Positions 1 to 64,000 of a stretch of 64,000 nucleotides of DNA are shown here, piece after piece (position 1 is the stretch's first letter; every line of letters starts with the position of its first letter). Source of the DNA: an uncultured Acidobacteriota bacterium (GTDB lineage Bacteria; Acidobacteriota; Vicinamibacteria; Vicinamibacterales; SCN-69-37); assembly GCA_963780895.1 (NCBI GenBank), contig CAWAEG010000001.1, forward strand, positions 522,179-586,178, read 5' to 3'. The notes below the pieces were generated by a model. The model did not search any database. It was given only the letters and a program-made list of their open reading frames with translations, and had not been told where the DNA came from. Made by a program: the position numbers and the translations under genes.

Positions 1-866
1 ACCAGCTCGACCTTGTCGAACTGATGTTGCCGGATGAGTCCCCGCACGTCGGCGCCATGGGAACCCGCTTCGCTCCGGAAACAGGGCGTGTACGCCGTGT
101 ACTTCAGCGGCAGCTGCCGGCCGTCGAGGATCTCCTCGCGGTGCAGGTTCGTGAGCGGCACTTCGGCGGTCGGGATCAAATACAGATCCCACTCCCCCGC
201 GATCCGGAAGAGATCCTCCTCGAACTTCGGCAGGTTGCCCGTGCCCGTCAGCGCCGCCGCGTTCACAAGGAACGGCGGCTCCACTTCCTGATACCCGTGC
301 TCGCGCGTGTGCAGATCGAGCATGAACTGGATCAACGCCCGCGCGAGCCGCGCGCCCGCGCCGAGCAGTACCGAAAACCGCGCGCCCGACATGCGCGTCG
401 CGCGCTCGAAGTCGAGAATGCCGAGCGCCTGGCCGATTTCCCAGTGCGGCTTCGGCGCGAAGCTGAATCGCGGCGGGCTTCCCCACTTGTTGATCTCGGC
501 GTTCTCGGCCGACGTCTTCCCGACCGGCACGCTTGCATGCGGCAGGTTCGGCAGCCGGAGCAGCAACGCTTCGCGGCGGGCTTCCACAGTCGCAAGCTCG
601 GCTTCGAGCTCCTTGATCCGCGCGCCGCGCGCCTTGTTCGCCGCGAAAATCGCGCTCGGATCGTGTCCTTCCCGCTTGGCGCGCGCGACCGCTTCGCTCG
701 CCTCGTTCTGCTCGCGCTTGAGGTGTTCGACCGCTGGAATGAGACGCCGCCGCTCAGCCTCGACTTTCGCAACCTCGGCCAATTCCTGGGACAGATCGAC
801 CCCGCGCGTGTTCAGGCGAGATTCGACTTCGGTCAGACGATCTTTCACGAGCACCGGATCGAGCAT
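1..866 (-). CDS. serS: Seryl-tRNA synthetase, N-terminal ~288 codons (gene runs off the window start)
   Basis: Absent from the ORF track because no stop lies in the window. Reverse complement from ATG (866-864) reads [25 protein letters not shown]...[22 protein letters not shown]...[12 protein letters not shown]...[18 protein letters not shown]...[34 protein letters not shown]: the SerRS coiled-coil arm plus class II motifs. The listed + ORF 24..884 is its antisense shadow. Confidence 0.9.
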
Positions 867-902
867 GAGGTGATCCTAGACTAGACGACCTCGGGTTTCT
901 TT

Positions 903-1805
903 TTGTTGGGGTCTTCGTGGAGTACGATCTCGGCAGTGAAAACCCTCGTGCGCAAAGCCGTCTTCCCCGCCGCCGGCCTCGGCACGCGCTTCCTGCCGGC
1001 CACCAAGGCCCAGCCGAAAGAGATGCTTCCGCTCGTCGACAAGCCGATCATCCAGTACGGCGTCGAAGAAGCGGTGGCGTCCGGCCTGGACGACATCATC
1101 CTCGTCACCGGCCGCGGCAAGAACGCCATCGAGGATCACTTCGACGTCGCCGTCGAGCTCGAGACGTTCCTCGAAGCCCGGGGCAAGCGCGATCTGCTCG
1201 AAGAAATCCGCCAGATCTCGAACATGATCAACGTCGCCTATGTCCGGCAGGGCGAGCCGCTGGGCCTGGGCCACGCCGTGCTCGTCACGCGGCACCTCGT
1301 CGGCAACGAGCCGTTCGCCGTGATTCTGGCCGACGATGTGATCGATGCGACGCCGCCGGCGTTGGCGCAGATGATCGAGGTCTTCGACGAAGTCGGCGGG
1401 CCGGTAATCCTCGTCGAGCGCATTCCGAAGGATCAGATTTCGGGCTACGGGGTCATCGCCGCAGAACCCGTGCGGCCGGGCGTTTACCGGATTCTCGATC
1501 TGGTGGAAAAGCCGGCGCCCGAAAAGGCGCCGTCCGACCTCGCGATCATCGGCCGGTACCTGCTCACCCCGGACATCTTCGACGCGCTCGAGCAGACCGC
1601 GAACGACCACGCCGGCGAAATCCAGCTCACGAACGGCCTCAAGCGGCTGCTCGCCACCCGGCCGCTCTACGCGTGCGAGATCACCGGCACCAGACACGAC
1701 ACCGGCAACAAGCTCGGCTTCCTCAAGGCCGTCGTCTATTTCGCCCTGCGAAGGCCGGACCTGGCCGCCCCGTTCCGTGACTATCTCAAGACTTTGAACC
1801 CGTAG
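903..1805 (+). CDS. galU: UTP--glucose-1-phosphate uridylyltransferase
   Basis: ORF 903..1805. [42 protein letters not shown]...[13 protein letters not shown] is the GalU signature. The in-frame GTG at 936 is a more likely start. Confidence 0.9.
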
Positions 1806-2139
1806 CTTTCTCGGCGGCCGGCTTCGGGCTGTCCTTAGCCGGCTCTTTGGCGGCAGGTTCCGACGTGCTGGCCTTTGAGCTGCTGGTCTCAGCCGTCCCT
1901 GAGGCCGAACCGGTGCCGGTCTCGCTGCCCGACGATCCGGTCGAGTCGGACTTCTCCGCTTTCTTCGCGTAATCAGTGACATACCAGCCCGATCCCTTGA
2001 ACTGGATGGCGGGCGACGAGATTAGCTTCCGGACGACGCCTCCGCATTTCGGGCACTCTCCAACCGGAGGATCGGAGAACTTCTGGATGCGCTCGAAACG
2101 ATTTCCGCAGGCTTCACACTCATATTCGTACAGCGGCAT
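1786..2139 (-). CDS. FmdB-family zinc-ribbon putative regulatory protein
   Basis: [34 protein letters not shown] (CxxC...CxxC) followed by a Ser/Thr/Ala/Lys-rich tail. Its 3' end overlaps the galU 3' end by 20 nt (convergent). Confidence 0.8.
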
Positions 2140-2141
2140 AA

Positions 2142-2264
2142 GGACGGATTAGTTTTCCACAGAACGCGGGTTGACGGGGGCAGGGAGCCTTCGTTCGGGT
2201 AACGGCCGGCCTGGTCGCACCCCTGTCACTCGACCCCGTTGTTCTGTGGAAAACTAACCCGTCC
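2142..2264. promoter_or_regulatory. 24-nt inverted repeat forming identical leaders for two divergent genes; each arm carries a DnaA-box-like 9-mer
   Basis: Arms GGACGGATTAGTTTTCCACAGAAC (2142-2165) and GTTCTGTGGAAAACTAACCCGTCC (2241-2264) are 23/24 complementary with a 75-nt spacer. Each arm abuts a start codon (2139 minus, 2267 plus). TTTTCCACA (2153-2161) and TGTGGAAAA (2245-2253) are identical to 9-mers upstream of dnaA. Confidence 0.6.
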
Positions 2265-2266
2265 CC

Positions 2267-3110
2267 ATGCTCTATGTCGTCGCCACCCCCATCGGGAATC
2301 TGGAGGACTTGACGCTCAGGGCGTTGCGGACGCTCCAGGAAGTGGACCTGATTGCGGCAGAGGACACGCGCCGGACCGCCAAACTATTGACCCACTACAA
2401 GATCCGCCGGCCGGTCATCAGCCTGCGAGAGCATAACGAGGTGAGGGAAACGCCCCGGCTTCTTGCGCGCCTGGAGCGGGGGGAGTCCATCGCTCTGGTC
2501 TCGGACGCCGGTACACCGGGTATTTCCGATCCGGGCGCCAGGCTGGTCAGATCCGCTCGCGAACGGAACATCCCAGTGACGCCGATTCCTGGGCCCAGCG
2601 CCGTTGCAGCTGCCATCTCCGCATCGGGATTCCCGGGACGACGAGTTCGTCTTTCTCGGCTTTCCGCCGCGGGGCGGAGAGGCGAGGAGGGAATGGTTTG
2701 CAAAGCTCCAGGAAGAGAATCGGACGACGGTTTTCTTCGAATCGCCTCATCGGATCCGGCAGACCCTGACCGAAACCCAGACTATATTGGGTGAAAGACC
2801 AATTGGCGTGGCCAGAGAGCTCACGAAGCTGCATGAACAATGGGTCGAATCACCAATTAAGACGCCTGAACTCAAGGACGCCGGTGAATTCACCGTTCTC
2901 GTCTCCCCCTCCGCCAGCGTTGAGGATCCGACGCGGGCCGTCGATGCAGGTGCAGTGATCGAATTATTTGGTCGATTGACAAATATGGCTGGGGTTGAGG
3001 ACTCGATGGCGCTGGAATTCGTTGCGACAGCCTTTTCCGTCCGAGTCTCGTCCGTCCGGAAAATAATTAAGAAACACAAAATTTCTGTTAAACGACATGT
3101 TCAGAGGTGA
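2267..3110 (+). CDS. rsmI: 16S rRNA (cytidine1402-2'-O)-methyltransferase RsmI, reading frame broken by a 1-nt indel
   Basis: ORFs 2267..2794 and 2604..3110 together read [37 protein letters not shown]...[12 protein letters not shown]...SGFP | [11 protein letters not shown]...[11 protein letters not shown]...ARELTKLHE. The frame changes inside the CCCGGG run at 2632-2637. Confidence 0.85.
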
Positions 3111-3175
3111 CCTTGACCTCGATCGGTTGCTTTTGCTAACGTCGCGGCTCCTTTTACCTTCAAAAACGGAGGCCT

Positions 3176-3862
3176 TTGACGACCAAGCGCCCCCGGCCGG
3201 GCCGTGGGCCGACCAATCGGAAGCCGCGCGCGCCAGAGCGCAGGCACAGTCCCAGATCGGTCCGTGCGCGTGCGACGGCCGATCGTCCGACTGGTCCGCC
3301 CGCACCTCTACCGCCGCCGCCTGGACCGCCGGCCGAAGCAGTGGCGACGTTCGAAGGCGCGATGCAGGCGCTCCAGCGGCATTCCTATCAGGACGCCGCC
3401 CGAGGGTTCCGGAATCTGATTGAGCGGTATCCAACCGAACGAGCGTTGCTTGAGAGGTCGCGCGTCTACCTCGAGCTCTGCGATCGCGAGATACAGCGTC
3501 AACCCACGGTCCCGAGCACTCTCGAGGAACACCTGACCGCGGCGACCGCAGCGCTGAACAACGGAGAGGATGAGGAGGCCGAACGGCTGGCTCAGGTCGT
3601 CCTGGCTGAAGATTCCGAGCATGACCTTGCCCTGTACTTGCTGGCGGTCATCGAAGCCCGGCGTGGATCCGCGGAAACCGCGCTCTCGTACCTCGAAAAA
3701 GCGGTCGAAATCTCACCGGAGGCCGGCGCCCAGGCCAGATTCGACGGCGACTTCGAGTCCTTGCGGGACACCGAAACATTCAGGCGTTTGACCGAACCGC
3801 CATCCAACTCCACAACTCCTTCGCAATACCGTCGAGCAAGGCGAGGCCGGGGCGAGAGATAA
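3176..3862 (+). CDS. Hypothetical TPR-like protein with Arg/Pro-rich N-terminus
   Basis: ORF with helical-repeat-like sequence (FEGAMQALQRHSYQDAARGFRNLIERYP...ALYLLAVIEARRGSAETALSYLEKAVEISPE). No specific family was recognised. Confidence 0.55.
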   Translation: MTTKRPRPGRGPTNRKPRAPERRHSPRSVRARATADRPTGPPAPLPPPPGPPAEAVATFEGAMQALQRHSYQDAARGFRNLIERYPTERALLERSRVYLELCDREIQRQPTVPSTLEEHLTAATAALNNGEDEEAERLAQVVLAEDSEHDLALYLLAVIEARRGSAETALSYLEKAVEISPEAGAQARFDGDFESLRDTETFRRLTEPPSNSTTPSQYRRARRGRGER

Positions 3863-3876
3863 TTCGGGATCGGGCA

Positions 3877-5289
3877 ATGCCCTTATTCGTCGTCATTCTC
3901 GCGGCCGGTAAAGGGACCCGTATGAAGTCGGGCCGGGCCAAGGTGCTCCACAACCTGGCCGGACGTCCGATGATCCAGCACGTGCTCCGGACGGTTGATG
4001 CGCTCAAGGCCACCAAGACGGTTCTCGTCATTGGCCATGGGGCAGACGAGGTGAAGGCGGCGCTCGGCGGACGGCCCGATCTCGAGTTCGTCGTCCAGTC
4101 GCCGCAGCTCGGCACGGGCCACGCGCTGCTTCAGGCTGAACCGTTGCTGGCGGGGAAGTCGGGCGCCGTTCTGCTGCTCTATGCCGATGTCCCGCTCCTC
4201 GAGGCCGGAACGCTGACGCGGCTCCTCGAGACACACGCGGGGGCGCGAGCAGTCGCGACCATCCTCACGACCGTCGTCGAGGAACCGGATGGCTATGGCC
4301 GCATCGTCCGCGATGAGGCCGGCCAGGTGCAGCGCATCGTCGAGGAGCGCGACGCCTCCGGGGAAGAGCGGGACCTCAGGGAAATCAACAGCGGCATTTA
4401 CGCCTTTTCGCTCGCGCCGCTCTTCGAGTCGCTGCACCAGTTGGCGACAGACAACGCGCAGGGCGAGTACTACCTGACCGATCTCATTGCGCTGTACCGC
4501 CAGCGGAACCTTGCGGTGGCCACGCTCTGCCTCGACCGCGCCGACGAACTGCGCGGTGTGAACACGCGCGTGGATCTGGCCGACATCACCACGATCATGC
4601 GGGCCCGCAAGAATCGCGCGGTGATGCTGGCAGGCGCGACGCTCGACGATCCGTCAACCACCGCAATCGACGACGATGTCACGATTGGCGCGGATACCAT
4701 CGTCGGCCGCGGCGTGGCGCTCGAAGGCCGCACCACCATCGGCGAGGGATGCCGCATCCACGCCAATGTGCGCCTGACGAACGCGACAATTGGCGATCGC
4801 GTGACCATCCTCGACCATTCGGTGATCGTCGATTCGTCGGTGGCGGACGGCGCGGCGGTCGGTCCGTTCGCGCACGTGCGGCCTGGGTCGGACATCCAGC
4901 AGGATGCGCGGGTCGGCAACTTCGTCGAGCTCAAGAAGACACGTCTCGGCCGCGGCTCGAAGGCCAATCACCTGGCCTATCTCGGTGACGCGACCATCGG
5001 CGAGAAGGTCAACGTCGGCGCAGGGACGATCACCTGCAACTACGACGGCGAGACGAAACATCCCACCGTGATCGAAGACGGCGTGTTCATCGGGAGCGAC
5101 TCGCAGCTCATCGCGCCCGTGACGATCGGCAAGGGCGCGTATGTCGCCGCCGGATCGTCGATTACCGACGACGTGCCGGCGGACGCACTCGGCATCGCGC
5201 GCGCCCGTCAGGAGAACAAGCCTGGCTGGGTGGCGGCGCGTAAGGCGCGCCGGCCGGCGCCGAAGCACGCCCCGAAAGAGACTCGCTGA
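3877..5289 (+). CDS. glmU: Bifunctional GlcNAc-1-phosphate uridyltransferase / GlcN-1-phosphate acetyltransferase
   Basis: [36 protein letters not shown]..., followed by C-terminal hexapeptide-repeat (LbH) sequence ...[28 protein letters not shown]. Confidence 0.93.
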
Positions 5290-5291
5290 AC

Positions 5292-7140
5292 ATGTGCGGC
5301 ATCGTCGGTTACGTCGGTCCCAAACCAGTGCTGCCCGTGTTGATGGATGGGCTGCGTCGCCTCGCATATCGCGGGTACGACTCGGCGGGCATCGCGCTCG
5401 TCCGCGACGGCCAGCTGCAGATTCGGCGCAGCGCCGGCAAGCTCGCCAATCTCGAGGAGGTGCTCGAGCGTGATCCCATCCAGGGCGAATTCGGCATCGG
5501 ACACACGCGCTGGGCAACGCACGGCCGTCCCACGGAAGAGAATGCGCATCCGCACCGCGACTGCAAGAACCGCGTCGTCGTCGTGCACAACGGGATCATC
5601 GAGAACTACCTGGAGCTCAAGCGCGAGCTGAAGGCGGCCGGGCACACGTTCGTCACCGAGACCGACACGGAAGTCGTCGCCCACCTCGTCGAGAAGGAGA
5701 GCCGCGGCGACGGCCTGCCGGCCGCGGTGCGTCGCGCGCTCGCGCACATCAAAGGGCTGTTCGCCCTCGTCCTGATTTCGGCGGACGATCCCGGAACGAT
5801 CGTCGCCGTCCGCAACGGCCCGCCGGTCGTCGTCGGCCTCGGCGACGGCGAGTTCTTCGTGGCCTCCGATATTCCCGCGATCCTCGCACACACACGCAAG
5901 ATCGTGTTCCTCGACGATCGGGAGATCGCGGTCGTCAAGCGCGACGGCGTCGTATTCACCGATTTCAACGACCGGAAGATCGACAAGGCCCCGCAGCACA
6001 TCAGCTGGGATCCCGTCATGGCGGAGAAGGCGGGTTATCCGCACTTCATGCTCAAAGAGATCCACGAGCAGCCGTGGGCCGTGCGCGAGACCGGTACTCG
6101 GCCGCACGTCGGTCGAGTCAGGGAGGGTGTTTCTCGAAGAAATGCAGATCGATCCGGATACGTTCCGGGCCATCGATCGCGTCGTCATCCTGGCCTGCGG
6201 CACCTCGTGGCACGCGGGTCTGGTGGGGAAGTTCCTGATCGAGGAGCTGGCCAGGATTCCGGTGGAGGTCGATTACAGCTCGGAGTTCCGGTACCGCGAG
6301 CCGATCGTGAACGACCGCACGCTCGCCATCGTCATCACCCAGTCGGGCGAAACGGCGGATACGCTCGGCGCGCTGCGCGAAGCCAAATCGCGCGGCGCCC
6401 GCAGCATCGCGATCTGCAACGTCGTCGGCAGCATGGCGACGCGTGAGGCGGACGGCACCGTCTACACACACGCCGGGCCGGAAATCGGCGTGGCGTCCAC
6501 GAAGGCGTTCACCTCCCAGCTCGTCGCGCTGCACCTGCTCGCGATCGCGATCGGCCAGGCGCGCGGCGCGCTCTCGCCCGACGCCGCGCGACCGCTGCTG
6601 CACGAGCTCGATCAGCTGCCGCTGCGGATTGAGGAAGCGCTGAAGTTGAACGACCGCATCAAGGAACTGGCGGCCTCGCTGCGCCATCACCGCGACTTCC
6701 TCTACCTGGGCCGCGGAATCAACTATCCGATTGCGCTCGAAGGCGCGCTGAAACTGAAAGAGATTTCGTACATCCACGCCGAAGGCTATCCGGCGGGCGA
6801 GATGAAGCACGGCCCGATCGCGCTCATCGACGACGACCTGCCGGTGGTCGCGCTCGCGGCCGACGACGTGGTGTTCGAGAAGGCCATCAGCAACATCCAG
6901 GAAGCCAAGTCACGCGGCGGACACGTGATCGTCGTCACCAACGCCGGCAAGCGGCGGGCGTTCGACGAGATCCTGGACCCGGCGAAAGACGTCATCCTCG
7001 AGGTGCCGGACGCGCACCCGCTGATGCTGCCGGTGCTGATGGTGATTCCGCTGCAGCTCCTCGCGTATCACGTGGCGGTCAAGCGGGGATGCGACGTCGA
7101 TCAGCCGAGGAATCTGGCGAAGAGCGTGACGGTGGAATGA
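5292..7140 (+). CDS. glmS: Glutamine--fructose-6-phosphate aminotransferase, reading frame broken by a 1-nt indel
   Basis: ORF 5292..6446 starts MCGIVGYVG...[11 protein letters not shown]...[16 protein letters not shown] 6127..7140 supplies ([12 protein letters not shown])FLEEMQ...[11 protein letters not shown]...QSGETADT...KSVTVE. An extra base at about 6093 (ACC G GTA) separates the two frames. Confidence 0.9.
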
Positions 7141-7143
7141 GAT

Positions 7144-7194
7144 GACCTCCGAGGTCATTTTCGACTGCAACTCGCGAAAATGACCTCGGAGGTC
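7144..7194. terminator. Bidirectional hairpin: 20-bp perfect inverted repeat of the GACCTCGGAGGTC element
   Basis: GACCTCCGAGGTCATTTTCG (7144-7163) and CGAAAATGACCTCGGAGGTC (7175-7194) are exact reverse complements with an 11-nt loop. The hairpin lies between convergent glmS (stop 7138-7140) and the leuA-like gene (stop 7201-7203). Confidence 0.75.
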
Positions 7195-7200
7195 TTGTCT

Positions 7201-8415
7201 TCACACCCCGAACCCGTACCCCGCCTCGTGCAGCACCGCCTCGCGACCTCGCTGAGCCCGCGGCGTGCCTGATACGTCCGCGGCGATATCCAGCAGATCC
7301 TCGTCGGTGATGTGTTTGGTCCGGTCCGCCTGCGCGACCATGCGGCGGTAGACCTGGTCGAGCTCGTGACGCGAGAGCGTCAGGCCCAGCTGTTCGCAGC
7401 GTTTCTGCACCGCGTGGCGGCCTGAGTGCTTGCCGAGCACCAGCGTCGTCTGCGGGACGCCGACGTCTTCGGGCCGCATGATCTCGTACGTCCGCCGGTC
7501 CTTGAGCATCCCGTCCTGGTGGATGCCGGCTTCGTGCGCGAAGGCGTTGCGGCCGACGACGGCCTTGTTGGCCTGGACCAGCTCGCCGGTGAGCTCGCTG
7601 AGGAGCTGGCTCGCGGCGTACAGCTCGCGGGTGTTGATCGAGGTCTCGACAGGCACGCGGTCCGGACGCACGCGGCTGATCATCACGATCTCTTCGAGCG
7701 ACGCGTTGCCCGCGCGTTCGCCAATCCCGTTGATGGTGCACTCCACCTGCCGCACGCCCGCGCCGATCGCGGCGATCGTGTTCGCAACGGCGAGTCCCAG
7801 GTCGTCGTGGCAGTGCGCGCTGAAGATGGCGCGATCCGCATTCGGGACCCGCCCGATCACGGTCCGGAAGAACTCGCCGATTTCGTCCGGCGTCGAGTAG
7901 CCGACCGTGTCAGGGAGATTGATCGTGCCCGCGCCGGCGTCGATGACCGCCTCGATGAGGCGGCACAGGAAATCGAGATCGCTTCGCGTCGCATCCTCCG
8001 CGGAGAACTCGACGTCGTCGGTGTACGACCGCGCGCGGGCCACGGCGTCGACCGCGGCCGCGAAACAGGTTTCGCGGCTCATGCGGAGCTTGCGCGACAG
8101 GTGCAGGTCGGACGTCGCGATGAACGTGTGGATCCGGCCGCGGCGGGCCGGCGCGATAGCCCAGGCCGCGCGGTCGATGTCCCCCGCGGCGCAGCGGGCA
8201 AGGGCGGCCACGACCGGGCGCTCGAGCGCCTGCGCGACCCGCCGGACCGCCTCCGCGTCGGACTCCGACGCGATGGGGAAGCCGGCCTCGACGATGTCCA
8301 CCCCCAGCGCCTCGAGCAGGCGGGCCATCTGGACTTTCTCGTCGACCCTGAGGGAGAACCCGGGCGCCTGTTCGCCGTCCCGGAGGGTGGTGTCGAACAC
8401 GATCAGTCGATCCAT
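7201..8415 (-). CDS. 2-isopropylmalate synthase / homocitrate synthase family protein (short form)
   Basis: ORF 7201..8454. The likely start is the internal Met at 8415 ([22 protein letters not shown]...). HMGL-like TIM-barrel motifs are present ([22 protein letters not shown]). The gene is clustered with leuC/leuD and a LysR regulator. Confidence 0.8.
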
Positions 8416-8453
8416 AGGGGTGTCAGTCTCCGTCGCAGCCCGCCCAAAAGTCA

Positions 8454-8488
8454 AAGTTATGAAACTTAGGTTAGTAGTGTAATAACTT
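8454..8488. promoter_or_regulatory. AT-rich divergent promoter region with inverted repeat AAGTTAT-N21-ATAACTT (possible LysR-type operator)
   Basis: Read directly: AAGTTAT (8454-8460) and ATAACTT (8482-8488), between the leuA-like gene and the divergent LysR gene. Assigning it to LysR binding is inference. Confidence 0.35.
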
Positions 8489-8495
8489 ATCGGTC

Positions 8496-9464
8496 GTGAC
8501 CTTCGAAGACTTGCGGGTCTTCGCCGCCGTGGCGGCCGAACGCAGCTTTTCCCGCGCGGCCCGCAAGTTGCGGCGGACCCAGCCGGCGGTGAGCCAGGCG
8601 ATCCGCCGGCTCGAAGACGCGGTGGGTGAGCGGCTCATCGACCGCGCCTCCCGGGACGGCACGCTGACCGACGCCGGGGAGCTCCTGCTCGACTATGCCG
8701 GCCGGCTGCTGAGGCTTGCCGACGAGGCCGCGGGCGCCGTCGTCGATCTCCGGGACATCCGGAAGGGGCGCGTGCTCATCGGGGCGAATGAGGGCGGCGT
8801 CCACGCCGTGCTGCCGGTCATCGGTGCGTTCCAGCAGCAGCATCCGGCGATCGTGGTCGACGTGCGCCGGATTCCGTCGCGTCAGATGGCGCAGGAGGTG
8901 ATGCTGCGAACGGTGGACTTCGGCGTGCTGACGTTCAACCCGTCCGAGCGTGAGCTCTCGTCCATTCTCCTCGGCACGGACGAGCTGGTTCTGCTCGTCA
9001 GACCCGATCATCCGCTCGCCGGCCGTGGCGAAATCACGATGGAGGAGATGGGACGCCAGGCCGTCATCGCGCACAACGATCCGTCGCCGGCGCGAGAGCG
9101 CGTGCTGCGCTTGTACGAACAGCGGCACGCGCCGCTCAACATCCGGATGTCGTTGCCCAGCCTCGACGGCATCAAGCGCGCGGTCGAGATGGGGCTCGGC
9201 GTCGCGCTGTTGCCGCGCCGGTGCGCGCAGGGCGAAATCGCGCGCGGTCAACTGGCCGAGATCCGCGTCCCGGAATTGCGATCGCCGCGGCAGGTGCGAT
9301 TCGTCTTCCGGAAGGACGGCGACAGGTCACACGCCGCCGTCGCGTTTCTGACCGTCGCACGATCGGTCAGCCGGAGCGGAGGATGGGGTGACGCGCGGCC
9401 CGAGTCAGGCCAAGGGCGAAAGGCCGAAGGCGAACGGGTCAAGGCCCAAGCAAGGCCGAAGTAA
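8496..9464 (+). CDS. LysR-family transcriptional regulator
   Basis: [50 protein letters not shown] (wHTH) plus a LysR substrate-binding domain. The last ~20 codons ([20 protein letters not shown]) are encoded by a dispersed repeat, so the annotated C-terminus is uncertain. Confidence 0.85.
9405..9461. repeat. Copy of the TCAGGCC(C)AAGGG-GAAAGGCC-AAGG motif
   Basis: TCAGGCCAAGGGCGAAAGGCCGAAGGCGAACGGGTCAAGGCCCAAGCAAGGCCGAAG closely resembles the 32-nt arms at 11541 and 11952. Confidence 0.6.
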
Positions 9465-10083
9465 CGGCTAAAACCCTTGCATGTACGGCAATCGCTGCGG
9501 CTGTACGTTCAACCTCGGCGTAATTCTCTAAGAGGAGCGCGGTGGCGTCCCAGGTCCCGGAGACCAGCGCGCGCCGGGCGCTCTCGGGAAGGTCGATCTC
9601 CGCGGCAAATGATCCTGACGAGACCCGCTTGGCGTCGAGATCGACGTCAATCTGCGCATCGGCCGACGCATCGGCAATGGCCATGAGCCGGGCGACGTCG
9701 GTCTGAGACGCCGTGACGCACGGCAAGCCGATCGTCAGCCCGTTCGTGAAAAAGATCTCCGCGAACGACTCGCCGATGACGACTCGTATCCCGCGGCGAA
9801 GGATGGCCTGCGGCGCGTGTTCGCGCGACGAGCCACACCCAAAATTCACGTTCACGATCAACACGCGCGCATGCCGTCTCGACTCGTCTTCGAACGGATG
9901 TGTCTCCCCGCGTCCGGCGGCTTCGCGGCGATCGTCTTCGAACAGGTGCTGCTCGAGGCCTTCGAAGGTGACGGCCCGGAGAAATCGCGCCGGCAGGATG
10001 CGATCGGTGTCGATGTCGTTGCCGCGGACGACGATCGCGGCGCCGGAGGCGCGCTCGATGCGGGGGAGTTCAGTCATTGGCAC
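9439..10083 (-). CDS. leuD: 3-isopropylmalate dehydratase small subunit
   Basis: ...[19 protein letters not shown]...[20 protein letters not shown]... is the aconitase swivel domain. The gene overlaps leuC by 14 nt. Confidence 0.88.
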
Positions 10084-11491
10084 CCCCGGCCGCAGTCCAG
10101 CCGCGAACGTCTACGACTTCGCCTGCAACGGCGGCGGCGGCCACCATCGCCGGGCTCATGAGCAGCGTACGGCCCGTGGGGCTTCCCTGGCGGCCTTTGA
10201 AATTCCGGTTCGACGATGACGCGCAGACCTCGCGGCCCTGGAGCTTGTCGGGATTCATGCCGAGGCACATCGAGCACCCGGCGTCGCGCCAGTCGAAGCC
10301 GGCATCGCGAAAGACCTCGTGGAGCCCTTCGCGCTCGGCCGCGGCGCGGACCGCCTGAGACCCGGGCACGACCATCGCGCGCACGTGCGGCGCGACGCGG
10401 TGTCCGGCGACGATCCGCGCGGCCTCGCGGAGGTCGGACAGCCGGGCGTTGGTGCACGACCCGATGAACGCGACGTCGATGCGCGTGCCGGTCATCAGGG
10501 CGCCGGCTCGCAGTCCCATGAACTCCAGGGCTTCCTGCATGCCCGCCCGGTCGGGCTCGCGCGCGGCGGCCGGATCGGGAAGGGGCCTATCGACCGGAAC
10601 GGACTGGCCGGGATTGATGCCCCATGTCACCGTCGGCGCGATGTCTTCGGCGCGCAGAACGACGACGTCGTCCCAGGCCGCGCCGTCATCTGAGGCGAGT
10701 TCCCTCCACCACTGACAGGCGCGCTCGAACGCGTCCCCCTGCGGCGCGAATCGCCGGCCGCGCAGGTATGCGAACGTCGTCTCGTCCGGATTGACGTAGC
10801 CCGCCCGCGCGCCACCTTCGATCGACATGTTGCAGATGGTCATCCGCTCGTCCATCGACATCCGGTCGATGGCGGTGCCGGCATATTCGTACGCGAATCC
10901 CGCCCCGCCTTTCACGCCAAGGCGTCCGATGATCGTGAGCACGACGTCTTTCGCGTACACGTGCGGCGCCAGTTGGCCGTTGACGTCGATCCGGCGGACT
11001 TTGGGCGGCGACATCGCCAGCGACTGCGAGGCCAGGACGTCGCGTACCTGCGACGTGCCGATGCCAAACGCGAGCGCGCCGAACGCGCCGTGCGTCGACG
11101 TGTGGCTGTCGCCGCAGGTGATCGTCATCCCCGGTTGAGTGAGCCCCAGTTCCGGGCCGATCACGTGCACGATGCCCTGCGCGCCGCTCGCCAGGTCGAA
11201 CAGCGTGATCCCGTGCTCGCGGCAGTTTCGCTCGAGCGCCGACGTCATCGTCTCCGCCATGCCATCGGCGAACGGCCGGATCTGCGATCGCGTCGGCACG
11301 ATGTGATCGATGGTGGCGAACGTGCGCTCCGGTGCCCGCACGCGCCAGCCGCGCGTGTTGAGCTCGTCAAATGCCTGTGGACTCGTGACTTCATGGACGA
11401 GGTGCAGGCCGACATAGAGCTGGGTCTGGCCGTTCGGCAGCCGGCGGACCGCGTGGAGGTCCCAGACCTTCTGGAAGAGTGTCGACGGCAT
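10070..11491 (-). CDS. leuC: 3-isopropylmalate dehydratase large subunit
   Basis: [15 protein letters not shown]...[13 protein letters not shown]...[23 protein letters not shown]...[13 protein letters not shown]...[10 protein letters not shown]. Confidence 0.93.
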
Positions 11492-11540
11492 CGGCAGTGG
11501 GGATCGTATCAGCGAGCGGGTACGGCCGTTGCTACGGAGG

Positions 11541-11983
11541 TCAGGCCCAAGGGGAAAGGCCCAAGGCCCAAGTTCGGAAAGATCGAGGCATTTGACGGGA
11601 TCCAGCTACAGCGGAGAGACCCGACGTTGCAGATTCAGCAGAGGTTCAATTGGCGAAGTACGAAAGTTTTCGAGAGCTGTTCGCCTGGCAAAAGGGGATG
11701 GACCTTGCGGAGAAGATCCATCACGCGACGCGATCCTTCGCAACTGGAGCTCTGCAAGCGCCTCTTGCTGATCAACCGGGACTCAGTCCGCGAGCTTCAG
11801 CGCCTTGCCGAAGAAGTCGGTCGCCTTCTCTTCGGTTTGTGGAGGTCTCTTTTCGCAGAGGCCGTCTGTTATTCTTTGGTATTGCTCGCAGTGTTTTCGA
11901 GCATGCCGTGGGCCCTGTTCCAAATCTTACGTCTCTGAGGGTGATTTCTTGCTTGGGCCTTGGGCCTTTCCCCTAGGGCCTGA
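11541..11983. other. 443-bp intergenic element bounded by 32-nt inverted repeats, carrying a decayed four-helix-bundle gene
   Basis: TCAGGCCCAAGGGGAAAGGCCCAAGGCCCAAG (11541-11572) versus CTTGGGCCTTGGGCCTTTCCCCTAGGGCCTGA (11952-11983) are 31/32 complementary. The element sits between divergent leuC and uvrD. Confidence 0.7.
11650..11860 (+). pseudogene. Remnant of a four-helix-bundle (23S rRNA intervening-sequence protein family) gene, internally deleted and frameshifted
   Basis: The N-terminus MAKYESFRELFAWQKGMDLAEKIHHATRSF matches the family start (F..L.VWQKA..L...IY..T..FP). The family C-terminus QLELCKRLLLINRDSVRELQRLAEEVGRLLFGLWRSL is present in a different frame. The middle ~50 residues of the family are missing. 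Confidence 0.7.
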
Positions 11984-11994
11984 ACACCGTCTCC

Positions 11995-14279
11995 ATGGAC
12001 CTTCTGTCGTCTCTGAACCCCGCTCAGCAGGAAGCCGTCCTCCACACCGAGGGGCCTCTGCTGATCCTCGCCGGCGCCGGCTCCGGGAAGACGCGCGTCA
12101 TCACCACCCGCATGGCGCATCTCATTGCCAGCGGTCTGGCCCAGCCGGGACAAGTACTCGCGGTGACGTTCACGAACAAGGCCGCCGAGGAGATGCGCGG
12201 CCGGGTCCAGCAGTTGCTCGGCGAGGATTGCCGGCAGATCTGGCTCTCGACGTTTCATTCGCTCTGCGCGCGGCTGCTGAGGCGGGAGGCGCCGGCGATC
12301 GGCCTCGAGCGCGACTTCGTCATCTACGACGCGTCCGATCAGCTGTCGGTCGTCCGGCAGGCGATGAAAGAGCTCGGGATCGACGACAAGCTGATCCCCC
12401 CCGCGCGGCGCTGGCGCGCATCAGCCAGGCCAAGAACCGCATGGAAACGGCCGGCGAGATGCGCGCGGTCAGCTCGAATTACCGGGACGAACAGATCGGC
12501 AAGATCTCTGAGCGCTACGTCAAGACGCTCGACAACGCCGGCGCGCTCGATTTCGACGACCTGCTGCTGAAGACCGTCGAGCTGGTGGAAACCAGCCAGA
12601 AAACGCGCGAGTTCTACGCGCACAAGTTCAAGTACATCCTCGTCGACGAATACCAGGACACCAACCGGCCGCAATACCTGTTGATCCGCCGCTTCGCCGA
12701 AGTACACCGGAACCTGTGCGTCGTGGGGGATCCGGATCAGTCCATTTACCGCTGGCGTGGCGCCGACCTCCGCAACATCCTCGACTTCGAGCGCGACTTT
12801 CCCGACGTCCACGTCGTGAAGCTCGAGCAGAACTACCGCTCCACGCAGGTGATTCTCGACGCGGCCTCGGCCGTGATCAGCCGCAACCGCAACCGGAAAG
12901 ACAAACAGCTGTGGACCGACCAGGCCGGCGGCGAACGAATCCTGTACGTCCGCGCGCCGGACGAGATCGAAGAGGCCGATTTCATCACGCGAACGATCCG
13001 GGAGTCGCACGCGGCGAAATCCGAGACGACCACGGCGGTGCTGTATCGCACGAACGCGCAGTCGCGCGCGATTGAAGACGCGCTGATGCGCGAGGGCGTG
13101 CCGTACCGCATCATCGGCGGCGTCCGGTTCTACGAGCGCAAGGAGATCAAGGACGCGCTCGCCTTCATGCGGCTGCTCATCAACCCGCACGACGACGTGA
13201 GTTTCAGACGGGTCGCCAACGTGCCCGCGCGCGGGATCGGGCGCGCGGTCTTCGAGTCGGTCGAACGGGTCGAGATCGAGCATCCTGACGCGGACACGCC
13301 GTTGCTCGCCGATCCGGGGGCCGCGGCCGGCCGCACGCCGCGATCGCTGTGGACGCGGCTCGAGGAGACGCTCCGTCAGCGTCCGCTCCAGCCGCGTGCG
13401 CTCGCGGCGCTGAAGTCATTCCACGATTTGATCACCGGCCTTCAGGCCGAGGTTCCCAAATCGAGCGTGTCGATCGTGCTGGGCCTCATTCTCGATCGAA
13501 CCGGATACCTTCGCGAGCTGCGGGAGTCGAAGAGCGAAGAGGCCGAAGCGCGGCTCGAAAACCTGATGGAGCTCGTCTCGGCCGCGCAGGAGTACGAAAT
13601 GCGCGACGACGAGCCGTCACTGGGCGGCTTCGTCGACCGCCTGTCGCTGCTCTCCGAGGCCGAGGAAGCCGACGGCGCATCGGCGGAAGCCGCCCGCGTC
13701 TGGCTGATGAGCATGCACGCCGCCAAGGGCCTCGAGTTCCCGACGGTCATCGTGGCGGGCATGGAGGAGGGCCTCTTCCCCCATTCGCGGTCGGCTGACG
13801 ACGAAGAGGAGATGGAGGAGGAGCGGCGGGTCTGCTACGTGAGTCTCACGCGTGCGCGGCAGCGTCTGATCCTCACCAGCGCCGCCCGCCGGCGCGTCTT
13901 CGGCGAATATCAGCAGACGCAGCCGTCCCGCTTCCTGAGCGAGATTCCGGACGAGCTCATCCAGCGCGTCGAGCCGGCGGCCCAGCACGCCCGCTGGCAC
14001 GCGACGCCGTACGAGCTCCGCAACCCGTACGGACGCAAGCCGGGCTACGACGGCACGCGCGCACGTGACACCGATGGCCGACCGTTTTCCTACGAGAACG
14101 AAGATCAATCAACGCCGGCGGCCGTCCGCACCGGTATGAAGGTTCGCCACCGCCAGTTCGGCGTCGGAACCGTCGTCGCGGTGGAAGAGCAGGGCGACGA
14201 CTTCAAAGTAACCGTCAGATTCGCGGCAGTCGGGACGAAAAAGCTCATGGCACGCTATGCGGGATTAGAGAGGGCCTGA
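11995..14279 (+). CDS. uvrD: ATP-dependent DNA helicase UvrD/PcrA, reading frame broken in a C7 homopolymer
   Basis: ORF 11995..12570 gives MDLLSSLNPAQQEAVLHTEGPLLILAGAGSGKTRVIT...KELGIDDKLIPP. The frame of ORF 11805..14279 continues RAALARISQAKNRMET...ILVDEYQDTNRPQY...VGDPDQSIYRWRGA...QNYRST...VSLTRARQRL. The switch lies in the C run at 12396-12402. Confidence 0.9.
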
Positions 14280-14315
14280 AAAGCACGGGCCTTCGAGGGT
14301 GGTTCTGGGGTTCCC

Positions 14316-19609
<5,294 letters not shown>

Positions 19610-19610
19610 A

Positions 19611-20717
19611 TCAGATTCTCATCGGCATGATCACGTAGGTGTAGTCATACCCTTCGGCGCCGATTGGCTTCACGACCGCCTGGCTCATCTCGTCCTTGAA
19701 CTCGAGCTGCACCCCCTCGGTCTCGACCACGCTGAGGAAGTTGTCCACGTAGTCTGCGTTGAAGCAGATCTGCATCGCGCCGCCGGCGAATTCGACCGGC
19801 AGCACCTCGTGCGCTTCGCCCACCTCCGGCGTGCTTGACGTGATTTCCACCTGATCTTTCGCGATGACGAACTTCACGGCCTTCGATCGCTCGTTCGAGA
19901 GCAGCCGGACGCGGCGGACGGCCGCGGCCAGCCGGTCCCGGTCGAATTCGATTTTCTTGTCGTTCGTCTTCGGAATCACGCGTTCGTACGCGGGAAAATT
20001 CGCGTCGATCTTCCGCGAGATGAGCAGCCGTCCGTCCGCGCGGAAGAAGAGATGGTTTTCACCCTGCGAGAACTCGACGGCGCTGCCGCCATCGATGAGC
20101 CGCGCCACTTCGTTCAGCGTCTTCCTGGGCAGCAGCACGTCACTCTTGACCCCTTTTCCGGGCGATTCGTGCACGCTGATGTAGGCCAGCCGGTGGCCGT
20201 CGGTCGCTACCATGCTCATCGAATCCGGCCGCAGCACGAGCTGCGCGCCGTTCAAGAAGTAGCGCGTGTCTTCACTCGTGATCGCGAAGCGCGTGTGTGA
20301 AATCATGCGCTTGAGCGCCGGCCCGGGAAGCGAGGCTTCGACACTGCCCGCTTCCTCGGGTGGCGTCGGAAACTCGCTCGCGGGCAGCGTCTGCATCCGC
20401 GACTCGAATCGATCGGCGGCGACGGTCACGCTCTTGCCGCCTTTGTCCTCTTCGATGCGGATCTCGGTGTCCGGCAGCGCGTTCACGATCTCGAACAGCT
20501 TCTTCGCGGGCAACGTGAGCGTGCCCGGCTTGCCGACCGTCGCGTCGCACCGGCTGCGCAGTCCAACGTCGAGATCCGTCGCGAGCAGCGCAAGCTGATT
20601 CTTCGACGCTTCGAGCAGCACGTTGGCGAGAATCGGGATCGTGTTCTTCCGTTCGACGATCCCCTGCAGCAGAGACAGTTCTTTCAGAAGATCGTTCTTT
20701 CGAACTACAAGTTCCAT
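19611..20717 (-). CDS. dnaN: DNA polymerase III beta sliding clamp
   Basis: ORF 19611..20813. The likely start is Met33 at 20717 (MELVVRKNDLLKELSLLQGIVERKNTIPILANVLLEA...), giving the usual ~368 aa. Confidence 0.93.
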   Translation of the reverse strand: MELVVRKNDLLKELSLLQGIVERKNTIPILANVLLEASKNQLALLATDLDVGLRSRCDATVGKPGTLTLPAKKLFEIVNALPDTEIRIEEDKGGKSVTVAADRFESRMQTLPASEFPTPPEEAGSVEASLPGPALKRMISHTRFAITSEDTRYFLNGAQLVLRPDSMSMVATDGHRLAYISVHESPGKGVKSDVLLPRKTLNEVARLIDGGSAVEFSQGENHLFFRADGRLLISRKIDANFPAYERVIPKTNDKKIEFDRDRLAAAVRRVRLLSNERSKAVKFVIAKDQVEITSSTPEVGEAHEVLPVEFAGGAMQICFNADYVDNFLSVVETEGVQLEFKDEMSQAVVKPIGAEGYDYTYVIMPMRI

Positions 20718-21067
20718 GGATTGAGGCGACCTCGCGCTCTGCTGCGAGAGACAGGTCTCGGGGACAGGTTTTGAGTTCGAAACCTGTCCCCCGCCCGTCC
20801 CCGATCCCGACATGAGCTACGGAAGATCAGAAAGACAAAGAATTATAACAAGAAGAAGGGCCTGTTGGGGCATGAAAACGCCTGTGCAACTCCATTTGAA
20901 TCAGACACTTAGCCTGTGGATGTTTCAGCGGGTATCCGACGCGTACCATACCATCCGATCTGTGCAAAAACGGGGGTCGGCGCGCCGTCCACAGACCGCC
21001 AGACAGGCCCTCTGTGCAAATCCCACGCAGGCTCCCGGTGGTGGCCTTCGGCAGACCCCGGAATTGC
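20718..21067. other. dnaA-dnaN intergenic region with an AT-rich tract and weak DnaA-box-like sites (possible second part of oriC)
   Basis: AGATCAGAAAGACAAAGAATTATAACAAGAAGAAG (about 20824-20858) is conspicuously AT-rich for this sequence. TGTGGATGT lies near 20915. TCTGTGCAAA occurs twice (20959 and 21011). Confidence 0.4.
20760..20791 (-). other. Perfect 12-bp stem hairpin ~45 nt upstream of dnaN
   Basis: GGGGACAGGTTT-TGAGTTCG-AAACCTGTCCCC, read directly. The function (attenuator, processing or binding site) is unknown. Confidence 0.5.
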
Positions 21068-22411
21068 TCACCGAACCGACTCGACGAAGGTGTTGATAAG
21101 GCTGTTGAAGGCTGCGTCGCGCTGCCGGAGCTCCTCGACTTTTCGAATCGAGTGGATGACGGTCGAGTGATGTTTGCCGCCGAAGCTCTTGCCGATTTCC
21201 GGCAGCGACGCGCTCGTGAGCGACTTGCAGAGATACATCGCCACCTGGCGCGGCATCGCGATGGATTTCGAGTTGTTGCGTGACTTGAGATCGTTGATCT
21301 TGAGTTTGTAGTAGTCGGCCACGAACTTCTGAATGGCGTCGATCGTGACCGCCCGTTGATCGTGCCGAAGCACGTCGCGGAGCGTTTCCTGCGCCAGGGC
21401 CATCGAGATTTCCCTGCCCGTGAGCGAGGCGTACGCGAGAAGCCGGATGAGCGAACCTTCCAGCTCGCGGACGTTCGACTTGATCCGGCCCGCGATGAAG
21501 AGCGCCACATCGTCGGGCAGCGGCACGCCTTCGGCCTCGGCTTTTCGCTTCAAAATCGCGATTTTCGTCTCGAGATCGGGTGACTGGATATCGGCAATCA
21601 GGCCCCATTCGAAGCGGCTCCGCAGGCGTTCCTCGAGCTCGGTGATCTGATGCGGCGGCTGATCGCTGCTGATGACGATCTGTTTCTGCGCGTCGTGCAG
21701 CGCGTTGAACGTGTGGAAGAACTCGGTCTGCGTCCGTTCCTTGCCGACGATGAACTGGATATCGTCGACGAGGAGCACATCCACGCCCCGATACCGTTCC
21801 CGGAATTCCAGGATGCGGTCGTACCGAATCGCGTTGATGACTTCGTTCATGAAGCGTTCGGCCGAGATGTAGGTCAGCTTCAACCCGGGACTGTGCGTGA
21901 GCACGTAGTGGCCGATCGCGTGCATGAGATGCGTCTTGCCAAGACCCACGCCGCCGTAGAGGAAGAGCGGATTGTAGGAGCGTGACGGCGCCTCGGCGAC
22001 CGCGCGGCAGGCCGCGTGCGCGAATTGATTGGACGCCCCGACGATGAACGCGTCGAAGGAGTAGCGCGGGCTGAGGCCGACCACCTCGCTCGGCGAGGCC
22101 GCTTCCGGCGGCTTTTCTGGCGAAGGCTCCGCGGCTGATGGAGACGATTCTTCCGGCGTGTCGGGCTCCGCGCCGTCGGGGACGAACTTGAGCGCCGCGC
22201 CTTGACGGCCGACTTCGGCGAGCGCCTCGCCGATCACGCCGGCGTAGTGTTTCGTGAGCCAATCGACGACCATCGGATCGGCGACGCGGATCGTGATCGT
22301 GTTGCCGTTGTCGCCAAGGAGGGAGGTCTGCCTGAACCAGCTGTAGTAGCTGAACCGGTTGACCTTGGTCTCGATCCGTGCGAGGACGCTGTCCCAGATC
22401 GTGCCGGTCAT
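21068..22411 (-). CDS. dnaA: Chromosomal replication initiator protein DnaA
   Basis: ORF 21068..22543. The likely start is Met45 at 22411 (MTGTIWDSVLARIETKV...). Walker A is LFLYGGVGLGKTHL. The C-terminus is ...KSFGGKHHSTVIHSIRKVEEL (DnaA signature). Confidence 0.95.
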   Translation of the reverse strand: MTGTIWDSVLARIETKVNRFSYYSWFRQTSLLGDNGNTITIRVADPMVVDWLTKHYAGVIGEALAEVGRQGAALKFVPDGAEPDTPEESSPSAAEPSPEKPPEAASPSEVVGLSPRYSFDAFIVGASNQFAHAACRAVAEAPSRSYNPLFLYGGVGLGKTHLMHAIGHYVLTHSPGLKLTYISAERFMNEVINAIRYDRILEFRERYRGVDVLLVDDIQFIVGKERTQTEFFHTFNALHDAQKQIVISSDQPPHQITELEERLRSRFEWGLIADIQSPDLETKIAILKRKAEAEGVPLPDDVALFIAGRIKSNVRELEGSLIRLLAYASLTGREISMALAQETLRDVLRHDQRAVTIDAIQKFVADYYKLKINDLKSRNNSKSIAMPRQVAMYLCKSLTSASLPEIGKSFGGKHHSTVIHSIRKVEELRQRDAAFNSLINTFVESVR

Positions 22412-22800
22412 CCTGAAAACCCCGCCCGATTCAGCCCACCGAAGCCCCGGTACCGGCCCGAGCCGCGCATGCTCGCGACCCCTCAAAATACCCCAAAAAC
22501 CAGCCAGTACTCCCCGGAACCACAGGCAGACGGCGCAGCGCAAGTCTCCTGAATACGGAGGGTTAGACGTATCCGGTGCAAAAACCTTCGGATTTCCACA
22601 GCTTTTTCCACAGTTGTGGAAAACTTTCCGGGAGGCCGCCCCCTGGCTGGCGGGGGCCGGAATCTACCATAGCGGTTGGTCGCAGACAACGACTAAGACC
22701 TTTGAGGGCGTTTTGTGACGGCTCGTCAAACGACCGTAGAGGTCTTTAGTGCTACGATCCAGGTTTCTTCAGGTCGTATTGAGCCTCTTCAGGGAGTCCA
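22412..22800. other. Candidate oriC (dnaA-rpmH intergenic region at the coding-strand switch)
   Basis: dnaA, dnaN, gyrB and gyrA immediately to the left are on the minus strand. rpmH through the atp operon to the right are on the plus strand. The region contains a cluster of three DnaA-box-like 9-mers. Confidence 0.6.
22592..22623. promoter_or_regulatory. Cluster of three DnaA-box-like 9-mers
   Basis: ATTTCCACA (22592-22600), TTTTCCACA (22604-22612) and inverted TGTGGAAAA (22615-22623). These are 7-8 of 9 matches to TTATCCACA. Confidence 0.65.
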
Positions 22801-22938
22801 ATGAAGCGCACGTTTCAACCCAATCGCCGCCGCCGCCGGCGCACGCATGGGTTCCTGGTGCGTATGCGCACCAAGAACGGCCGTCTCGTTCTCAAACGCC
22901 GTCGGTCAAAAGGACGCAAGCGACTGTCGGTGAGCTGA
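22801..22938 (+). CDS. rpmH: 50S ribosomal protein L34
   Basis: Too short for the ORF track. ATG at 22801 gives [45 protein letters not shown], with TGA at 22936-22938. Confidence 0.95.
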
Positions 22939-22990
22939 GAGACCTGAGAATCCCGGGACTTGGGGATCATCTCATCGTCACCATATTCCC

Positions 22991-23350
22991 GTGTCGAAGT
23001 TCACGGCCGGTTCCCGGCTTCGCGCGCGCCACGAGTTCATCGCGGTGCAGGATGCGGGACGCCGTGTGGCTACGCGGTACATGACGCTGCTCGGCCGGGT
23101 GAACGCGCTCGAGCGCGATCGTCTCGGGATTGTCGCGTCGCGCAAGCTGGGCGGAGCGGTCCTGCGGAACCGCGCGAAGCGGCGCCTCCGCGAAGTGTTT
23201 CGCCGGGGCCTCTTGCCAGGCGCGCGACCGCCAAGCGATCGCACGCTCGATCTGGTCGTGATTGCGCGGCGTGATCTGGTCGACGCGCCGTTCGCGCTGG
23301 TCGAGGCCGATTTTCAGAATGCGCTCCGCCGGCTGCGGAGCTCGAGGTAG
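22991..23350 (+). CDS. rnpA: Ribonuclease P protein component
   Basis: Position directly after rpmH. RLRARHEFIAVQDAGRRVATRYMTLL...IVASRKLGGAVLRNRAKRRLRE (RnpA basic motif). Confidence 0.88.
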   Translation: MSKFTAGSRLRARHEFIAVQDAGRRVATRYMTLLGRVNALERDRLGIVASRKLGGAVLRNRAKRRLREVFRRGLLPGARPPSDRTLDLVVIARRDLVDAPFALVEADFQNALRRLRSSR

Positions 23351-23357
23351 GTAGGTC

Positions 23358-23684
23358 TTGCGAACTTGGAACTTCAAACTTCGAACTTCAAACTCCGGAG
23401 ACGGAGCGTGGAGAATCGGGGTGCTCCTCGGCGTCGGGTTGATTCGGGCCTATCAGCTTGCGCTCGGCCCGTTTGCCGGAGGCGCCTGCCGGTTCCATCC
23501 GTCATGCTCCGAGTACGCACGGCAGGCGGTGGAGGAGCACGGACTGCTTCGCGGGATCGGGCTTGCGATCCGACGCGTGTCACGTTGTCATCCGTTCGCC
23601 CGGCCAGGCATCGATCCCGTTCCGCCGCCATCTCACGCTCGAGGGACACGTCTCCCGAATGAGACCTGTTCCCGGCGGCCGTAA
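23358..23684 (+). CDS. yidD: Membrane protein insertion efficiency factor YidD
   Basis: LIRAYQLALGPFAGGACRFHPSCSEYARQAVEEHGLLRGIGLAIRRVSRCHPF. The first ~15 listed codons are encoded by a dispersed repeat, so the real start is probably downstream (for example GTG near 23421). Confidence 0.85.
   Translation: MRTWNFKLRTSNSGDGAWRIGVLLGVGLIRAYQLALGPFAGGACRFHPSCSEYARQAVEEHGLLRGIGLAIRRVSRCHPFARPGIDPVPPPSHARGTRLPNETCSRRP
23361..23394. repeat. GAACTTCGAACTTCAAACT-family repeat
   Basis: CGAACTTGGAACTTCAAACTTCGAACTTCAAACT lies between rnpA and the conserved part of yidD. Confidence 0.7.
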
Positions 23685-23699
23685 GGACGCGCGGCCCTC

Positions 23700-25424
23700 A
23701 TGGAAAAGCGCGTCTTCCTCGCGATTTTTCTCTGTTTCATCGTCGTCTGGGTGTGGCAGGCGTATTTCGTTCCGAAGCCGCCGCCCCCGGCGCTGACACC
23801 GGCTGCGCCAGGCAGCCCGGTGACGCCCGGCGCTCCGCCGACCGAGAACCCCGCGGCCGCCGCCGTGCCTCCGCCTGCTGCTGTCCCTGAAACACCGGGC
23901 GCCGCGCCGCTCGTGGCCGACGCAGCCGCGCGCGACATTCTGATCGAGACTGATTCGGTTCGCGCCGTCTTCTCGACGGCCGGCGCGGTCCTGAAGAGCT
24001 GGAAGCTCAAGAATTACCAGGACGACAATCGCCAACCGCTCGAGCTCGTGCCCCAGGACGTGCCGCCCGGCACGGCGCGGCCCTTCACGCTCGTGACCGA
24101 CGACGCGGGGCTGACGCAAACGCTGTCGCGCGCGCTCTTCAAACCGAGCAAAGAGGGGCTCTCGCTGGGTTCGGCGGCGGGCACGCTGAGCTTTCAGTAT
24201 CAGGATATGTCCGGTCTGAACGCGCGCAAGACGTTCTATTTCCAGCCCGACGGCCACGCGTACGTCGTCAACGTCGAAGCCGCGATTGACGTCGGCGGCG
24301 CGCCGAAGGCGGTCGAGATCGACTGGGGTCCCGCGCTGGGCCTCGGGTACAGCCCGGATGGATCGCAGTCGGTGCCGGTGCGCGCGATCCAGTTTCGCAA
24401 CGACGACGTCGAGCGGTTCACGGCCGACGAGGTCCGGGAGCAGGGCCGTTACGACGGTCCGCTTCGGTACGCCGGCGTGGACGAACACTACTTTCTGAGC
24501 GCCGCGCTGCCGGGTACGCAGACGGTCACGGTCCAGTACACGCCGTTGACGCTGCCAGTGGCCGGGAACACCGAAGGGCTCGTCCGCACGCTCATCGGTT
24601 ACCGCGTCCGCGTCCAATCTCCGACCCAGGGCGCCGCCACGCTGCCGTATTTCATGGGTCCGAAGGACTTCGACCTCCTGAAGGCGGTCGACGTCCAGCT
24701 CTCGCGCGCGATCGACTTCGGCATGTTTGCCTGGCTCGTCGTGCCGCTGCTGCAGTCGTTGAAATGGATCAACGGCTACCTCGGCAATTTCGGGTGGTCG
24801 ATCATCATCCTCACGTTGCTCATCAACTTCGCGATGTTCCCGCTGCGGCACAAGAGCATGGTCTCGATGCGCAAGATGCAGGCGCTGCAGCCGGAGGTCA
24901 AGTCGATCCAGGACCGCTACGCGAAGTACAAGCTGACCGACCCCGAGCGCCAGAAGATGAACCAGGAGATGATGGCGCTCTACAAGCAGAAGGGCGTGAA
25001 CCCGGCGAGCGGCTGCGTGCCGATGCTGCTCACCATGCCGGTGCTCTTCGCCTTCTACCAGATGCTCGCGGCGGCGATCGAGCTTCGCGGTGCGCCGTTC
25101 GTCGGATGGATCACCGACCTCGCCAAGATGGATCCCTGGTTCATCACGCCAATCATCATGGGCGGGACGATGTTCTGGCAGCAGAGGATGATGCCGACGT
25201 CGGCCGATCCCGTGCAGGCGAAGATGTTCATGTTCATGCCGCTGATCTTCACGGTGATGTTCCTGTGGGCGCCGAGCGGCCTGGTCCTCTACTGGCTGGT
25301 GAGCAACGTCATGACGATCGGCCAGCAGTACCTCACGAACCGCATCATCGGCGCGCCGGTGCGTCCGCCCCAACCGCCTCGCGCCGTGCCTGCCACCGCC
25401 GACAAGATCAGGAAGCGATCATGA
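23700..25424 (+). CDS. yidC: Membrane protein insertase YidC
   Basis: 574 aa with an N-terminal TM segment, a periplasmic domain and the conserved C-terminal core (...GWSIIILTLLINFAMFPLRHKSMVSMRKMQALQPEVKSIQDRY...GCVPMLLTMPVLFAFY). Confidence 0.93.
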   Translation: MEKRVFLAIFLCFIVVWVWQAYFVPKPPPPALTPAAPGSPVTPGAPPTENPAAAAVPPPAAVPETPGAAPLVADAAARDILIETDSVRAVFSTAGAVLKSWKLKNYQDDNRQPLELVPQDVPPGTARPFTLVTDDAGLTQTLSRALFKPSKEGLSLGSAAGTLSFQYQDMSGLNARKTFYFQPDGHAYVVNVEAAIDVGGAPKAVEIDWGPALGLGYSPDGSQSVPVRAIQFRNDDVERFTADEVREQGRYDGPLRYAGVDEHYFLSAALPGTQTVTVQYTPLTLPVAGNTEGLVRTLIGYRVRVQSPTQGAATLPYFMGPKDFDLLKAVDVQLSRAIDFGMFAWLVVPLLQSLKWINGYLGNFGWSIIILTLLINFAMFPLRHKSMVSMRKMQALQPEVKSIQDRYAKYKLTDPERQKMNQEMMALYKQKGVNPASGCVPMLLTMPVLFAFYQMLAAAIELRGAPFVGWITDLAKMDPWFITPIIMGGTMFWQQRMMPTSADPVQAKMFMFMPLIFTVMFLWAPSGLVLYWLVSNVMTIGQQYLTNRIIGAPVRPPQPPRAVPATADKIRKRS

Positions 25425-25879
25425 CCTCAGAACTCGACGCCAAAGTGATCGACTTTGTCCGCCAGGTGACCGGAGCCATGGGGCTCGACCTGGAGGTCGC
25501 GATCGAGGAGACGCCGGACAACATCCGTCTGAACCTGACGGGCGAAGGTGCCGAGGCGTTGGTGCAGCGGAGGGGCGAAACACTCGACGCGCTGCAGGTC
25601 ATCGTCAACACCGCCTTCCGGCGCGACGCCCGCGGCGACCGCCACTACGTCGTGGACGCGATGGGATTCCGCAAGGACAAGGACGCCGAACTGCGCCAGA
25701 TGGCGCAGTTGCTGATGGACAAGGTGAGGGCATCGGGCGCGCCCCAGGAAATCGGCCCGCTCAATCCCTACGCCCGCCGAATCGTCCACCTCACCGTCGC
25801 CGAAGACACGACCCTGTCTTCGGAAAGCATCGGAGACGCATTTCTCAAGTCGGTCGTCATTTCCAAAAAGATCGACTGA
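25421..25879 (+). CDS. jag: Jag/KhpB-type RNA-binding protein (KH + R3H)
   Basis: The ATG at 25421 overlaps the yidC stop (ATGA). MTSELDAKVIDFVRQVTGAMGLDLEV...PLNPYARRIVHLTVAED (R3H). Confidence 0.82.
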   Translation: MTSELDAKVIDFVRQVTGAMGLDLEVAIEETPDNIRLNLTGEGAEALVQRRGETLDALQVIVNTAFRRDARGDRHYVVDAMGFRKDKDAELRQMAQLLMDKVRASGAPQEIGPLNPYARRIVHLTVAEDTTLSSESIGDAFLKSVVISKKID

Positions 25880-25915
25880 CGGGAATCGCGCGATAAATCC
25901 ATAGCTCGATAGCCC

Positions 25916-27289
25916 ATGCACGTGTTCTCCACGACCGACACCATCGTCGCCATTGCGACTCCTCCGGGCCGCGGCGGCATCGGTGTCGTGCGGCTGGCCG
26001 GACCGCGGGCAGTGGAGCTGGCCAACCGGTTGACGGGACGACGGGAGCCGCTCGTGCCGCGGCACGCGACCTTTGCGCGCGTGTTCGTGCCGGATTCGTC
26101 AGGGAATGGTCAACCGCTCGATCACGTCGTGCTCACCTGGTTCGTCGCGCCGCACTCGTACACGGGCGACGATGTGGTGGAAATCAGCGGGCATGGCAGT
26201 CCGCTGCTCCTGAAGGAAGTCGTGCGGCTCGCGGTGGCGGGCGGCGCGAGGCTGGCCGAGCCGGGCGAGTTCACGCTGCGCGCGTATCTCAATGGCCGAA
26301 TCGATCTGGCGCAGGCCGAGGCGGTCGCCGATCTCGTGAACGCCGTCACGCCGCTCCAGGCACGCGCGGCGATGGACCAGCTCGAGGGGACGCTCACCGG
26401 CGTGATCAGGGCGATTGACGCGGCGCTGTTCGATCTGGCGGCGCGGCTCGAGGCCTCGCTCGACTTTCCCGAGGAAGGATTTCATTTCGTCACGCGCGTC
26501 GAAGCGGCGGCAGCGTTGGCCGCGGTCCGCGCCGATCTCGACGCCCTTGCGCGCGACGGCCGGGCCGGACGCATCGTGCGCGAGGGCCGGGTGATCGTGA
26601 TCAGCGGGCCGCCCAATGCAGGCAAGTCGAGCCTGTTCAACGCGCTGCTCGGATCGGATCGCGCCATCGTCACCGACGTTCCGGGCACGACGCGTGATGT
26701 GCTCAGCGAGCGTGTGGATCTCGGCGGCGTGGCCGTGACGCTCGTTGACACCGCGGGATTGCGCGATGCGTGCGACGCCATCGAGGCAGAGGGCGTGCGG
26801 CGAGCCCGGGCCGCGCAACATGTCGCCGCGATGACCGTTCTGGTGCTCGATCGCTCGTCGGCGCTTCCGGCCAACGTTGCGCAACTGATCTCGCCCGACA
26901 CGCCGGCGGTTGTCGTCGTGAACAAAGTCGATCTACCGAAGGCCTGGAGCCCGGAGGCCGTTCGTTTGCCGGCCCGCGAGGTTGTCGACGTGTGCGCGCT
27001 CACCGGCGAGGGTCTCGAGGAGCTCCGACGCCGGCTCGTCGCCGGGCTCGCAGGTCGCGAAGAACTACGCGACCCTCCCGCGATCTCGAACGTACGGCAT
27101 CTGGCGCTCGTGGACACCGCGCGGACGGCGGTCGAGCGGGGGGAACAGGCGCTTGCGGCCGGCGCAACGGAAGAGCTCGTGCTGGTTGAGCTCGCGGCCG
27201 CGAGGCGGGCGCTGGAGGAGATTACGGGACGGCGCACACCCGACGATCTGCTCGAGCACATCTTCGCGACGTTTTGCGTGGGCAAGTGA
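25916..27289 (+). CDS. mnmE: tRNA modification GTPase MnmE
   Basis: DTIVAIATPPGRGGIGVVRLAG...VISGPPNAGKSSLFNALL...DTAGLR...C-terminal FCVGK. Confidence 0.93.
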   Translation: MHVFSTTDTIVAIATPPGRGGIGVVRLAGPRAVELANRLTGRREPLVPRHATFARVFVPDSSGNGQPLDHVVLTWFVAPHSYTGDDVVEISGHGSPLLLKEVVRLAVAGGARLAEPGEFTLRAYLNGRIDLAQAEAVADLVNAVTPLQARAAMDQLEGTLTGVIRAIDAALFDLAARLEASLDFPEEGFHFVTRVEAAAALAAVRADLDALARDGRAGRIVREGRVIVISGPPNAGKSSLFNALLGSDRAIVTDVPGTTRDVLSERVDLGGVAVTLVDTAGLRDACDAIEAEGVRRARAAQHVAAMTVLVLDRSSALPANVAQLISPDTPAVVVVNKVDLPKAWSPEAVRLPAREVVDVCALTGEGLEELRRRLVAGLAGREELRDPPAISNVRHLALVDTARTAVERGEQALAAGATEELVLVELAAARRALEEITGRRTPDDLLEHIFATFCVGK

Positions 27290-27295
27290 ATCACC

Positions 27296-29152
27296 GTGAC
27301 TGATGCCTTCGACGTCATCGTGATCGGCGCCGGCCATGCCGGCTGCGAAGCGGCCTGGGCCGCGGCCCGGCTCGGTTGCCGTGTCGGGCTCTGCACGCTT
27401 TCGGCCGAGACCGTCGCGTTGATGCCGTGCAACCCGGCGATTGGCGGCACCGCGAAGGGGCACCTCGTTCGGGAAATCGACGCGATGGGCGGGCTGATGG
27501 GCGTCGCGATCGACGCGACCGGGCTCCAGTTCAAGATGCTCAACCGCAGCCGCGGTCCGGCGGTCTGGTCGCCGCGCGCGCAGGCCGACAAGCGGCGGTA
27601 CGGCGACTGGATGCGCGACAAGCTGTCGGCCGAGCCGAACATCTCCTGGTTGTACCGGCGCGCCGGCCGGATTCTGACGACGGCCGGGCGTGTGAGCGGG
27701 CTCGCGTTCGAAGATGCCGGCGAGGTCAGCTGCGGCGCGCTCGTCGTCACGACCGGCACGTTCCTCAACGGGCTCGTGCACGTCGGCGACGAGCAGCGTC
27801 CGTCCGGCCGCGCGAACGAGCCGCCGACGCGCGAGCTGGCCGACTCGCTCCGGGCGTTCGGCTTCGACATGGGCCGGCTCAAGACCGGCACTCCGCCGCG
27901 CCTCGATCGGCGCACCATCGACTTCTCGCGGTTCCCGGCAGAACACGGCGACGATCCGATCGTGCCGTTCTCGTTCATGAGCGGCCGGATCGAGCGGGAT
28001 CAGATCGCCTGCCATCTGCTGCACACGAACGACCGCGTCCACGGAATCATCCGCGCCAACATCGGCCGATCCCCGCTCTACAACGGCCAGATCAGCGGGA
28101 TCGGCCCGCGGTACTGTCCGTCCGTCGAAGACAAGGTGATGCGCTTCGCCGAAAAGGAGCGGCACCAGATCTTTCTCGAGCCCGAGGGCCGCGACGTGGA
28201 CGAGATCTACGTCAACGGCCTCTCGATGAGTCTGCCGCGCGACGTGCAGGACGCGATCGTGCACGCGCTGCCCGGCCTCGAGGACGCCCGCGTCATGCGG
28301 CACGCGTACGCCGTCGAGTACGACTTCATCCAGCCGACCGAGCTCGACCGATCGCTCGAGGCCAAGCGCGCTCCGGGATTGTTCCTCGCCGGACAGATCA
28401 ACGGCACGTCGGGATATGAAGAAGCCGCGGCGCAGGGGCTGATCGCAGGCCTCAACGCCGCGCTCTCGGTTCGGCGGCAGCGGCGCGTGATCCTGCAGCG
28501 CGACCAGGCGTATATCGGCATCCTGGTCGACGATCTGGTCACGCGCGGCTGCCTCGAGCCGTACCGCATGTTCACGTCGCGCGCGGAACATCGCCTGCGG
28601 CTGCGCATCGACAACGCCGATCTCCGGCTCACACCGATCGGCCGCGCCGCGGGAACGGTCGACGATGACCGGTGGTCGCGCTTCGAGGACCGGCGCGCAC
28701 GGCTCGAGCGCAATCGCGCCGCCGCGTCACGCACGCGCGTCGTCATCGACGCCGAGACGACGACGGCCGCGCAAGCGCTGAGCCGGCCTGCCGTGCAGCT
28801 CGCGGATCTCCAGGCGCAGGGATTCGTACTCGAGACACGATCGTCCGAGGAGCACGTCGACGAATCGACGATCGTGGCCGAGTTCAAATACGAGGGCTAC
28901 CTGAAGGGTCAGGACGTGCAACTGGCGCGCGCCCGCGCGCAGGAGCAGCGCGCGATTCCCACCACATTCGAATACGCAGGGATTCCGGGGCTCTCGCGTG
29001 AGGTCGTCGAGCGACTGACGCAGATCCGGCCCGCCACGCTGGGCCAGGCGTCACGGGTGCCGGGCGTCACGCCAGCGGCTGTCGCGATCGTCGCCGGCGC
29101 GCTCACGAGAAGCCGCGCTCAGTCACGCGAAGAAACTGACAGGCCGGCTTAG
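27296..29152 (+). CDS. mnmG: tRNA uridine 5-carboxymethylaminomethyl modification enzyme MnmG
   Basis: [23 protein letters not shown]...[21 protein letters not shown]...LKTGTPPRL...[16 protein letters not shown]. Confidence 0.95.
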
Positions 29153-29154
29153 AC

Positions 29155-29287
29155 CGTTTTCCAGATCGGTGTCGCGTGTTCCGGCGCCCTCCCGCTCGCC
29201 GCTTGCCGCAAGGCAGCGTGATCGGGCCTGCCTCGCGGCGCTCGCAAAGGTCGGGCGCCGGAACACGCGACACCGATCTGGAAAACG
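29155..29287. repeat. 133-bp element with 34-bp perfect terminal inverted repeats
   Basis: CGTTTTCCAGATCGGTGTCGCGTGTTCCGGCGCC (29155-29188) and its exact reverse complement GGCGCCGGAACACGCGACACCGATCTGGAAAACG (29254-29287), with a 65-nt spacer. The element starts 3 nt after the mnmG stop. Confidence 0.8.
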
Positions 29288-29353
29288 CTGTAGTAGCCCC
29301 ACGACACGCCCATCGTCTCGCGCCGCGCAGGCAGTTGCACCACAATACCGCCG

Positions 29354-29998
29354 GTGCCTGCCGACTCATCTGCGCGAATCATCGAGCGCGGCGCGCGCAT
29401 CGGCATCAGGGTCCCACCCGACATCGCCGAACGGCTCGACGCGTTCCTGCAGCTCCTTGCCAAGTGGAACAAGGGCATCAACCTGACGGCGCTCGAGGTC
29501 GATCCGCTGTCCGACGATGCCATCGACCGGCTGCTGATCGAGCCGCTGGCGGCAGCCTCCCGGCTTCAGCGTGGAGATCGTCTGGCGATCGACATCGGGT
29601 CGGGAGGCGGATCGCCGGCGATCCCGATGAAGATTGCGGCGCCGGCGCTGCGAATGATCCTCGTCGAGTCGAGGGGCAAGAAGGCCTCGTTCCTCCGCGA
29701 GGTGGTCCGATCCCTGGAGCTGCCTGACGTCGAGGTCGAGAACCACCGCCTCGAGGATCTCGCGGCGCGCGGGGACCTGAATGACGCAGCGGACGTGCTC
29801 ACGCTCCGCGCGGTCACGGCAACCCACGCGTTGTGGGTGAGCATGAACGGCCTGCTCAGGCCGGGTGGTCGCGTGTTCTGGTTCGGCGGCAAGCTCGACA
29901 GCGCCGAGACACGGCTCTCATCGGTCATCGGCGCCTCGAAACCGGTCATCGTCCGGACGCCCCCGAACAGTCAGTTGCTGATTTTTACCAAGGCCTAG
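29354..29998 (+). CDS. rsmG: 16S rRNA (guanine527-N7)-methyltransferase RsmG
   Basis: ...FLQLLAKWNKGINLTAL...AIDIGSGGGSPAIPMKIA...ILVESRGKKASFLREV... (GidB fold, SAM motif). It holds the conserved position after mnmG. Confidence 0.88.
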   Translation: MPADSSARIIERGARIGIRVPPDIAERLDAFLQLLAKWNKGINLTALEVDPLSDDAIDRLLIEPLAAASRLQRGDRLAIDIGSGGGSPAIPMKIAAPALRMILVESRGKKASFLREVVRSLELPDVEVENHRLEDLAARGDLNDAADVLTLRAVTATHALWVSMNGLLRPGGRVFWFGGKLDSAETRLSSVIGASKPVIVRTPPNSQLLIFTKA

Positions 29999-30020
29999 CA
30001 GCCAGGTGGCTGGCTGCTAG
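29995..30020 (+). terminator. Hairpin with 11-bp perfect stem overlapping the rsmG stop codon
   Basis: CTAGCAGCCAG-GTGG-CTGGCTGCTAG. No U-tract follows. Confidence 0.55.
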
Positions 30021-30071
30021 AGCGCGCGGCGAGACAACCCGCCGGCCGTCCAACTCCGGCGGAGGAGATCG

Positions 30072-30263
30072 ATGTTAGACCACAGGTTGTCGACCGAAAA
30101 TGTGCTGATTCAGCTATTTGGTCGAGTCTGCGACAGGCTCCGTCTGCGCCGACGCCTCGCGCCGGACCCGCGGTTCCTCGAGGACCTCGTCGAGCGACGT
30201 GGCTGCCGGCGGTCGCGCGCCACGCGGATTGATCCGACATCGGCGCCACGGTCGGAGCAGTAA
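30072..30263 (+). CDS. Hypothetical 63-aa protein
   Basis: ORF preceded by GGAGGAG 6 nt upstream of the ATG. No recognisable family. Confidence 0.25.
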   Translation: MLDHRLSTENVLIQLFGRVCDRLRLRRRLAPDPRFLEDLVERRGCRRSRATRIDPTSAPRSEQ

Positions 30264-30401
30264 ATTCGTGAGGCGACTACTGTGTTAGACAAACAACTTT
30301 ACGATAACGAGGTAAGTCTCCTGGGTTGAGACCGGAGGTCGAACTGAACAACTGGCAGAAGACATTGGTCGTGCGGTCAGTGGGTCTATTCCGTTGAGGC
30401 A

Positions 30402-30662
30402 CTACCCGACCCGGATCACATCAGCACGTCCCACGTCGAGCGCCAGAACCTTTCGATGCGGATGTCGATGCGCCGATTCACCAGACTTACCAACGCCTTC
30501 AGCCGGAAGCTGGAGAATCACATGGTGGCCGTGGCGCTCTACTTCATGTGGTACAACTTCAGCCGAATCCACCAGACCCTGGCGTGTAACCCCGGCGATG
30601 GAAGCTGGCGTGACGGACCATGTGTGTGGAGCGTCGAAGAAATCGTAGCTCTCCTGAAGTAG
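30402..30662 (+). pseudogene. C-terminal fragment of an IS1-like transposase with internal frameshifts
   Basis: (LPDPDHISTSHV)ERQNLSMRMSMRRFTRLTNAFSRKLENHMVAVALYFMWYNFSRIHQTL, then RVTPAMEAGVTDHV in a second frame, then WSVEEIVALLK back in the first. There is no N-terminal half. The family assignment rests on recalled motif similarity. Confidence 0.6.
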
Positions 30663-30678
30663 CGGTAGACTTCGGGCC

Positions 30679-30930
30679 TTGGCGGACATGCAGAGTCGTG
30701 TGCGAATCCTGACCGCCGCAAATCTTGTTGTTCTCGCCTTGGCATCGGTGCCTGAGTTGTCGGCAGCGGCTATTCGGAATCAACCCGCCCCTACGTGCAA
30801 GGTGTCGCTGCTTGCGACCAACCTCTACATGATCATTCCCGGAACCAGACAAGGACTTGCGGAAATGCGTCAGCGACACGAACGGGAGCTAGTGGAACTG
30901 GCAGAACAGCAGAAGTCGTCCAGCCAATAG
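30679..30930 (+). CDS. Hypothetical small secreted/membrane protein (83 aa)
   Basis: ORF with an N-terminal hydrophobic segment (ILTAANLVVLALASVPELSAAA). No family recognised. Confidence 0.3.
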   Translation: MADMQSRVRILTAANLVVLALASVPELSAAAIRNQPAPTCKVSLLATNLYMIIPGTRQGLAEMRQRHERELVELAEQQKSSSQ

Positions 30931-30945
30931 CCCCTTTATGCAAAC

Positions 30946-31085
30946 TGACCCACTACCCATATTTCATGTATTACAACTTCGGCCGCGTGCATCAGGCGCT
31001 CCGCGCGATGCCCGCGATGGAAGCTGGCATCGCCAATCACGTCTGGTCGGTCTCGGAAATCATCGGATTGCTGGAGGCTAAATGA
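30946..31085 (+). pseudogene. Second, shorter C-terminal fragment of the same transposase family
   Basis: ...YFMYYNFGRVHQALRAMPAMEAGIANHVWSVSEIIGLLEAK parallels the end of the fragment at 30402-30662. It begins right after a 17-nt repeat copy. Confidence 0.6.
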
Positions 31086-31189
31086 GCAACACGAGAACCG
31101 TCCTCTGGGCTCTGTTCGGCGTCGCGGTCACGCTGGTCGCCGTGGTCGTCGGGGTGCTTTTCTACTTCCGCCTCACAAGTTCAAACTGA
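31082..31189 (+). CDS. Hypothetical 35-aa single-TM peptide
   Basis: MSNTRTVLWALFGVAVTLVAVVVGVLFYFRLTSSN. The ATG overlaps the preceding stop (ATGA). Its stop TGA lies inside repeat copy B. Confidence 0.3.
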   Translation: MSNTRTVLWALFGVAVTLVAVVVGVLFYFRLTSSN

Positions 31190-31583
31190 CCCACTACCAG
31201 ATAGCGCCCTGAGTGCGCAAGACTCACTCAAACTGAGACACTACCGTTATCCGACAGGCTCCCACCGTGGTCGGTCAGGCACTTGCGGCAATTTCTGCCG
31301 AAACTCAACCTCAAACGATCTCGGCATGCTCCTCTGTCGCGCAGGTGAGAGCGTCCGACTGGACTTTCATGGGCTGCGCTCGGTCCGTCTTGACGTCATC
31401 TCGCAATTCGTTCACCCACTTCCAATGCCTTGGCGTGCTGCACGCCAACATGAACGCCCACCGCGTTCCACGTGGAACATCATCGTTGAGGACCACGCCA
31501 GGCCTGCCCTGCCGACTAGGCCTTGACGGGCTGCCCGCCTGACGGCACAATCTCATAGCCCACCAAGTAACAAATTTGGCTGT

Positions 31584-32393
31584 ATGACCAAATTAAACCG
31601 GGTCATCGCGATTGCCAACCAAAAAGGCGGCGTCGCGAAAACCACCACGGCCATCAACCTGGCCGCATCGCTCGCCATGGCCGGCCAGCGAATTCTCGTC
31701 GTCGATCTCGATCCCCAGGCCAACCTGACCAGCGGGCTGGGCAAGAAAGGTCAATTACCTGACGCCGGAACGGTCTATGAGGCGCTTACCGGCATCCACG
31801 ACGACCCACTCGCATTCGTCGTCCCGACGTCCTTCGATCACTTGTCGCTCCTCCCGTCCGACCGCGATCTGACCGGCGCCGAGATCGAGCTCGTTCCCTT
31901 CGAAGATCGCGAACAGCGATTGCGCAACCTGCTCGACGGACTCCGCGGCCGCTTCGACTACGTGTTCGTCGACACGCCGCCGTCGCTCGGCCTCCTGACG
32001 CTGAACGCGCTGGTCGCCGCCGACACCGTCCTGATTCCGCTCAACTGCGAGTACTTCGCGCTCGAAGGCATCGCCGAGCTCCTCGCGACCATCGACCGCG
32101 TCCGTGGATCGCTCAACCCGGATCTCGACATCGAAGGCGTCCTCCTCACGATGTACGACGACCGCACGAATCTCGGCCAGCAAGTGAGCCGCAACATCCG
32201 CGACTTCTTCGGCGACAAGGTCTATACGACCGTCATCCCGCGCAACGTGCGGCTGGGCGAAGCACCGAGCCACGGCGTGCCGGTCATTTTCTACGACGCG
32301 CGCAGCCGCGGCGCCGAAGCCTACATCTCGCTCGCGCACGAGTTTCTCGCGCGCGATCTCGGCGTGCCGACCGACGTCGGCGACGAGACATGA
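31584..32393 (+). CDS. parA: Chromosome partitioning ATPase ParA/Soj
   Basis: MTKLNRVIAIANQKGGVAKTTTAINLAASLA...VVDLDPQANLT (deviant Walker A). Confidence 0.93.
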   Translation: MTKLNRVIAIANQKGGVAKTTTAINLAASLAMAGQRILVVDLDPQANLTSGLGKKGQLPDAGTVYEALTGIHDDPLAFVVPTSFDHLSLLPSDRDLTGAEIELVPFEDREQRLRNLLDGLRGRFDYVFVDTPPSLGLLTLNALVAADTVLIPLNCEYFALEGIAELLATIDRVRGSLNPDLDIEGVLLTMYDDRTNLGQQVSRNIRDFFGDKVYTTVIPRNVRLGEAPSHGVPVIFYDARSRGAEAYISLAHEFLARDLGVPTDVGDET

Positions 32394-33298
32394 ATCACGG
32401 CGATCCACCGACGGCAGGTGACGGAGGCTCCATGCCAGACAAACGACCCGCACTCGGACGCGGCCTGAGCGCGCTCATTCCCATCGCGCCGCCGCCCAAG
32501 GCGCAGACCCCAGACCGCGATCAACAGCGGCCGACCGAAATCGACATCGATCTGCTGGGGCCCAATCCGCGTCAGCCGCGCGCCCAGATCGACGAGGCGC
32601 GGCTCGAAGAGCTCGCGCAATCCATCCGCAGTCACGGCGTGATCCAGCCGATTCTCGTCCGGCGCGTGGACGATCACTACGAGATCGTCGCCGGCGAGCG
32701 GCGCTGGCGCGCGGCTCAACGCGCGGGCCTGTTGAAGATTCCGGTCCTCGTGCGGGAGGTCACGGACGATCACCTGCTCGAGGTTGCGCTCATCGAGAAC
32801 ATCCAGCGCGAAGACCTGAACGCCATCGAGGAAGCGCAGGCGTACCAGCGGCTGTCCGACGACTTCCGGATGTCGCAGGAATCGATCGCGGCGGCCGTCG
32901 GCAAGGACCGCGCGACCGTCGCCAATTACATCCGGCTGCTGCGGTTGCCCGCCGAGGTTCGCAACGAGCTCGCGTCCGGTGTGTTGACGATGGGACACGC
33001 GCGCGCACTCCTCGCGCTCTCCGACGAATCCGCGCAGCGCCGCCTGGCGCGGGAAGTCGTCTCACGCGGCCTGTCGGTACGCGAAACGGAAGCCCTCGTC
33101 CGTCGCGAATCGACACCGGCCGCGCCGCCGCCGCCGCGCAAGGTCGATCCCAACACGCGCGCCGCCGAAGATCGGCTGAAGCTCGCGCTCGGCACCCGGG
33201 TCCGGATCGTGCGAAAAGGCACGGCAGGACGCATCGAAATCGACTTTGGAAACGAAGGCGAGCTGCAAAGGCTCTTCGAGCAGCTCACGGAGACGTAG
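32390..33298 (+). CDS. parB: Chromosome partitioning protein ParB/Spo0J
   Basis: ...LGPNPRQPRAQIDEARLEELAQSIRSHGVIQPILVRR...YEIVAGERRWRAAQRAGL...IPVLVREV... There is a 4-nt overlap with parA. Confidence 0.93.
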   Translation: MNHGDPPTAGDGGSMPDKRPALGRGLSALIPIAPPPKAQTPDRDQQRPTEIDIDLLGPNPRQPRAQIDEARLEELAQSIRSHGVIQPILVRRVDDHYEIVAGERRWRAAQRAGLLKIPVLVREVTDDHLLEVALIENIQREDLNAIEEAQAYQRLSDDFRMSQESIAAAVGKDRATVANYIRLLRLPAEVRNELASGVLTMGHARALLALSDESAQRRLAREVVSRGLSVRETEALVRRESTPAAPPPPRKVDPNTRAAEDRLKLALGTRVRIVRKGTAGRIEIDFGNEGELQRLFEQLTET

Positions 33299-33303
33299 GG
33301 AAC

Positions 33304-33349
33304 AAGGCTCAAAGGCTCAGGGCTCGGAGGCTCAGAGGCAGAGGCTGCA
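33304..33349. repeat. Short tandem AGGCTCA-type repeats in the parB-selD spacer
   Basis: AAGGCTCAAAGGCTCAGGGCTCGGAGGCTCAGAGGCAGAGGCTG, reminiscent of the AAGGCCCA motif of the 11541/11952 arms. Confidence 0.5.
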
Positions 33350-33375
33350 CCACAAGAAAGGAGGTCTCACAGCGA

Positions 33376-34437
33376 ATGACCCGTCGCCTTACCGACTACA
33401 GCGCCTGCGCGGGTTGAGCGAGCAAACTCGCCGCTGGCGAGCTCGCCCAGGTGCTGGGTGACATCCCGCGTGTGCATGACGACCGGGTTCTGGTGGACTT
33501 CAGGACCGGTGACGATGCGGGTGTGTACGCGTGGGGCAACGGACCGGCGCTCGTGCAGACCGTCGATTTCTTCACTCCCGTCGTGGACGATCCGTACGCG
33601 TACGGACAGATCGCCGCAGCCAACGCGCTGAGCGACGTGTACGCCATGGGCGGCGTGCCGCGCACTGCGCTCGCCATCGCCGCGCTGCCCAAAGACGGCC
33701 CCGGTCTGGACATCGTCAAAGCCATCTTCCGCGGCGGGTACGACAAGCTGCAGGAAGCGGAAACGGTTCTGCTCGGCGGACACACGGTCACCGATCAGGA
33801 GATCAAGTTCGGGTACGCGGTGACGGGTGAGATCCAGCCCGATCGCGTGCTCACGAATGCGCGCGCCCGAGCCGGCGATCAGCTGCTGCTCACCAAGCCG
33901 CTCGGCACCGGCATCATCGCGACCGCGCTCAAGTTCGACCGCGCGTCCGAGCGCCAGGTGGACGGCGCCGTCGAGTCGATGGTGCGCCTGAACCGCGACG
34001 CGGCGCACACCCTCCGCGCGCTTCCGCCGGGCATCGTCAGCGCGTGCACCGACGTGACAGGATTCGGGTTGGCGGGCCACGGCGCGGCGATGGCGACGGC
34101 AAGCGGCGTCGCGCTCGTCTTCGAAACGCCGTCGCTGCCCCTGCTCGAAGGCGCGCTGGGGCTCGCGGCGGCGAACACGCCGGGCGGCGGGCGGACGAAT
34201 CAACAACATTTCGGGCCCCGCGTCAGCATCGCGGCGTCGGTCACCGATGCGATGCGCCTGGTGATCTTCGACCCCCAGACGTCGGGCGGCCTGCTCGTCG
34301 CCGTCGACCCCTCGGCGACGGCGCACGTGATCGGCCGGCTGCACGACGCAGGCGTTCCAGCCGTCGTGGTGGGCCGGGTCGAGACGCGGAACCCGGATGA
34401 GGCGCTGGTCCGGAGTGGAATGAACGCGGGGAAATGA
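33376..34437 (+). CDS. selD: Selenide, water dikinase SelD, selenocysteine-containing (in-frame TGA at 33415-33417)
   Basis: ORF track starts at 33451, but an in-frame ATG at 33376 (AAAGGAGG upstream) gives MTRRLTDYSACAG-TGA-ASKLAAGELAQVLGDIPRV... The TGA aligns with the catalytic Cys of the GAGCGCK-type motif of E. coli SelD. The rest matches SelD (DDAGVY...VDFFTPVVDDPYAYGQIAAANALSDVYAMGG). Confidence 0.85.
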
Positions 34438-34495
34438 CCTCGGAGGTCTTTTTTTACTTTAGTTTTTCCAAAAAAGACCTCCGAGGTCATTTCCC
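34429..34495. terminator. 26-bp perfect inverted repeat of the ATGACCTCGGAGGTC element (includes the selD stop codon)
   Basis: GGGAAATGACCTCGGAGGTCTTTTTT (34429-34454) and AAAAAAGACCTCCGAGGTCATTTCCC (34470-34495), with a 15-nt loop. The T-run follows the first core palindrome. Confidence 0.75.
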
Positions 34496-34500
34496 GCTAT

Positions 34501-34530
34501 TTGCCGGGTACTCCACCCGAATGGTATAAA
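34501..34530 (+). promoter_or_regulatory. Possible sigma-70-type promoter of the atp operon
   Basis: TTGCCG (34501-34506) -N18- TATAAA (34525-34530), ~70 nt upstream of the first atp gene. Pattern match only. Confidence 0.35.
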
Positions 34531-34597
34531 TTCTCGTTTCGACAGGGCGTGATGTGACGGGTCTAGGCCTCGTCTCAGCCCGGCGGAGGCAGGCCAG

Positions 34598-35041
34598 GTG
34601 TTCGCAGCAGTTTCGATGATCCCGGATGTGTCGGTCCTCCTGATCATCGCGCTCGTTCTCGCCCTCGCGTTCATCCTCGATCGGCTCGTGTTCCGCCCGG
34701 TGCTCGGCATCATCAAGCAGCGGGAAGAGGCCGTGGCGTCGGCCCGCAAGCTCGCGGAGCAGGCCGCGCTCGAGGCGCGCCTGGCGGGCGAGGAATTCGA
34801 GCGAAAGACTGGCGAAGCGCGCGCTGAGGTCTACCGGCAGATGGACGAAATGCGTAAGACCGCGCTCGAGGAACGGACGGCGCTCATCGACGTCACCCGC
34901 CGCGAGGCTGCGCAGGCGCTCTCGGACGCCAGAGCGCAACTCGATCGCGACGTGGAAGAGGCGCGCGCCAGGCTCGACGCGGACGCTGAGGCGCTCGCCG
35001 CGGAGGCCGCGCGCCGGGTTCTCGGCCGGCAGCCATCCTGA
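34598..35041 (+). CDS. atpF2: F0F1 ATP synthase subunit b' (b-like)
   Basis: N-terminal TM segment (VLLIIALVLALAFILDRLVF) followed by a long charged helix, in first position in the atp cluster. Confidence 0.75.
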   Translation: MFAAVSMIPDVSVLLIIALVLALAFILDRLVFRPVLGIIKQREEAVASARKLAEQAALEARLAGEEFERKTGEARAEVYRQMDEMRKTALEERTALIDVTRREAAQALSDARAQLDRDVEEARARLDADAEALAAEAARRVLGRQPS

Positions 35042-35063
35042 CGGCTTTCTCGACACTCGACTT

Positions 35064-35684
35064 GTGACTCGACTGTTCCCGACCTTGCCGCGACACAGCC
35101 GCGCCCGCGCGGCGTGGCGCGTTGGCGTACCGGTCTTCCTGACGATCCTCGTCATGTTCATGACGGGGCCGGACGTCGTGCTCGCCGCCTCGGATGCCGA
35201 AGAGGGGCATTCGAGCTGGATGCCCACGATCGCGAAGATATTCAACTTCGCCGTCCTTGCGGGCATTCTCGTGTATTTCCTGCGTGCGCCGATTGCCGGT
35301 TACCTGCGGAGCCGAAGCGAGACCATCCGGAAAGACCTGGTCGAGGCGGCCTCGCTCCGGTCGTCGGCCGAGGCGCAACTCACCACCATGCGGACCCAGC
35401 TGGCGCAGCTGCCCGCCGAGCTCGAGGCCCTCAAGCGCCGCGGCCAGGAAGAGCTCGCGGCCGAGGGCGTGCGTATGAAAGAGGCGACCGCGCGGGCGCG
35501 CGATCGGCTGCTGGAGCGGACGCGGCGCGATATCGATCTGCAGTTCCGGCTCGCGCGGCGCGCGCTGCTCGAGCACACGGCCGAGCTCTCGATCTCGCTC
35601 GCGCGCAGGCGCGTCGAACAGACGATCACCAGCGACGATCACCGCCGGCTGATCGACCAGTACGCGGCCGAGGTGCACGCATGA
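35064..35684 (+). CDS. atpF: F0F1 ATP synthase subunit b
   Basis: TM segment (IFNFAVLAGILVYFL) followed by a coiled helix, directly before atpH. The start may lie downstream of 35064. Confidence 0.75.
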   Translation: MTRLFPTLPRHSRARAAWRVGVPVFLTILVMFMTGPDVVLAASDAEEGHSSWMPTIAKIFNFAVLAGILVYFLRAPIAGYLRSRSETIRKDLVEAASLRSSAEAQLTTMRTQLAQLPAELEALKRRGQEELAAEGVRMKEATARARDRLLERTRRDIDLQFRLARRALLEHTAELSISLARRRVEQTITSDDHRRLIDQYAAEVHA

Positions 35685-36229
35685 CCTCGCGGGCCATCGC
35701 GCGGCGGTACGCGGCCGCGCTCTTCGACGTGGTCCGCAAGGACGCCGACGTCGATCGCGCCCTGCGCGAGCTCGAGGCGATCAAGGCGGCGATCACCGGT
35801 CATGAACAGTTGCGCAAGGTGCTCGAGTCGCCGGGCGTGCCGATGGCGACGAAGCGCACGATTCTCGAGGCGATCGTCCGGAGCCTGGGCGACGTGTCAC
35901 CGCAGATCGTCCGGCTGATTGGCCTCCTCGGGGAGCGCGATCGGCTCGCGATGGTTGTGGACATCGCCGATGCCTTTGCCGAACGCGTCATGCATTCGAA
36001 AAAGATCGTCCCGGCGGAAGTCGTGACGGCCGTTCCGCTCGCCGACGACAGCCGGGCGGCGCTGGCGGCGGCGCTCGGACGCGCGGCCGGCGCGCACGTG
36101 ACGATGACCGAGCGCGTGGATCCCTCGATCATCGGCGGCGTCGTCGCCAAAGTCGGCAGCGTCGTGTTCGACGGCAGCGTGACGACGCAGCTCGCGCGGA
36201 TGCGGCAGAAGCTCGTTGCGCAGAGTTAA
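35681..36229 (+). CDS. atpH: F0F1 ATP synthase subunit delta (OSCP)
   Basis: The ATG at 35681 overlaps the atpF stop (ATGA). MTSRAIARRYAAALFDVVRK...IIGGVVAKVGSVVFDGSVTTQLARMRQKL. Confidence 0.88.
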   Translation: MTSRAIARRYAAALFDVVRKDADVDRALRELEAIKAAITGHEQLRKVLESPGVPMATKRTILEAIVRSLGDVSPQIVRLIGLLGERDRLAMVVDIADAFAERVMHSKKIVPAEVVTAVPLADDSRAALAAALGRAAGAHVTMTERVDPSIIGGVVAKVGSVVFDGSVTTQLARMRQKLVAQS

Positions 36230-36326
36230 GGAAAGACCGCCCGAGGAGAGCGAGGCTTGGCGAGCGCCGCAGGGCGGGCGAGCGGGGGTGGGGCCCCGCG
36301 AGCAAGTAATAAAGAAGGGCTAGTGC

Positions 36327-37850
<1,524 letters not shown>

Positions 37851-37857
37851 CGCGCCG

Positions 37858-37888
37858 GAACTTCAACCGTCGAACTTCGAAGTTCACA
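37858..37888. repeat. GAACTTCGAA-family repeat (contains the 14-nt palindrome GAACTTCGAAGTTC)
   Basis: GGAACTTCAACCGTCGAACTTCGAAGTTCAC lies between atpA and atpG. Confidence 0.7.
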
Positions 37889-37909
37889 AAGGGCTTTTCA
37901 GGAGCGATC

Positions 37910-38782
37910 GTGCCATCACTTATCGACATGCGCCGGCGCATCCGCGCTGTGAAGTCCACGCAGCAGATCACGAAGGCCATGAAGATGGTGGCCGCGTCGA
38001 AGCTGCGCCGCGCGCAGGAGCGCGTCATCGCGACGCGTCCGTTCGCGCGTGAGGCCCGGCGGGTGCTGGCGAGCATCGCGTCCCGCGTCGATCAGTCGGC
38101 CCATCCGTTGCTCGATCGGCGGCGCGGCGCGGCCACGGGCTCGACGCTGCTCATCGTCATCACCGCCGATCGCGGCCTCTGCGGGAGCTTCAACACGAAC
38201 ATCATCAAGGCCGTCGCGGCGTTCCTCCGCGAGAATTCCGGCCGTCCGGTCTCGTTCGGGCTGGTCGGGCGCAAGGGGCGCGACACGCTCGGGCGCCGCG
38301 GCCTGCCCGTGAAGTTCGAATACGTGAATCTGCCGAAGGTGATTCACTTCGCCGAGGCTGAGGCCGTCGCCCAGCCCGCGGTGGCGGAATTCGTCGAGGG
38401 CCGGGTGGACAGCGTCCACCTGATCTACAACGAGTTCAAGTCGGTGATGCAGCAGAAGGTCGTGGTGGAGCAGCTGCTCCCGCTCGCGCCGATCACCGAG
38501 GAAGAGCAAGCGGCCGCGCGCTCGACGACCGAATACTTGTACGAGCCGTCGGCACAGCGGATTTTCGAGGTGCTGCTCGGCCGTCTCGTCGAGGCGCAGG
38601 TCCTGCGCGCGCTGCTCGAATCGAACGCGGCATTCTACGCGGCGCAGATGACGGCGATGGACGCCGCGACGCGGAATTCGGCGGAGATGATCGAAGGCCT
38701 GACGCTGACGATGAACAAAGTCAGGCAGGCGGCGATTACGCGGGAGATTATTGAAGTGGTTTCAGGGGCACAAGCGTTATAG
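37910..38782 (+). CDS. atpG: F0F1 ATP synthase subunit gamma
   Basis: IRAVKSTQQITKAMKMVAASKLRRAQ...ITADRGLCGSFNTNI...NKVRQAAITREIIEVVSGAQAL. Confidence 0.94.
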   Translation: MPSLIDMRRRIRAVKSTQQITKAMKMVAASKLRRAQERVIATRPFAREARRVLASIASRVDQSAHPLLDRRRGAATGSTLLIVITADRGLCGSFNTNIIKAVAAFLRENSGRPVSFGLVGRKGRDTLGRRGLPVKFEYVNLPKVIHFAEAEAVAQPAVAEFVEGRVDSVHLIYNEFKSVMQQKVVVEQLLPLAPITEEEQAAARSTTEYLYEPSAQRIFEVLLGRLVEAQVLRALLESNAAFYAAQMTAMDAATRNSAEMIEGLTLTMNKVRQAAITREIIEVVSGAQAL

Positions 38783-38903
38783 GGCAAGTGAGATTCATGC
38801 GTGAGGCGGGTCTGTCCCCGCTCGCGTAAGCGGGACGGACCCGTTGGCTGGTTCGATGCTTGATGTTGATTTGAGTCAAGCACCTGGTGAAGCTGATTGC
38901 TGA

Positions 38904-40358
<1,455 letters not shown>

Positions 40359-40361
40359 GCC

Positions 40362-40787
40362 GTGGCCACACCACCCAGACACCTCACGCTCCAGTTCGTG
40401 ACGCCGGAGCGGGCCATCGTCCACGAGGATGTGGACGAGGTCGTGTTGCCGGGCGAGGAGGGGGCCATCGGCGTGCTGCCCGGTCACGCGGCGCTGCTCG
40501 CGGCGCTCAAGACCGGCGAGATGTGGTATCGCAAGGGTCCCGAGAAGAAGTTTGCGTTCGTCGCGGGGGGCTTCGCGGAGATCGTGCCCGACCGCGTCTC
40601 GATCCTCGCCCAGGTGGCCGAGCGCGCCGAAGACATCGACCTCGCGCGCGCAGAAGCCGCCAAACGGCGCGCGGAGGAGCGGATCACGAAACCATCGTCC
40701 GAGATCGACATCGCACGCGCCCGCGTCGCGCTGCTGAGGGCCCTGACGCGCGTGCAGGTTTCCCGCCACACGCGCCCGCGCGGCTGA
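40362..40787 (+). CDS. atpC: F0F1 ATP synthase subunit epsilon
   Basis: LTLQFVTPERAIVHEDVDEVVLPGEEGAIGVLPGHAALLAAL..., in last position of the cluster. Confidence 0.88.
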   Translation: MATPPRHLTLQFVTPERAIVHEDVDEVVLPGEEGAIGVLPGHAALLAALKTGEMWYRKGPEKKFAFVAGGFAEIVPDRVSILAQVAERAEDIDLARAEAAKRRAEERITKPSSEIDIARARVALLRALTRVQVSRHTRPRG

Positions 40788-40793
40788 CGAGCC

Positions 40794-41564
40794 ATGGCGA
40801 CCCTTTCCTTCTCCGTCGCGTCCGATCCGGGCTTGCGCCGGGAAGATAACGAGGACGCGTACTGCGCGCGTGCCGACCTCGGCCTCTACATGGTGGCCGA
40901 CGGCATGGGCGGGCACGCCGCCGGCGAGGTCGCCTCGAAACTGGCGGTCGAGGTCGTCGAGCACTTCATCAACGACACGCGCGACGCCGACATCAACACC
41001 ACCTGGCCATTCCCGTACGATCCGGCGCTCAGCCTGGACGGCAACCGGTTGAAGGCGGCATTCCGGCTCGCCAATCGCCGCCTGGCGACGGCGATGGAGA
41101 ACGACGAGACGCTCCGCGGCATGGCGACGACGGCTGCCGCCCTTCTGGTCGGCCGGAAGAAGCCCGCGGTGGCACACGTCGGCGACAGCCGCGTGTATCT
41201 CTTTCGGGACGGAGGGCTCCGCCAGGTGACGCAGGATCACTCCTGGGTCAGCGAACAGGTTCGAGCGGGCGTGCTCACGGAAATGGACGCGCGCCGTCAT
41301 CCGTGGCGCAACGTCGTCACGCGCGCGCTGGCGGGCGGCGACGATCCGGAAGTGGATGTCACGGAGATCGAGGTTCGAGCCGGCGACCGGCTGCTCATCT
41401 GCTCGGATGGGCTGTCGGGTGTCGTGCCCGTCGATCGTCTCGAGGCCATCGTGGGCCAGATGCAGGGTCTCGACGAGACCTGCAAGGCGCTCATCGCGGC
41501 CGCGAACGAGGCCGGCGGACCCGACAACATCACGGTCGCCATGCTCAAGGTCGATGTGGCATAA
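40794..41564 (+). CDS. PP2C-family Ser/Thr protein phosphatase
   Basis: SDPGLRREDNEDAY...YMVADGMGGHAAGEVAS...GMATTAAALL...GDSRVYLF...LLICSDGL...GGPDNITVAML. Confidence 0.88.
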   Translation: MATLSFSVASDPGLRREDNEDAYCARADLGLYMVADGMGGHAAGEVASKLAVEVVEHFINDTRDADINTTWPFPYDPALSLDGNRLKAAFRLANRRLATAMENDETLRGMATTAAALLVGRKKPAVAHVGDSRVYLFRDGGLRQVTQDHSWVSEQVRAGVLTEMDARRHPWRNVVTRALAGGDDPEVDVTEIEVRAGDRLLICSDGLSGVVPVDRLEAIVGQMQGLDETCKALIAAANEAGGPDNITVAMLKVDVA

Positions 41565-42366
41565 CCTGGCCCGGCTGGGGCGGTACCGCGGGCTCATCCA
41601 AAGCCTCGTCGCCCGCGAGCTGAAGGCGCGTTACCGCGGATCGGTCCTCGGGTTCTTCTGGTCCTTCGTCAATCCCCTGCTGCTGTTGCTGGTGTACACG
41701 TTCGTGTTCACCTACATCCTCCCGGCGAAATTCATGTACCCTGACGGGAAAACTCCGATCGATCACTACGCCCTTTTTCTGTTCTGCGGTCTGCTGCCGT
41801 GGACGTGGTTCTCGTCCTCGCTGCTCGAGGCGTCGGGCTCGCTCATCAGCGGCGGGAATCTGATCAAGAAGGTGCTGTTCCCCGCGGAGGTCCTGCCGAT
41901 CGTCAGCGTGCTGGCGAACATGGTGCACTTCTTTCTCGGGCTGCTGATCCTGGCCGTGTTCTTCGTCGTCTACCGGCACGTTCCCGATCTGGCGGGGTTG
42001 TTCTGGTTTCCGGTCGCCGTCGCGGTCCAGCTCGTGTTCACGCTGGCGCTGGCCCTGTTGCTGTCGGCGCTCACGGTCCACTTCCGCGATATCCGCGACC
42101 TGCTCGCGAACCTGTTGACGTTCTGGTTTTTCGCGACGCCCATCGTCTACCCGTATTTCCTCGACACCGTCGCCAGCTTCAGGTGGCTGTTCGACTACAA
42201 CCCGTTCTTCCATCTGGCGGCGTCGTACCAGGAAATTCTGTACTTCGTCGGGCCGGTCGGGCACGTCCGGTGGCTCCTGGCGCTCGGCGTGGCCTCGGCC
42301 GCCCTGTTCGTGTTTGCATACTGGGTGTTCGACCGGCTCCGCGATTCGTTTGCCGAGGCGGTATGA
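41554..42366 (+). CDS. ABC-2 type (Wzm/TagG-like) polysaccharide export permease
   Basis: Internal Met of ORF 41356..42366: MWHNLARLGRYRGLIQSLVARELKARYRGSVLGFFWSFVNPLLLLLVYTFVF... with multiple TM segments. Confidence 0.85.
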   Translation: MWHNLARLGRYRGLIQSLVARELKARYRGSVLGFFWSFVNPLLLLLVYTFVFTYILPAKFMYPDGKTPIDHYALFLFCGLLPWTWFSSSLLEASGSLISGGNLIKKVLFPAEVLPIVSVLANMVHFFLGLLILAVFFVVYRHVPDLAGLFWFPVAVAVQLVFTLALALLLSALTVHFRDIRDLLANLLTFWFFATPIVYPYFLDTVASFRWLFDYNPFFHLAASYQEILYFVGPVGHVRWLLALGVASAALFVFAYWVFDRLRDSFAEAV

Positions 42367-43706
42367 GCGCGACCGAGGTGCGGCGCGCGCCGGCCGTGAT
42401 CGAGCTCGCGAACGTCTCGAAAGCCTATCGCCGCTATGGCGGGCGGCACTTCGCGACGCTGAAGAGCGCGCTGCTTCAGCGCAGCATCCTCCGCGATCTC
42501 CGGCCGAGCGAGATCCTCCCCGCGTTGAAGGACGTCTCGTTCTCGGTCCGCGAAGGCAGCACCTTCGGCGTCGTCGGCCGGAACGGGTCGGGCAAGAGCA
42601 CGACGCTGAAGCTGGTCGCCGGCATCACGAAGCCCACGAGCGGACGCGTGACGGTGCGGGGCAGGATCTCCGCGCTGATCGAGCTGGGCGCGGGATTTCA
42701 TCCCGAGATTTCCGGCCGCGAGAACATCTTCATCAACGGCATCATGCTGGGGCTGACGAAGCGCGAGATCCAGCGGCGCTTCGACGAGATCGTCGATTTT
42801 GCCGAGCTCCGTGAATTCATCGACGCGCCCGTCAAGACCTACTCGTCCGGCATGTACATGCGGCTCGGCTTTTCGGTCGCGATTCACGTCGATCCGGAAG
42901 TGCTGCTCGTCGACGAAGTGCTGGCCGTGGGCGACGAAGGCTTCACCCACAAATGCCTCGACAAGTTCGGCGAGTTCAAGCGGCGCGGCAAGACCATCCT
43001 GCTGGTCACGCACGCGCTCGGACTCGTCGAGCGCTTCTGCGATGAAGCGATCTGGCTCGATGAGGGGCAGAAGCGCGCCGAAGGCGATCCCAAGCGCGTC
43101 GTCGGGGCGTACATCACCGACGTCGAGCGCCAGGAAGAGCAGTTTCTGGCCGCCTCGGACGCCAGGACGCAGCACGACGTGGGAGCCGCCGACCGGCGTC
43201 CGCAAGGGCCGGTGGAAGCCGGCGACGCGGCGACGGACATGTCGCGCGCCGGCGAAGGCCGTTGGGGATCAGGCGGCGTCGAGATCACCGACGTACGGCT
43301 CGAGAACGATCAGGGACAGGCCACGCACGTGTTTCACACGGGCGAGCCCATGACCGTCCGGATGCAGGTGCACGCCCGCCGGCCGACGCGCGACTTCGTC
43401 TTCGGCGTCGGGTTGTTCAACTCGGAGGGGGTGTGCATTTACGGCACGAACACCGATATCGAAGAGCACACGGGCGACACGCTGGAAGGAACGGCGGAAG
43501 TCATGCTCGTGATCGAAGCGATCGACCTGGTGGAGGGGACGTACAAGCTCGACGTCGCCGTGCACAAACGCGACGGCGCGCCATACGACTATCACCGGCT
43601 GCTGTACACGTTTCGCGTGAAGTCACGGTTGGAGGATGTGGGAATCTACCGTCCACGGCACCGGTGGGAGTTTTCGGGCGGCGTGAGTTTCAAGCGGCTT
43701 GTCTAG
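42363..43706 (+). CDS. ABC transporter ATP-binding protein (Wzt/TagH-like, with C-terminal extra domain)
   Basis: The ATG overlaps the permease stop (ATGA). GVVGRNGSGKSTTLKLV, YSSGMYMRLGFSVA and LLVDEVLAVGD are present. The ~170-aa C-terminal beta-rich domain is typical of O-antigen-binding Wzt. Confidence 0.88.
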   Translation: MSATEVRRAPAVIELANVSKAYRRYGGRHFATLKSALLQRSILRDLRPSEILPALKDVSFSVREGSTFGVVGRNGSGKSTTLKLVAGITKPTSGRVTVRGRISALIELGAGFHPEISGRENIFINGIMLGLTKREIQRRFDEIVDFAELREFIDAPVKTYSSGMYMRLGFSVAIHVDPEVLLVDEVLAVGDEGFTHKCLDKFGEFKRRGKTILLVTHALGLVERFCDEAIWLDEGQKRAEGDPKRVVGAYITDVERQEEQFLAASDARTQHDVGAADRRPQGPVEAGDAATDMSRAGEGRWGSGGVEITDVRLENDQGQATHVFHTGEPMTVRMQVHARRPTRDFVFGVGLFNSEGVCIYGTNTDIEEHTGDTLEGTAEVMLVIEAIDLVEGTYKLDVAVHKRDGAPYDYHRLLYTFRVKSRLEDVGIYRPRHRWEFSGGVSFKRLV

Positions 43707-43740
43707 AAGCACACATGAGCTTCATGTTTAAGCTCTTTGG

Positions 43741-44220
43741 GTGAGAGTGATTCTGACTTCCGACACGGTCGCTGTCTTCGCTGAAGGCGAACGCCGCGCC
43801 GGCCGCCGCGTGGTTTTCACGAATGGGGTGTTCGATCTCCTGCACCCCGGCCACATCCGATACCTGCGCGCCGCCCGGGCCGAGGGCGACGTGCTGATCG
43901 TCGGCTTGAACTCCGATCGATCCGTTCGCGCGATCAAGGGACCCTCGCGACCGATCACGCCGGAACAGGAACGCGCGGAAATACTGTCGGCGCTCGAATT
44001 CGTGGATGCCGTCGCCATTTTCGATGAAGACACGCCGGCGGAGATCATCAGCCGCGTTCAGCCGGACGTGCTCGTGAAAGGCGCCGACTGGGGTCCCGAC
44101 AACATCGTGGGACGGGACACCGTCGAATCGCGCGGTGGACGCGTTGTCAGAATGCCGATCGAGGAGGGATGGTCGACGTCGGCGTTGCTGAACTCGGCGC
44201 GGGTGAAACGAGTGCGCTAG
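43741..44220 (+). CDS. rfaE2: D-glycero-beta-D-manno-heptose 1-phosphate adenylyltransferase (RfaE domain II type)
   Basis: [49 protein letters not shown]...VLVKGADW (cytidylyltransferase HxGH). Confidence 0.85.
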
Positions 44221-44222
44221 AA

Positions 44223-44275
44223 GACCTCGGGGTTCTTTTTTGCTGACAACCGCATGAAAACAGAACCCCGAGGTC
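44223..44275. terminator. 14-bp perfect stem hairpin (GACCTCGGGG-type element) after rfaE2
   Basis: GACCTCGGGGTTCT (44223-44236) and AGAACCCCGAGGTC (44262-44275). TTTTTT follows the first arm. Confidence 0.65.
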
Positions 44276-44298
44276 CTACGCTAGCATGAAGACTGAGT

Positions 44299-47200
44299 GT
44301 GATCGGCGCAGCTTCGTCCCTCGCGTTCCGCTCGTTGCTGAAAACGGCCGCAGCCAAGTCGGGTCTTGGCCGTGCCGTGCCCCGACTGAGCGGCCTTTCA
44401 CCCGCGGGCGCCGCGTTCCATGCCGCAGTGCTGTCGCAGGAAGACCCGGTCCTGCTCGTGGTGCCGACCGACGCGACCGTCGAGCAGATGGTCGGCGACG
44501 TTCGATTCTTTCTGTCGAGCCTCGAGGGGCTGTCGCGATCCGACGCGGAAAACGTGGTGCTGCCGTTCCCGTCGCAGGAAGTCGATCCGTATCGCGGCCT
44601 CGCGCCGCACCTCGAGGTCGCGTCCGCGCGCGCGCGGGCCCTCCACGCGCTCGCGACGGGCTCGGCGAAGGTTGTCGTCGCGTCCGCCCGTGCGCTGCTG
44701 CCGCGTGTGTCCGATCCGGATCGCATTCGCGACGCCGGCGTGTTGCTGGCGCCGGGCGTCGAGATCCCGCCGCCGGATCTCGGCGCGCGGCTCGCGGACG
44801 CCGGCTTTACCCCTGAAGATCCCGTGGACGAACACGGCGAGTTCTGCGTCCGCGGCGGGGTCGTGGATCTCTACCCGGCCGCAGACGCCCAGCCGATCCG
44901 CCTCGAGTTCATCGGCGACATCATCGAATCCGTTCGACGGTACGACGCGGCCACGCAGCGTTCCCTCGCGAGCATCGATCGCGTGGTCGTCAGCCCGCAG
45001 CGCGAACTGCTCGACGCTGATGACGAGGGGAGTCTGAACCGCTCGGCCACGATCGTCGACTATGCGCGGTCGGCCCGCGCCGCCGTCGTCGTCTTCGAAG
45101 GCGACGACGTCGCGGATCGCGGCCGGAAGCTCGAAGAGCAGTGGCGGAACAGCGCGGCGGACATGGAGGCCCGCGGCCGACAGATGCCGGCCTACGAGAA
45201 CCTGGCCGTCGCGTGGGACGAGCTCGCGGGCTGGTTGAGCTCCGCCCGTCATCTCACCCAACTCGCCATCGACGAAGACACGGCCGGCGGAAGCCACGTG
45301 GCGTGCCTGCCCACCCTCGAGTACCACGGGCGGGTCAACGACTGGGTCGACGAGATCAAGAAAGCGCGCGATCGCGCCGATCGCGTCGTCTTCGTCGCCG
45401 ACACGCCGGGCCGCGCCGAGCGCGTGGTCGAGCTTCTCGGCGACTACGAGGTCCGGGCCCGCGCGCTCTCGCAGGACGACGACCTCGAGTTCGCCGCCGT
45501 GCTCGTGACGACCGGCTCGCTCTCGCGCGGGTTCCACCTGGTGGACGCAGGCCTGCTGATCTTTGCCGAGACCGATCTCTTCGAGGAAGAACGGCGCGTT
45601 CACGAACGCCGCAAGTCGGCCGCCCGCACGTTCATCTCCGACTTCCGCGACCTCAAACTCGACGACCTCGTTGTGCACATCGACAACGGCGTCGGCAGAT
45701 TCGTCGGGCTGAAGCGGCTCGCGGTCGGGCCCGTCGATCCGGCGACCGCCAGACCGACCGAGCAGGAGTTCATGGAGCTCCGCTACGCCGGCGACGACAA
45801 GCTCTTCATTCCGCTCGAGCGGCTCGATCTCGTCCAGAAATACACCGGCGGTACGGCGCCCGCGCTGGACAAGCTGGGTGGCACCACCTGGGAGAAAGCC
45901 AAAACGCGCGTGAAGAAGGCCATGCGCGACATGGCCGAGGAGCTCCTCAAGCTCTACGCGGCGCGCAAAGCCGTCGCCGGACACACGTTCTCAGCCAACT
46001 CCCACTGGCAGCAGGAATTCGACGACGCGTTCGAATACGACCTGACGCCCGACCAGCTGACGGCAATCGCCGACATCACGCGCGACATGGAACAGCCCAC
46101 CCCGATGGACCGGCTGCTCTGCGGCGACGTCGGGTACGGCAAGACCGAGGTCGCCATGCGTGCGGCCTTCAAGGCCGTGATCGACGGCAAACAGGTCGCG
46201 TTTCTCGCGCCGACGACCGTGCTCGCCTTTCAGCACGTGCGGACCCTGCGTGACCGGTTCGCCGGCTTCCCTGTCCGCATCGAGCTGATCAGCCGCTTCC
46301 GCTCGAAACAGGAACAGAAAGATCTCGTGGTGCAGCTCGCGTCCGGCCAGATCGACATCATCGTCGGCACCCACCGGCTGCTGTCGAAGGACGTCACGTT
46401 CCGCGATCTCGGGCTCCTCGTCGTGGACGAGGAACAGCGGTTCGGCGTCGCGCACAAGGAACGGATCAAACAGCTCCGCAAGCGCGTGGATGTGCTCACG
46501 ATGACCGCCACACCGATTCCGCGGACGTTGAACATGTCGCTCGCGGGCATCCGCGACATGTCGGTCATCGAGACGCCGCCGCGCGACCGGCTCGCCATCC
46601 AGACGCAGGTCGTGAGGTTCGACCCCACGGTCATCACGCGCGCGATCCTCACCGAGCTCGAGCGCGGCGGCCAGGTGTACTTCGTCCACAACCGCGTCGA
46701 GTCGATCTACTCGATGGGCAATCTCGTGAGCCGGCTCGTGCCGGACGCGAAGATCGCGGTCGCGCACGGACAGATGGCCGAAGACGAGCTCGAGCGCGTG
46801 ATGGTCGATTTCGTCGCGCAGCGATCCGACGTCCTGCTCGCGACGACGATCGTCGAAAACGGGCTCGACATTCCGAACGCGAATACGATCGTCGTCAACC
46901 GCGCGGATCGGTACGGATTGGCGCAGCTCTATCAGCTTCGCGGCCGGGTCGGCCGATCGGATCGCCGCGCGTACGCCTATCTGCTGATCCCGGCCGAGCA
47001 GACGCTTTCGCCGATCGCGCGCCGGCGCCTGGCCGCCATCCGCGAGTTCAGCGACCTCGGCAGCGGCTTCCGGATCGCGGCGCTCGACCTCGAGATTCGC
47101 GGCGCCGGCAACCTGCTCGGCGGCGAGCAGAGCGGGCACATCGAGGCCGTCGGCTTCGACATGTACATGAAGCTCCTCGAGCAGACGATCCGCGAGCTCA

Positions 47201-47853
47201 AGGGCGAGGAGATCGAGGACGACCGGCGCGCCGCCGTCAACCTCCGGATCGATCTCCGAATCGACGAGACGTTCATCCCCGACATGAACCAGCGGCTGTC
47301 GGCGTACCGCCGCATGGCCAGCGCCCGCACCTTCGATGAGGTGCAATCGGTCCTCGACGAGCTCCAGGACCGGTACGGAACCCCCCCGGCATCCGTCCGC
47401 AACCTGGCGCAATACGCCCGGATCCGACTCATGGCCGACCGGATTGGCCTCGAAAGCGTCGACCGGGAAGGCCGAATCGTTGTCTTAAAGTTCAGGCAGG
47501 ACGCACGGGTCGACCCGGCCAGGCTGCCAAGGCTGCTTCAGGGCCGGGGCGATTTGACGCTGGTCCCGCCCGGATCGCTGAAACTCGATCTCGGGAAGCC
47601 CGCGGACGCGGCTCCGGACTCCGCGCCCAGATTACGTCCCGGAGGCCGTCCGCAGCCGCAGGGCCCCACGACGTCCTGGTGGACCGCCAGGGCAACGAGC
47701 GACGTCGAGCCGGGGTTCACGAGAGACGCCATCCTGGCCGAAGCGCCGCCCGATCCGGCTCAACCGGGCGGACTGTTCGACCGGGTCGGCGCCGTGCTCG
47801 AGCAGTTGAGTGAAATGATCTCCGAGGCCGTTTTTCGAGAAACGCGAAAATGA
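44299..47853 (+). CDS. mfd: Transcription-repair coupling factor Mfd
   Basis: 1184 aa. ...LLCGDVGYGKTEVAMRAAF..., DEEQRFGV, TATPIPRTL, the TRG motif region, and a C-terminal D7-like domain. Confidence 0.94.
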   Translation: MIGAASSLAFRSLLKTAAAKSGLGRAVPRLSGLSPAGAAFHAAVLSQEDPVLLVVPTDATVEQMVGDVRFFLSSLEGLSRSDAENVVLPFPSQEVDPYRGLAPHLEVASARARALHALATGSAKVVVASARALLPRVSDPDRIRDAGVLLAPGVEIPPPDLGARLADAGFTPEDPVDEHGEFCVRGGVVDLYPAADAQPIRLEFIGDIIESVRRYDAATQRSLASIDRVVVSPQRELLDADDEGSLNRSATIVDYARSARAAVVVFEGDDVADRGRKLEEQWRNSAADMEARGRQMPAYENLAVAWDELAGWLSSARHLTQLAIDEDTAGGSHVACLPTLEYHGRVNDWVDEIKKARDRADRVVFVADTPGRAERVVELLGDYEVRARALSQDDDLEFAAVLVTTGSLSRGFHLVDAGLLIFAETDLFEEERRVHERRKSAARTFISDFRDLKLDDLVVHIDNGVGRFVGLKRLAVGPVDPATARPTEQEFMELRYAGDDKLFIPLERLDLVQKYTGGTAPALDKLGGTTWEKAKTRVKKAMRDMAEELLKLYAARKAVAGHTFSANSHWQQEFDDAFEYDLTPDQLTAIADITRDMEQPTPMDRLLCGDVGYGKTEVAMRAAFKAVIDGKQVAFLAPTTVLAFQHVRTLRDRFAGFPVRIELISRFRSKQEQKDLVVQLASGQIDIIVGTHRLLSKDVTFRDLGLLVVDEEQRFGVAHKERIKQLRKRVDVLTMTATPIPRTLNMSLAGIRDMSVIETPPRDRLAIQTQVVRFDPTVITRAILTELERGGQVYFVHNRVESIYSMGNLVSRLVPDAKIAVAHGQMAEDELERVMVDFVAQRSDVLLATTIVENGLDIPNANTIVVNRADRYGLAQLYQLRGRVGRSDRRAYAYLLIPAEQTLSPIARRRLAAIREFSDLGSGFRIAALDLEIRGAGNLLGGEQSGHIEAVGFDMYMKLLEQTIRELKGEEIEDDRRAAVNLRIDLRIDETFIPDMNQRLSAYRRMASARTFDEVQSVLDELQDRYGTPPASVRNLAQYARIRLMADRIGLESVDREGRIVVLKFRQDARVDPARLPRLLQGRGDLTLVPPGSLKLDLGKPADAAPDSAPRLRPGGRPQPQGPTTSWWTARATSDVEPGFTRDAILAEAPPDPAQPGGLFDRVGAVLEQLSEMISEAVFRETRK

Positions 47854-47866
47854 CCTCGGAGGTCAT
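47850..47866. repeat. Single copy of the palindrome ATGACCTCGGAGGTCAT containing the mfd stop codon
   Basis: Read directly. The TGA at 47851-47853 is part of the palindrome. Confidence 0.7.
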
Positions 47867-47923
47867 CTCAGCTAAGATATTTGTTTCGTGTCAGTTGCGG
47901 CCAAGCGGCCGTGGAGTGCCCTC

Positions 47924-49065
47924 ATGAGAAAGCTGGCTGTCTGCCTGTCGGCCGCGTTCGTCCTTGCCGGCGCTCCCCGCGTTGCCGGACAGAGTACGCC
48001 GCCGCAGAATCCGCCCGCGCAGCCGGATCCCAGGAGCTGCAAGGTGTCCGGGCTGTCCCGAGCAACATCATCCAGAAAGTCATCGTGAAGGTGAACGGCG
48101 AGATCTTCACGCAAACCGAGCTCGTGCAGCGGCAGGTCGAAGCTGTCCGGCAGGAGAACCAGGACCCGAAGGACGTCAAAGCCTTTCAGGACGACGCCAA
48201 GCTCGCCGCGAAGATCACCGAGATTACCCCTGCCATCCTCGTCGATGTCGTCGACGAGCTGCTGATGGTGCAGCGCGGCCGCGAGCTCGGCATCAGGTTC
48301 ACCGACGAGAATTTCAAACAGGCGCTCGAAAACGTCAAGAAGCAGAACAATCTCGACGACGAAGGACTCAAGAAAGCCATTATCCAGGCGGGTCTCACGC
48401 TCGAAGAGCTGCGGCAGAACTTCGAGCGGACGTACCTCATGCAGGGCGTCCAGCAGGACATCATGCGTGACATGCGTCTCACCGAGGAAGAGACGCGGCA
48501 GTACTACGCGAAACATCCCGAACAGTTCATGCAGCCCGCGACCCTCTCGCTTCTCGAGATCGTCGTGAACGTGCCGGCGCGGACCGATCCGACGACCGGA
48601 CAGCCGGCGACCAACGTCGCGGAGGACGACGAGGCGAAGGAGAGGATCACGAAGGCGCGCGCGCGGGTGCTGGCGGGCGAGGAGTTCGCCAAGGTTGCCG
48701 GGGAAGTTTCAGAGGCCGGCTCGAAGGCCAACGGCGGTCTCGTCGGAACCGTCGTCGTGGATGAAATGGTGCCGGCGCTGCGTGACGCGCTCAACAAGCT
48801 GAAGCCGGGTGAGGTCACGGAGCCGATGCGATTCCCCGGCACATACAAGATTTACAAGGTCGAAGCGCGCTCAGTGGCGAAGGTGCAGCCGTTCGAGCAG
48901 GTCCGCGAACAGATCGTGCAGAAGATCTATCAGGAGCGTGTGGTGGGTGAGCAGAAGAAATACATCGAGAAACTGCGCACGCAAGCCGTGATCGAGTGGA
49001 AAGACGAGAATTACCGGAAGCTGTACGAAAAAGCGCTCGCCGAGCGCGGGAAGATCGGGCTGTGA
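47924..49065 (+). CDS. SurA/PrsA-like periplasmic peptidyl-prolyl isomerase/chaperone, probable frameshift after the signal peptide
   Basis: The main frame (ORF 47881..49065) has a SurA_N-like region (IVKVNGEIFTQTEL...) and a parvulin domain (...GGLVGTVVVDEMVPALRDALNKLKPGEVTEPMRFPGTYKIYKV). A convincing signal peptide MRKLAVCLSAAFVLAGAPRVAGQ is in another frame (ORF 47888..48088). The shift lies somewhere in 47990-48060. Confidence 0.7.
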
Positions 49066-49080
49066 CGGCCACACAAGCTG

Positions 49081-49149
49081 GCTGACCACCGCCGCCAAGG
49101 CTTCGGTGGTCCGCCGAAGCTTCAGCGAAGGCGGAAGCCCGCCCCTACG
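49081..49149 (+). repeat. ~69-nt REP-like element, copy 1
   Basis: GCTGACCACCGCCGCCAAGGCTTCGGTGGTCCGCCGAAGCTTCAGCGAAGGCGGAAGCCCGCCCCTACG. There is an internal hairpin GCTTCGG-N7-CCGAAGC. It is near-identical to the reverse complement of 62856-62925. Confidence 0.8.
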
Positions 49150-49156
49150 TACCCCC

Positions 49157-50216
49157 ATGAAAATCGGCTCACTGACACTCGACCATCCCGTCGCCCTCGC
49201 GCCGATGGCTGGCATGACCGACACGGCCTTTCGCCGGCTCGTCAAAGGGATGGGCGGCTGCGGGCTCGTCGTCACGGAGATGGTGAGCTCGGAGGGGCTG
49301 GTGCGGGGCATCGACCGCACGCTCGAATACGCGGAGTACACCGAGGCGGAACGGCCGGTCTCGATCCAGATCTTCGGCGGCGATCCGAAGGTGATGGCCG
49401 ACGCCGCGCAAATCGTCGAGGGCATGGGCGCCGATATCGTCGACATCAACATGGGTTGCCCGGTGCCGAAAATCGCCAAACACAACGCCGGCTGCAGTCT
49501 GATGCGGGAGCCGGCGCACGCGGCAGAGGTCGTGCGGGCGATGGCGAGCGCGGTCCGTATTCCGGTGACGGTGAAGATGCGCGCCGGCTGGAACGAGCAA
49601 GCCATCAACGCTCCGGACCTCGCGCGCATGGCCGAAGATGCCGGCGCGGCCGCCGTGGCAGTGCACGGCACGTACGGCGGCTCAGTCGTACACCGGCGAG
49701 TCGGACTGGGAGCTGATCGGCCGTGTCGCGAGAACCGTCGGGATTCCGGTGTTCGGATCGGGTGATTGCGTCGAGCCGGGACAAATCGTCAGCCGGCTTC
49801 GCGAGTCGGGCGCGAGCGGGGTGCTCGTCGGGCGCGGCGCGCTCCGGAATCCGTGGATCTTCAGCCAGGCCGCGGAAGCACTGGCCGGACGGGCGACACC
49901 GGACATCTCCGCCGTCGAGCGGGGCCAGTTCCTGCTCGACTACATGGACCTGCTGCTCCGTGAGCGAGTCGGCGAGGACGCCGGCTTCCGGCACACCGCA
50001 CCAGGTCAGCAGCCCGGCGAGGCGGTGCCGACGGCCCGAGGGCGCGAGCGCTGGGTCATCAATAAGCTGCGCGCCCTGGGATCCTGGTACACAAAGGGAC
50101 TTGAAGGCGGGTCGCAGCTACGGGTCGCGATCAACTCGGCTCAGTCGATCCCCGAGCTTCGGTCGCTCATCGAATCATTCTTCTTCGAGCCAGCGCTAGG
50201 TCTTCAGACCAATTAG
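49157..50216 (+). CDS. dusB: tRNA-dihydrouridine synthase (DusB-like), reading frame broken by a 1-nt indel
   Basis: MKIGSLTLDHPVALAPMAGMTDTAFRRLV...VDINMGCPVPKI...AAVAVHG | RTAAQSYTGESDWELIGRV...PVFGSGD... An extra base at 49670 separates ORF 49106..49765 from ORF 49638..50216. Confidence 0.88.
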
Positions 50217-50558
50217 CGGTGCCAGCGGCTCGGTCTTGGCATCGACCATCTCGCTCTCGAGGATCACGGCCGACTCGCTCAAGGCCCAGAACAAGCGACC
50301 CAGTTCCCGATGTAACGGGTGCGTCAGGTAGTTGATGAGGCTCTGCTTGTCCTCGAATTCCAGAATGCAGACGTTCAGATAGGTCTTTTCACCAAATGGG
50401 CGGGAGTAACCGGCATCAATTTCTACCCGTCGTCCTACCGAGGCGCGCCTGACGCCCGCGACTTCACGCGAAAGACGCTCCAAGAGTTGGGCACATGACA
50501 GAAGCAGCTCGCTGCTGGCGTCCTGCTTCGGATTGAAAAGAACGATGTGCGCGATCAT
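50196..50558 (-). CDS. Dabb (stress-responsive alpha/beta barrel) domain protein
   Basis: MIAHIVLFNPKQDAS...SVGRRVEIDAGYSRPFGEKTYLNVCILEFEDKQSLINYLTHPLHRELG. Confidence 0.7.
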   Translation of the reverse strand: MIAHIVLFNPKQDASSELLLSCAQLLERLSREVAGVRRASVGRRVEIDAGYSRPFGEKTYLNVCILEFEDKQSLINYLTHPLHRELGRLFWALSESAVILESEMVDAKTEPLAPLIGLKT

Positions 50559-51536
50559 CGATCGCGTTTGGGTCCACGAGGTCCTCGGGGCCCGCGAGAT
50601 TCACCGGGGCCGCCGAATCCTCCGCGCCGGCCGAATCCAGATCCCCCGGGCTTGAAAGGCCGACCCGACCCCTGTGGCTTCCCGCTTCCCCAACCTCCAG
50701 GCTTTCCCCCGCCAGAGCTCCCGGTGCCTCGAGCGCCCCAGCCACCTGACTTGCCAGCTCCAGATCCGCCGGGTTTTCGAGCGCCCCAGCCACCTGACTT
50801 GCCAGCTCCAGGTCCGCCGGGTTTTCGAGCGCCCCAGCCACCTGACTTGCCAGCTCCAGGTCCGCCGGGTTTTCGAGCGCCCCAGCCACCTGACTTGCCA
50901 GCTCCAGGTCCGCCGGGTTTTCGAGCGCCCCAACCACCTGACTTGCCAGCTCCAGGTCCGCCTGGTTTTCGAGCGTCCCAACCGCCGGACTTGCCGGCTC
51001 CCGGGCTGCCCGGCTTGCGAGCGCCCCAACCACCGGACTTGCCGGCTCCAGGGCCGACCTGGTTTTCGAGCGTCCCAACCGCCGGACTTGCCGGCTCCCG
51101 GGCTGCCCGGTTTGCGAGCGCCCCAACCCCTTGGCTTTCCAGCGTGCTCACTTCCGGGTTTCCGCGATCCCTGGCTTCCTGGTTCTCCGGTCCCCCAGCC
51201 GCCCGGCGTCTCCGGCTTGCCCCAGCTCCGTTTCTTGAATCTGGCTCTTTTCTGATCCCGCGTCAGCTTGAACCGCTCGCGCGGATCGACGTGGTCGCCG
51301 CCGGGCCGCCAGGTCGGCGGCCGGTCCGGCCGCATCCGGCGCTGGGCCTTGAGCGCGTCGCGAGCGGCGATCGGCGACTCCCACAATTGACCGCGGTCGA
51401 ACCAGCGAAGCACGACCGCCGGCTGTGTTCGCTGAAGTTGTGTCAGGGTCGGCACCAGGTCTTCACGATGTTTCGCGCGAAAAGACGTTGGCGTCGCGCC
51501 GTCCACGATCACCCAGAACGCGTGAGGCGCGGGCAT
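50555..51536 (-). CDS. Hypothetical protein: conserved-looking N-terminal domain + ~8-10 x 16-aa tandem repeats + RGG-rich tail; frame broken inside one repeat unit
   Basis: ORF 50601..51536 gives MPAPHAFWVIVDGATPTSFRAKHREDLVPTLTQLQRTQPAVVLRWFDRGQLWESP...RFKLTRDQKRARFKK. ORF 50555..51151 gives (GPGAGKSGGWGARKPG)n ...GRPFKPGGSGFGRRGGFGGPGESRGPRGPRGPKRDR. The two frames meet in the 49-nt repeat unit at 51018-51066. Confidence 0.7.
50730..51114. repeat. 48-bp tandem repeat array (8 units) inside the coding region
   Basis: The unit CGAGCGCCCCAGCCACCTGACTTGCCAGCTCCAGGTCCGCCGGGTTTT starts at 50730, 50778, 50826, 50874, 50922, 50970, 51018 and 51067. Units 2-4 are identical. Unit 7 is 49 nt. Degenerate copies flank both ends. 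Confidence 0.9.
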
Positions 51537-51543
51537 CAGGAAC

Positions 51544-52935
<1,392 letters not shown>

Positions 52936-53078
52936 TTGTGTGGTGCCGGTATTTTGACACGACCTCGGGTCTCTTTTTCACGAGACTGGGGAAAAGAAAC
53001 CGGATTCGTTTTCTCGGTGCCCCGCATTACCCATCCTCCCCTAACGGTTTTTTCCGCCGACTCCGATAGTCTGAATCG

Positions 53079-53303
53079 ATGATGCCTGAACGAAAGACCG
53101 TGTCGATTCCGCGAGCCTGCGAGCTCGTCGGGGTGAGCCGCCGGACCATCTATAACTGGCTGGCGGGCGGGAAAGTCGAATACGTGCGAACGGCCGGCGG
53201 ATCGGTCCGGATTTTTGCCGACACGCTCTGGCGCGAGCCCGGCGGAACACAGCAGGCGCCACCCAGCGTCGAGTGGAATGATCGGCTTCGCCGCGGTGCC
53301 TGA
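53079..53303 (+). CDS. Excisionase/MerR-like helix-turn-helix DNA-binding protein (74 aa)
   Basis: SIPRACELVGVSRRTIYNWLAGGKVEYVRTAGGSVRIF. Confidence 0.7.
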   Translation: MMPERKTVSIPRACELVGVSRRTIYNWLAGGKVEYVRTAGGSVRIFADTLWREPGGTQQAPPSVEWNDRLRRGA

Positions 53304-53574
53304 GACGCCGACACCGACGAAACCGTCGAGACCTGTGGATTCCGCGCCCGAGTCGGATCTCTTCCGACTGTTCCATCGACTGAACAATCAGCTCGGCGTC
53401 ATTCTCGCCAACGCTGAGTTGCTGGAAAGCCGCCTCACCGACGAGACCCAACGAGCCAGAGCCAGTCAGATCGTCGCGGGGGCGGTCGATGCGATCGCGA
53501 CCGTGCAGAGTCTGAGGCGGGTCGTCGCGCCGGAAAACGAGCGGGACCCAGGGTTGAGTCCGTCGGCGGGATGA
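53278..53574 (+). CDS. Small protein consisting only of a histidine-kinase DHp-like (H-box) helix pair
   Basis: Internal Met of ORF 53215..53574: MIGFAAVPETPTPTKPSRPVDSAPESDLFRLFHRLNNQLGVILANAELLESRL...AVDAIATVQSLRRVV. The H-box resembles the HDxxNxLxxIxGxxELL type. There is no ATPase domain. It overlaps the HTH ORF by 26 nt in another frame, so a frameshifted fusion cannot be excluded. Confidence 0.55.
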   Translation: MIGFAAVPETPTPTKPSRPVDSAPESDLFRLFHRLNNQLGVILANAELLESRLTDETQRARASQIVAGAVDAIATVQSLRRVVAPENERDPGLSPSAG

Positions 53575-53737
53575 CAGTTTTGGTAGTCCTGTCAAAGGCG
53601 TGACGAGCCAAAGAGGCGTTCGCACACGATTTCACAGCACTTCACATTCACGCACTTTCTCCTAACTACAACTAAATAAGCAAGTTAGCGAAAAGTTGCG
53701 ATCCAGGCCTGGATTCGCTTTTTATTTGCTTTGGGCG

Positions 53738-53752
53738 TGGCATCGCTGTTGC
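53738..53752 (+). promoter_or_regulatory. Sigma-54 (-24/-12) promoter candidate
   Basis: TGGCAT-CGCTG-TTGC matches TGGCAC-N5-TTGC(A/T). It lies ~45 nt upstream of the ATG at 53797. A 12-bp palindrome TCCAGGCCTGGA (53702-53713) and TTCAC repeats (53631-53655) lie upstream in an AT-richer spacer. Confidence 0.6.
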
Positions 53753-53796
53753 CCCTGCGATCGGCCCTGACCGTTCGACCTTTAGGGAGGATTTCG

Positions 53797-54603
53797 ATGC
53801 AACGGGCGCCTTTGGCGGGACATCAGCAGGATCGAGTCGCAGCGAGCTTGCCCTTCGTGGAGTCGCTGGCTCGTCGCATGGCATCGACCATGCCGCACTC
53901 GATCGATCTGGGCGATCTTGTCCAGGACGGCGTCCTCGGCCTCATCGACGCGGCACATCGCTTCGACGAGAGCCGCGGCATCAAGTTCGAGACGTTCGCC
54001 GAACGTCGCGTTCGCGGAGCGATGATCGACGCGCTTCGTCGTGATGCGTGGCCGCGCGGCGTTCGTCGCGTTCGGCGCGAGCTCGAAGCTGCGCGCGAAG
54101 AGCTCCGACGTGAGCTTGGCGCGGAGCCGACGCTCGCGGATCTCGCGCGCCGCGTGGGCGCCGACGAGGCACGGCTGGAGCGCACGATCGTGCGCATCAG
54201 CACCATCGAGTCCACGTCCCCGCTCGCCAATTTCGAAACGCTCGACAGCGCGACGCTGCCCGCAGTCCTTGTGCCGAGCGAGCCGCCGTCGCCGGATCGT
54301 TTGTTCGAGCAGGCTGAAGTCCGCGATCGGGTCCGCACGGCGCTCGCGCAGCTCCCGTCGCGCGAACGGAAGATTCTCGGTCTCTATTACTTCGGCGACG
54401 CCACGATGAAGCAGATCGGCAAGCAGATTGGCGTCAACGAATCCCGCGTCTCCCAGCTCCACGCGCGCGCGATCCAGCGCCTCCGGAAGATCCTCACGGG
54501 CGCCGGCGACGCGCCGGCCCTGAAGCTCGTCCAGAAACCGCGCCGAGCGAAGATGACAGCCGCGCCGGTGAAGACGAAGAGACGGCTGCACCGAGTCGCG
54601 TAA
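53797..54603 (+). CDS. FliA/WhiG (sigma-28) family RNA polymerase sigma factor
   Basis: Internal Met preceded by GGAGG. ...DLGDLVQDGVLGLIDAAHRFDESRGIKFETFAERRVRGAMIDALR (region 2). ...LPSRERKILGLYYFGDATMKQIGKQIGVNESRVSQLHARAIQRLR (region 4). Confidence 0.85.
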   Translation: MQRAPLAGHQQDRVAASLPFVESLARRMASTMPHSIDLGDLVQDGVLGLIDAAHRFDESRGIKFETFAERRVRGAMIDALRRDAWPRGVRRVRRELEAAREELRRELGAEPTLADLARRVGADEARLERTIVRISTIESTSPLANFETLDSATLPAVLVPSEPPSPDRLFEQAEVRDRVRTALAQLPSRERKILGLYYFGDATMKQIGKQIGVNESRVSQLHARAIQRLRKILTGAGDAPALKLVQKPRRAKMTAAPVKTKRRLHRVA

Positions 54604-54659
54604 GAGCTCAGCCAGAGGCTCTTGTCGGTACGACGGGTACGACGGGTCCCTGGAACATT

Positions 54660-54702
54660 CTGACGCTCGTCATCTTTTTTTGAAGAAGATGGCGGGCGTC
54701 AG
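54660..54702. terminator. Hairpin between convergent sigma-factor and kinase genes
   Basis: CTGACGC..CATCTT-TTTTTG-AAGAAGATG..GCGTCAG. Two stem segments (7 bp and 6 bp) with a T-rich loop. Confidence 0.4.
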
Positions 54703-54745
54703 TTCGTTCCACGGACCTGCCGTACCCGACGTACCGACCAGCGCT

Positions 54746-56349
54746 TTATCCGAGTGTCTCTCTCGCGATCCGGACGAGATCCCGCAACCTGAACGGCTTC
54801 GGTACCCACCTGCACCCGCTCTCCTCGAGAAACCGCTCGGCTTCGGTACCGGCGACGTCTCCCGTTACGAACACCAGCCGCCGCGCCACCTGAGGCATCG
54901 TGGCCGAGACTTCGCTGAAGAACATCATCCCGTCCACCTTCGGCATTTTCAGGTCGCAGATGATCACGTCGTAGTGCCGTTCACGCAGGCGCGCGAGCGC
55001 CTCTTCGCCGTTGGCGGCGCGATCCACCTTGAAGCCTTCGTCAGCCAGTGCCGCGGCGACCGCCTCGCCGAGCGCCAGCTCGTCTTCGACGACGAGCGCG
55101 CGGGTGCCCTTCGGCACCTCCTTGAGCGGCTGGGTGGGTCCGGCTTCGAGCAGCCGGACGTTGTCGCCGCTCACCGGCAACTCGAGCAGGAACGACGCGC
55201 CGCGGCCCCCTTCCGACCGGACGGCGAGCCGTCCGCCATGTTCCTGGGCGATGGCATACGCCACGGTGAGTCCGAGGCCGGTGCCCTTCCCGATTGCCTT
55301 GGTAGTGAAAAACGGATCGAAGATTCGCTTCTGCACGTCGTCGGGTACGCCGGGCCCATCGTCGTTCACCTCGAGGATCACGGCGTCACGTTCGGGCTCC
55401 TGCCAGGTGCGAAGGATGAGCGTGCCGCGGCCGTGTGCGTCGAGCATCGCCTGCTCGGCGTTGACGATGAGGTTCAGCAGGATCTGCTGGATCTGATGCG
55501 GATCGGCAAAGACGGGGGGAAGCCCCGCGGCCAGCGCCTCGAGGATCACGACGTGCGCGACGCGCTGCTCGTACGCCCTCAGCGCCAGCGTTTCGCGGAC
55601 CACTTGATTCAGGTCCACCGTCGTCCGGGTCGTGTGACGCTTCCGGGCGAACGTCTGCAGATTGCGCACGATCCGGGCGGCGCGCTCGGCGGCGTTGTGG
55701 ATGGCGTCGAGATCCCGGCGCGTCAGCTCGTCGAGCCGGCGGCCCGCCAGCCGCTCGGCGCAGGCAAGGATCGTCGCGAGCGGATTGTTCAGCTCGTGTG
55801 CCACACCCGACATCGTCTGGCCCAGAGCGGCCAGTTTCTCGGCTTGTGAAAGCTGGTGATAGAGGTCGCGCGACTGGTCCTGGAGCTTCCTGCGCTCCGT
55901 GACGTCGCGCATGATCGCCTCGACGTGCAGTCCGGACGGTACCGGCTTGGGCGGCGGAGGCGCTTTGCGGGTCTTCGAGGTCTTCGGCGGCGAGCCGTCT
56001 TGCGTGGGGCCGGCGCGGTGATCGGTTCAGCGCGTGCGGTGACTTCGGTCCAGATCGCCGACCCGTCGGCCCGCCGCAGCCGCAGGACGTAACCGCGGAC
56101 CTGGCCGTCGCGCGCGAGATCCTGCAGGAACTCCGTCCTGGCTTGTTCGTCCACGAACCGGTCGGAGTCCAGGGGCCGGATGTCGCCGACGGGCACGTCG
56201 GCGGCCCAGCCGAAGATCAGCCGGAGCTGGGGGTTCGCGGCGAGCGTGGTGGTGCCGTCCGGTGCGATCCGGCCGACGTACACACCTTCCTGCAGTGTTT
56301 CGAAGAGGTGGCCAAGACCTCGGGGGTCTTTTTGACGACTCAAAGACAC
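54746..56349 (-). CDS. PAS - HisKA - HATPase_c - REC hybrid sensor histidine kinase, reading frame broken between PAS and the kinase core
   Basis: ORF 55789..56349 gives a PAS-like N-terminus (...GVYVGRIAPDGTTTLAANPQLRLIFGW...GYVLRLRRADGSAIWTEVTARAEP). ORF 54746..55912 gives (SGLHVEAI)MRDVTERRKL...MSGVAHELNNPLATI...NDDGPGV...GTGLGLTVAY...ALVVEDE...IICDLKMPKVDG. The shift lies within 55935-56027. Confidence 0.85.
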
Positions 56350-56397
56350 GGGAACTCCTCAGTGTGTTTTTGAGTCGTCAGAAAGACTCCGGAGGTC
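56316..56397. repeat. Long hairpin of the GACCTCGGAGGTC family spanning the selenoprotein stop codon and the kinase start codon
   Basis: GACCTCGGGGGTCTTTTTGACGACTCAAA (56316-56344) pairs with TTTGAGTCGTCAGAAAGACTCCGGAGGTC (56369-56397), with a few mismatches. Confidence 0.7.
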
Positions 56398-56929
56398 ATC
56401 TCTTCGGCGGCATGGGGGTCGGCGTCCGCGTTGGCTGGTCGGCATATTTCGTATCGATCGCCTTGCGGATGTCGCTCACTTTGGCGCCCGAGTTGTACAT
56501 CTGCATCGCGTCACGCGCGACGTTCATGCAGATCTGTCAACCAACGCCGTGGTATTCCCACGCGGTGACCTTGCCGGAGCTGTCGCGGCCCGCGACGAAG
56601 CAATCGTCGTTGTGCTTGTGACCGGACCTCTGACATCCGCAGAAGCACGGCATGTAGCCGAGCACCTCCGGATGACGGGCGGCGAAGACATGAACCGCGC
56701 GGACGACCTCGGGATTCTCGCCCGAGTTGGCCACCGCGGCCGCCGGGAGCGGCGGCAGGTCGGGCGCGACGATGAACGCTTCGTTTCGAGGGTCCGGTCG
56801 CGAACGCGACGACTGCAGCTGCGGCGTGGTCACGGGCGTGGTCGCGTCGTCAGGTGACGAGCACGCGCTCGCGAACGCCAACGACGAGGCCAGCACAGCG
56901 AAGGAAGCGGTCCTCAGTCGTCTGAACAT
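56396..56929 (-). CDS. PCYCGC-motif lipoprotein, candidate selenoprotein (in-frame TGA at 56539-56537, UxxC)
   Basis: MFRRLRTASFAVLASSLAFASAC (lipobox)...GYMPCFCGCQRSGHKHNDDCFV...TAWEYHGVG-TGA-QICMNVARDAMQMYNSGAKVSDIRKAIDTKYADQPTRTPTPMPPKR. The frame stays open for 46 codons past the TGA, to a TGA at 56398-56396 inside a terminator hairpin. A SECIS-like stem-loop follows the first TGA. Confidence 0.6.
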
Positions 56930-56995
56930 CCGGGCGATCTTACCATCGTGAGCAGTTCGGGCAGCGCGACCCATCTCGCGGTACACTTTGCAGCG

Positions 56996-57835
56996 ATGTT
57001 CGCCGCGCGCGTGCTGGAAGGACAAACCGCGATCGTGACGGGCGGCGGCACGGGTATTGGACTCGCCATCGCGCGAACGCTCGGCCGGCAGGGCGCGCGC
57101 GTCGTGATCGCGAGCCGCAGCCAGCAGCATCTGGACGCGGGCACCGCCGCGCTCCGGGAGTCTGGGTGTGAATCGCTCGGCATTCCCGTCGACGTGCGGC
57201 AGCCGGACGCCGTCGACGCCATGGTGGATCGCGCGCTCGACGCGTTCGGCCGAATCGACATCCTGGTGAACAACGCCGCCGGCAACTTCATCTGCCGCGC
57301 GGAAGATCTCACGCCGAACGGATGGAACGCGGTCATCGGCATCGTCCTGAACGGCAGCTTCTACTGCTCGCGCGCCGTCGGCCGCCACATGATCGAGCGC
57401 GGCGGCGGCGGATCGATCGTGTCGATTCTCGCCACCTACGCGTGGACCGGTAGCGCAGGCACGATTCATTCCGCGTCCGCCAAAGCCGGCGTGCTGGCCA
57501 TGACGAAAACGCTCGCGGTCGAATGGGCACGCCATCAGATTCGCGTCAACGCCGTCGCGCCCGGGCCGATCGAATCGCCCGGCGCCGCCAGGCAGCTCTG
57601 GTCCTCGCCCGAGGCGGTGAGTCACATCACCCGCACTGTTCCGCTGGGCCGGTGGGGCACGGCCGACGAGGTCGCCAACGCGGTGCTGTTTCTGGTATCC
57701 CCGCTGTCGACGTACGTGACGGGCGACGTGCTGACCGTGGACGGCGGTCAGTCGCTCGGCGGGCCGTTCCGGTTTCTCGATTTGCCGGCGTCGGCCGAGC
57801 GGCCGCGTGACGACGTCAGGATGCGCCGCGAGTGA
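56996..57835 (+). CDS. SDR-family oxidoreductase (2,4-dienoyl-CoA reductase-like)
   Basis: Internal Met of ORF 56948..57835. LEGQTAIVTGGGTGIGLAIA...ILVNNAAGNF...SASAKAGVLAMTKTLAVEWA...NAVAPGPI. Confidence 0.85.
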   Translation: MFAARVLEGQTAIVTGGGTGIGLAIARTLGRQGARVVIASRSQQHLDAGTAALRESGCESLGIPVDVRQPDAVDAMVDRALDAFGRIDILVNNAAGNFICRAEDLTPNGWNAVIGIVLNGSFYCSRAVGRHMIERGGGGSIVSILATYAWTGSAGTIHSASAKAGVLAMTKTLAVEWARHQIRVNAVAPGPIESPGAARQLWSSPEAVSHITRTVPLGRWGTADEVANAVLFLVSPLSTYVTGDVLTVDGGQSLGGPFRFLDLPASAERPRDDVRMRRE

Positions 57836-58809
57836 CGCCGGGCGCCGTCATGTCCCGCCTTCCCCGCATCGCGGAGCTCGACGCGGCGTCCGCGGGCTGG
57901 GGATTCTTTCTCTGCGCGCGGAAAGACCGCCGCGTCGGGCGGAACGGCGGTGAATTCCTCGACGTGCTGCTGCAGGATGTCTCGGGTGAGATCCGGGCCA
58001 AGATCTTCCAGGACATCGACCTCGTCAGCCAGGAGTTCGACGCCGGCGAGTTCGTAAAGGTTCAAGGCAAGGGGAATATCCATAACGGCCGCTTCGAGCT
58101 CGTCATCGAAAGAATTCGGCGCGTGCTGCCCGAGCGTGATGCCACCGAGGGATTCCGCGAAGGTGACTGTATCCCGACGTCGCCGCGGCCGGCGGACGAG
58201 ATGTGGCGCGAGCTCGGCGAGCGTCTGGCGAGCGTCGAGCACCCGGCACTGCGTGCGCTGCTCGTCCGCATCGTCGATCAGCATGCCGATCGGCTTCGCA
58301 TCTGGCCGGCCGCCCGGCAGATTCACCACGCCTACCGAAGCGGGCTGCTCGAGCACATCCTCAAGATCATGGCGACCGTCGTCCAGCTCGCGGAGCTCTA
58401 CGGCGCGCGGCGCGATCTCCTCATTGCCGGCGCGCTCCTGCACGACATCGGCAAGCTGCGCGAGCTCACGTACGACGTCACCATCGACTATTCGGTCGAA
58501 GGCAACCTCGTCGGCCACATCACGATTGGCGCCGGCATGGTGCGCGACGCGATCCGCGAGATCCCGGATTTCCCGCGGGACCTCGCGCTCCAGATCGAGC
58601 ATTTGATCCTCTCGCATCACGGGTCGCTCGAGCTCGGGTCGCCCGTCGTGCCGATGACCGTCGAGGCCTTTATTCTCGCGGCGGCCGACGAGCTCGACGC
58701 CCGTCTCCATCAGGTCCGCAGGCTCATCGCCGACGACGACACCGAGGGTCCGTTCACCGCGTACAGCCGGCGCCTCGAGCGTCAGCTGTACAAGGGGACG
58801 GGCGTCTAG
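57832..58809 (+). CDS. OB-fold + HD-domain 3'-5' exoribonuclease (YhaM-like)
   Basis: ...FLDVLLQDVSGEIRAKIFQD...VKVQGKGNIHNGRFELVIERI (OB). ...HHAYRSGLLEHIL...ALLHDIGKL...ILSHHG (HD). Confidence 0.75.
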   Translation: MTPGAVMSRLPRIAELDAASAGWGFFLCARKDRRVGRNGGEFLDVLLQDVSGEIRAKIFQDIDLVSQEFDAGEFVKVQGKGNIHNGRFELVIERIRRVLPERDATEGFREGDCIPTSPRPADEMWRELGERLASVEHPALRALLVRIVDQHADRLRIWPAARQIHHAYRSGLLEHILKIMATVVQLAELYGARRDLLIAGALLHDIGKLRELTYDVTIDYSVEGNLVGHITIGAGMVRDAIREIPDFPRDLALQIEHLILSHHGSLELGSPVVPMTVEAFILAAADELDARLHQVRRLIADDDTEGPFTAYSRRLERQLYKGTGV

Positions 58810-58845
58810 TCCCCGTTGTCCAGGACCTCGACGCTTCGCTGACCT

Positions 58846-59730
58846 TTGTCGACCGCCTATCTCGCCTGGGCCGCCGTCTGTCTGATCTGGGGCACGACCT
58901 ATCTCGGCATCAAGATCGCGCTCGAGACGATCCCACCCTTTCTGATGGGCGGGATTCGCTATACGACGAGCGGCCTGGTCCTGGCGGCGTGGCTCCTCGC
59001 GCGCGGCCGGCGGTTGCCGGCGAGGGGCGACTGGGGGCGGCTGGCGGTGCTCGGATTCTTCATGCTCATGCTCGGCAACGGGGGCGTCGTGTGGGGAGAG
59101 CAGTTCCTCTCGAGCGGACTCACGGCCGTGCTCATCGGCACGAGCCCCTTCTGGATGGTCAGCGTGGACGCGATGCTCACCGGTGGACGCCAGCTGGGTC
59201 TTCGAGAATGGCTCGGCCTGCTCATCGGCTTCGGTGGCATCGTGATGCTCGTCTGGCCCGACATCACGGCGGGCGGAGCTGGCGGGCGGAACTTCGCGCT
59301 GGGTGTGCTTGCGGTGCAGGTGGCGTGCGCGGGCTGGGCCGTCGGATCGGCGTATACGCGCCGGCACGTGATGCCGCAGGATGTCCTGGGATCTGCGGCG
59401 CTGCAGATGTTCTTCGGCGGGCTCTTCATGCTGACCGCGGGGACGTTCGCGGGCGAGTGGGGAAGACTGGCGTTCAACGCGCGCACGACCGCCGCGCTCG
59501 TCTACCTGACGCTCGTCGGCGCCGTGATTGCGTTCGCGGCATTTTCGTACGCCCTCAGGCATCTCGACATGGCGATTGTCTCGCTGTATTCGTACATCAA
59601 TCCCGTGATTGCCGTCGCGCTGGGCACGATCATCCTCGGCGAGCCGTTCAACGCACGAATGGCGATGGCCATCGGCATCATTGCGATCGGCGTCATGGTG
59701 GTCGCGCCCATGGTGCGGAAGACGTCGTGA
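58846..59730 (+). CDS. EamA/DMT-family transporter
   Basis: Ten predicted TM segments. AWAAVCLIWGTTYLGIKIALETIPPFLMGGIRYT... is typical of a duplicated EamA domain. Confidence 0.8.
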   Translation: MSTAYLAWAAVCLIWGTTYLGIKIALETIPPFLMGGIRYTTSGLVLAAWLLARGRRLPARGDWGRLAVLGFFMLMLGNGGVVWGEQFLSSGLTAVLIGTSPFWMVSVDAMLTGGRQLGLREWLGLLIGFGGIVMLVWPDITAGGAGGRNFALGVLAVQVACAGWAVGSAYTRRHVMPQDVLGSAALQMFFGGLFMLTAGTFAGEWGRLAFNARTTAALVYLTLVGAVIAFAAFSYALRHLDMAIVSLYSYINPVIAVALGTIILGEPFNARMAMAIGIIAIGVMVVAPMVRKTS

Positions 59731-59795
59731 GCGACTCAACGTGTCGCTGCAGTCGTGGACTTCGCGGCCACGCCCGTGCGGTCCGCGGCTGTTTC

Positions 59796-60413
59796 ATGGG
59801 TCTGCTGATTCTTGCCGTCGCCACGCCCGCGCGCGCACAAGCGACCGATCCGCCGCCGCAGGAGTCGGACGTCCGCGCCGTGCTGCTGTTCCTCGCGGGC
59901 GGCGCGTCCGGCTTCGGCCTGCACGAGCTGGGGCACGTCACGGCCGGCCTCGCGTTCGACGCGCATCCCCGCGCGCGACGGCTCGACTACGGATTCGTTC
60001 CGTTCTTCTCCATCCAGCACGACACGGTCACCCGCCGCCGCGAATTCGTGATCGCGTCGGCGGGGTTCTGGGTGCAGCACGCCGGATCAGAGTGGCTGCT
60101 CACCGCGCGGCCCAATCTGAAGAGCGAACGGGCGCCGTTTCTCAAGGGCATCTTCGCGTTCAATCTCGCGGCGTCGGCCGTTTACAGCGTCTCCGCGTTC
60201 GGCCGCTTCGGTCCGCCGGAGCGCGACACGCGCGGCATGGCCACGACGCTCGGCAAGAACGGCATTCCGGAACCCGTCATCGGGTTGATCGTCCTCGCGC
60301 CGGCGGCGCTCGACGGATATCGGTATCTCAATCCCGAGTCGAAGTGGGCGAAGTGGGCGTCGAGGGGGGCCAAGATCACCGCCGTGGCACTGACGCTTGC
60401 GGCGGGGCGTTAA
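59796..60413 (+). CDS. Hypothetical membrane protein with HExxH motif
   Basis: Tail of ORF 58203..60413 from the internal Met: MGLLILAVATPARAQA (signal-like)...GFGLHELGHVTAG... plus several hydrophobic segments. No family recognised. Confidence 0.5.
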   Translation: MGLLILAVATPARAQATDPPPQESDVRAVLLFLAGGASGFGLHELGHVTAGLAFDAHPRARRLDYGFVPFFSIQHDTVTRRREFVIASAGFWVQHAGSEWLLTARPNLKSERAPFLKGIFAFNLAASAVYSVSAFGRFGPPERDTRGMATTLGKNGIPEPVIGLIVLAPAALDGYRYLNPESKWAKWASRGAKITAVALTLAAGR

Positions 60414-60448
60414 CTTCGAACTTTGAACTTCGAACTTCAAACTGAAGG
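60411..60448. repeat. GAACTTCGAACTTCAAACT-family repeat (starts with the preceding gene's TAA stop)
   Basis: TAACTTCGAACTTTGAACTTCGAACTTCAAACTGAAGG. A short related piece TTTCAGTTCGAAGTTTAGG lies at 60541-60559. Confidence 0.7.
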
Positions 60449-60554
60449 CCCGGCGCGTGAAACGACTGCTTTAGTCTCCCATGTGAAGGTCGTCGACGTC
60501 CCGAACCTCGGACTGAAAGCATCTCGTTGACGCGTCGTGTTTTCAGTTCGAAGT

Positions 60555-61031
60555 TTAGGTGTCCTGTCCCGTCTTGGGGCCCAGGGCGAACGTCATCGTC
60601 CCATCGCAGACGACCTTGCCGTTGACGCGGGCGGCGCCGCTCAGGACGCCCATCCGGCTGCGCAGACGCTTGACGACCGCCTCGATTTCGACGACATCGC
60701 CGGGATGAACCGTGCGCCGGTAGCGCACGCGCTCGATGCCCATGAAAAAGATCAGCTTCTCGCGGTTTTCGGGCTTCGACAGGATGAGGATCGCGCCGAC
60801 CTGGGCGATCGCCTCCGTCAGGATCGTCGCCGGCAGCACGGGGTGCTCGCTGCCGCGGTGCCAGAGATACCGCTCGTTCAGCGAGACGTTCTTGATGCCC
60901 ACAATCCGCTTGTCGGGCTCGCACGCCGTCACCCGATCGACGAGCAGGAACGGGTAGCGGTGCGGAAGGATGCGTTCGATCGCGGCGTAGTCGAGCGGCA
61001 GCTGCATGGTCATCGGTGGCGGGAGGATCAT
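60555..61031 (-). CDS. fabZ: 3-hydroxyacyl-ACP dehydratase FabZ
   Basis: ILPHRYPFLLVDRV...GIKNVSLNE...HPVLPATILTEAIAQVGAILI...FFMGIERVRYRRTVHPGD. Confidence 0.9.
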   Translation of the reverse strand: MILPPPMTMQLPLDYAAIERILPHRYPFLLVDRVTACEPDKRIVGIKNVSLNERYLWHRGSEHPVLPATILTEAIAQVGAILILSKPENREKLIFFMGIERVRYRRTVHPGDVVEIEAVVKRLRSRMGVLSGAARVNGKVVCDGTMTFALGPKTGQDT

Positions 61032-61060
61032 ATAATTTCTTGGCCCGCCTTCGGTCTTTC

Positions 61061-62860
61061 ATGACGCAGCCCTCGACCCAGATCGGATCAGCCCCGGCCT
61101 CAGGCCTGAGTGAGCGCGACATCCTGCTCACGCTGTTCGATCTCGGCCGCCAGGTCGCGTCGGTGATCGAGTTCGACGAGCTGCTCCAGAAAATCCCTGA
61201 GCTGATCGGGCGTCTGATCCCGTTCGACGCCTTTGCGGTGTATCTGCTCGACGAGCGTCGCGGGGACCTGAGCATTGCGTACGCCGTCGGGTATCCCGAT
61301 GCCACCGGCTTCAAGCTGCAGACGTCGGAGGGCGTCGTCGGCCGGGTCGTCACGACACAGCAGGCGCTGGTGCTCGGCGACGTGAGCATGGACCCGCACT
61401 ATATCGAGGTCGTGCCCGGCATGACCTCGACGCTCGCGGTGCCGCTCGTCAACCAGGCGAAGCCGATCGGTGCGCTCAACGTCCTGAGCCGCGACCGCGA
61501 CCGGTACAGCGAACAGGACGTGGCGGTCCTGCGGCAGTTCGCCGCGCATGTCGCGACCGCGCTCGTCAACGCGCGGCTGTTCAAGCAGCAGCGCCTCGAC
61601 GCCGAGGCGTTCGAGCTTTTGGCCGAGATCGGCCGCGAGGTCGCGTCCGTGCTCGATCTGCCGGAGCTCCTGACGCGCATCGGCCAGCTCACGCGGCGCG
61701 TCATCGACTACCGGACGTTCGGCATCCTGCTCCTCAACGACGAAACGAACGAGCTCGAGATGAAAGTCGCCGTGCAATACGGGGAAAAGGTCACGCTTCC
61801 CAGAATCCCGCTCGGCGAGGGCCTGGTCGGGTACGCCGCGCTCCACCGCGAGGCCGTGCTGGTGCCGGACGTGTCGCAGGATCCGCGCTACATCAAGCTC
61901 GTCGACGATGTCCGGTCGGAGCTGGCGATTCCGATGCTGCTGAAAGATCGATGCATCGGCGTGTTCGACCTCGAAAGTCCGGAGCTGGACCGCTTCACGA
62001 AGCGCGACGTCGAGATCTTGACGCTGCTGGCGAGCCAGGCCGCCGTCGCGATCGAAAACGCGCGGCTCTACGAGGAGGTCTCGTCGAACAAGGCCCGGCT
62101 CGAAAAGGAGCTGCAGTTCGCCAAGCGCGTGCAGGCGGCGCTGCTGCCGTCCCAGCTCCCGAAACGGCTGAAGGGTGTGGATATCGCCGCCTCGTTCGCG
62201 TCGGCGCGCGAGCTGGGCGGAGATTTCCACGACTTCCTGATGCCCGACTCACACACGCTCATCGTCGCGGTCGGCGACGTGTCCGGAAAAGGCGTCCCCG
62301 CCGCCCTCTACAGCGTCTTCGCGGGCGAGCTCGTTCGCGGCCGCAGCTTCCGCCGCCGCTATCTGCCGGAGCGCTCGTCGCCCGCGGCCGTGCTGATGTC
62401 GATCAACACGATCCTCCACGAGCGGCAACTCGAGGAGTACTACTGCACCCTGTGCTATGCCGTGTTCGACCTGAAGCGGCGGTCGGTCACGCTCGCCAAC
62501 TCAGGCCTGCCGTATCCGGTGCACGCGAGCGGTGACACGTGCCGACAGATCGAGCTGCCGGGCGTCCCGCTGGGCTCGTTCTTCGGCGTGACGTACGACG
62601 AGCTCACCCTGCCCCTCGCACAGAACGACGTGTTCGTCTTCTGCTCGGACGGGGTCTTCGAGGCGATGAACAGCCGGTTCGAAGAGTTTACGGCCGACCG
62701 CCTGCTCGGTGTCGTCGCGAAGACCCGGGACCGGAACGCCCGCGAAATCGTTCACGCGATCGTGGAAGCGGTCGCCGAGCACCGCGCCGGCTACCCGCCC
62801 AACGACGACACGACGATTGTGGTGCTGAAGTTGACGGAAGTAACGAAAGAAAAACCGTAG
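61061..62860 (+). CDS. GAF-GAF-PP2C (SpoIIE/RsbU-type) phosphatase
   Basis: Internal Met of ORF 61016..62860. Two GAF-like segments (...VPLVNQAKPIGALNVLS...; ...IPMLLKDRCIGVFDLES...) are followed by ...ELGGDFHDF...VAVGDVSGKGVPAAL...FVFCSDGVFEA...PPNDDTTIVVLKL. Confidence 0.85.
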   Translation: MTQPSTQIGSAPASGLSERDILLTLFDLGRQVASVIEFDELLQKIPELIGRLIPFDAFAVYLLDERRGDLSIAYAVGYPDATGFKLQTSEGVVGRVVTTQQALVLGDVSMDPHYIEVVPGMTSTLAVPLVNQAKPIGALNVLSRDRDRYSEQDVAVLRQFAAHVATALVNARLFKQQRLDAEAFELLAEIGREVASVLDLPELLTRIGQLTRRVIDYRTFGILLLNDETNELEMKVAVQYGEKVTLPRIPLGEGLVGYAALHREAVLVPDVSQDPRYIKLVDDVRSELAIPMLLKDRCIGVFDLESPELDRFTKRDVEILTLLASQAAVAIENARLYEEVSSNKARLEKELQFAKRVQAALLPSQLPKRLKGVDIAASFASARELGGDFHDFLMPDSHTLIVAVGDVSGKGVPAALYSVFAGELVRGRSFRRRYLPERSSPAAVLMSINTILHERQLEEYYCTLCYAVFDLKRRSVTLANSGLPYPVHASGDTCRQIELPGVPLGSFFGVTYDELTLPLAQNDVFVFCSDGVFEAMNSRFEEFTADRLLGVVAKTRDRNAREIVHAIVEAVAEHRAGYPPNDDTTIVVLKLTEVTKEKP

Positions 62861-62925
62861 GGGCGCGCCTTCCGCCTTCGCTGAAGCTACGGCGGACCAC
62901 CGAAGCCTTGGCGGCGGTGGTCAGC
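62856..62925 (-). repeat. ~69-nt REP-like element, copy 2 (inverted relative to 49081-49149)
   Basis: The reverse complement GCTGACCACCGCCGCCAAGGCTTCGGTGGTCCGCCGTAGCTTCAGCGAAGGCGGAAGGCGCGCCCCTACG differs from copy 1 by a few positions only. Confidence 0.8.
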
Positions 62926-62949
62926 CCGCCTGACAGTCAGACTTCCCGT

Positions 62950-62986
62950 CAGTTTGAAGTTCGAAGTTCAGTGTTCGAAGTTCAGG
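62950..62986. repeat. GAACTTCGAACTTCAAACT-family repeat (inverted orientation)
   Basis: CAGTTTGAAGTTCGAAGTTCAGTGTTCGAAGTTCAGG. Its first 20 nt are the exact reverse complement of GAACTTCGAACTTCAAACTG at 60425-60444. It is followed by the hairpin CAGGCTGC-GCA-GCAGCCTG. Confidence 0.7.
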
Positions 62987-63274
62987 CTGCGCAGCAGCCT
63001 GTGAATAAGCCACTCGAGACCGTGACCTGGAGCGGACCGGGATGCGGCGATGCCAGCGCCTGCCTGTTAAGTGACGCACCCCGTTGGCCTCGAGTGGCCT
63101 GCCCGCTCTTCAATCAAGACGCGTACCGTCGAAAACGTTCAGAATCCCGCGCCTGCTCACCGGAACTGTCCGGAACCGAGGCCGCTTGCTGCGGCCAACT
63201 GGCCGGCGCAGGAGACAGTGGACACAACCTTTTGTTGGAGTCCGTCGTCAATTAGGGACGGAGAACATGTCTCT

Positions 63275-64000
63275 ATGACGAAGCTTCTTTCCATCGTTGG
63301 CGTCACCGTCACCCTGGTTGGCGTGTTTGCGCTGATGGTCGTCGTCGCGCCCGCCGTGCAGGGCCAGACCGTCAAATCCCGTCCCTATCTCGACCTCAAA
63401 ACGAACATCTTCGGCGGATCCACGATCGGCGTCACGGTCCGGGACGTCGATGACGCGGACGTGAAGCGCGAGAAGCTGGCCACGCTTGCGGGCGCGGTCG
63501 TCGAAGACGTCGAGACCGACAGCCCGGCGGCCAAGGCCGGCATGAAGGCCGGCGACGTCATCATCACGTTCGACGCCGAACGGGTTCGGAGCGCGCGGCA
63601 CCTTGTCCGGCTGATCGATGAGACGCCGGACGGCCGGGAAATCGAGACGACCGTGATCCGCGCCGGCGAAAAAGTCGCGTTGAAGATGGCTCCGGTCGAG
63701 CGCGGCCTGTTCAGCCGATCCATGCCGTACACCAAGCTCGATCGGTTCACGTTCCGATCGCCCGATCGGTTCGAGTTCGCGATGCCGGGAATCGATCCCA
63801 GGATCGAGATCCCCAAAATTCAGCCGTTCGCCGGCAGCGGTTACGGACGTTTCTTCGAGCGGCGCTTCGGGTTCAACGGCGTGACGGTGCAGGATCTGAC
63901 GGGTCAGCTGGGTGATTATTTCGGCGCCAGCGATGGCGTGCTCGTGACGTCGATTGAGGACGGCTCGTGGGCGAAGACCCTCGGTCTGAAGCCCGGCGAC
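63275..64000 (+). CDS. PDZ-domain protein with N-terminal signal/TM segment (partial, runs off the window end)
   Basis: Absent from the ORF track (no stop). ATG at 63275 after GGGACGGAG gives MTKLLSIVGVTVTLVGVFALMVVVAPAVQG...GAVVEDVETDSPAAKAGMKAGDVIITFDAERV... and a second ...GVLVTSIEDGSWAKTLGLKPGD. Confidence 0.8.
   Translation, partial: MTKLLSIVGVTVTLVGVFALMVVVAPAVQGQTVKSRPYLDLKTNIFGGSTIGVTVRDVDDADVKREKLATLAGAVVEDVETDSPAAKAGMKAGDVIITFDAERVRSARHLVRLIDETPDGREIETTVIRAGEKVALKMAPVERGLFSRSMPYTKLDRFTFRSPDRFEFAMPGIDPRIEIPKIQPFAGSGYGRFFERRFGFNGVTVQDLTGQLGDYFGASDGVLVTSIEDGSWAKTLGLKPGD

Follow-up and report, generated by a model that had tools for sequence, protein, structure and literature searches.

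Several described proteins join a small folded N-terminal domain to a long basic repeat tail, among them mycobacterial HupB/MDP1 and Pseudomonas AlgP and PhaF (KPAA/AAKP repeats). In tails of the HupB, AlgP and PhaF type the repeat number differs between strains, and non-specific DNA binding is suspected. The protein described here, encoded in a window of 64 kb (the whole stretch of DNA that was analysed), has a comparable layout. However, its N-terminal domain is unrelated to HU or phasin and is without a Pfam or PDB match, its tail is rich in Gly, Pro, Arg, Lys and Trp and not in Lys, Ala and Pro, and the repeat unit differs completely between the lineages of its family, unlike those of HupB, AlgP and PhaF. 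The tail also recalls the eukaryotic-type RGG/RG (GAR) and sticker-spacer disordered regions of FUS, LAF-1, DDX4 and nucleolin, which are Gly-rich with evenly distributed aromatic and basic residues, and whose composition, but not sequence, is conserved. It departs from these regions in having one RGG and one three-RG cluster at the extreme C-terminus, Lys as frequent as Arg in the array, and Trp in place of Tyr/Phe. A GW/WG "Ago-hook" platform would fit it as well (11 GW and 9 WG motifs in a disordered Gly-rich context), a resemblance that is purely compositional; GW is not kept in the family, where other members put F or W beside K/R/P. Myxococcus CarD combines an RNA-polymerase-interacting N-terminal domain with a lineage-variable, HMGA- or H1-like basic tail, whereas our protein has neither a CarD_TRCF domain (Pfam) nor AT-hooks, its one link to transcription being the operon with a sigma-54 activator. 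HPF/YhbH is a small basic protein once named "sigma-54 modulation protein" from its gene beside the sigma-54 machinery, and its case teaches that adjacency need not imply a role in sigma-54 transcription. The window protein differs from it in matching neither Ribosomal_S30AE nor any other Pfam/NCBIfam model, and in that its gene follows an activator and not rpoN.

The repeat gene lies on the minus strand and runs from its ATG at 51536 to 50555. Over the window, TRF finds a 48-bp period with 90% matches and a score of 590, spanning 50729-51143 (minus strand) in 8.6 copies as assembled. Unit starts fall at 50729, 50777, 50825, 50873, 50921, 50969, 51017, 51066 and 51114, a one-base shift from the register of the earlier note; the register of such units is arbitrary. 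Units 2-4 (starts 50777, 50825 and 50873; 50777-50920) are completely identical, a single base separates unit 1 from them, and periodicity is perfect over 168 nt (50765-50932). This regularity is far beyond chance expectation, and TRF and the unit listing agree with the head-to-tail units, identical from 2 to 4, that had been reported. The array is also coding, as had been proposed, within a gene whose product pairs a folded N-terminal domain with a disordered, basic tail. Each 48-bp unit encodes GPGAGKSGGWGARKPG; towards the N-terminal side, units of a GWD…GS subtype alternate with units of a GWG…GG subtype. Third codon positions in the array are only 52% G+C, which is atypical of the genome; family-wide, tails have a median third-position G+C of 0.69 versus 0.82 in the N-terminal domain.

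One unit, at 51017-51065, has 49 nt. Alignment with its sister units places an extra base at 51057 (A on the plus strand, CCG[A]CC; T in the mRNA sense), which shifts the frame. In the assembled sequence, a 311-aa ORF in frame 0 (50601..51536) contains the N-terminal domain, 2.5 good repeats and then out-of-frame repeats (RQVRWLGRSKTRRTWSW). The GPGAGKSGGWGARKPG units are in frame +1 (50555..51151), together with a tail that ends in PRGPRGPRGPKRDR before the stop codon. The frame to the basic C-terminus is therefore interrupted in the assembly, and it becomes uninterrupted when base 51057 is deleted; the result is a 326-aa protein with the family C-terminus …PRGPKRDR and with its ATGA coupling to the Dabb gene back in place. 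Downstream of 51057 the frame is free of decay, with perfect repeats, the conserved C-terminus and an intact ATGA overlap. Among the genome loci of the family, the gene reads through in a single frame in 84 of 84. Moreover, four other conserved genes of the same window (gyrB, glmS, uvrD and dus) have 1-nt indels; gyrB and glmS are essential as a rule. The suspect bases, extra or missing, are at 51057, 49670, about 6092, about 12395 (in a C7 run) and about 17240. Because these genes share such indels, and because removal of base 51057 restores the conserved C-terminus and the coupling, the 49-nt unit most likely reflects one wrong base from sequencing or assembly, and we infer a real product of about 326 aa. 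The frame-breaking unit that had been pointed out is thus present in the assembly, but the four genes with indels speak against it as biology. A GC3 frame plot was discarded as a frameshift finder, being too noisy at 65% G+C, and over the array it favoured the wrong strand because the GC3 of the tail is low. An apparent GyrB-GyrA fusion ORF proved to be read-through from a frameshift, and overlapping ORF pairs that looked like split genes at DnaA, YidC/Jag, an ABC transporter and ATP synthase b/delta are ordinary upstream-extended ORFs.

Other explanations of the assembled sequence concern the copy number and the frame. If the number of units were an artefact of collapse or inflation, the identical units would be uninformative about recent expansion. 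We consider this unlikely, although some observations favour it: the 168-nt periodic stretch exceeds the length of a 150-nt read and is near k+48 for common assembler k, so that it approaches the resolving limit of a short-read de Bruijn assembler, and the window holds further signs of imperfect consensus. Against it, diverged units on the flanks anchor the array, and similarly regular arrays are seen in relatives that were assembled independently, such as L015 with 45 bp x 8.2 copies. An improbable reading is that the frameshift is real and has turned the locus into a pseudogene, or into an allele that is truncated or altered, whose 311-aa product would have a basic out-of-frame tail and no coupling to Dabb. 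The assembled sequence does read so, about 150 codons pass out of frame without a stop, the resulting product is likewise basic (net charge +63), and out-of-frame tails are found in the database homologues P0182, P0194, P0213 and L059. However, these homologues derive from MAG assemblies that are just as suspect, the downstream frame shows no decay, and 1-nt indels in four further conserved genes within 64 kb, two of them generally essential, point to sequence quality. Programmed +1 ribosomal frameshifting inside the array, by which the GW/KPG tail would be joined to the N-terminal domain, would account for two frames being open across the site and for a family-type protein needing both halves. 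It is extremely improbable: a slippery or stall motif is absent at the site (CGA AAA CCA GGT CGG CCC), complete metagenome homologues keep a single frame just as all 84 genome loci do, and a stop-free repeat in G+C-rich DNA is expected to leave frames open.

Read after removal of base 51057, the tail-coding region (50555..51221, minus strand) gives 221 aa with 39% Gly, 13% Pro, 11 Trp, a net charge of +35 and no Ile, Leu, Val or Met. The Trp residues of the array are separated by nine consecutive intervals of exactly 16 aa. The tail end PRGPRGPRGPKRDR has the same C-terminal motif as the close homologues P0001, P0002, P0005, P0008 and P0010, and the whole restored protein has a pI of 12 and a net charge of +47. 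The "RGG-tailed" description of the earlier note is generous and holds insofar as the C-terminus is Arg/Gly-rich, with one RGG and six RG at that end; nevertheless, the RGG is single and absent from the 48-bp array, the sole cluster consists of three RG (SRGPRGPRGPK) at the C-terminal end, and the repeat itself is a GW/KPG-type unit. A collagen-like (GXY)n pattern was rejected, with Gly occupancies by phase of 0.35, 0.36 and 0.45. A histone H1-like or AKP-repeat tail was also set aside, given 39% Gly, 13% Pro, the Trp-bearing unit GPGAGKSGGWGARKPG and the absence of AKP units.

Across the family the tails are hypervariable, with lineage-specific repeats rich in R/K/G/P plus W/F, and the median tail has 25% R+K, 36% G+P, 4% aromatic and 1% aliphatic residues. 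DNA tandem repeats that differ between homologues are present in 50 of 85 family genes. Among close pairs, L087 and L088, at 99.5% identity, are set apart by a single in-frame indel of 120 nt within the array, and between L090 and L091 there are in-frame differences of 6, 63 and 45 nt; these strain-level indels come from metagenome contigs and may be assembly collapses. The tail evolves through gain and loss of in-frame tandem repeats, and what is kept is composition alone, that is, R/K, G/P, regular W/F, almost no aliphatics and a basic C-terminal end. The recent expansion or ongoing copy-number change put forward for the array finds its support at this family level, in the 50 of 85 genes with repeats and in the indels between near-identical strains. 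The 48-bp units may have multiplied by replication slippage or unequal recombination. Altogether, we find it reasonably likely that the array codes for a low-complexity tail that expanded recently, in a polycationic, putatively nucleic-acid-binding family.

The conserved, basic N-terminal domain comprises about 105 aa (51222..51536, minus strand) and follows the motif string FWVIVDG…PTSFRA…LVPTLTQLQRTQP…WF.RG.LW.SP…WRPGG.H.DPR.RF.LTRDQKRARFKKR. The impression of a folded N-terminal part was borne out by AF2 (mean pLDDT 83 over these residues), which predicts a beta-beta-alpha-beta-beta-alpha core plus two basic helices. The profile search that the earlier note had advised brought many homologues, 3233 matches at the 90%-cluster level and 690 clusters at 50% identity, and a single-sequence search gave 329 matches at the 90%-cluster level. 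The best homologues have 79-87% identity, and all matches are unnamed and without Pfam. The family spans at least 469 species genomes, with labels that are nearly all Vicinamibacterales or Acidobacteriota. In alignments A1 and A2, of which it is the first row, the window sequence carries the invariant columns W8, I10, F19, R20, L27, W76-R77-(P78)-G79-G80, H82 and D84; conserved basic surface residues are R20, R36, R48, R77, H82, R93, K96, R97 and K101. Pfam, NCBIfam, PADLOC and PHROGs hold no family for this domain, no PDB sequence scored better than E = 0.24 in an HMM search, and Foldseek returned nothing significant from the PDB (best E = 1.5) or from BFVD, where the best match, at E = 0.08, is to a phage protein that is itself uncharacterised. 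A likeness to the N-terminal domain of IF3 in the beta-beta-alpha-beta-beta-alpha order of secondary structure was rejected after hhalign of A2 against E. coli IF3 gave a probability of 0.2%, and no IF3 chain was among the Foldseek PDB matches. An AbrB-like swapped hairpin was dismissed too, as no AbrB, MazE or SpoVT chain appeared among the Foldseek matches. An exact product look-up gave no match, a scan of metagenomes reached at best 79% identity, and a literature search on the protein family found no description. By its sequence, the array gene is a member of an uncharacterised family conserved across Vicinamibacterales.

Three closely packed genes on the minus strand form a conserved unit, with the repeat gene in the middle. 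The first member (51544..52935) is an NtrC-type sigma-54 activator (Pfam Sigma54_activat 5.6e-71, Response_reg and HTH_8) with a REC domain, an AAA+ sigma-54 interaction domain bearing GAFTGA and a Fis-type HTH; its NCBIfam matches (AtoC, NtrC and others) are all under the equivalog cut-offs. Between its stop codon (51544-51546) and the ATG of the repeat gene there are 7 nt (51537..51543). The third member (50196..50558) encodes a Dabb (stress-responsive alpha/beta-barrel) protein (Pfam PF07876, 7.3e-12, 46 bits versus a cut-off of 25), and its ATG overlaps the TGA of the tail as ATGA (50555..50558). The 7-nt distance and the overlap with Dabb that had been noted are therefore both correct, the latter in the restored frame. 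The same features recur in the family: the activator is directly upstream in 84 of 84 genome loci and in 11 of 14 metagenome loci, namely those with upstream DNA, and the order activator - family gene - Dabb is kept in 84 to 98 related loci. In about 63 of 84 loci the distance from activator stop to gene start is between -4 and +8 nt, and 52 of 63 related loci share the ATGA overlap at the Dabb start. The proposal of one operon is favoured by shared orientation, tight packing and an order kept with coupling-type spacings. Translational coupling could in this way provide synthesis in a fixed ratio with the activator. The whole neighbourhood (Mfd, SurA, Dus, sigma factor and kinase) is syntenic across the order, and because of this the adjacency to the activator could in part reflect slow genome rearrangement instead of functional coupling.

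Next to the unit lie the gene of a phosphorelay kinase and a sigma gene of the FliA/WhiG type, the latter with a conserved sigma-54-type promoter. Ahead of this sigma gene (ORF 53731..54603) lies the promoter-like site TGGCATCGCTGTTGCC (53738..53753, plus strand), and about 50 of 84 loci have a TGGCAY-N5-TTGC site at the equivalent position, with a single match per locus. The sigma factor scores 188.4 bits against TIGR02479, just under the cut-off of 189.6. The site is the probable target of the activator. The conserved regulatory module includes a hybrid kinase, a small putative phosphotransfer protein, the activator and a putatively sigma-54-dependent FliA/WhiG-type sigma factor.

In this context the protein may be a polycationic, nucleic-acid-binding accessory of a conserved sigma-54 phosphorelay module. 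With its pI of 12 and net charge of +47 it could act as a multivalent nucleic-acid-binding factor, in which the conserved domain would give specificity for a nucleic-acid site or for a partner (the activator or RNA polymerase) and the tail would add non-specific avidity. The binding to nucleic acids is suggested by composition, and the Foldseek and HMM searches gave no homology tying the N-terminal domain to it. It is also conceivable, at a clearly lower probability, that the protein is a protein-protein modulator of the activator, of sigma-54 or of RNA polymerase (an anti- or co-activator), with the tail as a flexible spacer or degron. Its strictly kept place right after the activator, at translational-coupling distances, would fit partners made in a fixed ratio; a highly conserved N-terminal domain beside a tail free to vary also speaks for this view. 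However, a net charge of +35 to +47 and regular aromatics are retained across lineages with unrelated tails, which goes beyond the need of a passive spacer, and Pfam/NCBIfam searches gave no homology to known anti-activators (PspA, NifL) or to HPF. A bolder proposal, to which we attach little probability, sees an unrecognised clade-specific transcription or nucleoid factor of Vicinamibacterales. It would have a new fold with a docking place on the sigma-54 activator, on the RNA polymerase complex or on its upstream DNA. The fast-evolving aromatic-plus-basic repeat tail would supply multivalent DNA or RNA binding, and it could replace IHF-type architectural help or form a local condensate at sigma-54 promoters. 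If this were true, the repeat number would be an evolvable tuning knob.

A practical lesson of this locus is that single-base errors readily break repeat tails, and gene callers then output truncated or out-of-frame proteins. The family also offers a clean natural case of a bacterial disordered tail with repeat turnover and selection for composition only, useful for studies on the evolution of disordered regions. Vicinamibacterales are widespread soil Acidobacteriota and are almost without genetics. The family occurs in at least 469 species genomes, always between a sigma-54 activator and Dabb, and is for this reason regarded as a core yet entirely unannotated part of a conserved regulatory module.

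The gene at 51536 to 50555 on the minus strand carries a 48-bp tandem array that is a real, non-random feature. Tandem Repeats Finder (TRF) placed it at 50729-51143 (8.6 copies, 90% matches, score 590), with units starting at 50729, 50777, 50825, 50873, 50921, 50969, 51017, 51066 and 51114. Three of them (50777, 50825 and 50873) have the same sequence, from which that at 50729 departs by one base, and two subtypes alternate among the units closest to the 5' end of the gene; as assembled, 168 nt are perfectly periodic. The description of array and gene in the earlier note was correct, in a register differing by one base, and the copy number is that read from the assembly. The gene starts with an ATG at 51536, 7 nt past the stop of an NtrC-type sigma-54 activator gene (51544-52935, minus strand). 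As assembled, frame 0 (50601..51536, minus, 311 aa) covers the N-terminal domain plus 2.5 correct repeats before passing into an out-of-frame repeat, RQVRWLGRSKTRRTWSW. The GPGAGKSGGWGARKPG units and the C-terminal end GFGRRGGFGGPGESRGPRGPRGPKRDR are read in frame +1 (50555..51151, minus), whose TGA overlaps the ATG of the downstream stress-responsive alpha/beta-barrel (Dabb) gene as ATGA (50555-50558, minus).

All six frames are open in the array region. Open reading frames (ORFs) over the array were seen at 50547-51566 (+) and 50464-51126 (-), and the first of these, antisense to the gene and 339 aa long, would be translated into a proline-rich repeat protein, PQPPDLPAPGPPGFRA. A frame plot based on GC3 prefers the wrong strand over the array because GC3 is unusually low there (0.54 in the tail and 0.52 in the array, with family medians of 0.69 for tails vs 0.82 for N-terminal domains). 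Such a low-GC3 tail constitutes a trap for gene callers.

The frame is broken in the unit 51017-51065, whose 49 nt include an A at 51057 (CCG[A]CC on the plus strand) that the sister units lack. Removal of this base yields a 326-aa protein whose C-terminus, …PRGPKRDR, agrees with that of the closest homologues, and the stop codon once more falls in the ATGA shared with Dabb; single-frame read-through was found in 84/84 related genome loci. At least four further single-base indels split conserved genes in the window: in dus (49106-50216, +), an extra A at ~49670 in GGCACGT relative to L005, the best match in our species-genome scan (81% identity), leaves two overlapping ORFs; in glmS (5292-7140, +), an extra G at ~6092 in ACCGGTAC puts the GATase and SIS halves in different frames; in uvrD/pcrA (11805-14279, +), a shift at a seven-C run at ~12395 gives two overlapping ORFs; and in gyrB (ORF 14316-19598, minus), an indel near ~17240 leaves the C-terminal domain (around 17170) out of frame. 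The apparent GyrB-GyrA fusion of 1760 aa is false, being the product of this indel and of out-of-frame read-through into gyrA. The consensus quality of the window is imperfect: the genes checked show an indel roughly every 13 kb. Since gyrB and glmS, which are generally essential, are also broken, sequence error is the economical explanation. Thus the 49-nt unit is present in the assembly, as the earlier note had reported, but the frame break that it introduces is most likely an artefact. That the shift is real and the gene a pseudogene takes the assembled unit at face value, and seems rather unlikely; programmed frameshifting at the array, by which frame 0 would pass into the open frame +1, is highly improbable. 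Out-of-frame tails also occur in some database homologues (P0182, P0194, P0213 and the locus L059, 6001-6690), in one example as "AAAIADGNPVDPQVKA", a shifted reading of "GDRGWKPSRPAGQG", and therefore broken repeat tails are a recurrent artefact of metagenome-assembled genomes.

The first ~105 aa matched nothing in Pfam, NCBIfam, PADLOC or PHROGs. However abundant homologues were retrieved with this domain, 329 clusters at 90% identity by single-sequence search, 3233 clusters by profile search and 690 clusters at 50% identity, all of them unnamed or "hypothetical" and without a Pfam domain. They range from about 100 to >500 aa and nearly all have the conserved domain N-terminally; the handful that seem to differ are extended gene calls, two of which (P0171 and P0227) begin within the preceding activator gene. 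When one genome was scanned for each species, at least 469 species carried the gene, almost all labelled Vicinamibacterales or Acidobacteriota, Luteitalea among them. Invariant residues include W8, I10, F19, R20, L27, W76-R77-G79-G80, H82 and D84, and many conserved surface residues are basic. The folded look attributed to this domain was borne out by an AlphaFold2 model (mean pLDDT 83, 65-sequence alignment) with a beta-beta-alpha-beta-beta-alpha core followed by a WRPGG-H-DPR loop and two basic helices. Neither Foldseek searches of PDB and BFVD nor a search of PDB sequences with an HMM gave a significant hit, and this head is apparently a new fold. A possible resemblance to IF3-N did not hold up when tested.

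The tails share composition and not sequence, with medians of 25% R+K, 10% D+E, 36% G+P, 4% aromatic and 1% aliphatic residues, and a basic C-terminal end, often …PRGPK…. Without base 51057, the window tail comprises 221 aa, is disordered, 39% Gly and devoid of Ile, Leu, Val and Met, and has a net charge of +35 and 11 Trp, which across the array are spaced 16 aa apart over nine intervals in a row; the entire protein has a pI of 12 and a net charge of +47. The "RGG-tailed" label claims too much for the basic C-terminal end, as the protein contains a single RGG. Repeat units are lineage-specific (for example GGWKPKSP, DRPRGDRPFSNRPPG, GDFKPR, GPGSRGPG, FGDRKP, GDRPAWKPK and GDRPFRPKPE), and TRF detected DNA tandem repeats in 50/85 family genes, with periods from 9 to 225 nt, the window and L015 (45 bp x 8.2 copies) having the most regular arrays. 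Two near-identical pairs of metagenome contigs allowed repeat number to be compared between relatives: L087 (1049-2026) and L088 (612-1709), with 99.5% identity and 500/500 upstream bases identical, differ by one in-frame 120-nt indel within the array, and L090 (999-2348) and L091 (1089-2336), with 98% identity, by in-frame indels of 6, 63 and 45 nt; the cause is either variation in copy number between strains or collapse of the repeats during assembly. No same-species contig for the window's array was found by exact product look-up or metagenome scan. Hence the recent or ongoing turnover proposed earlier finds support at the family level, and the expansion in the window is one ordinary case of a family-wide habit.

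Searching the window's neighbouring proteins against the 84 loci, we found that the activator ends directly 5' of the family gene in every locus with upstream DNA; part of it is kept, also immediately upstream, in 11/14 metagenome loci. Dabb lies 3' in most of the 84, and Dus, SurA and Mfd genes converge from the opposite side. In about 63/84 loci the family gene begins -4 to +8 nt from the activator stop, and the ATGA overlap with Dabb occurs in 52/63, though tail lengths differ greatly; these distances suggest translational coupling. Divergent upstream lie an excisionase/BldC-like HTH gene (53079..53303) and a FliA/WhiG-family sigma factor gene (ORF 53731..54603, +; TIGR02479 188.4 bits vs a cut-off of 189.6). 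The latter is preceded by a sigma-54-type promoter-like site, TGGCAY-N5-TTGC (53738-53753, +), found at the equivalent position in about 50/84 loci (e.g. L005 3846, minus strand) as the sole match per locus, which suggests a cascade in which the neighbouring activator drives the step from sigma-54 to an alternative sigma factor. Between HTH and sigma genes, a small conserved ORF (~53330-53574 within ORF 53215..53574, +) without a Pfam match contains an H-box-like stretch, FHRLNNQLGVILANAELLE, and may encode a free-standing phosphotransfer protein that connects the hybrid histidine kinase adjoining the module (54746-55912, minus) with the activator. Before the activator, whose start is at 52935, the element GTGTCAAAATACCG (~52945-52965, in minus-strand sense) is conserved in many loci 15-20 nt ahead of the start codon, in some with TTGACC about 17-20 nt farther upstream; it resembles a sigma-70-type promoter whose leader would be very short. 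Given the conserved neighbours, the coupling distances, the sigma-54-type site and the adjoining kinase, the gene is part of a conserved regulatory module around a sigma-54 phosphorelay. The single operon suggested before is upheld as operon-like packing with activator and Dabb; adjacency alone is no proof of joint function, because the entire neighbourhood is syntenic. The window also holds dnaA, yidC, a jag/khpB-like gene, gyrB/gyrA and the ATP synthase operon (21068-22543 (-), 23700-25879 (+), 35064-40787 (+)), which places it in the chromosomal origin region.

The N-terminal domain is folded, conserved and basic, the tail disordered and the gene packing operon-like, and the earlier interpretation was partly right overall. 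Slippage or unequal recombination between units presumably enlarged the array, and changes in multiples of 48 bp keep the frame and only lengthen or shorten the tail. The protein, presumably produced in step with the activator, may bind a polyanion, most likely DNA or RNA, with the N-terminal domain putatively conferring specificity for a site or partner and the tail multivalent avidity. The basic charge is in line with this reading. The main rival, less probable but suited by the constant association with the activator, is that the protein modulates the activator, sigma-54 or RNA polymerase through protein-protein contacts. A folded head with a repeat-built basic tail is known in the bacterial proteins HupB/MDP1, AlgP, PhaF and CarD, which together with RGG/aromatic sticker-spacer regions are the nearest functional analogues. 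However, their heads are unrelated, the tail is not AKP-type and only one RGG is present; the window protein belongs to neither group. Argonaute-hook repeats resemble the window tail's GW/WG in composition only, GW/WG not being conserved in the family, and a collagen-like tail was rejected. The specialist interest lies in the family itself, which is large, order-wide, unannotated and fixed in a sigma-54 module.
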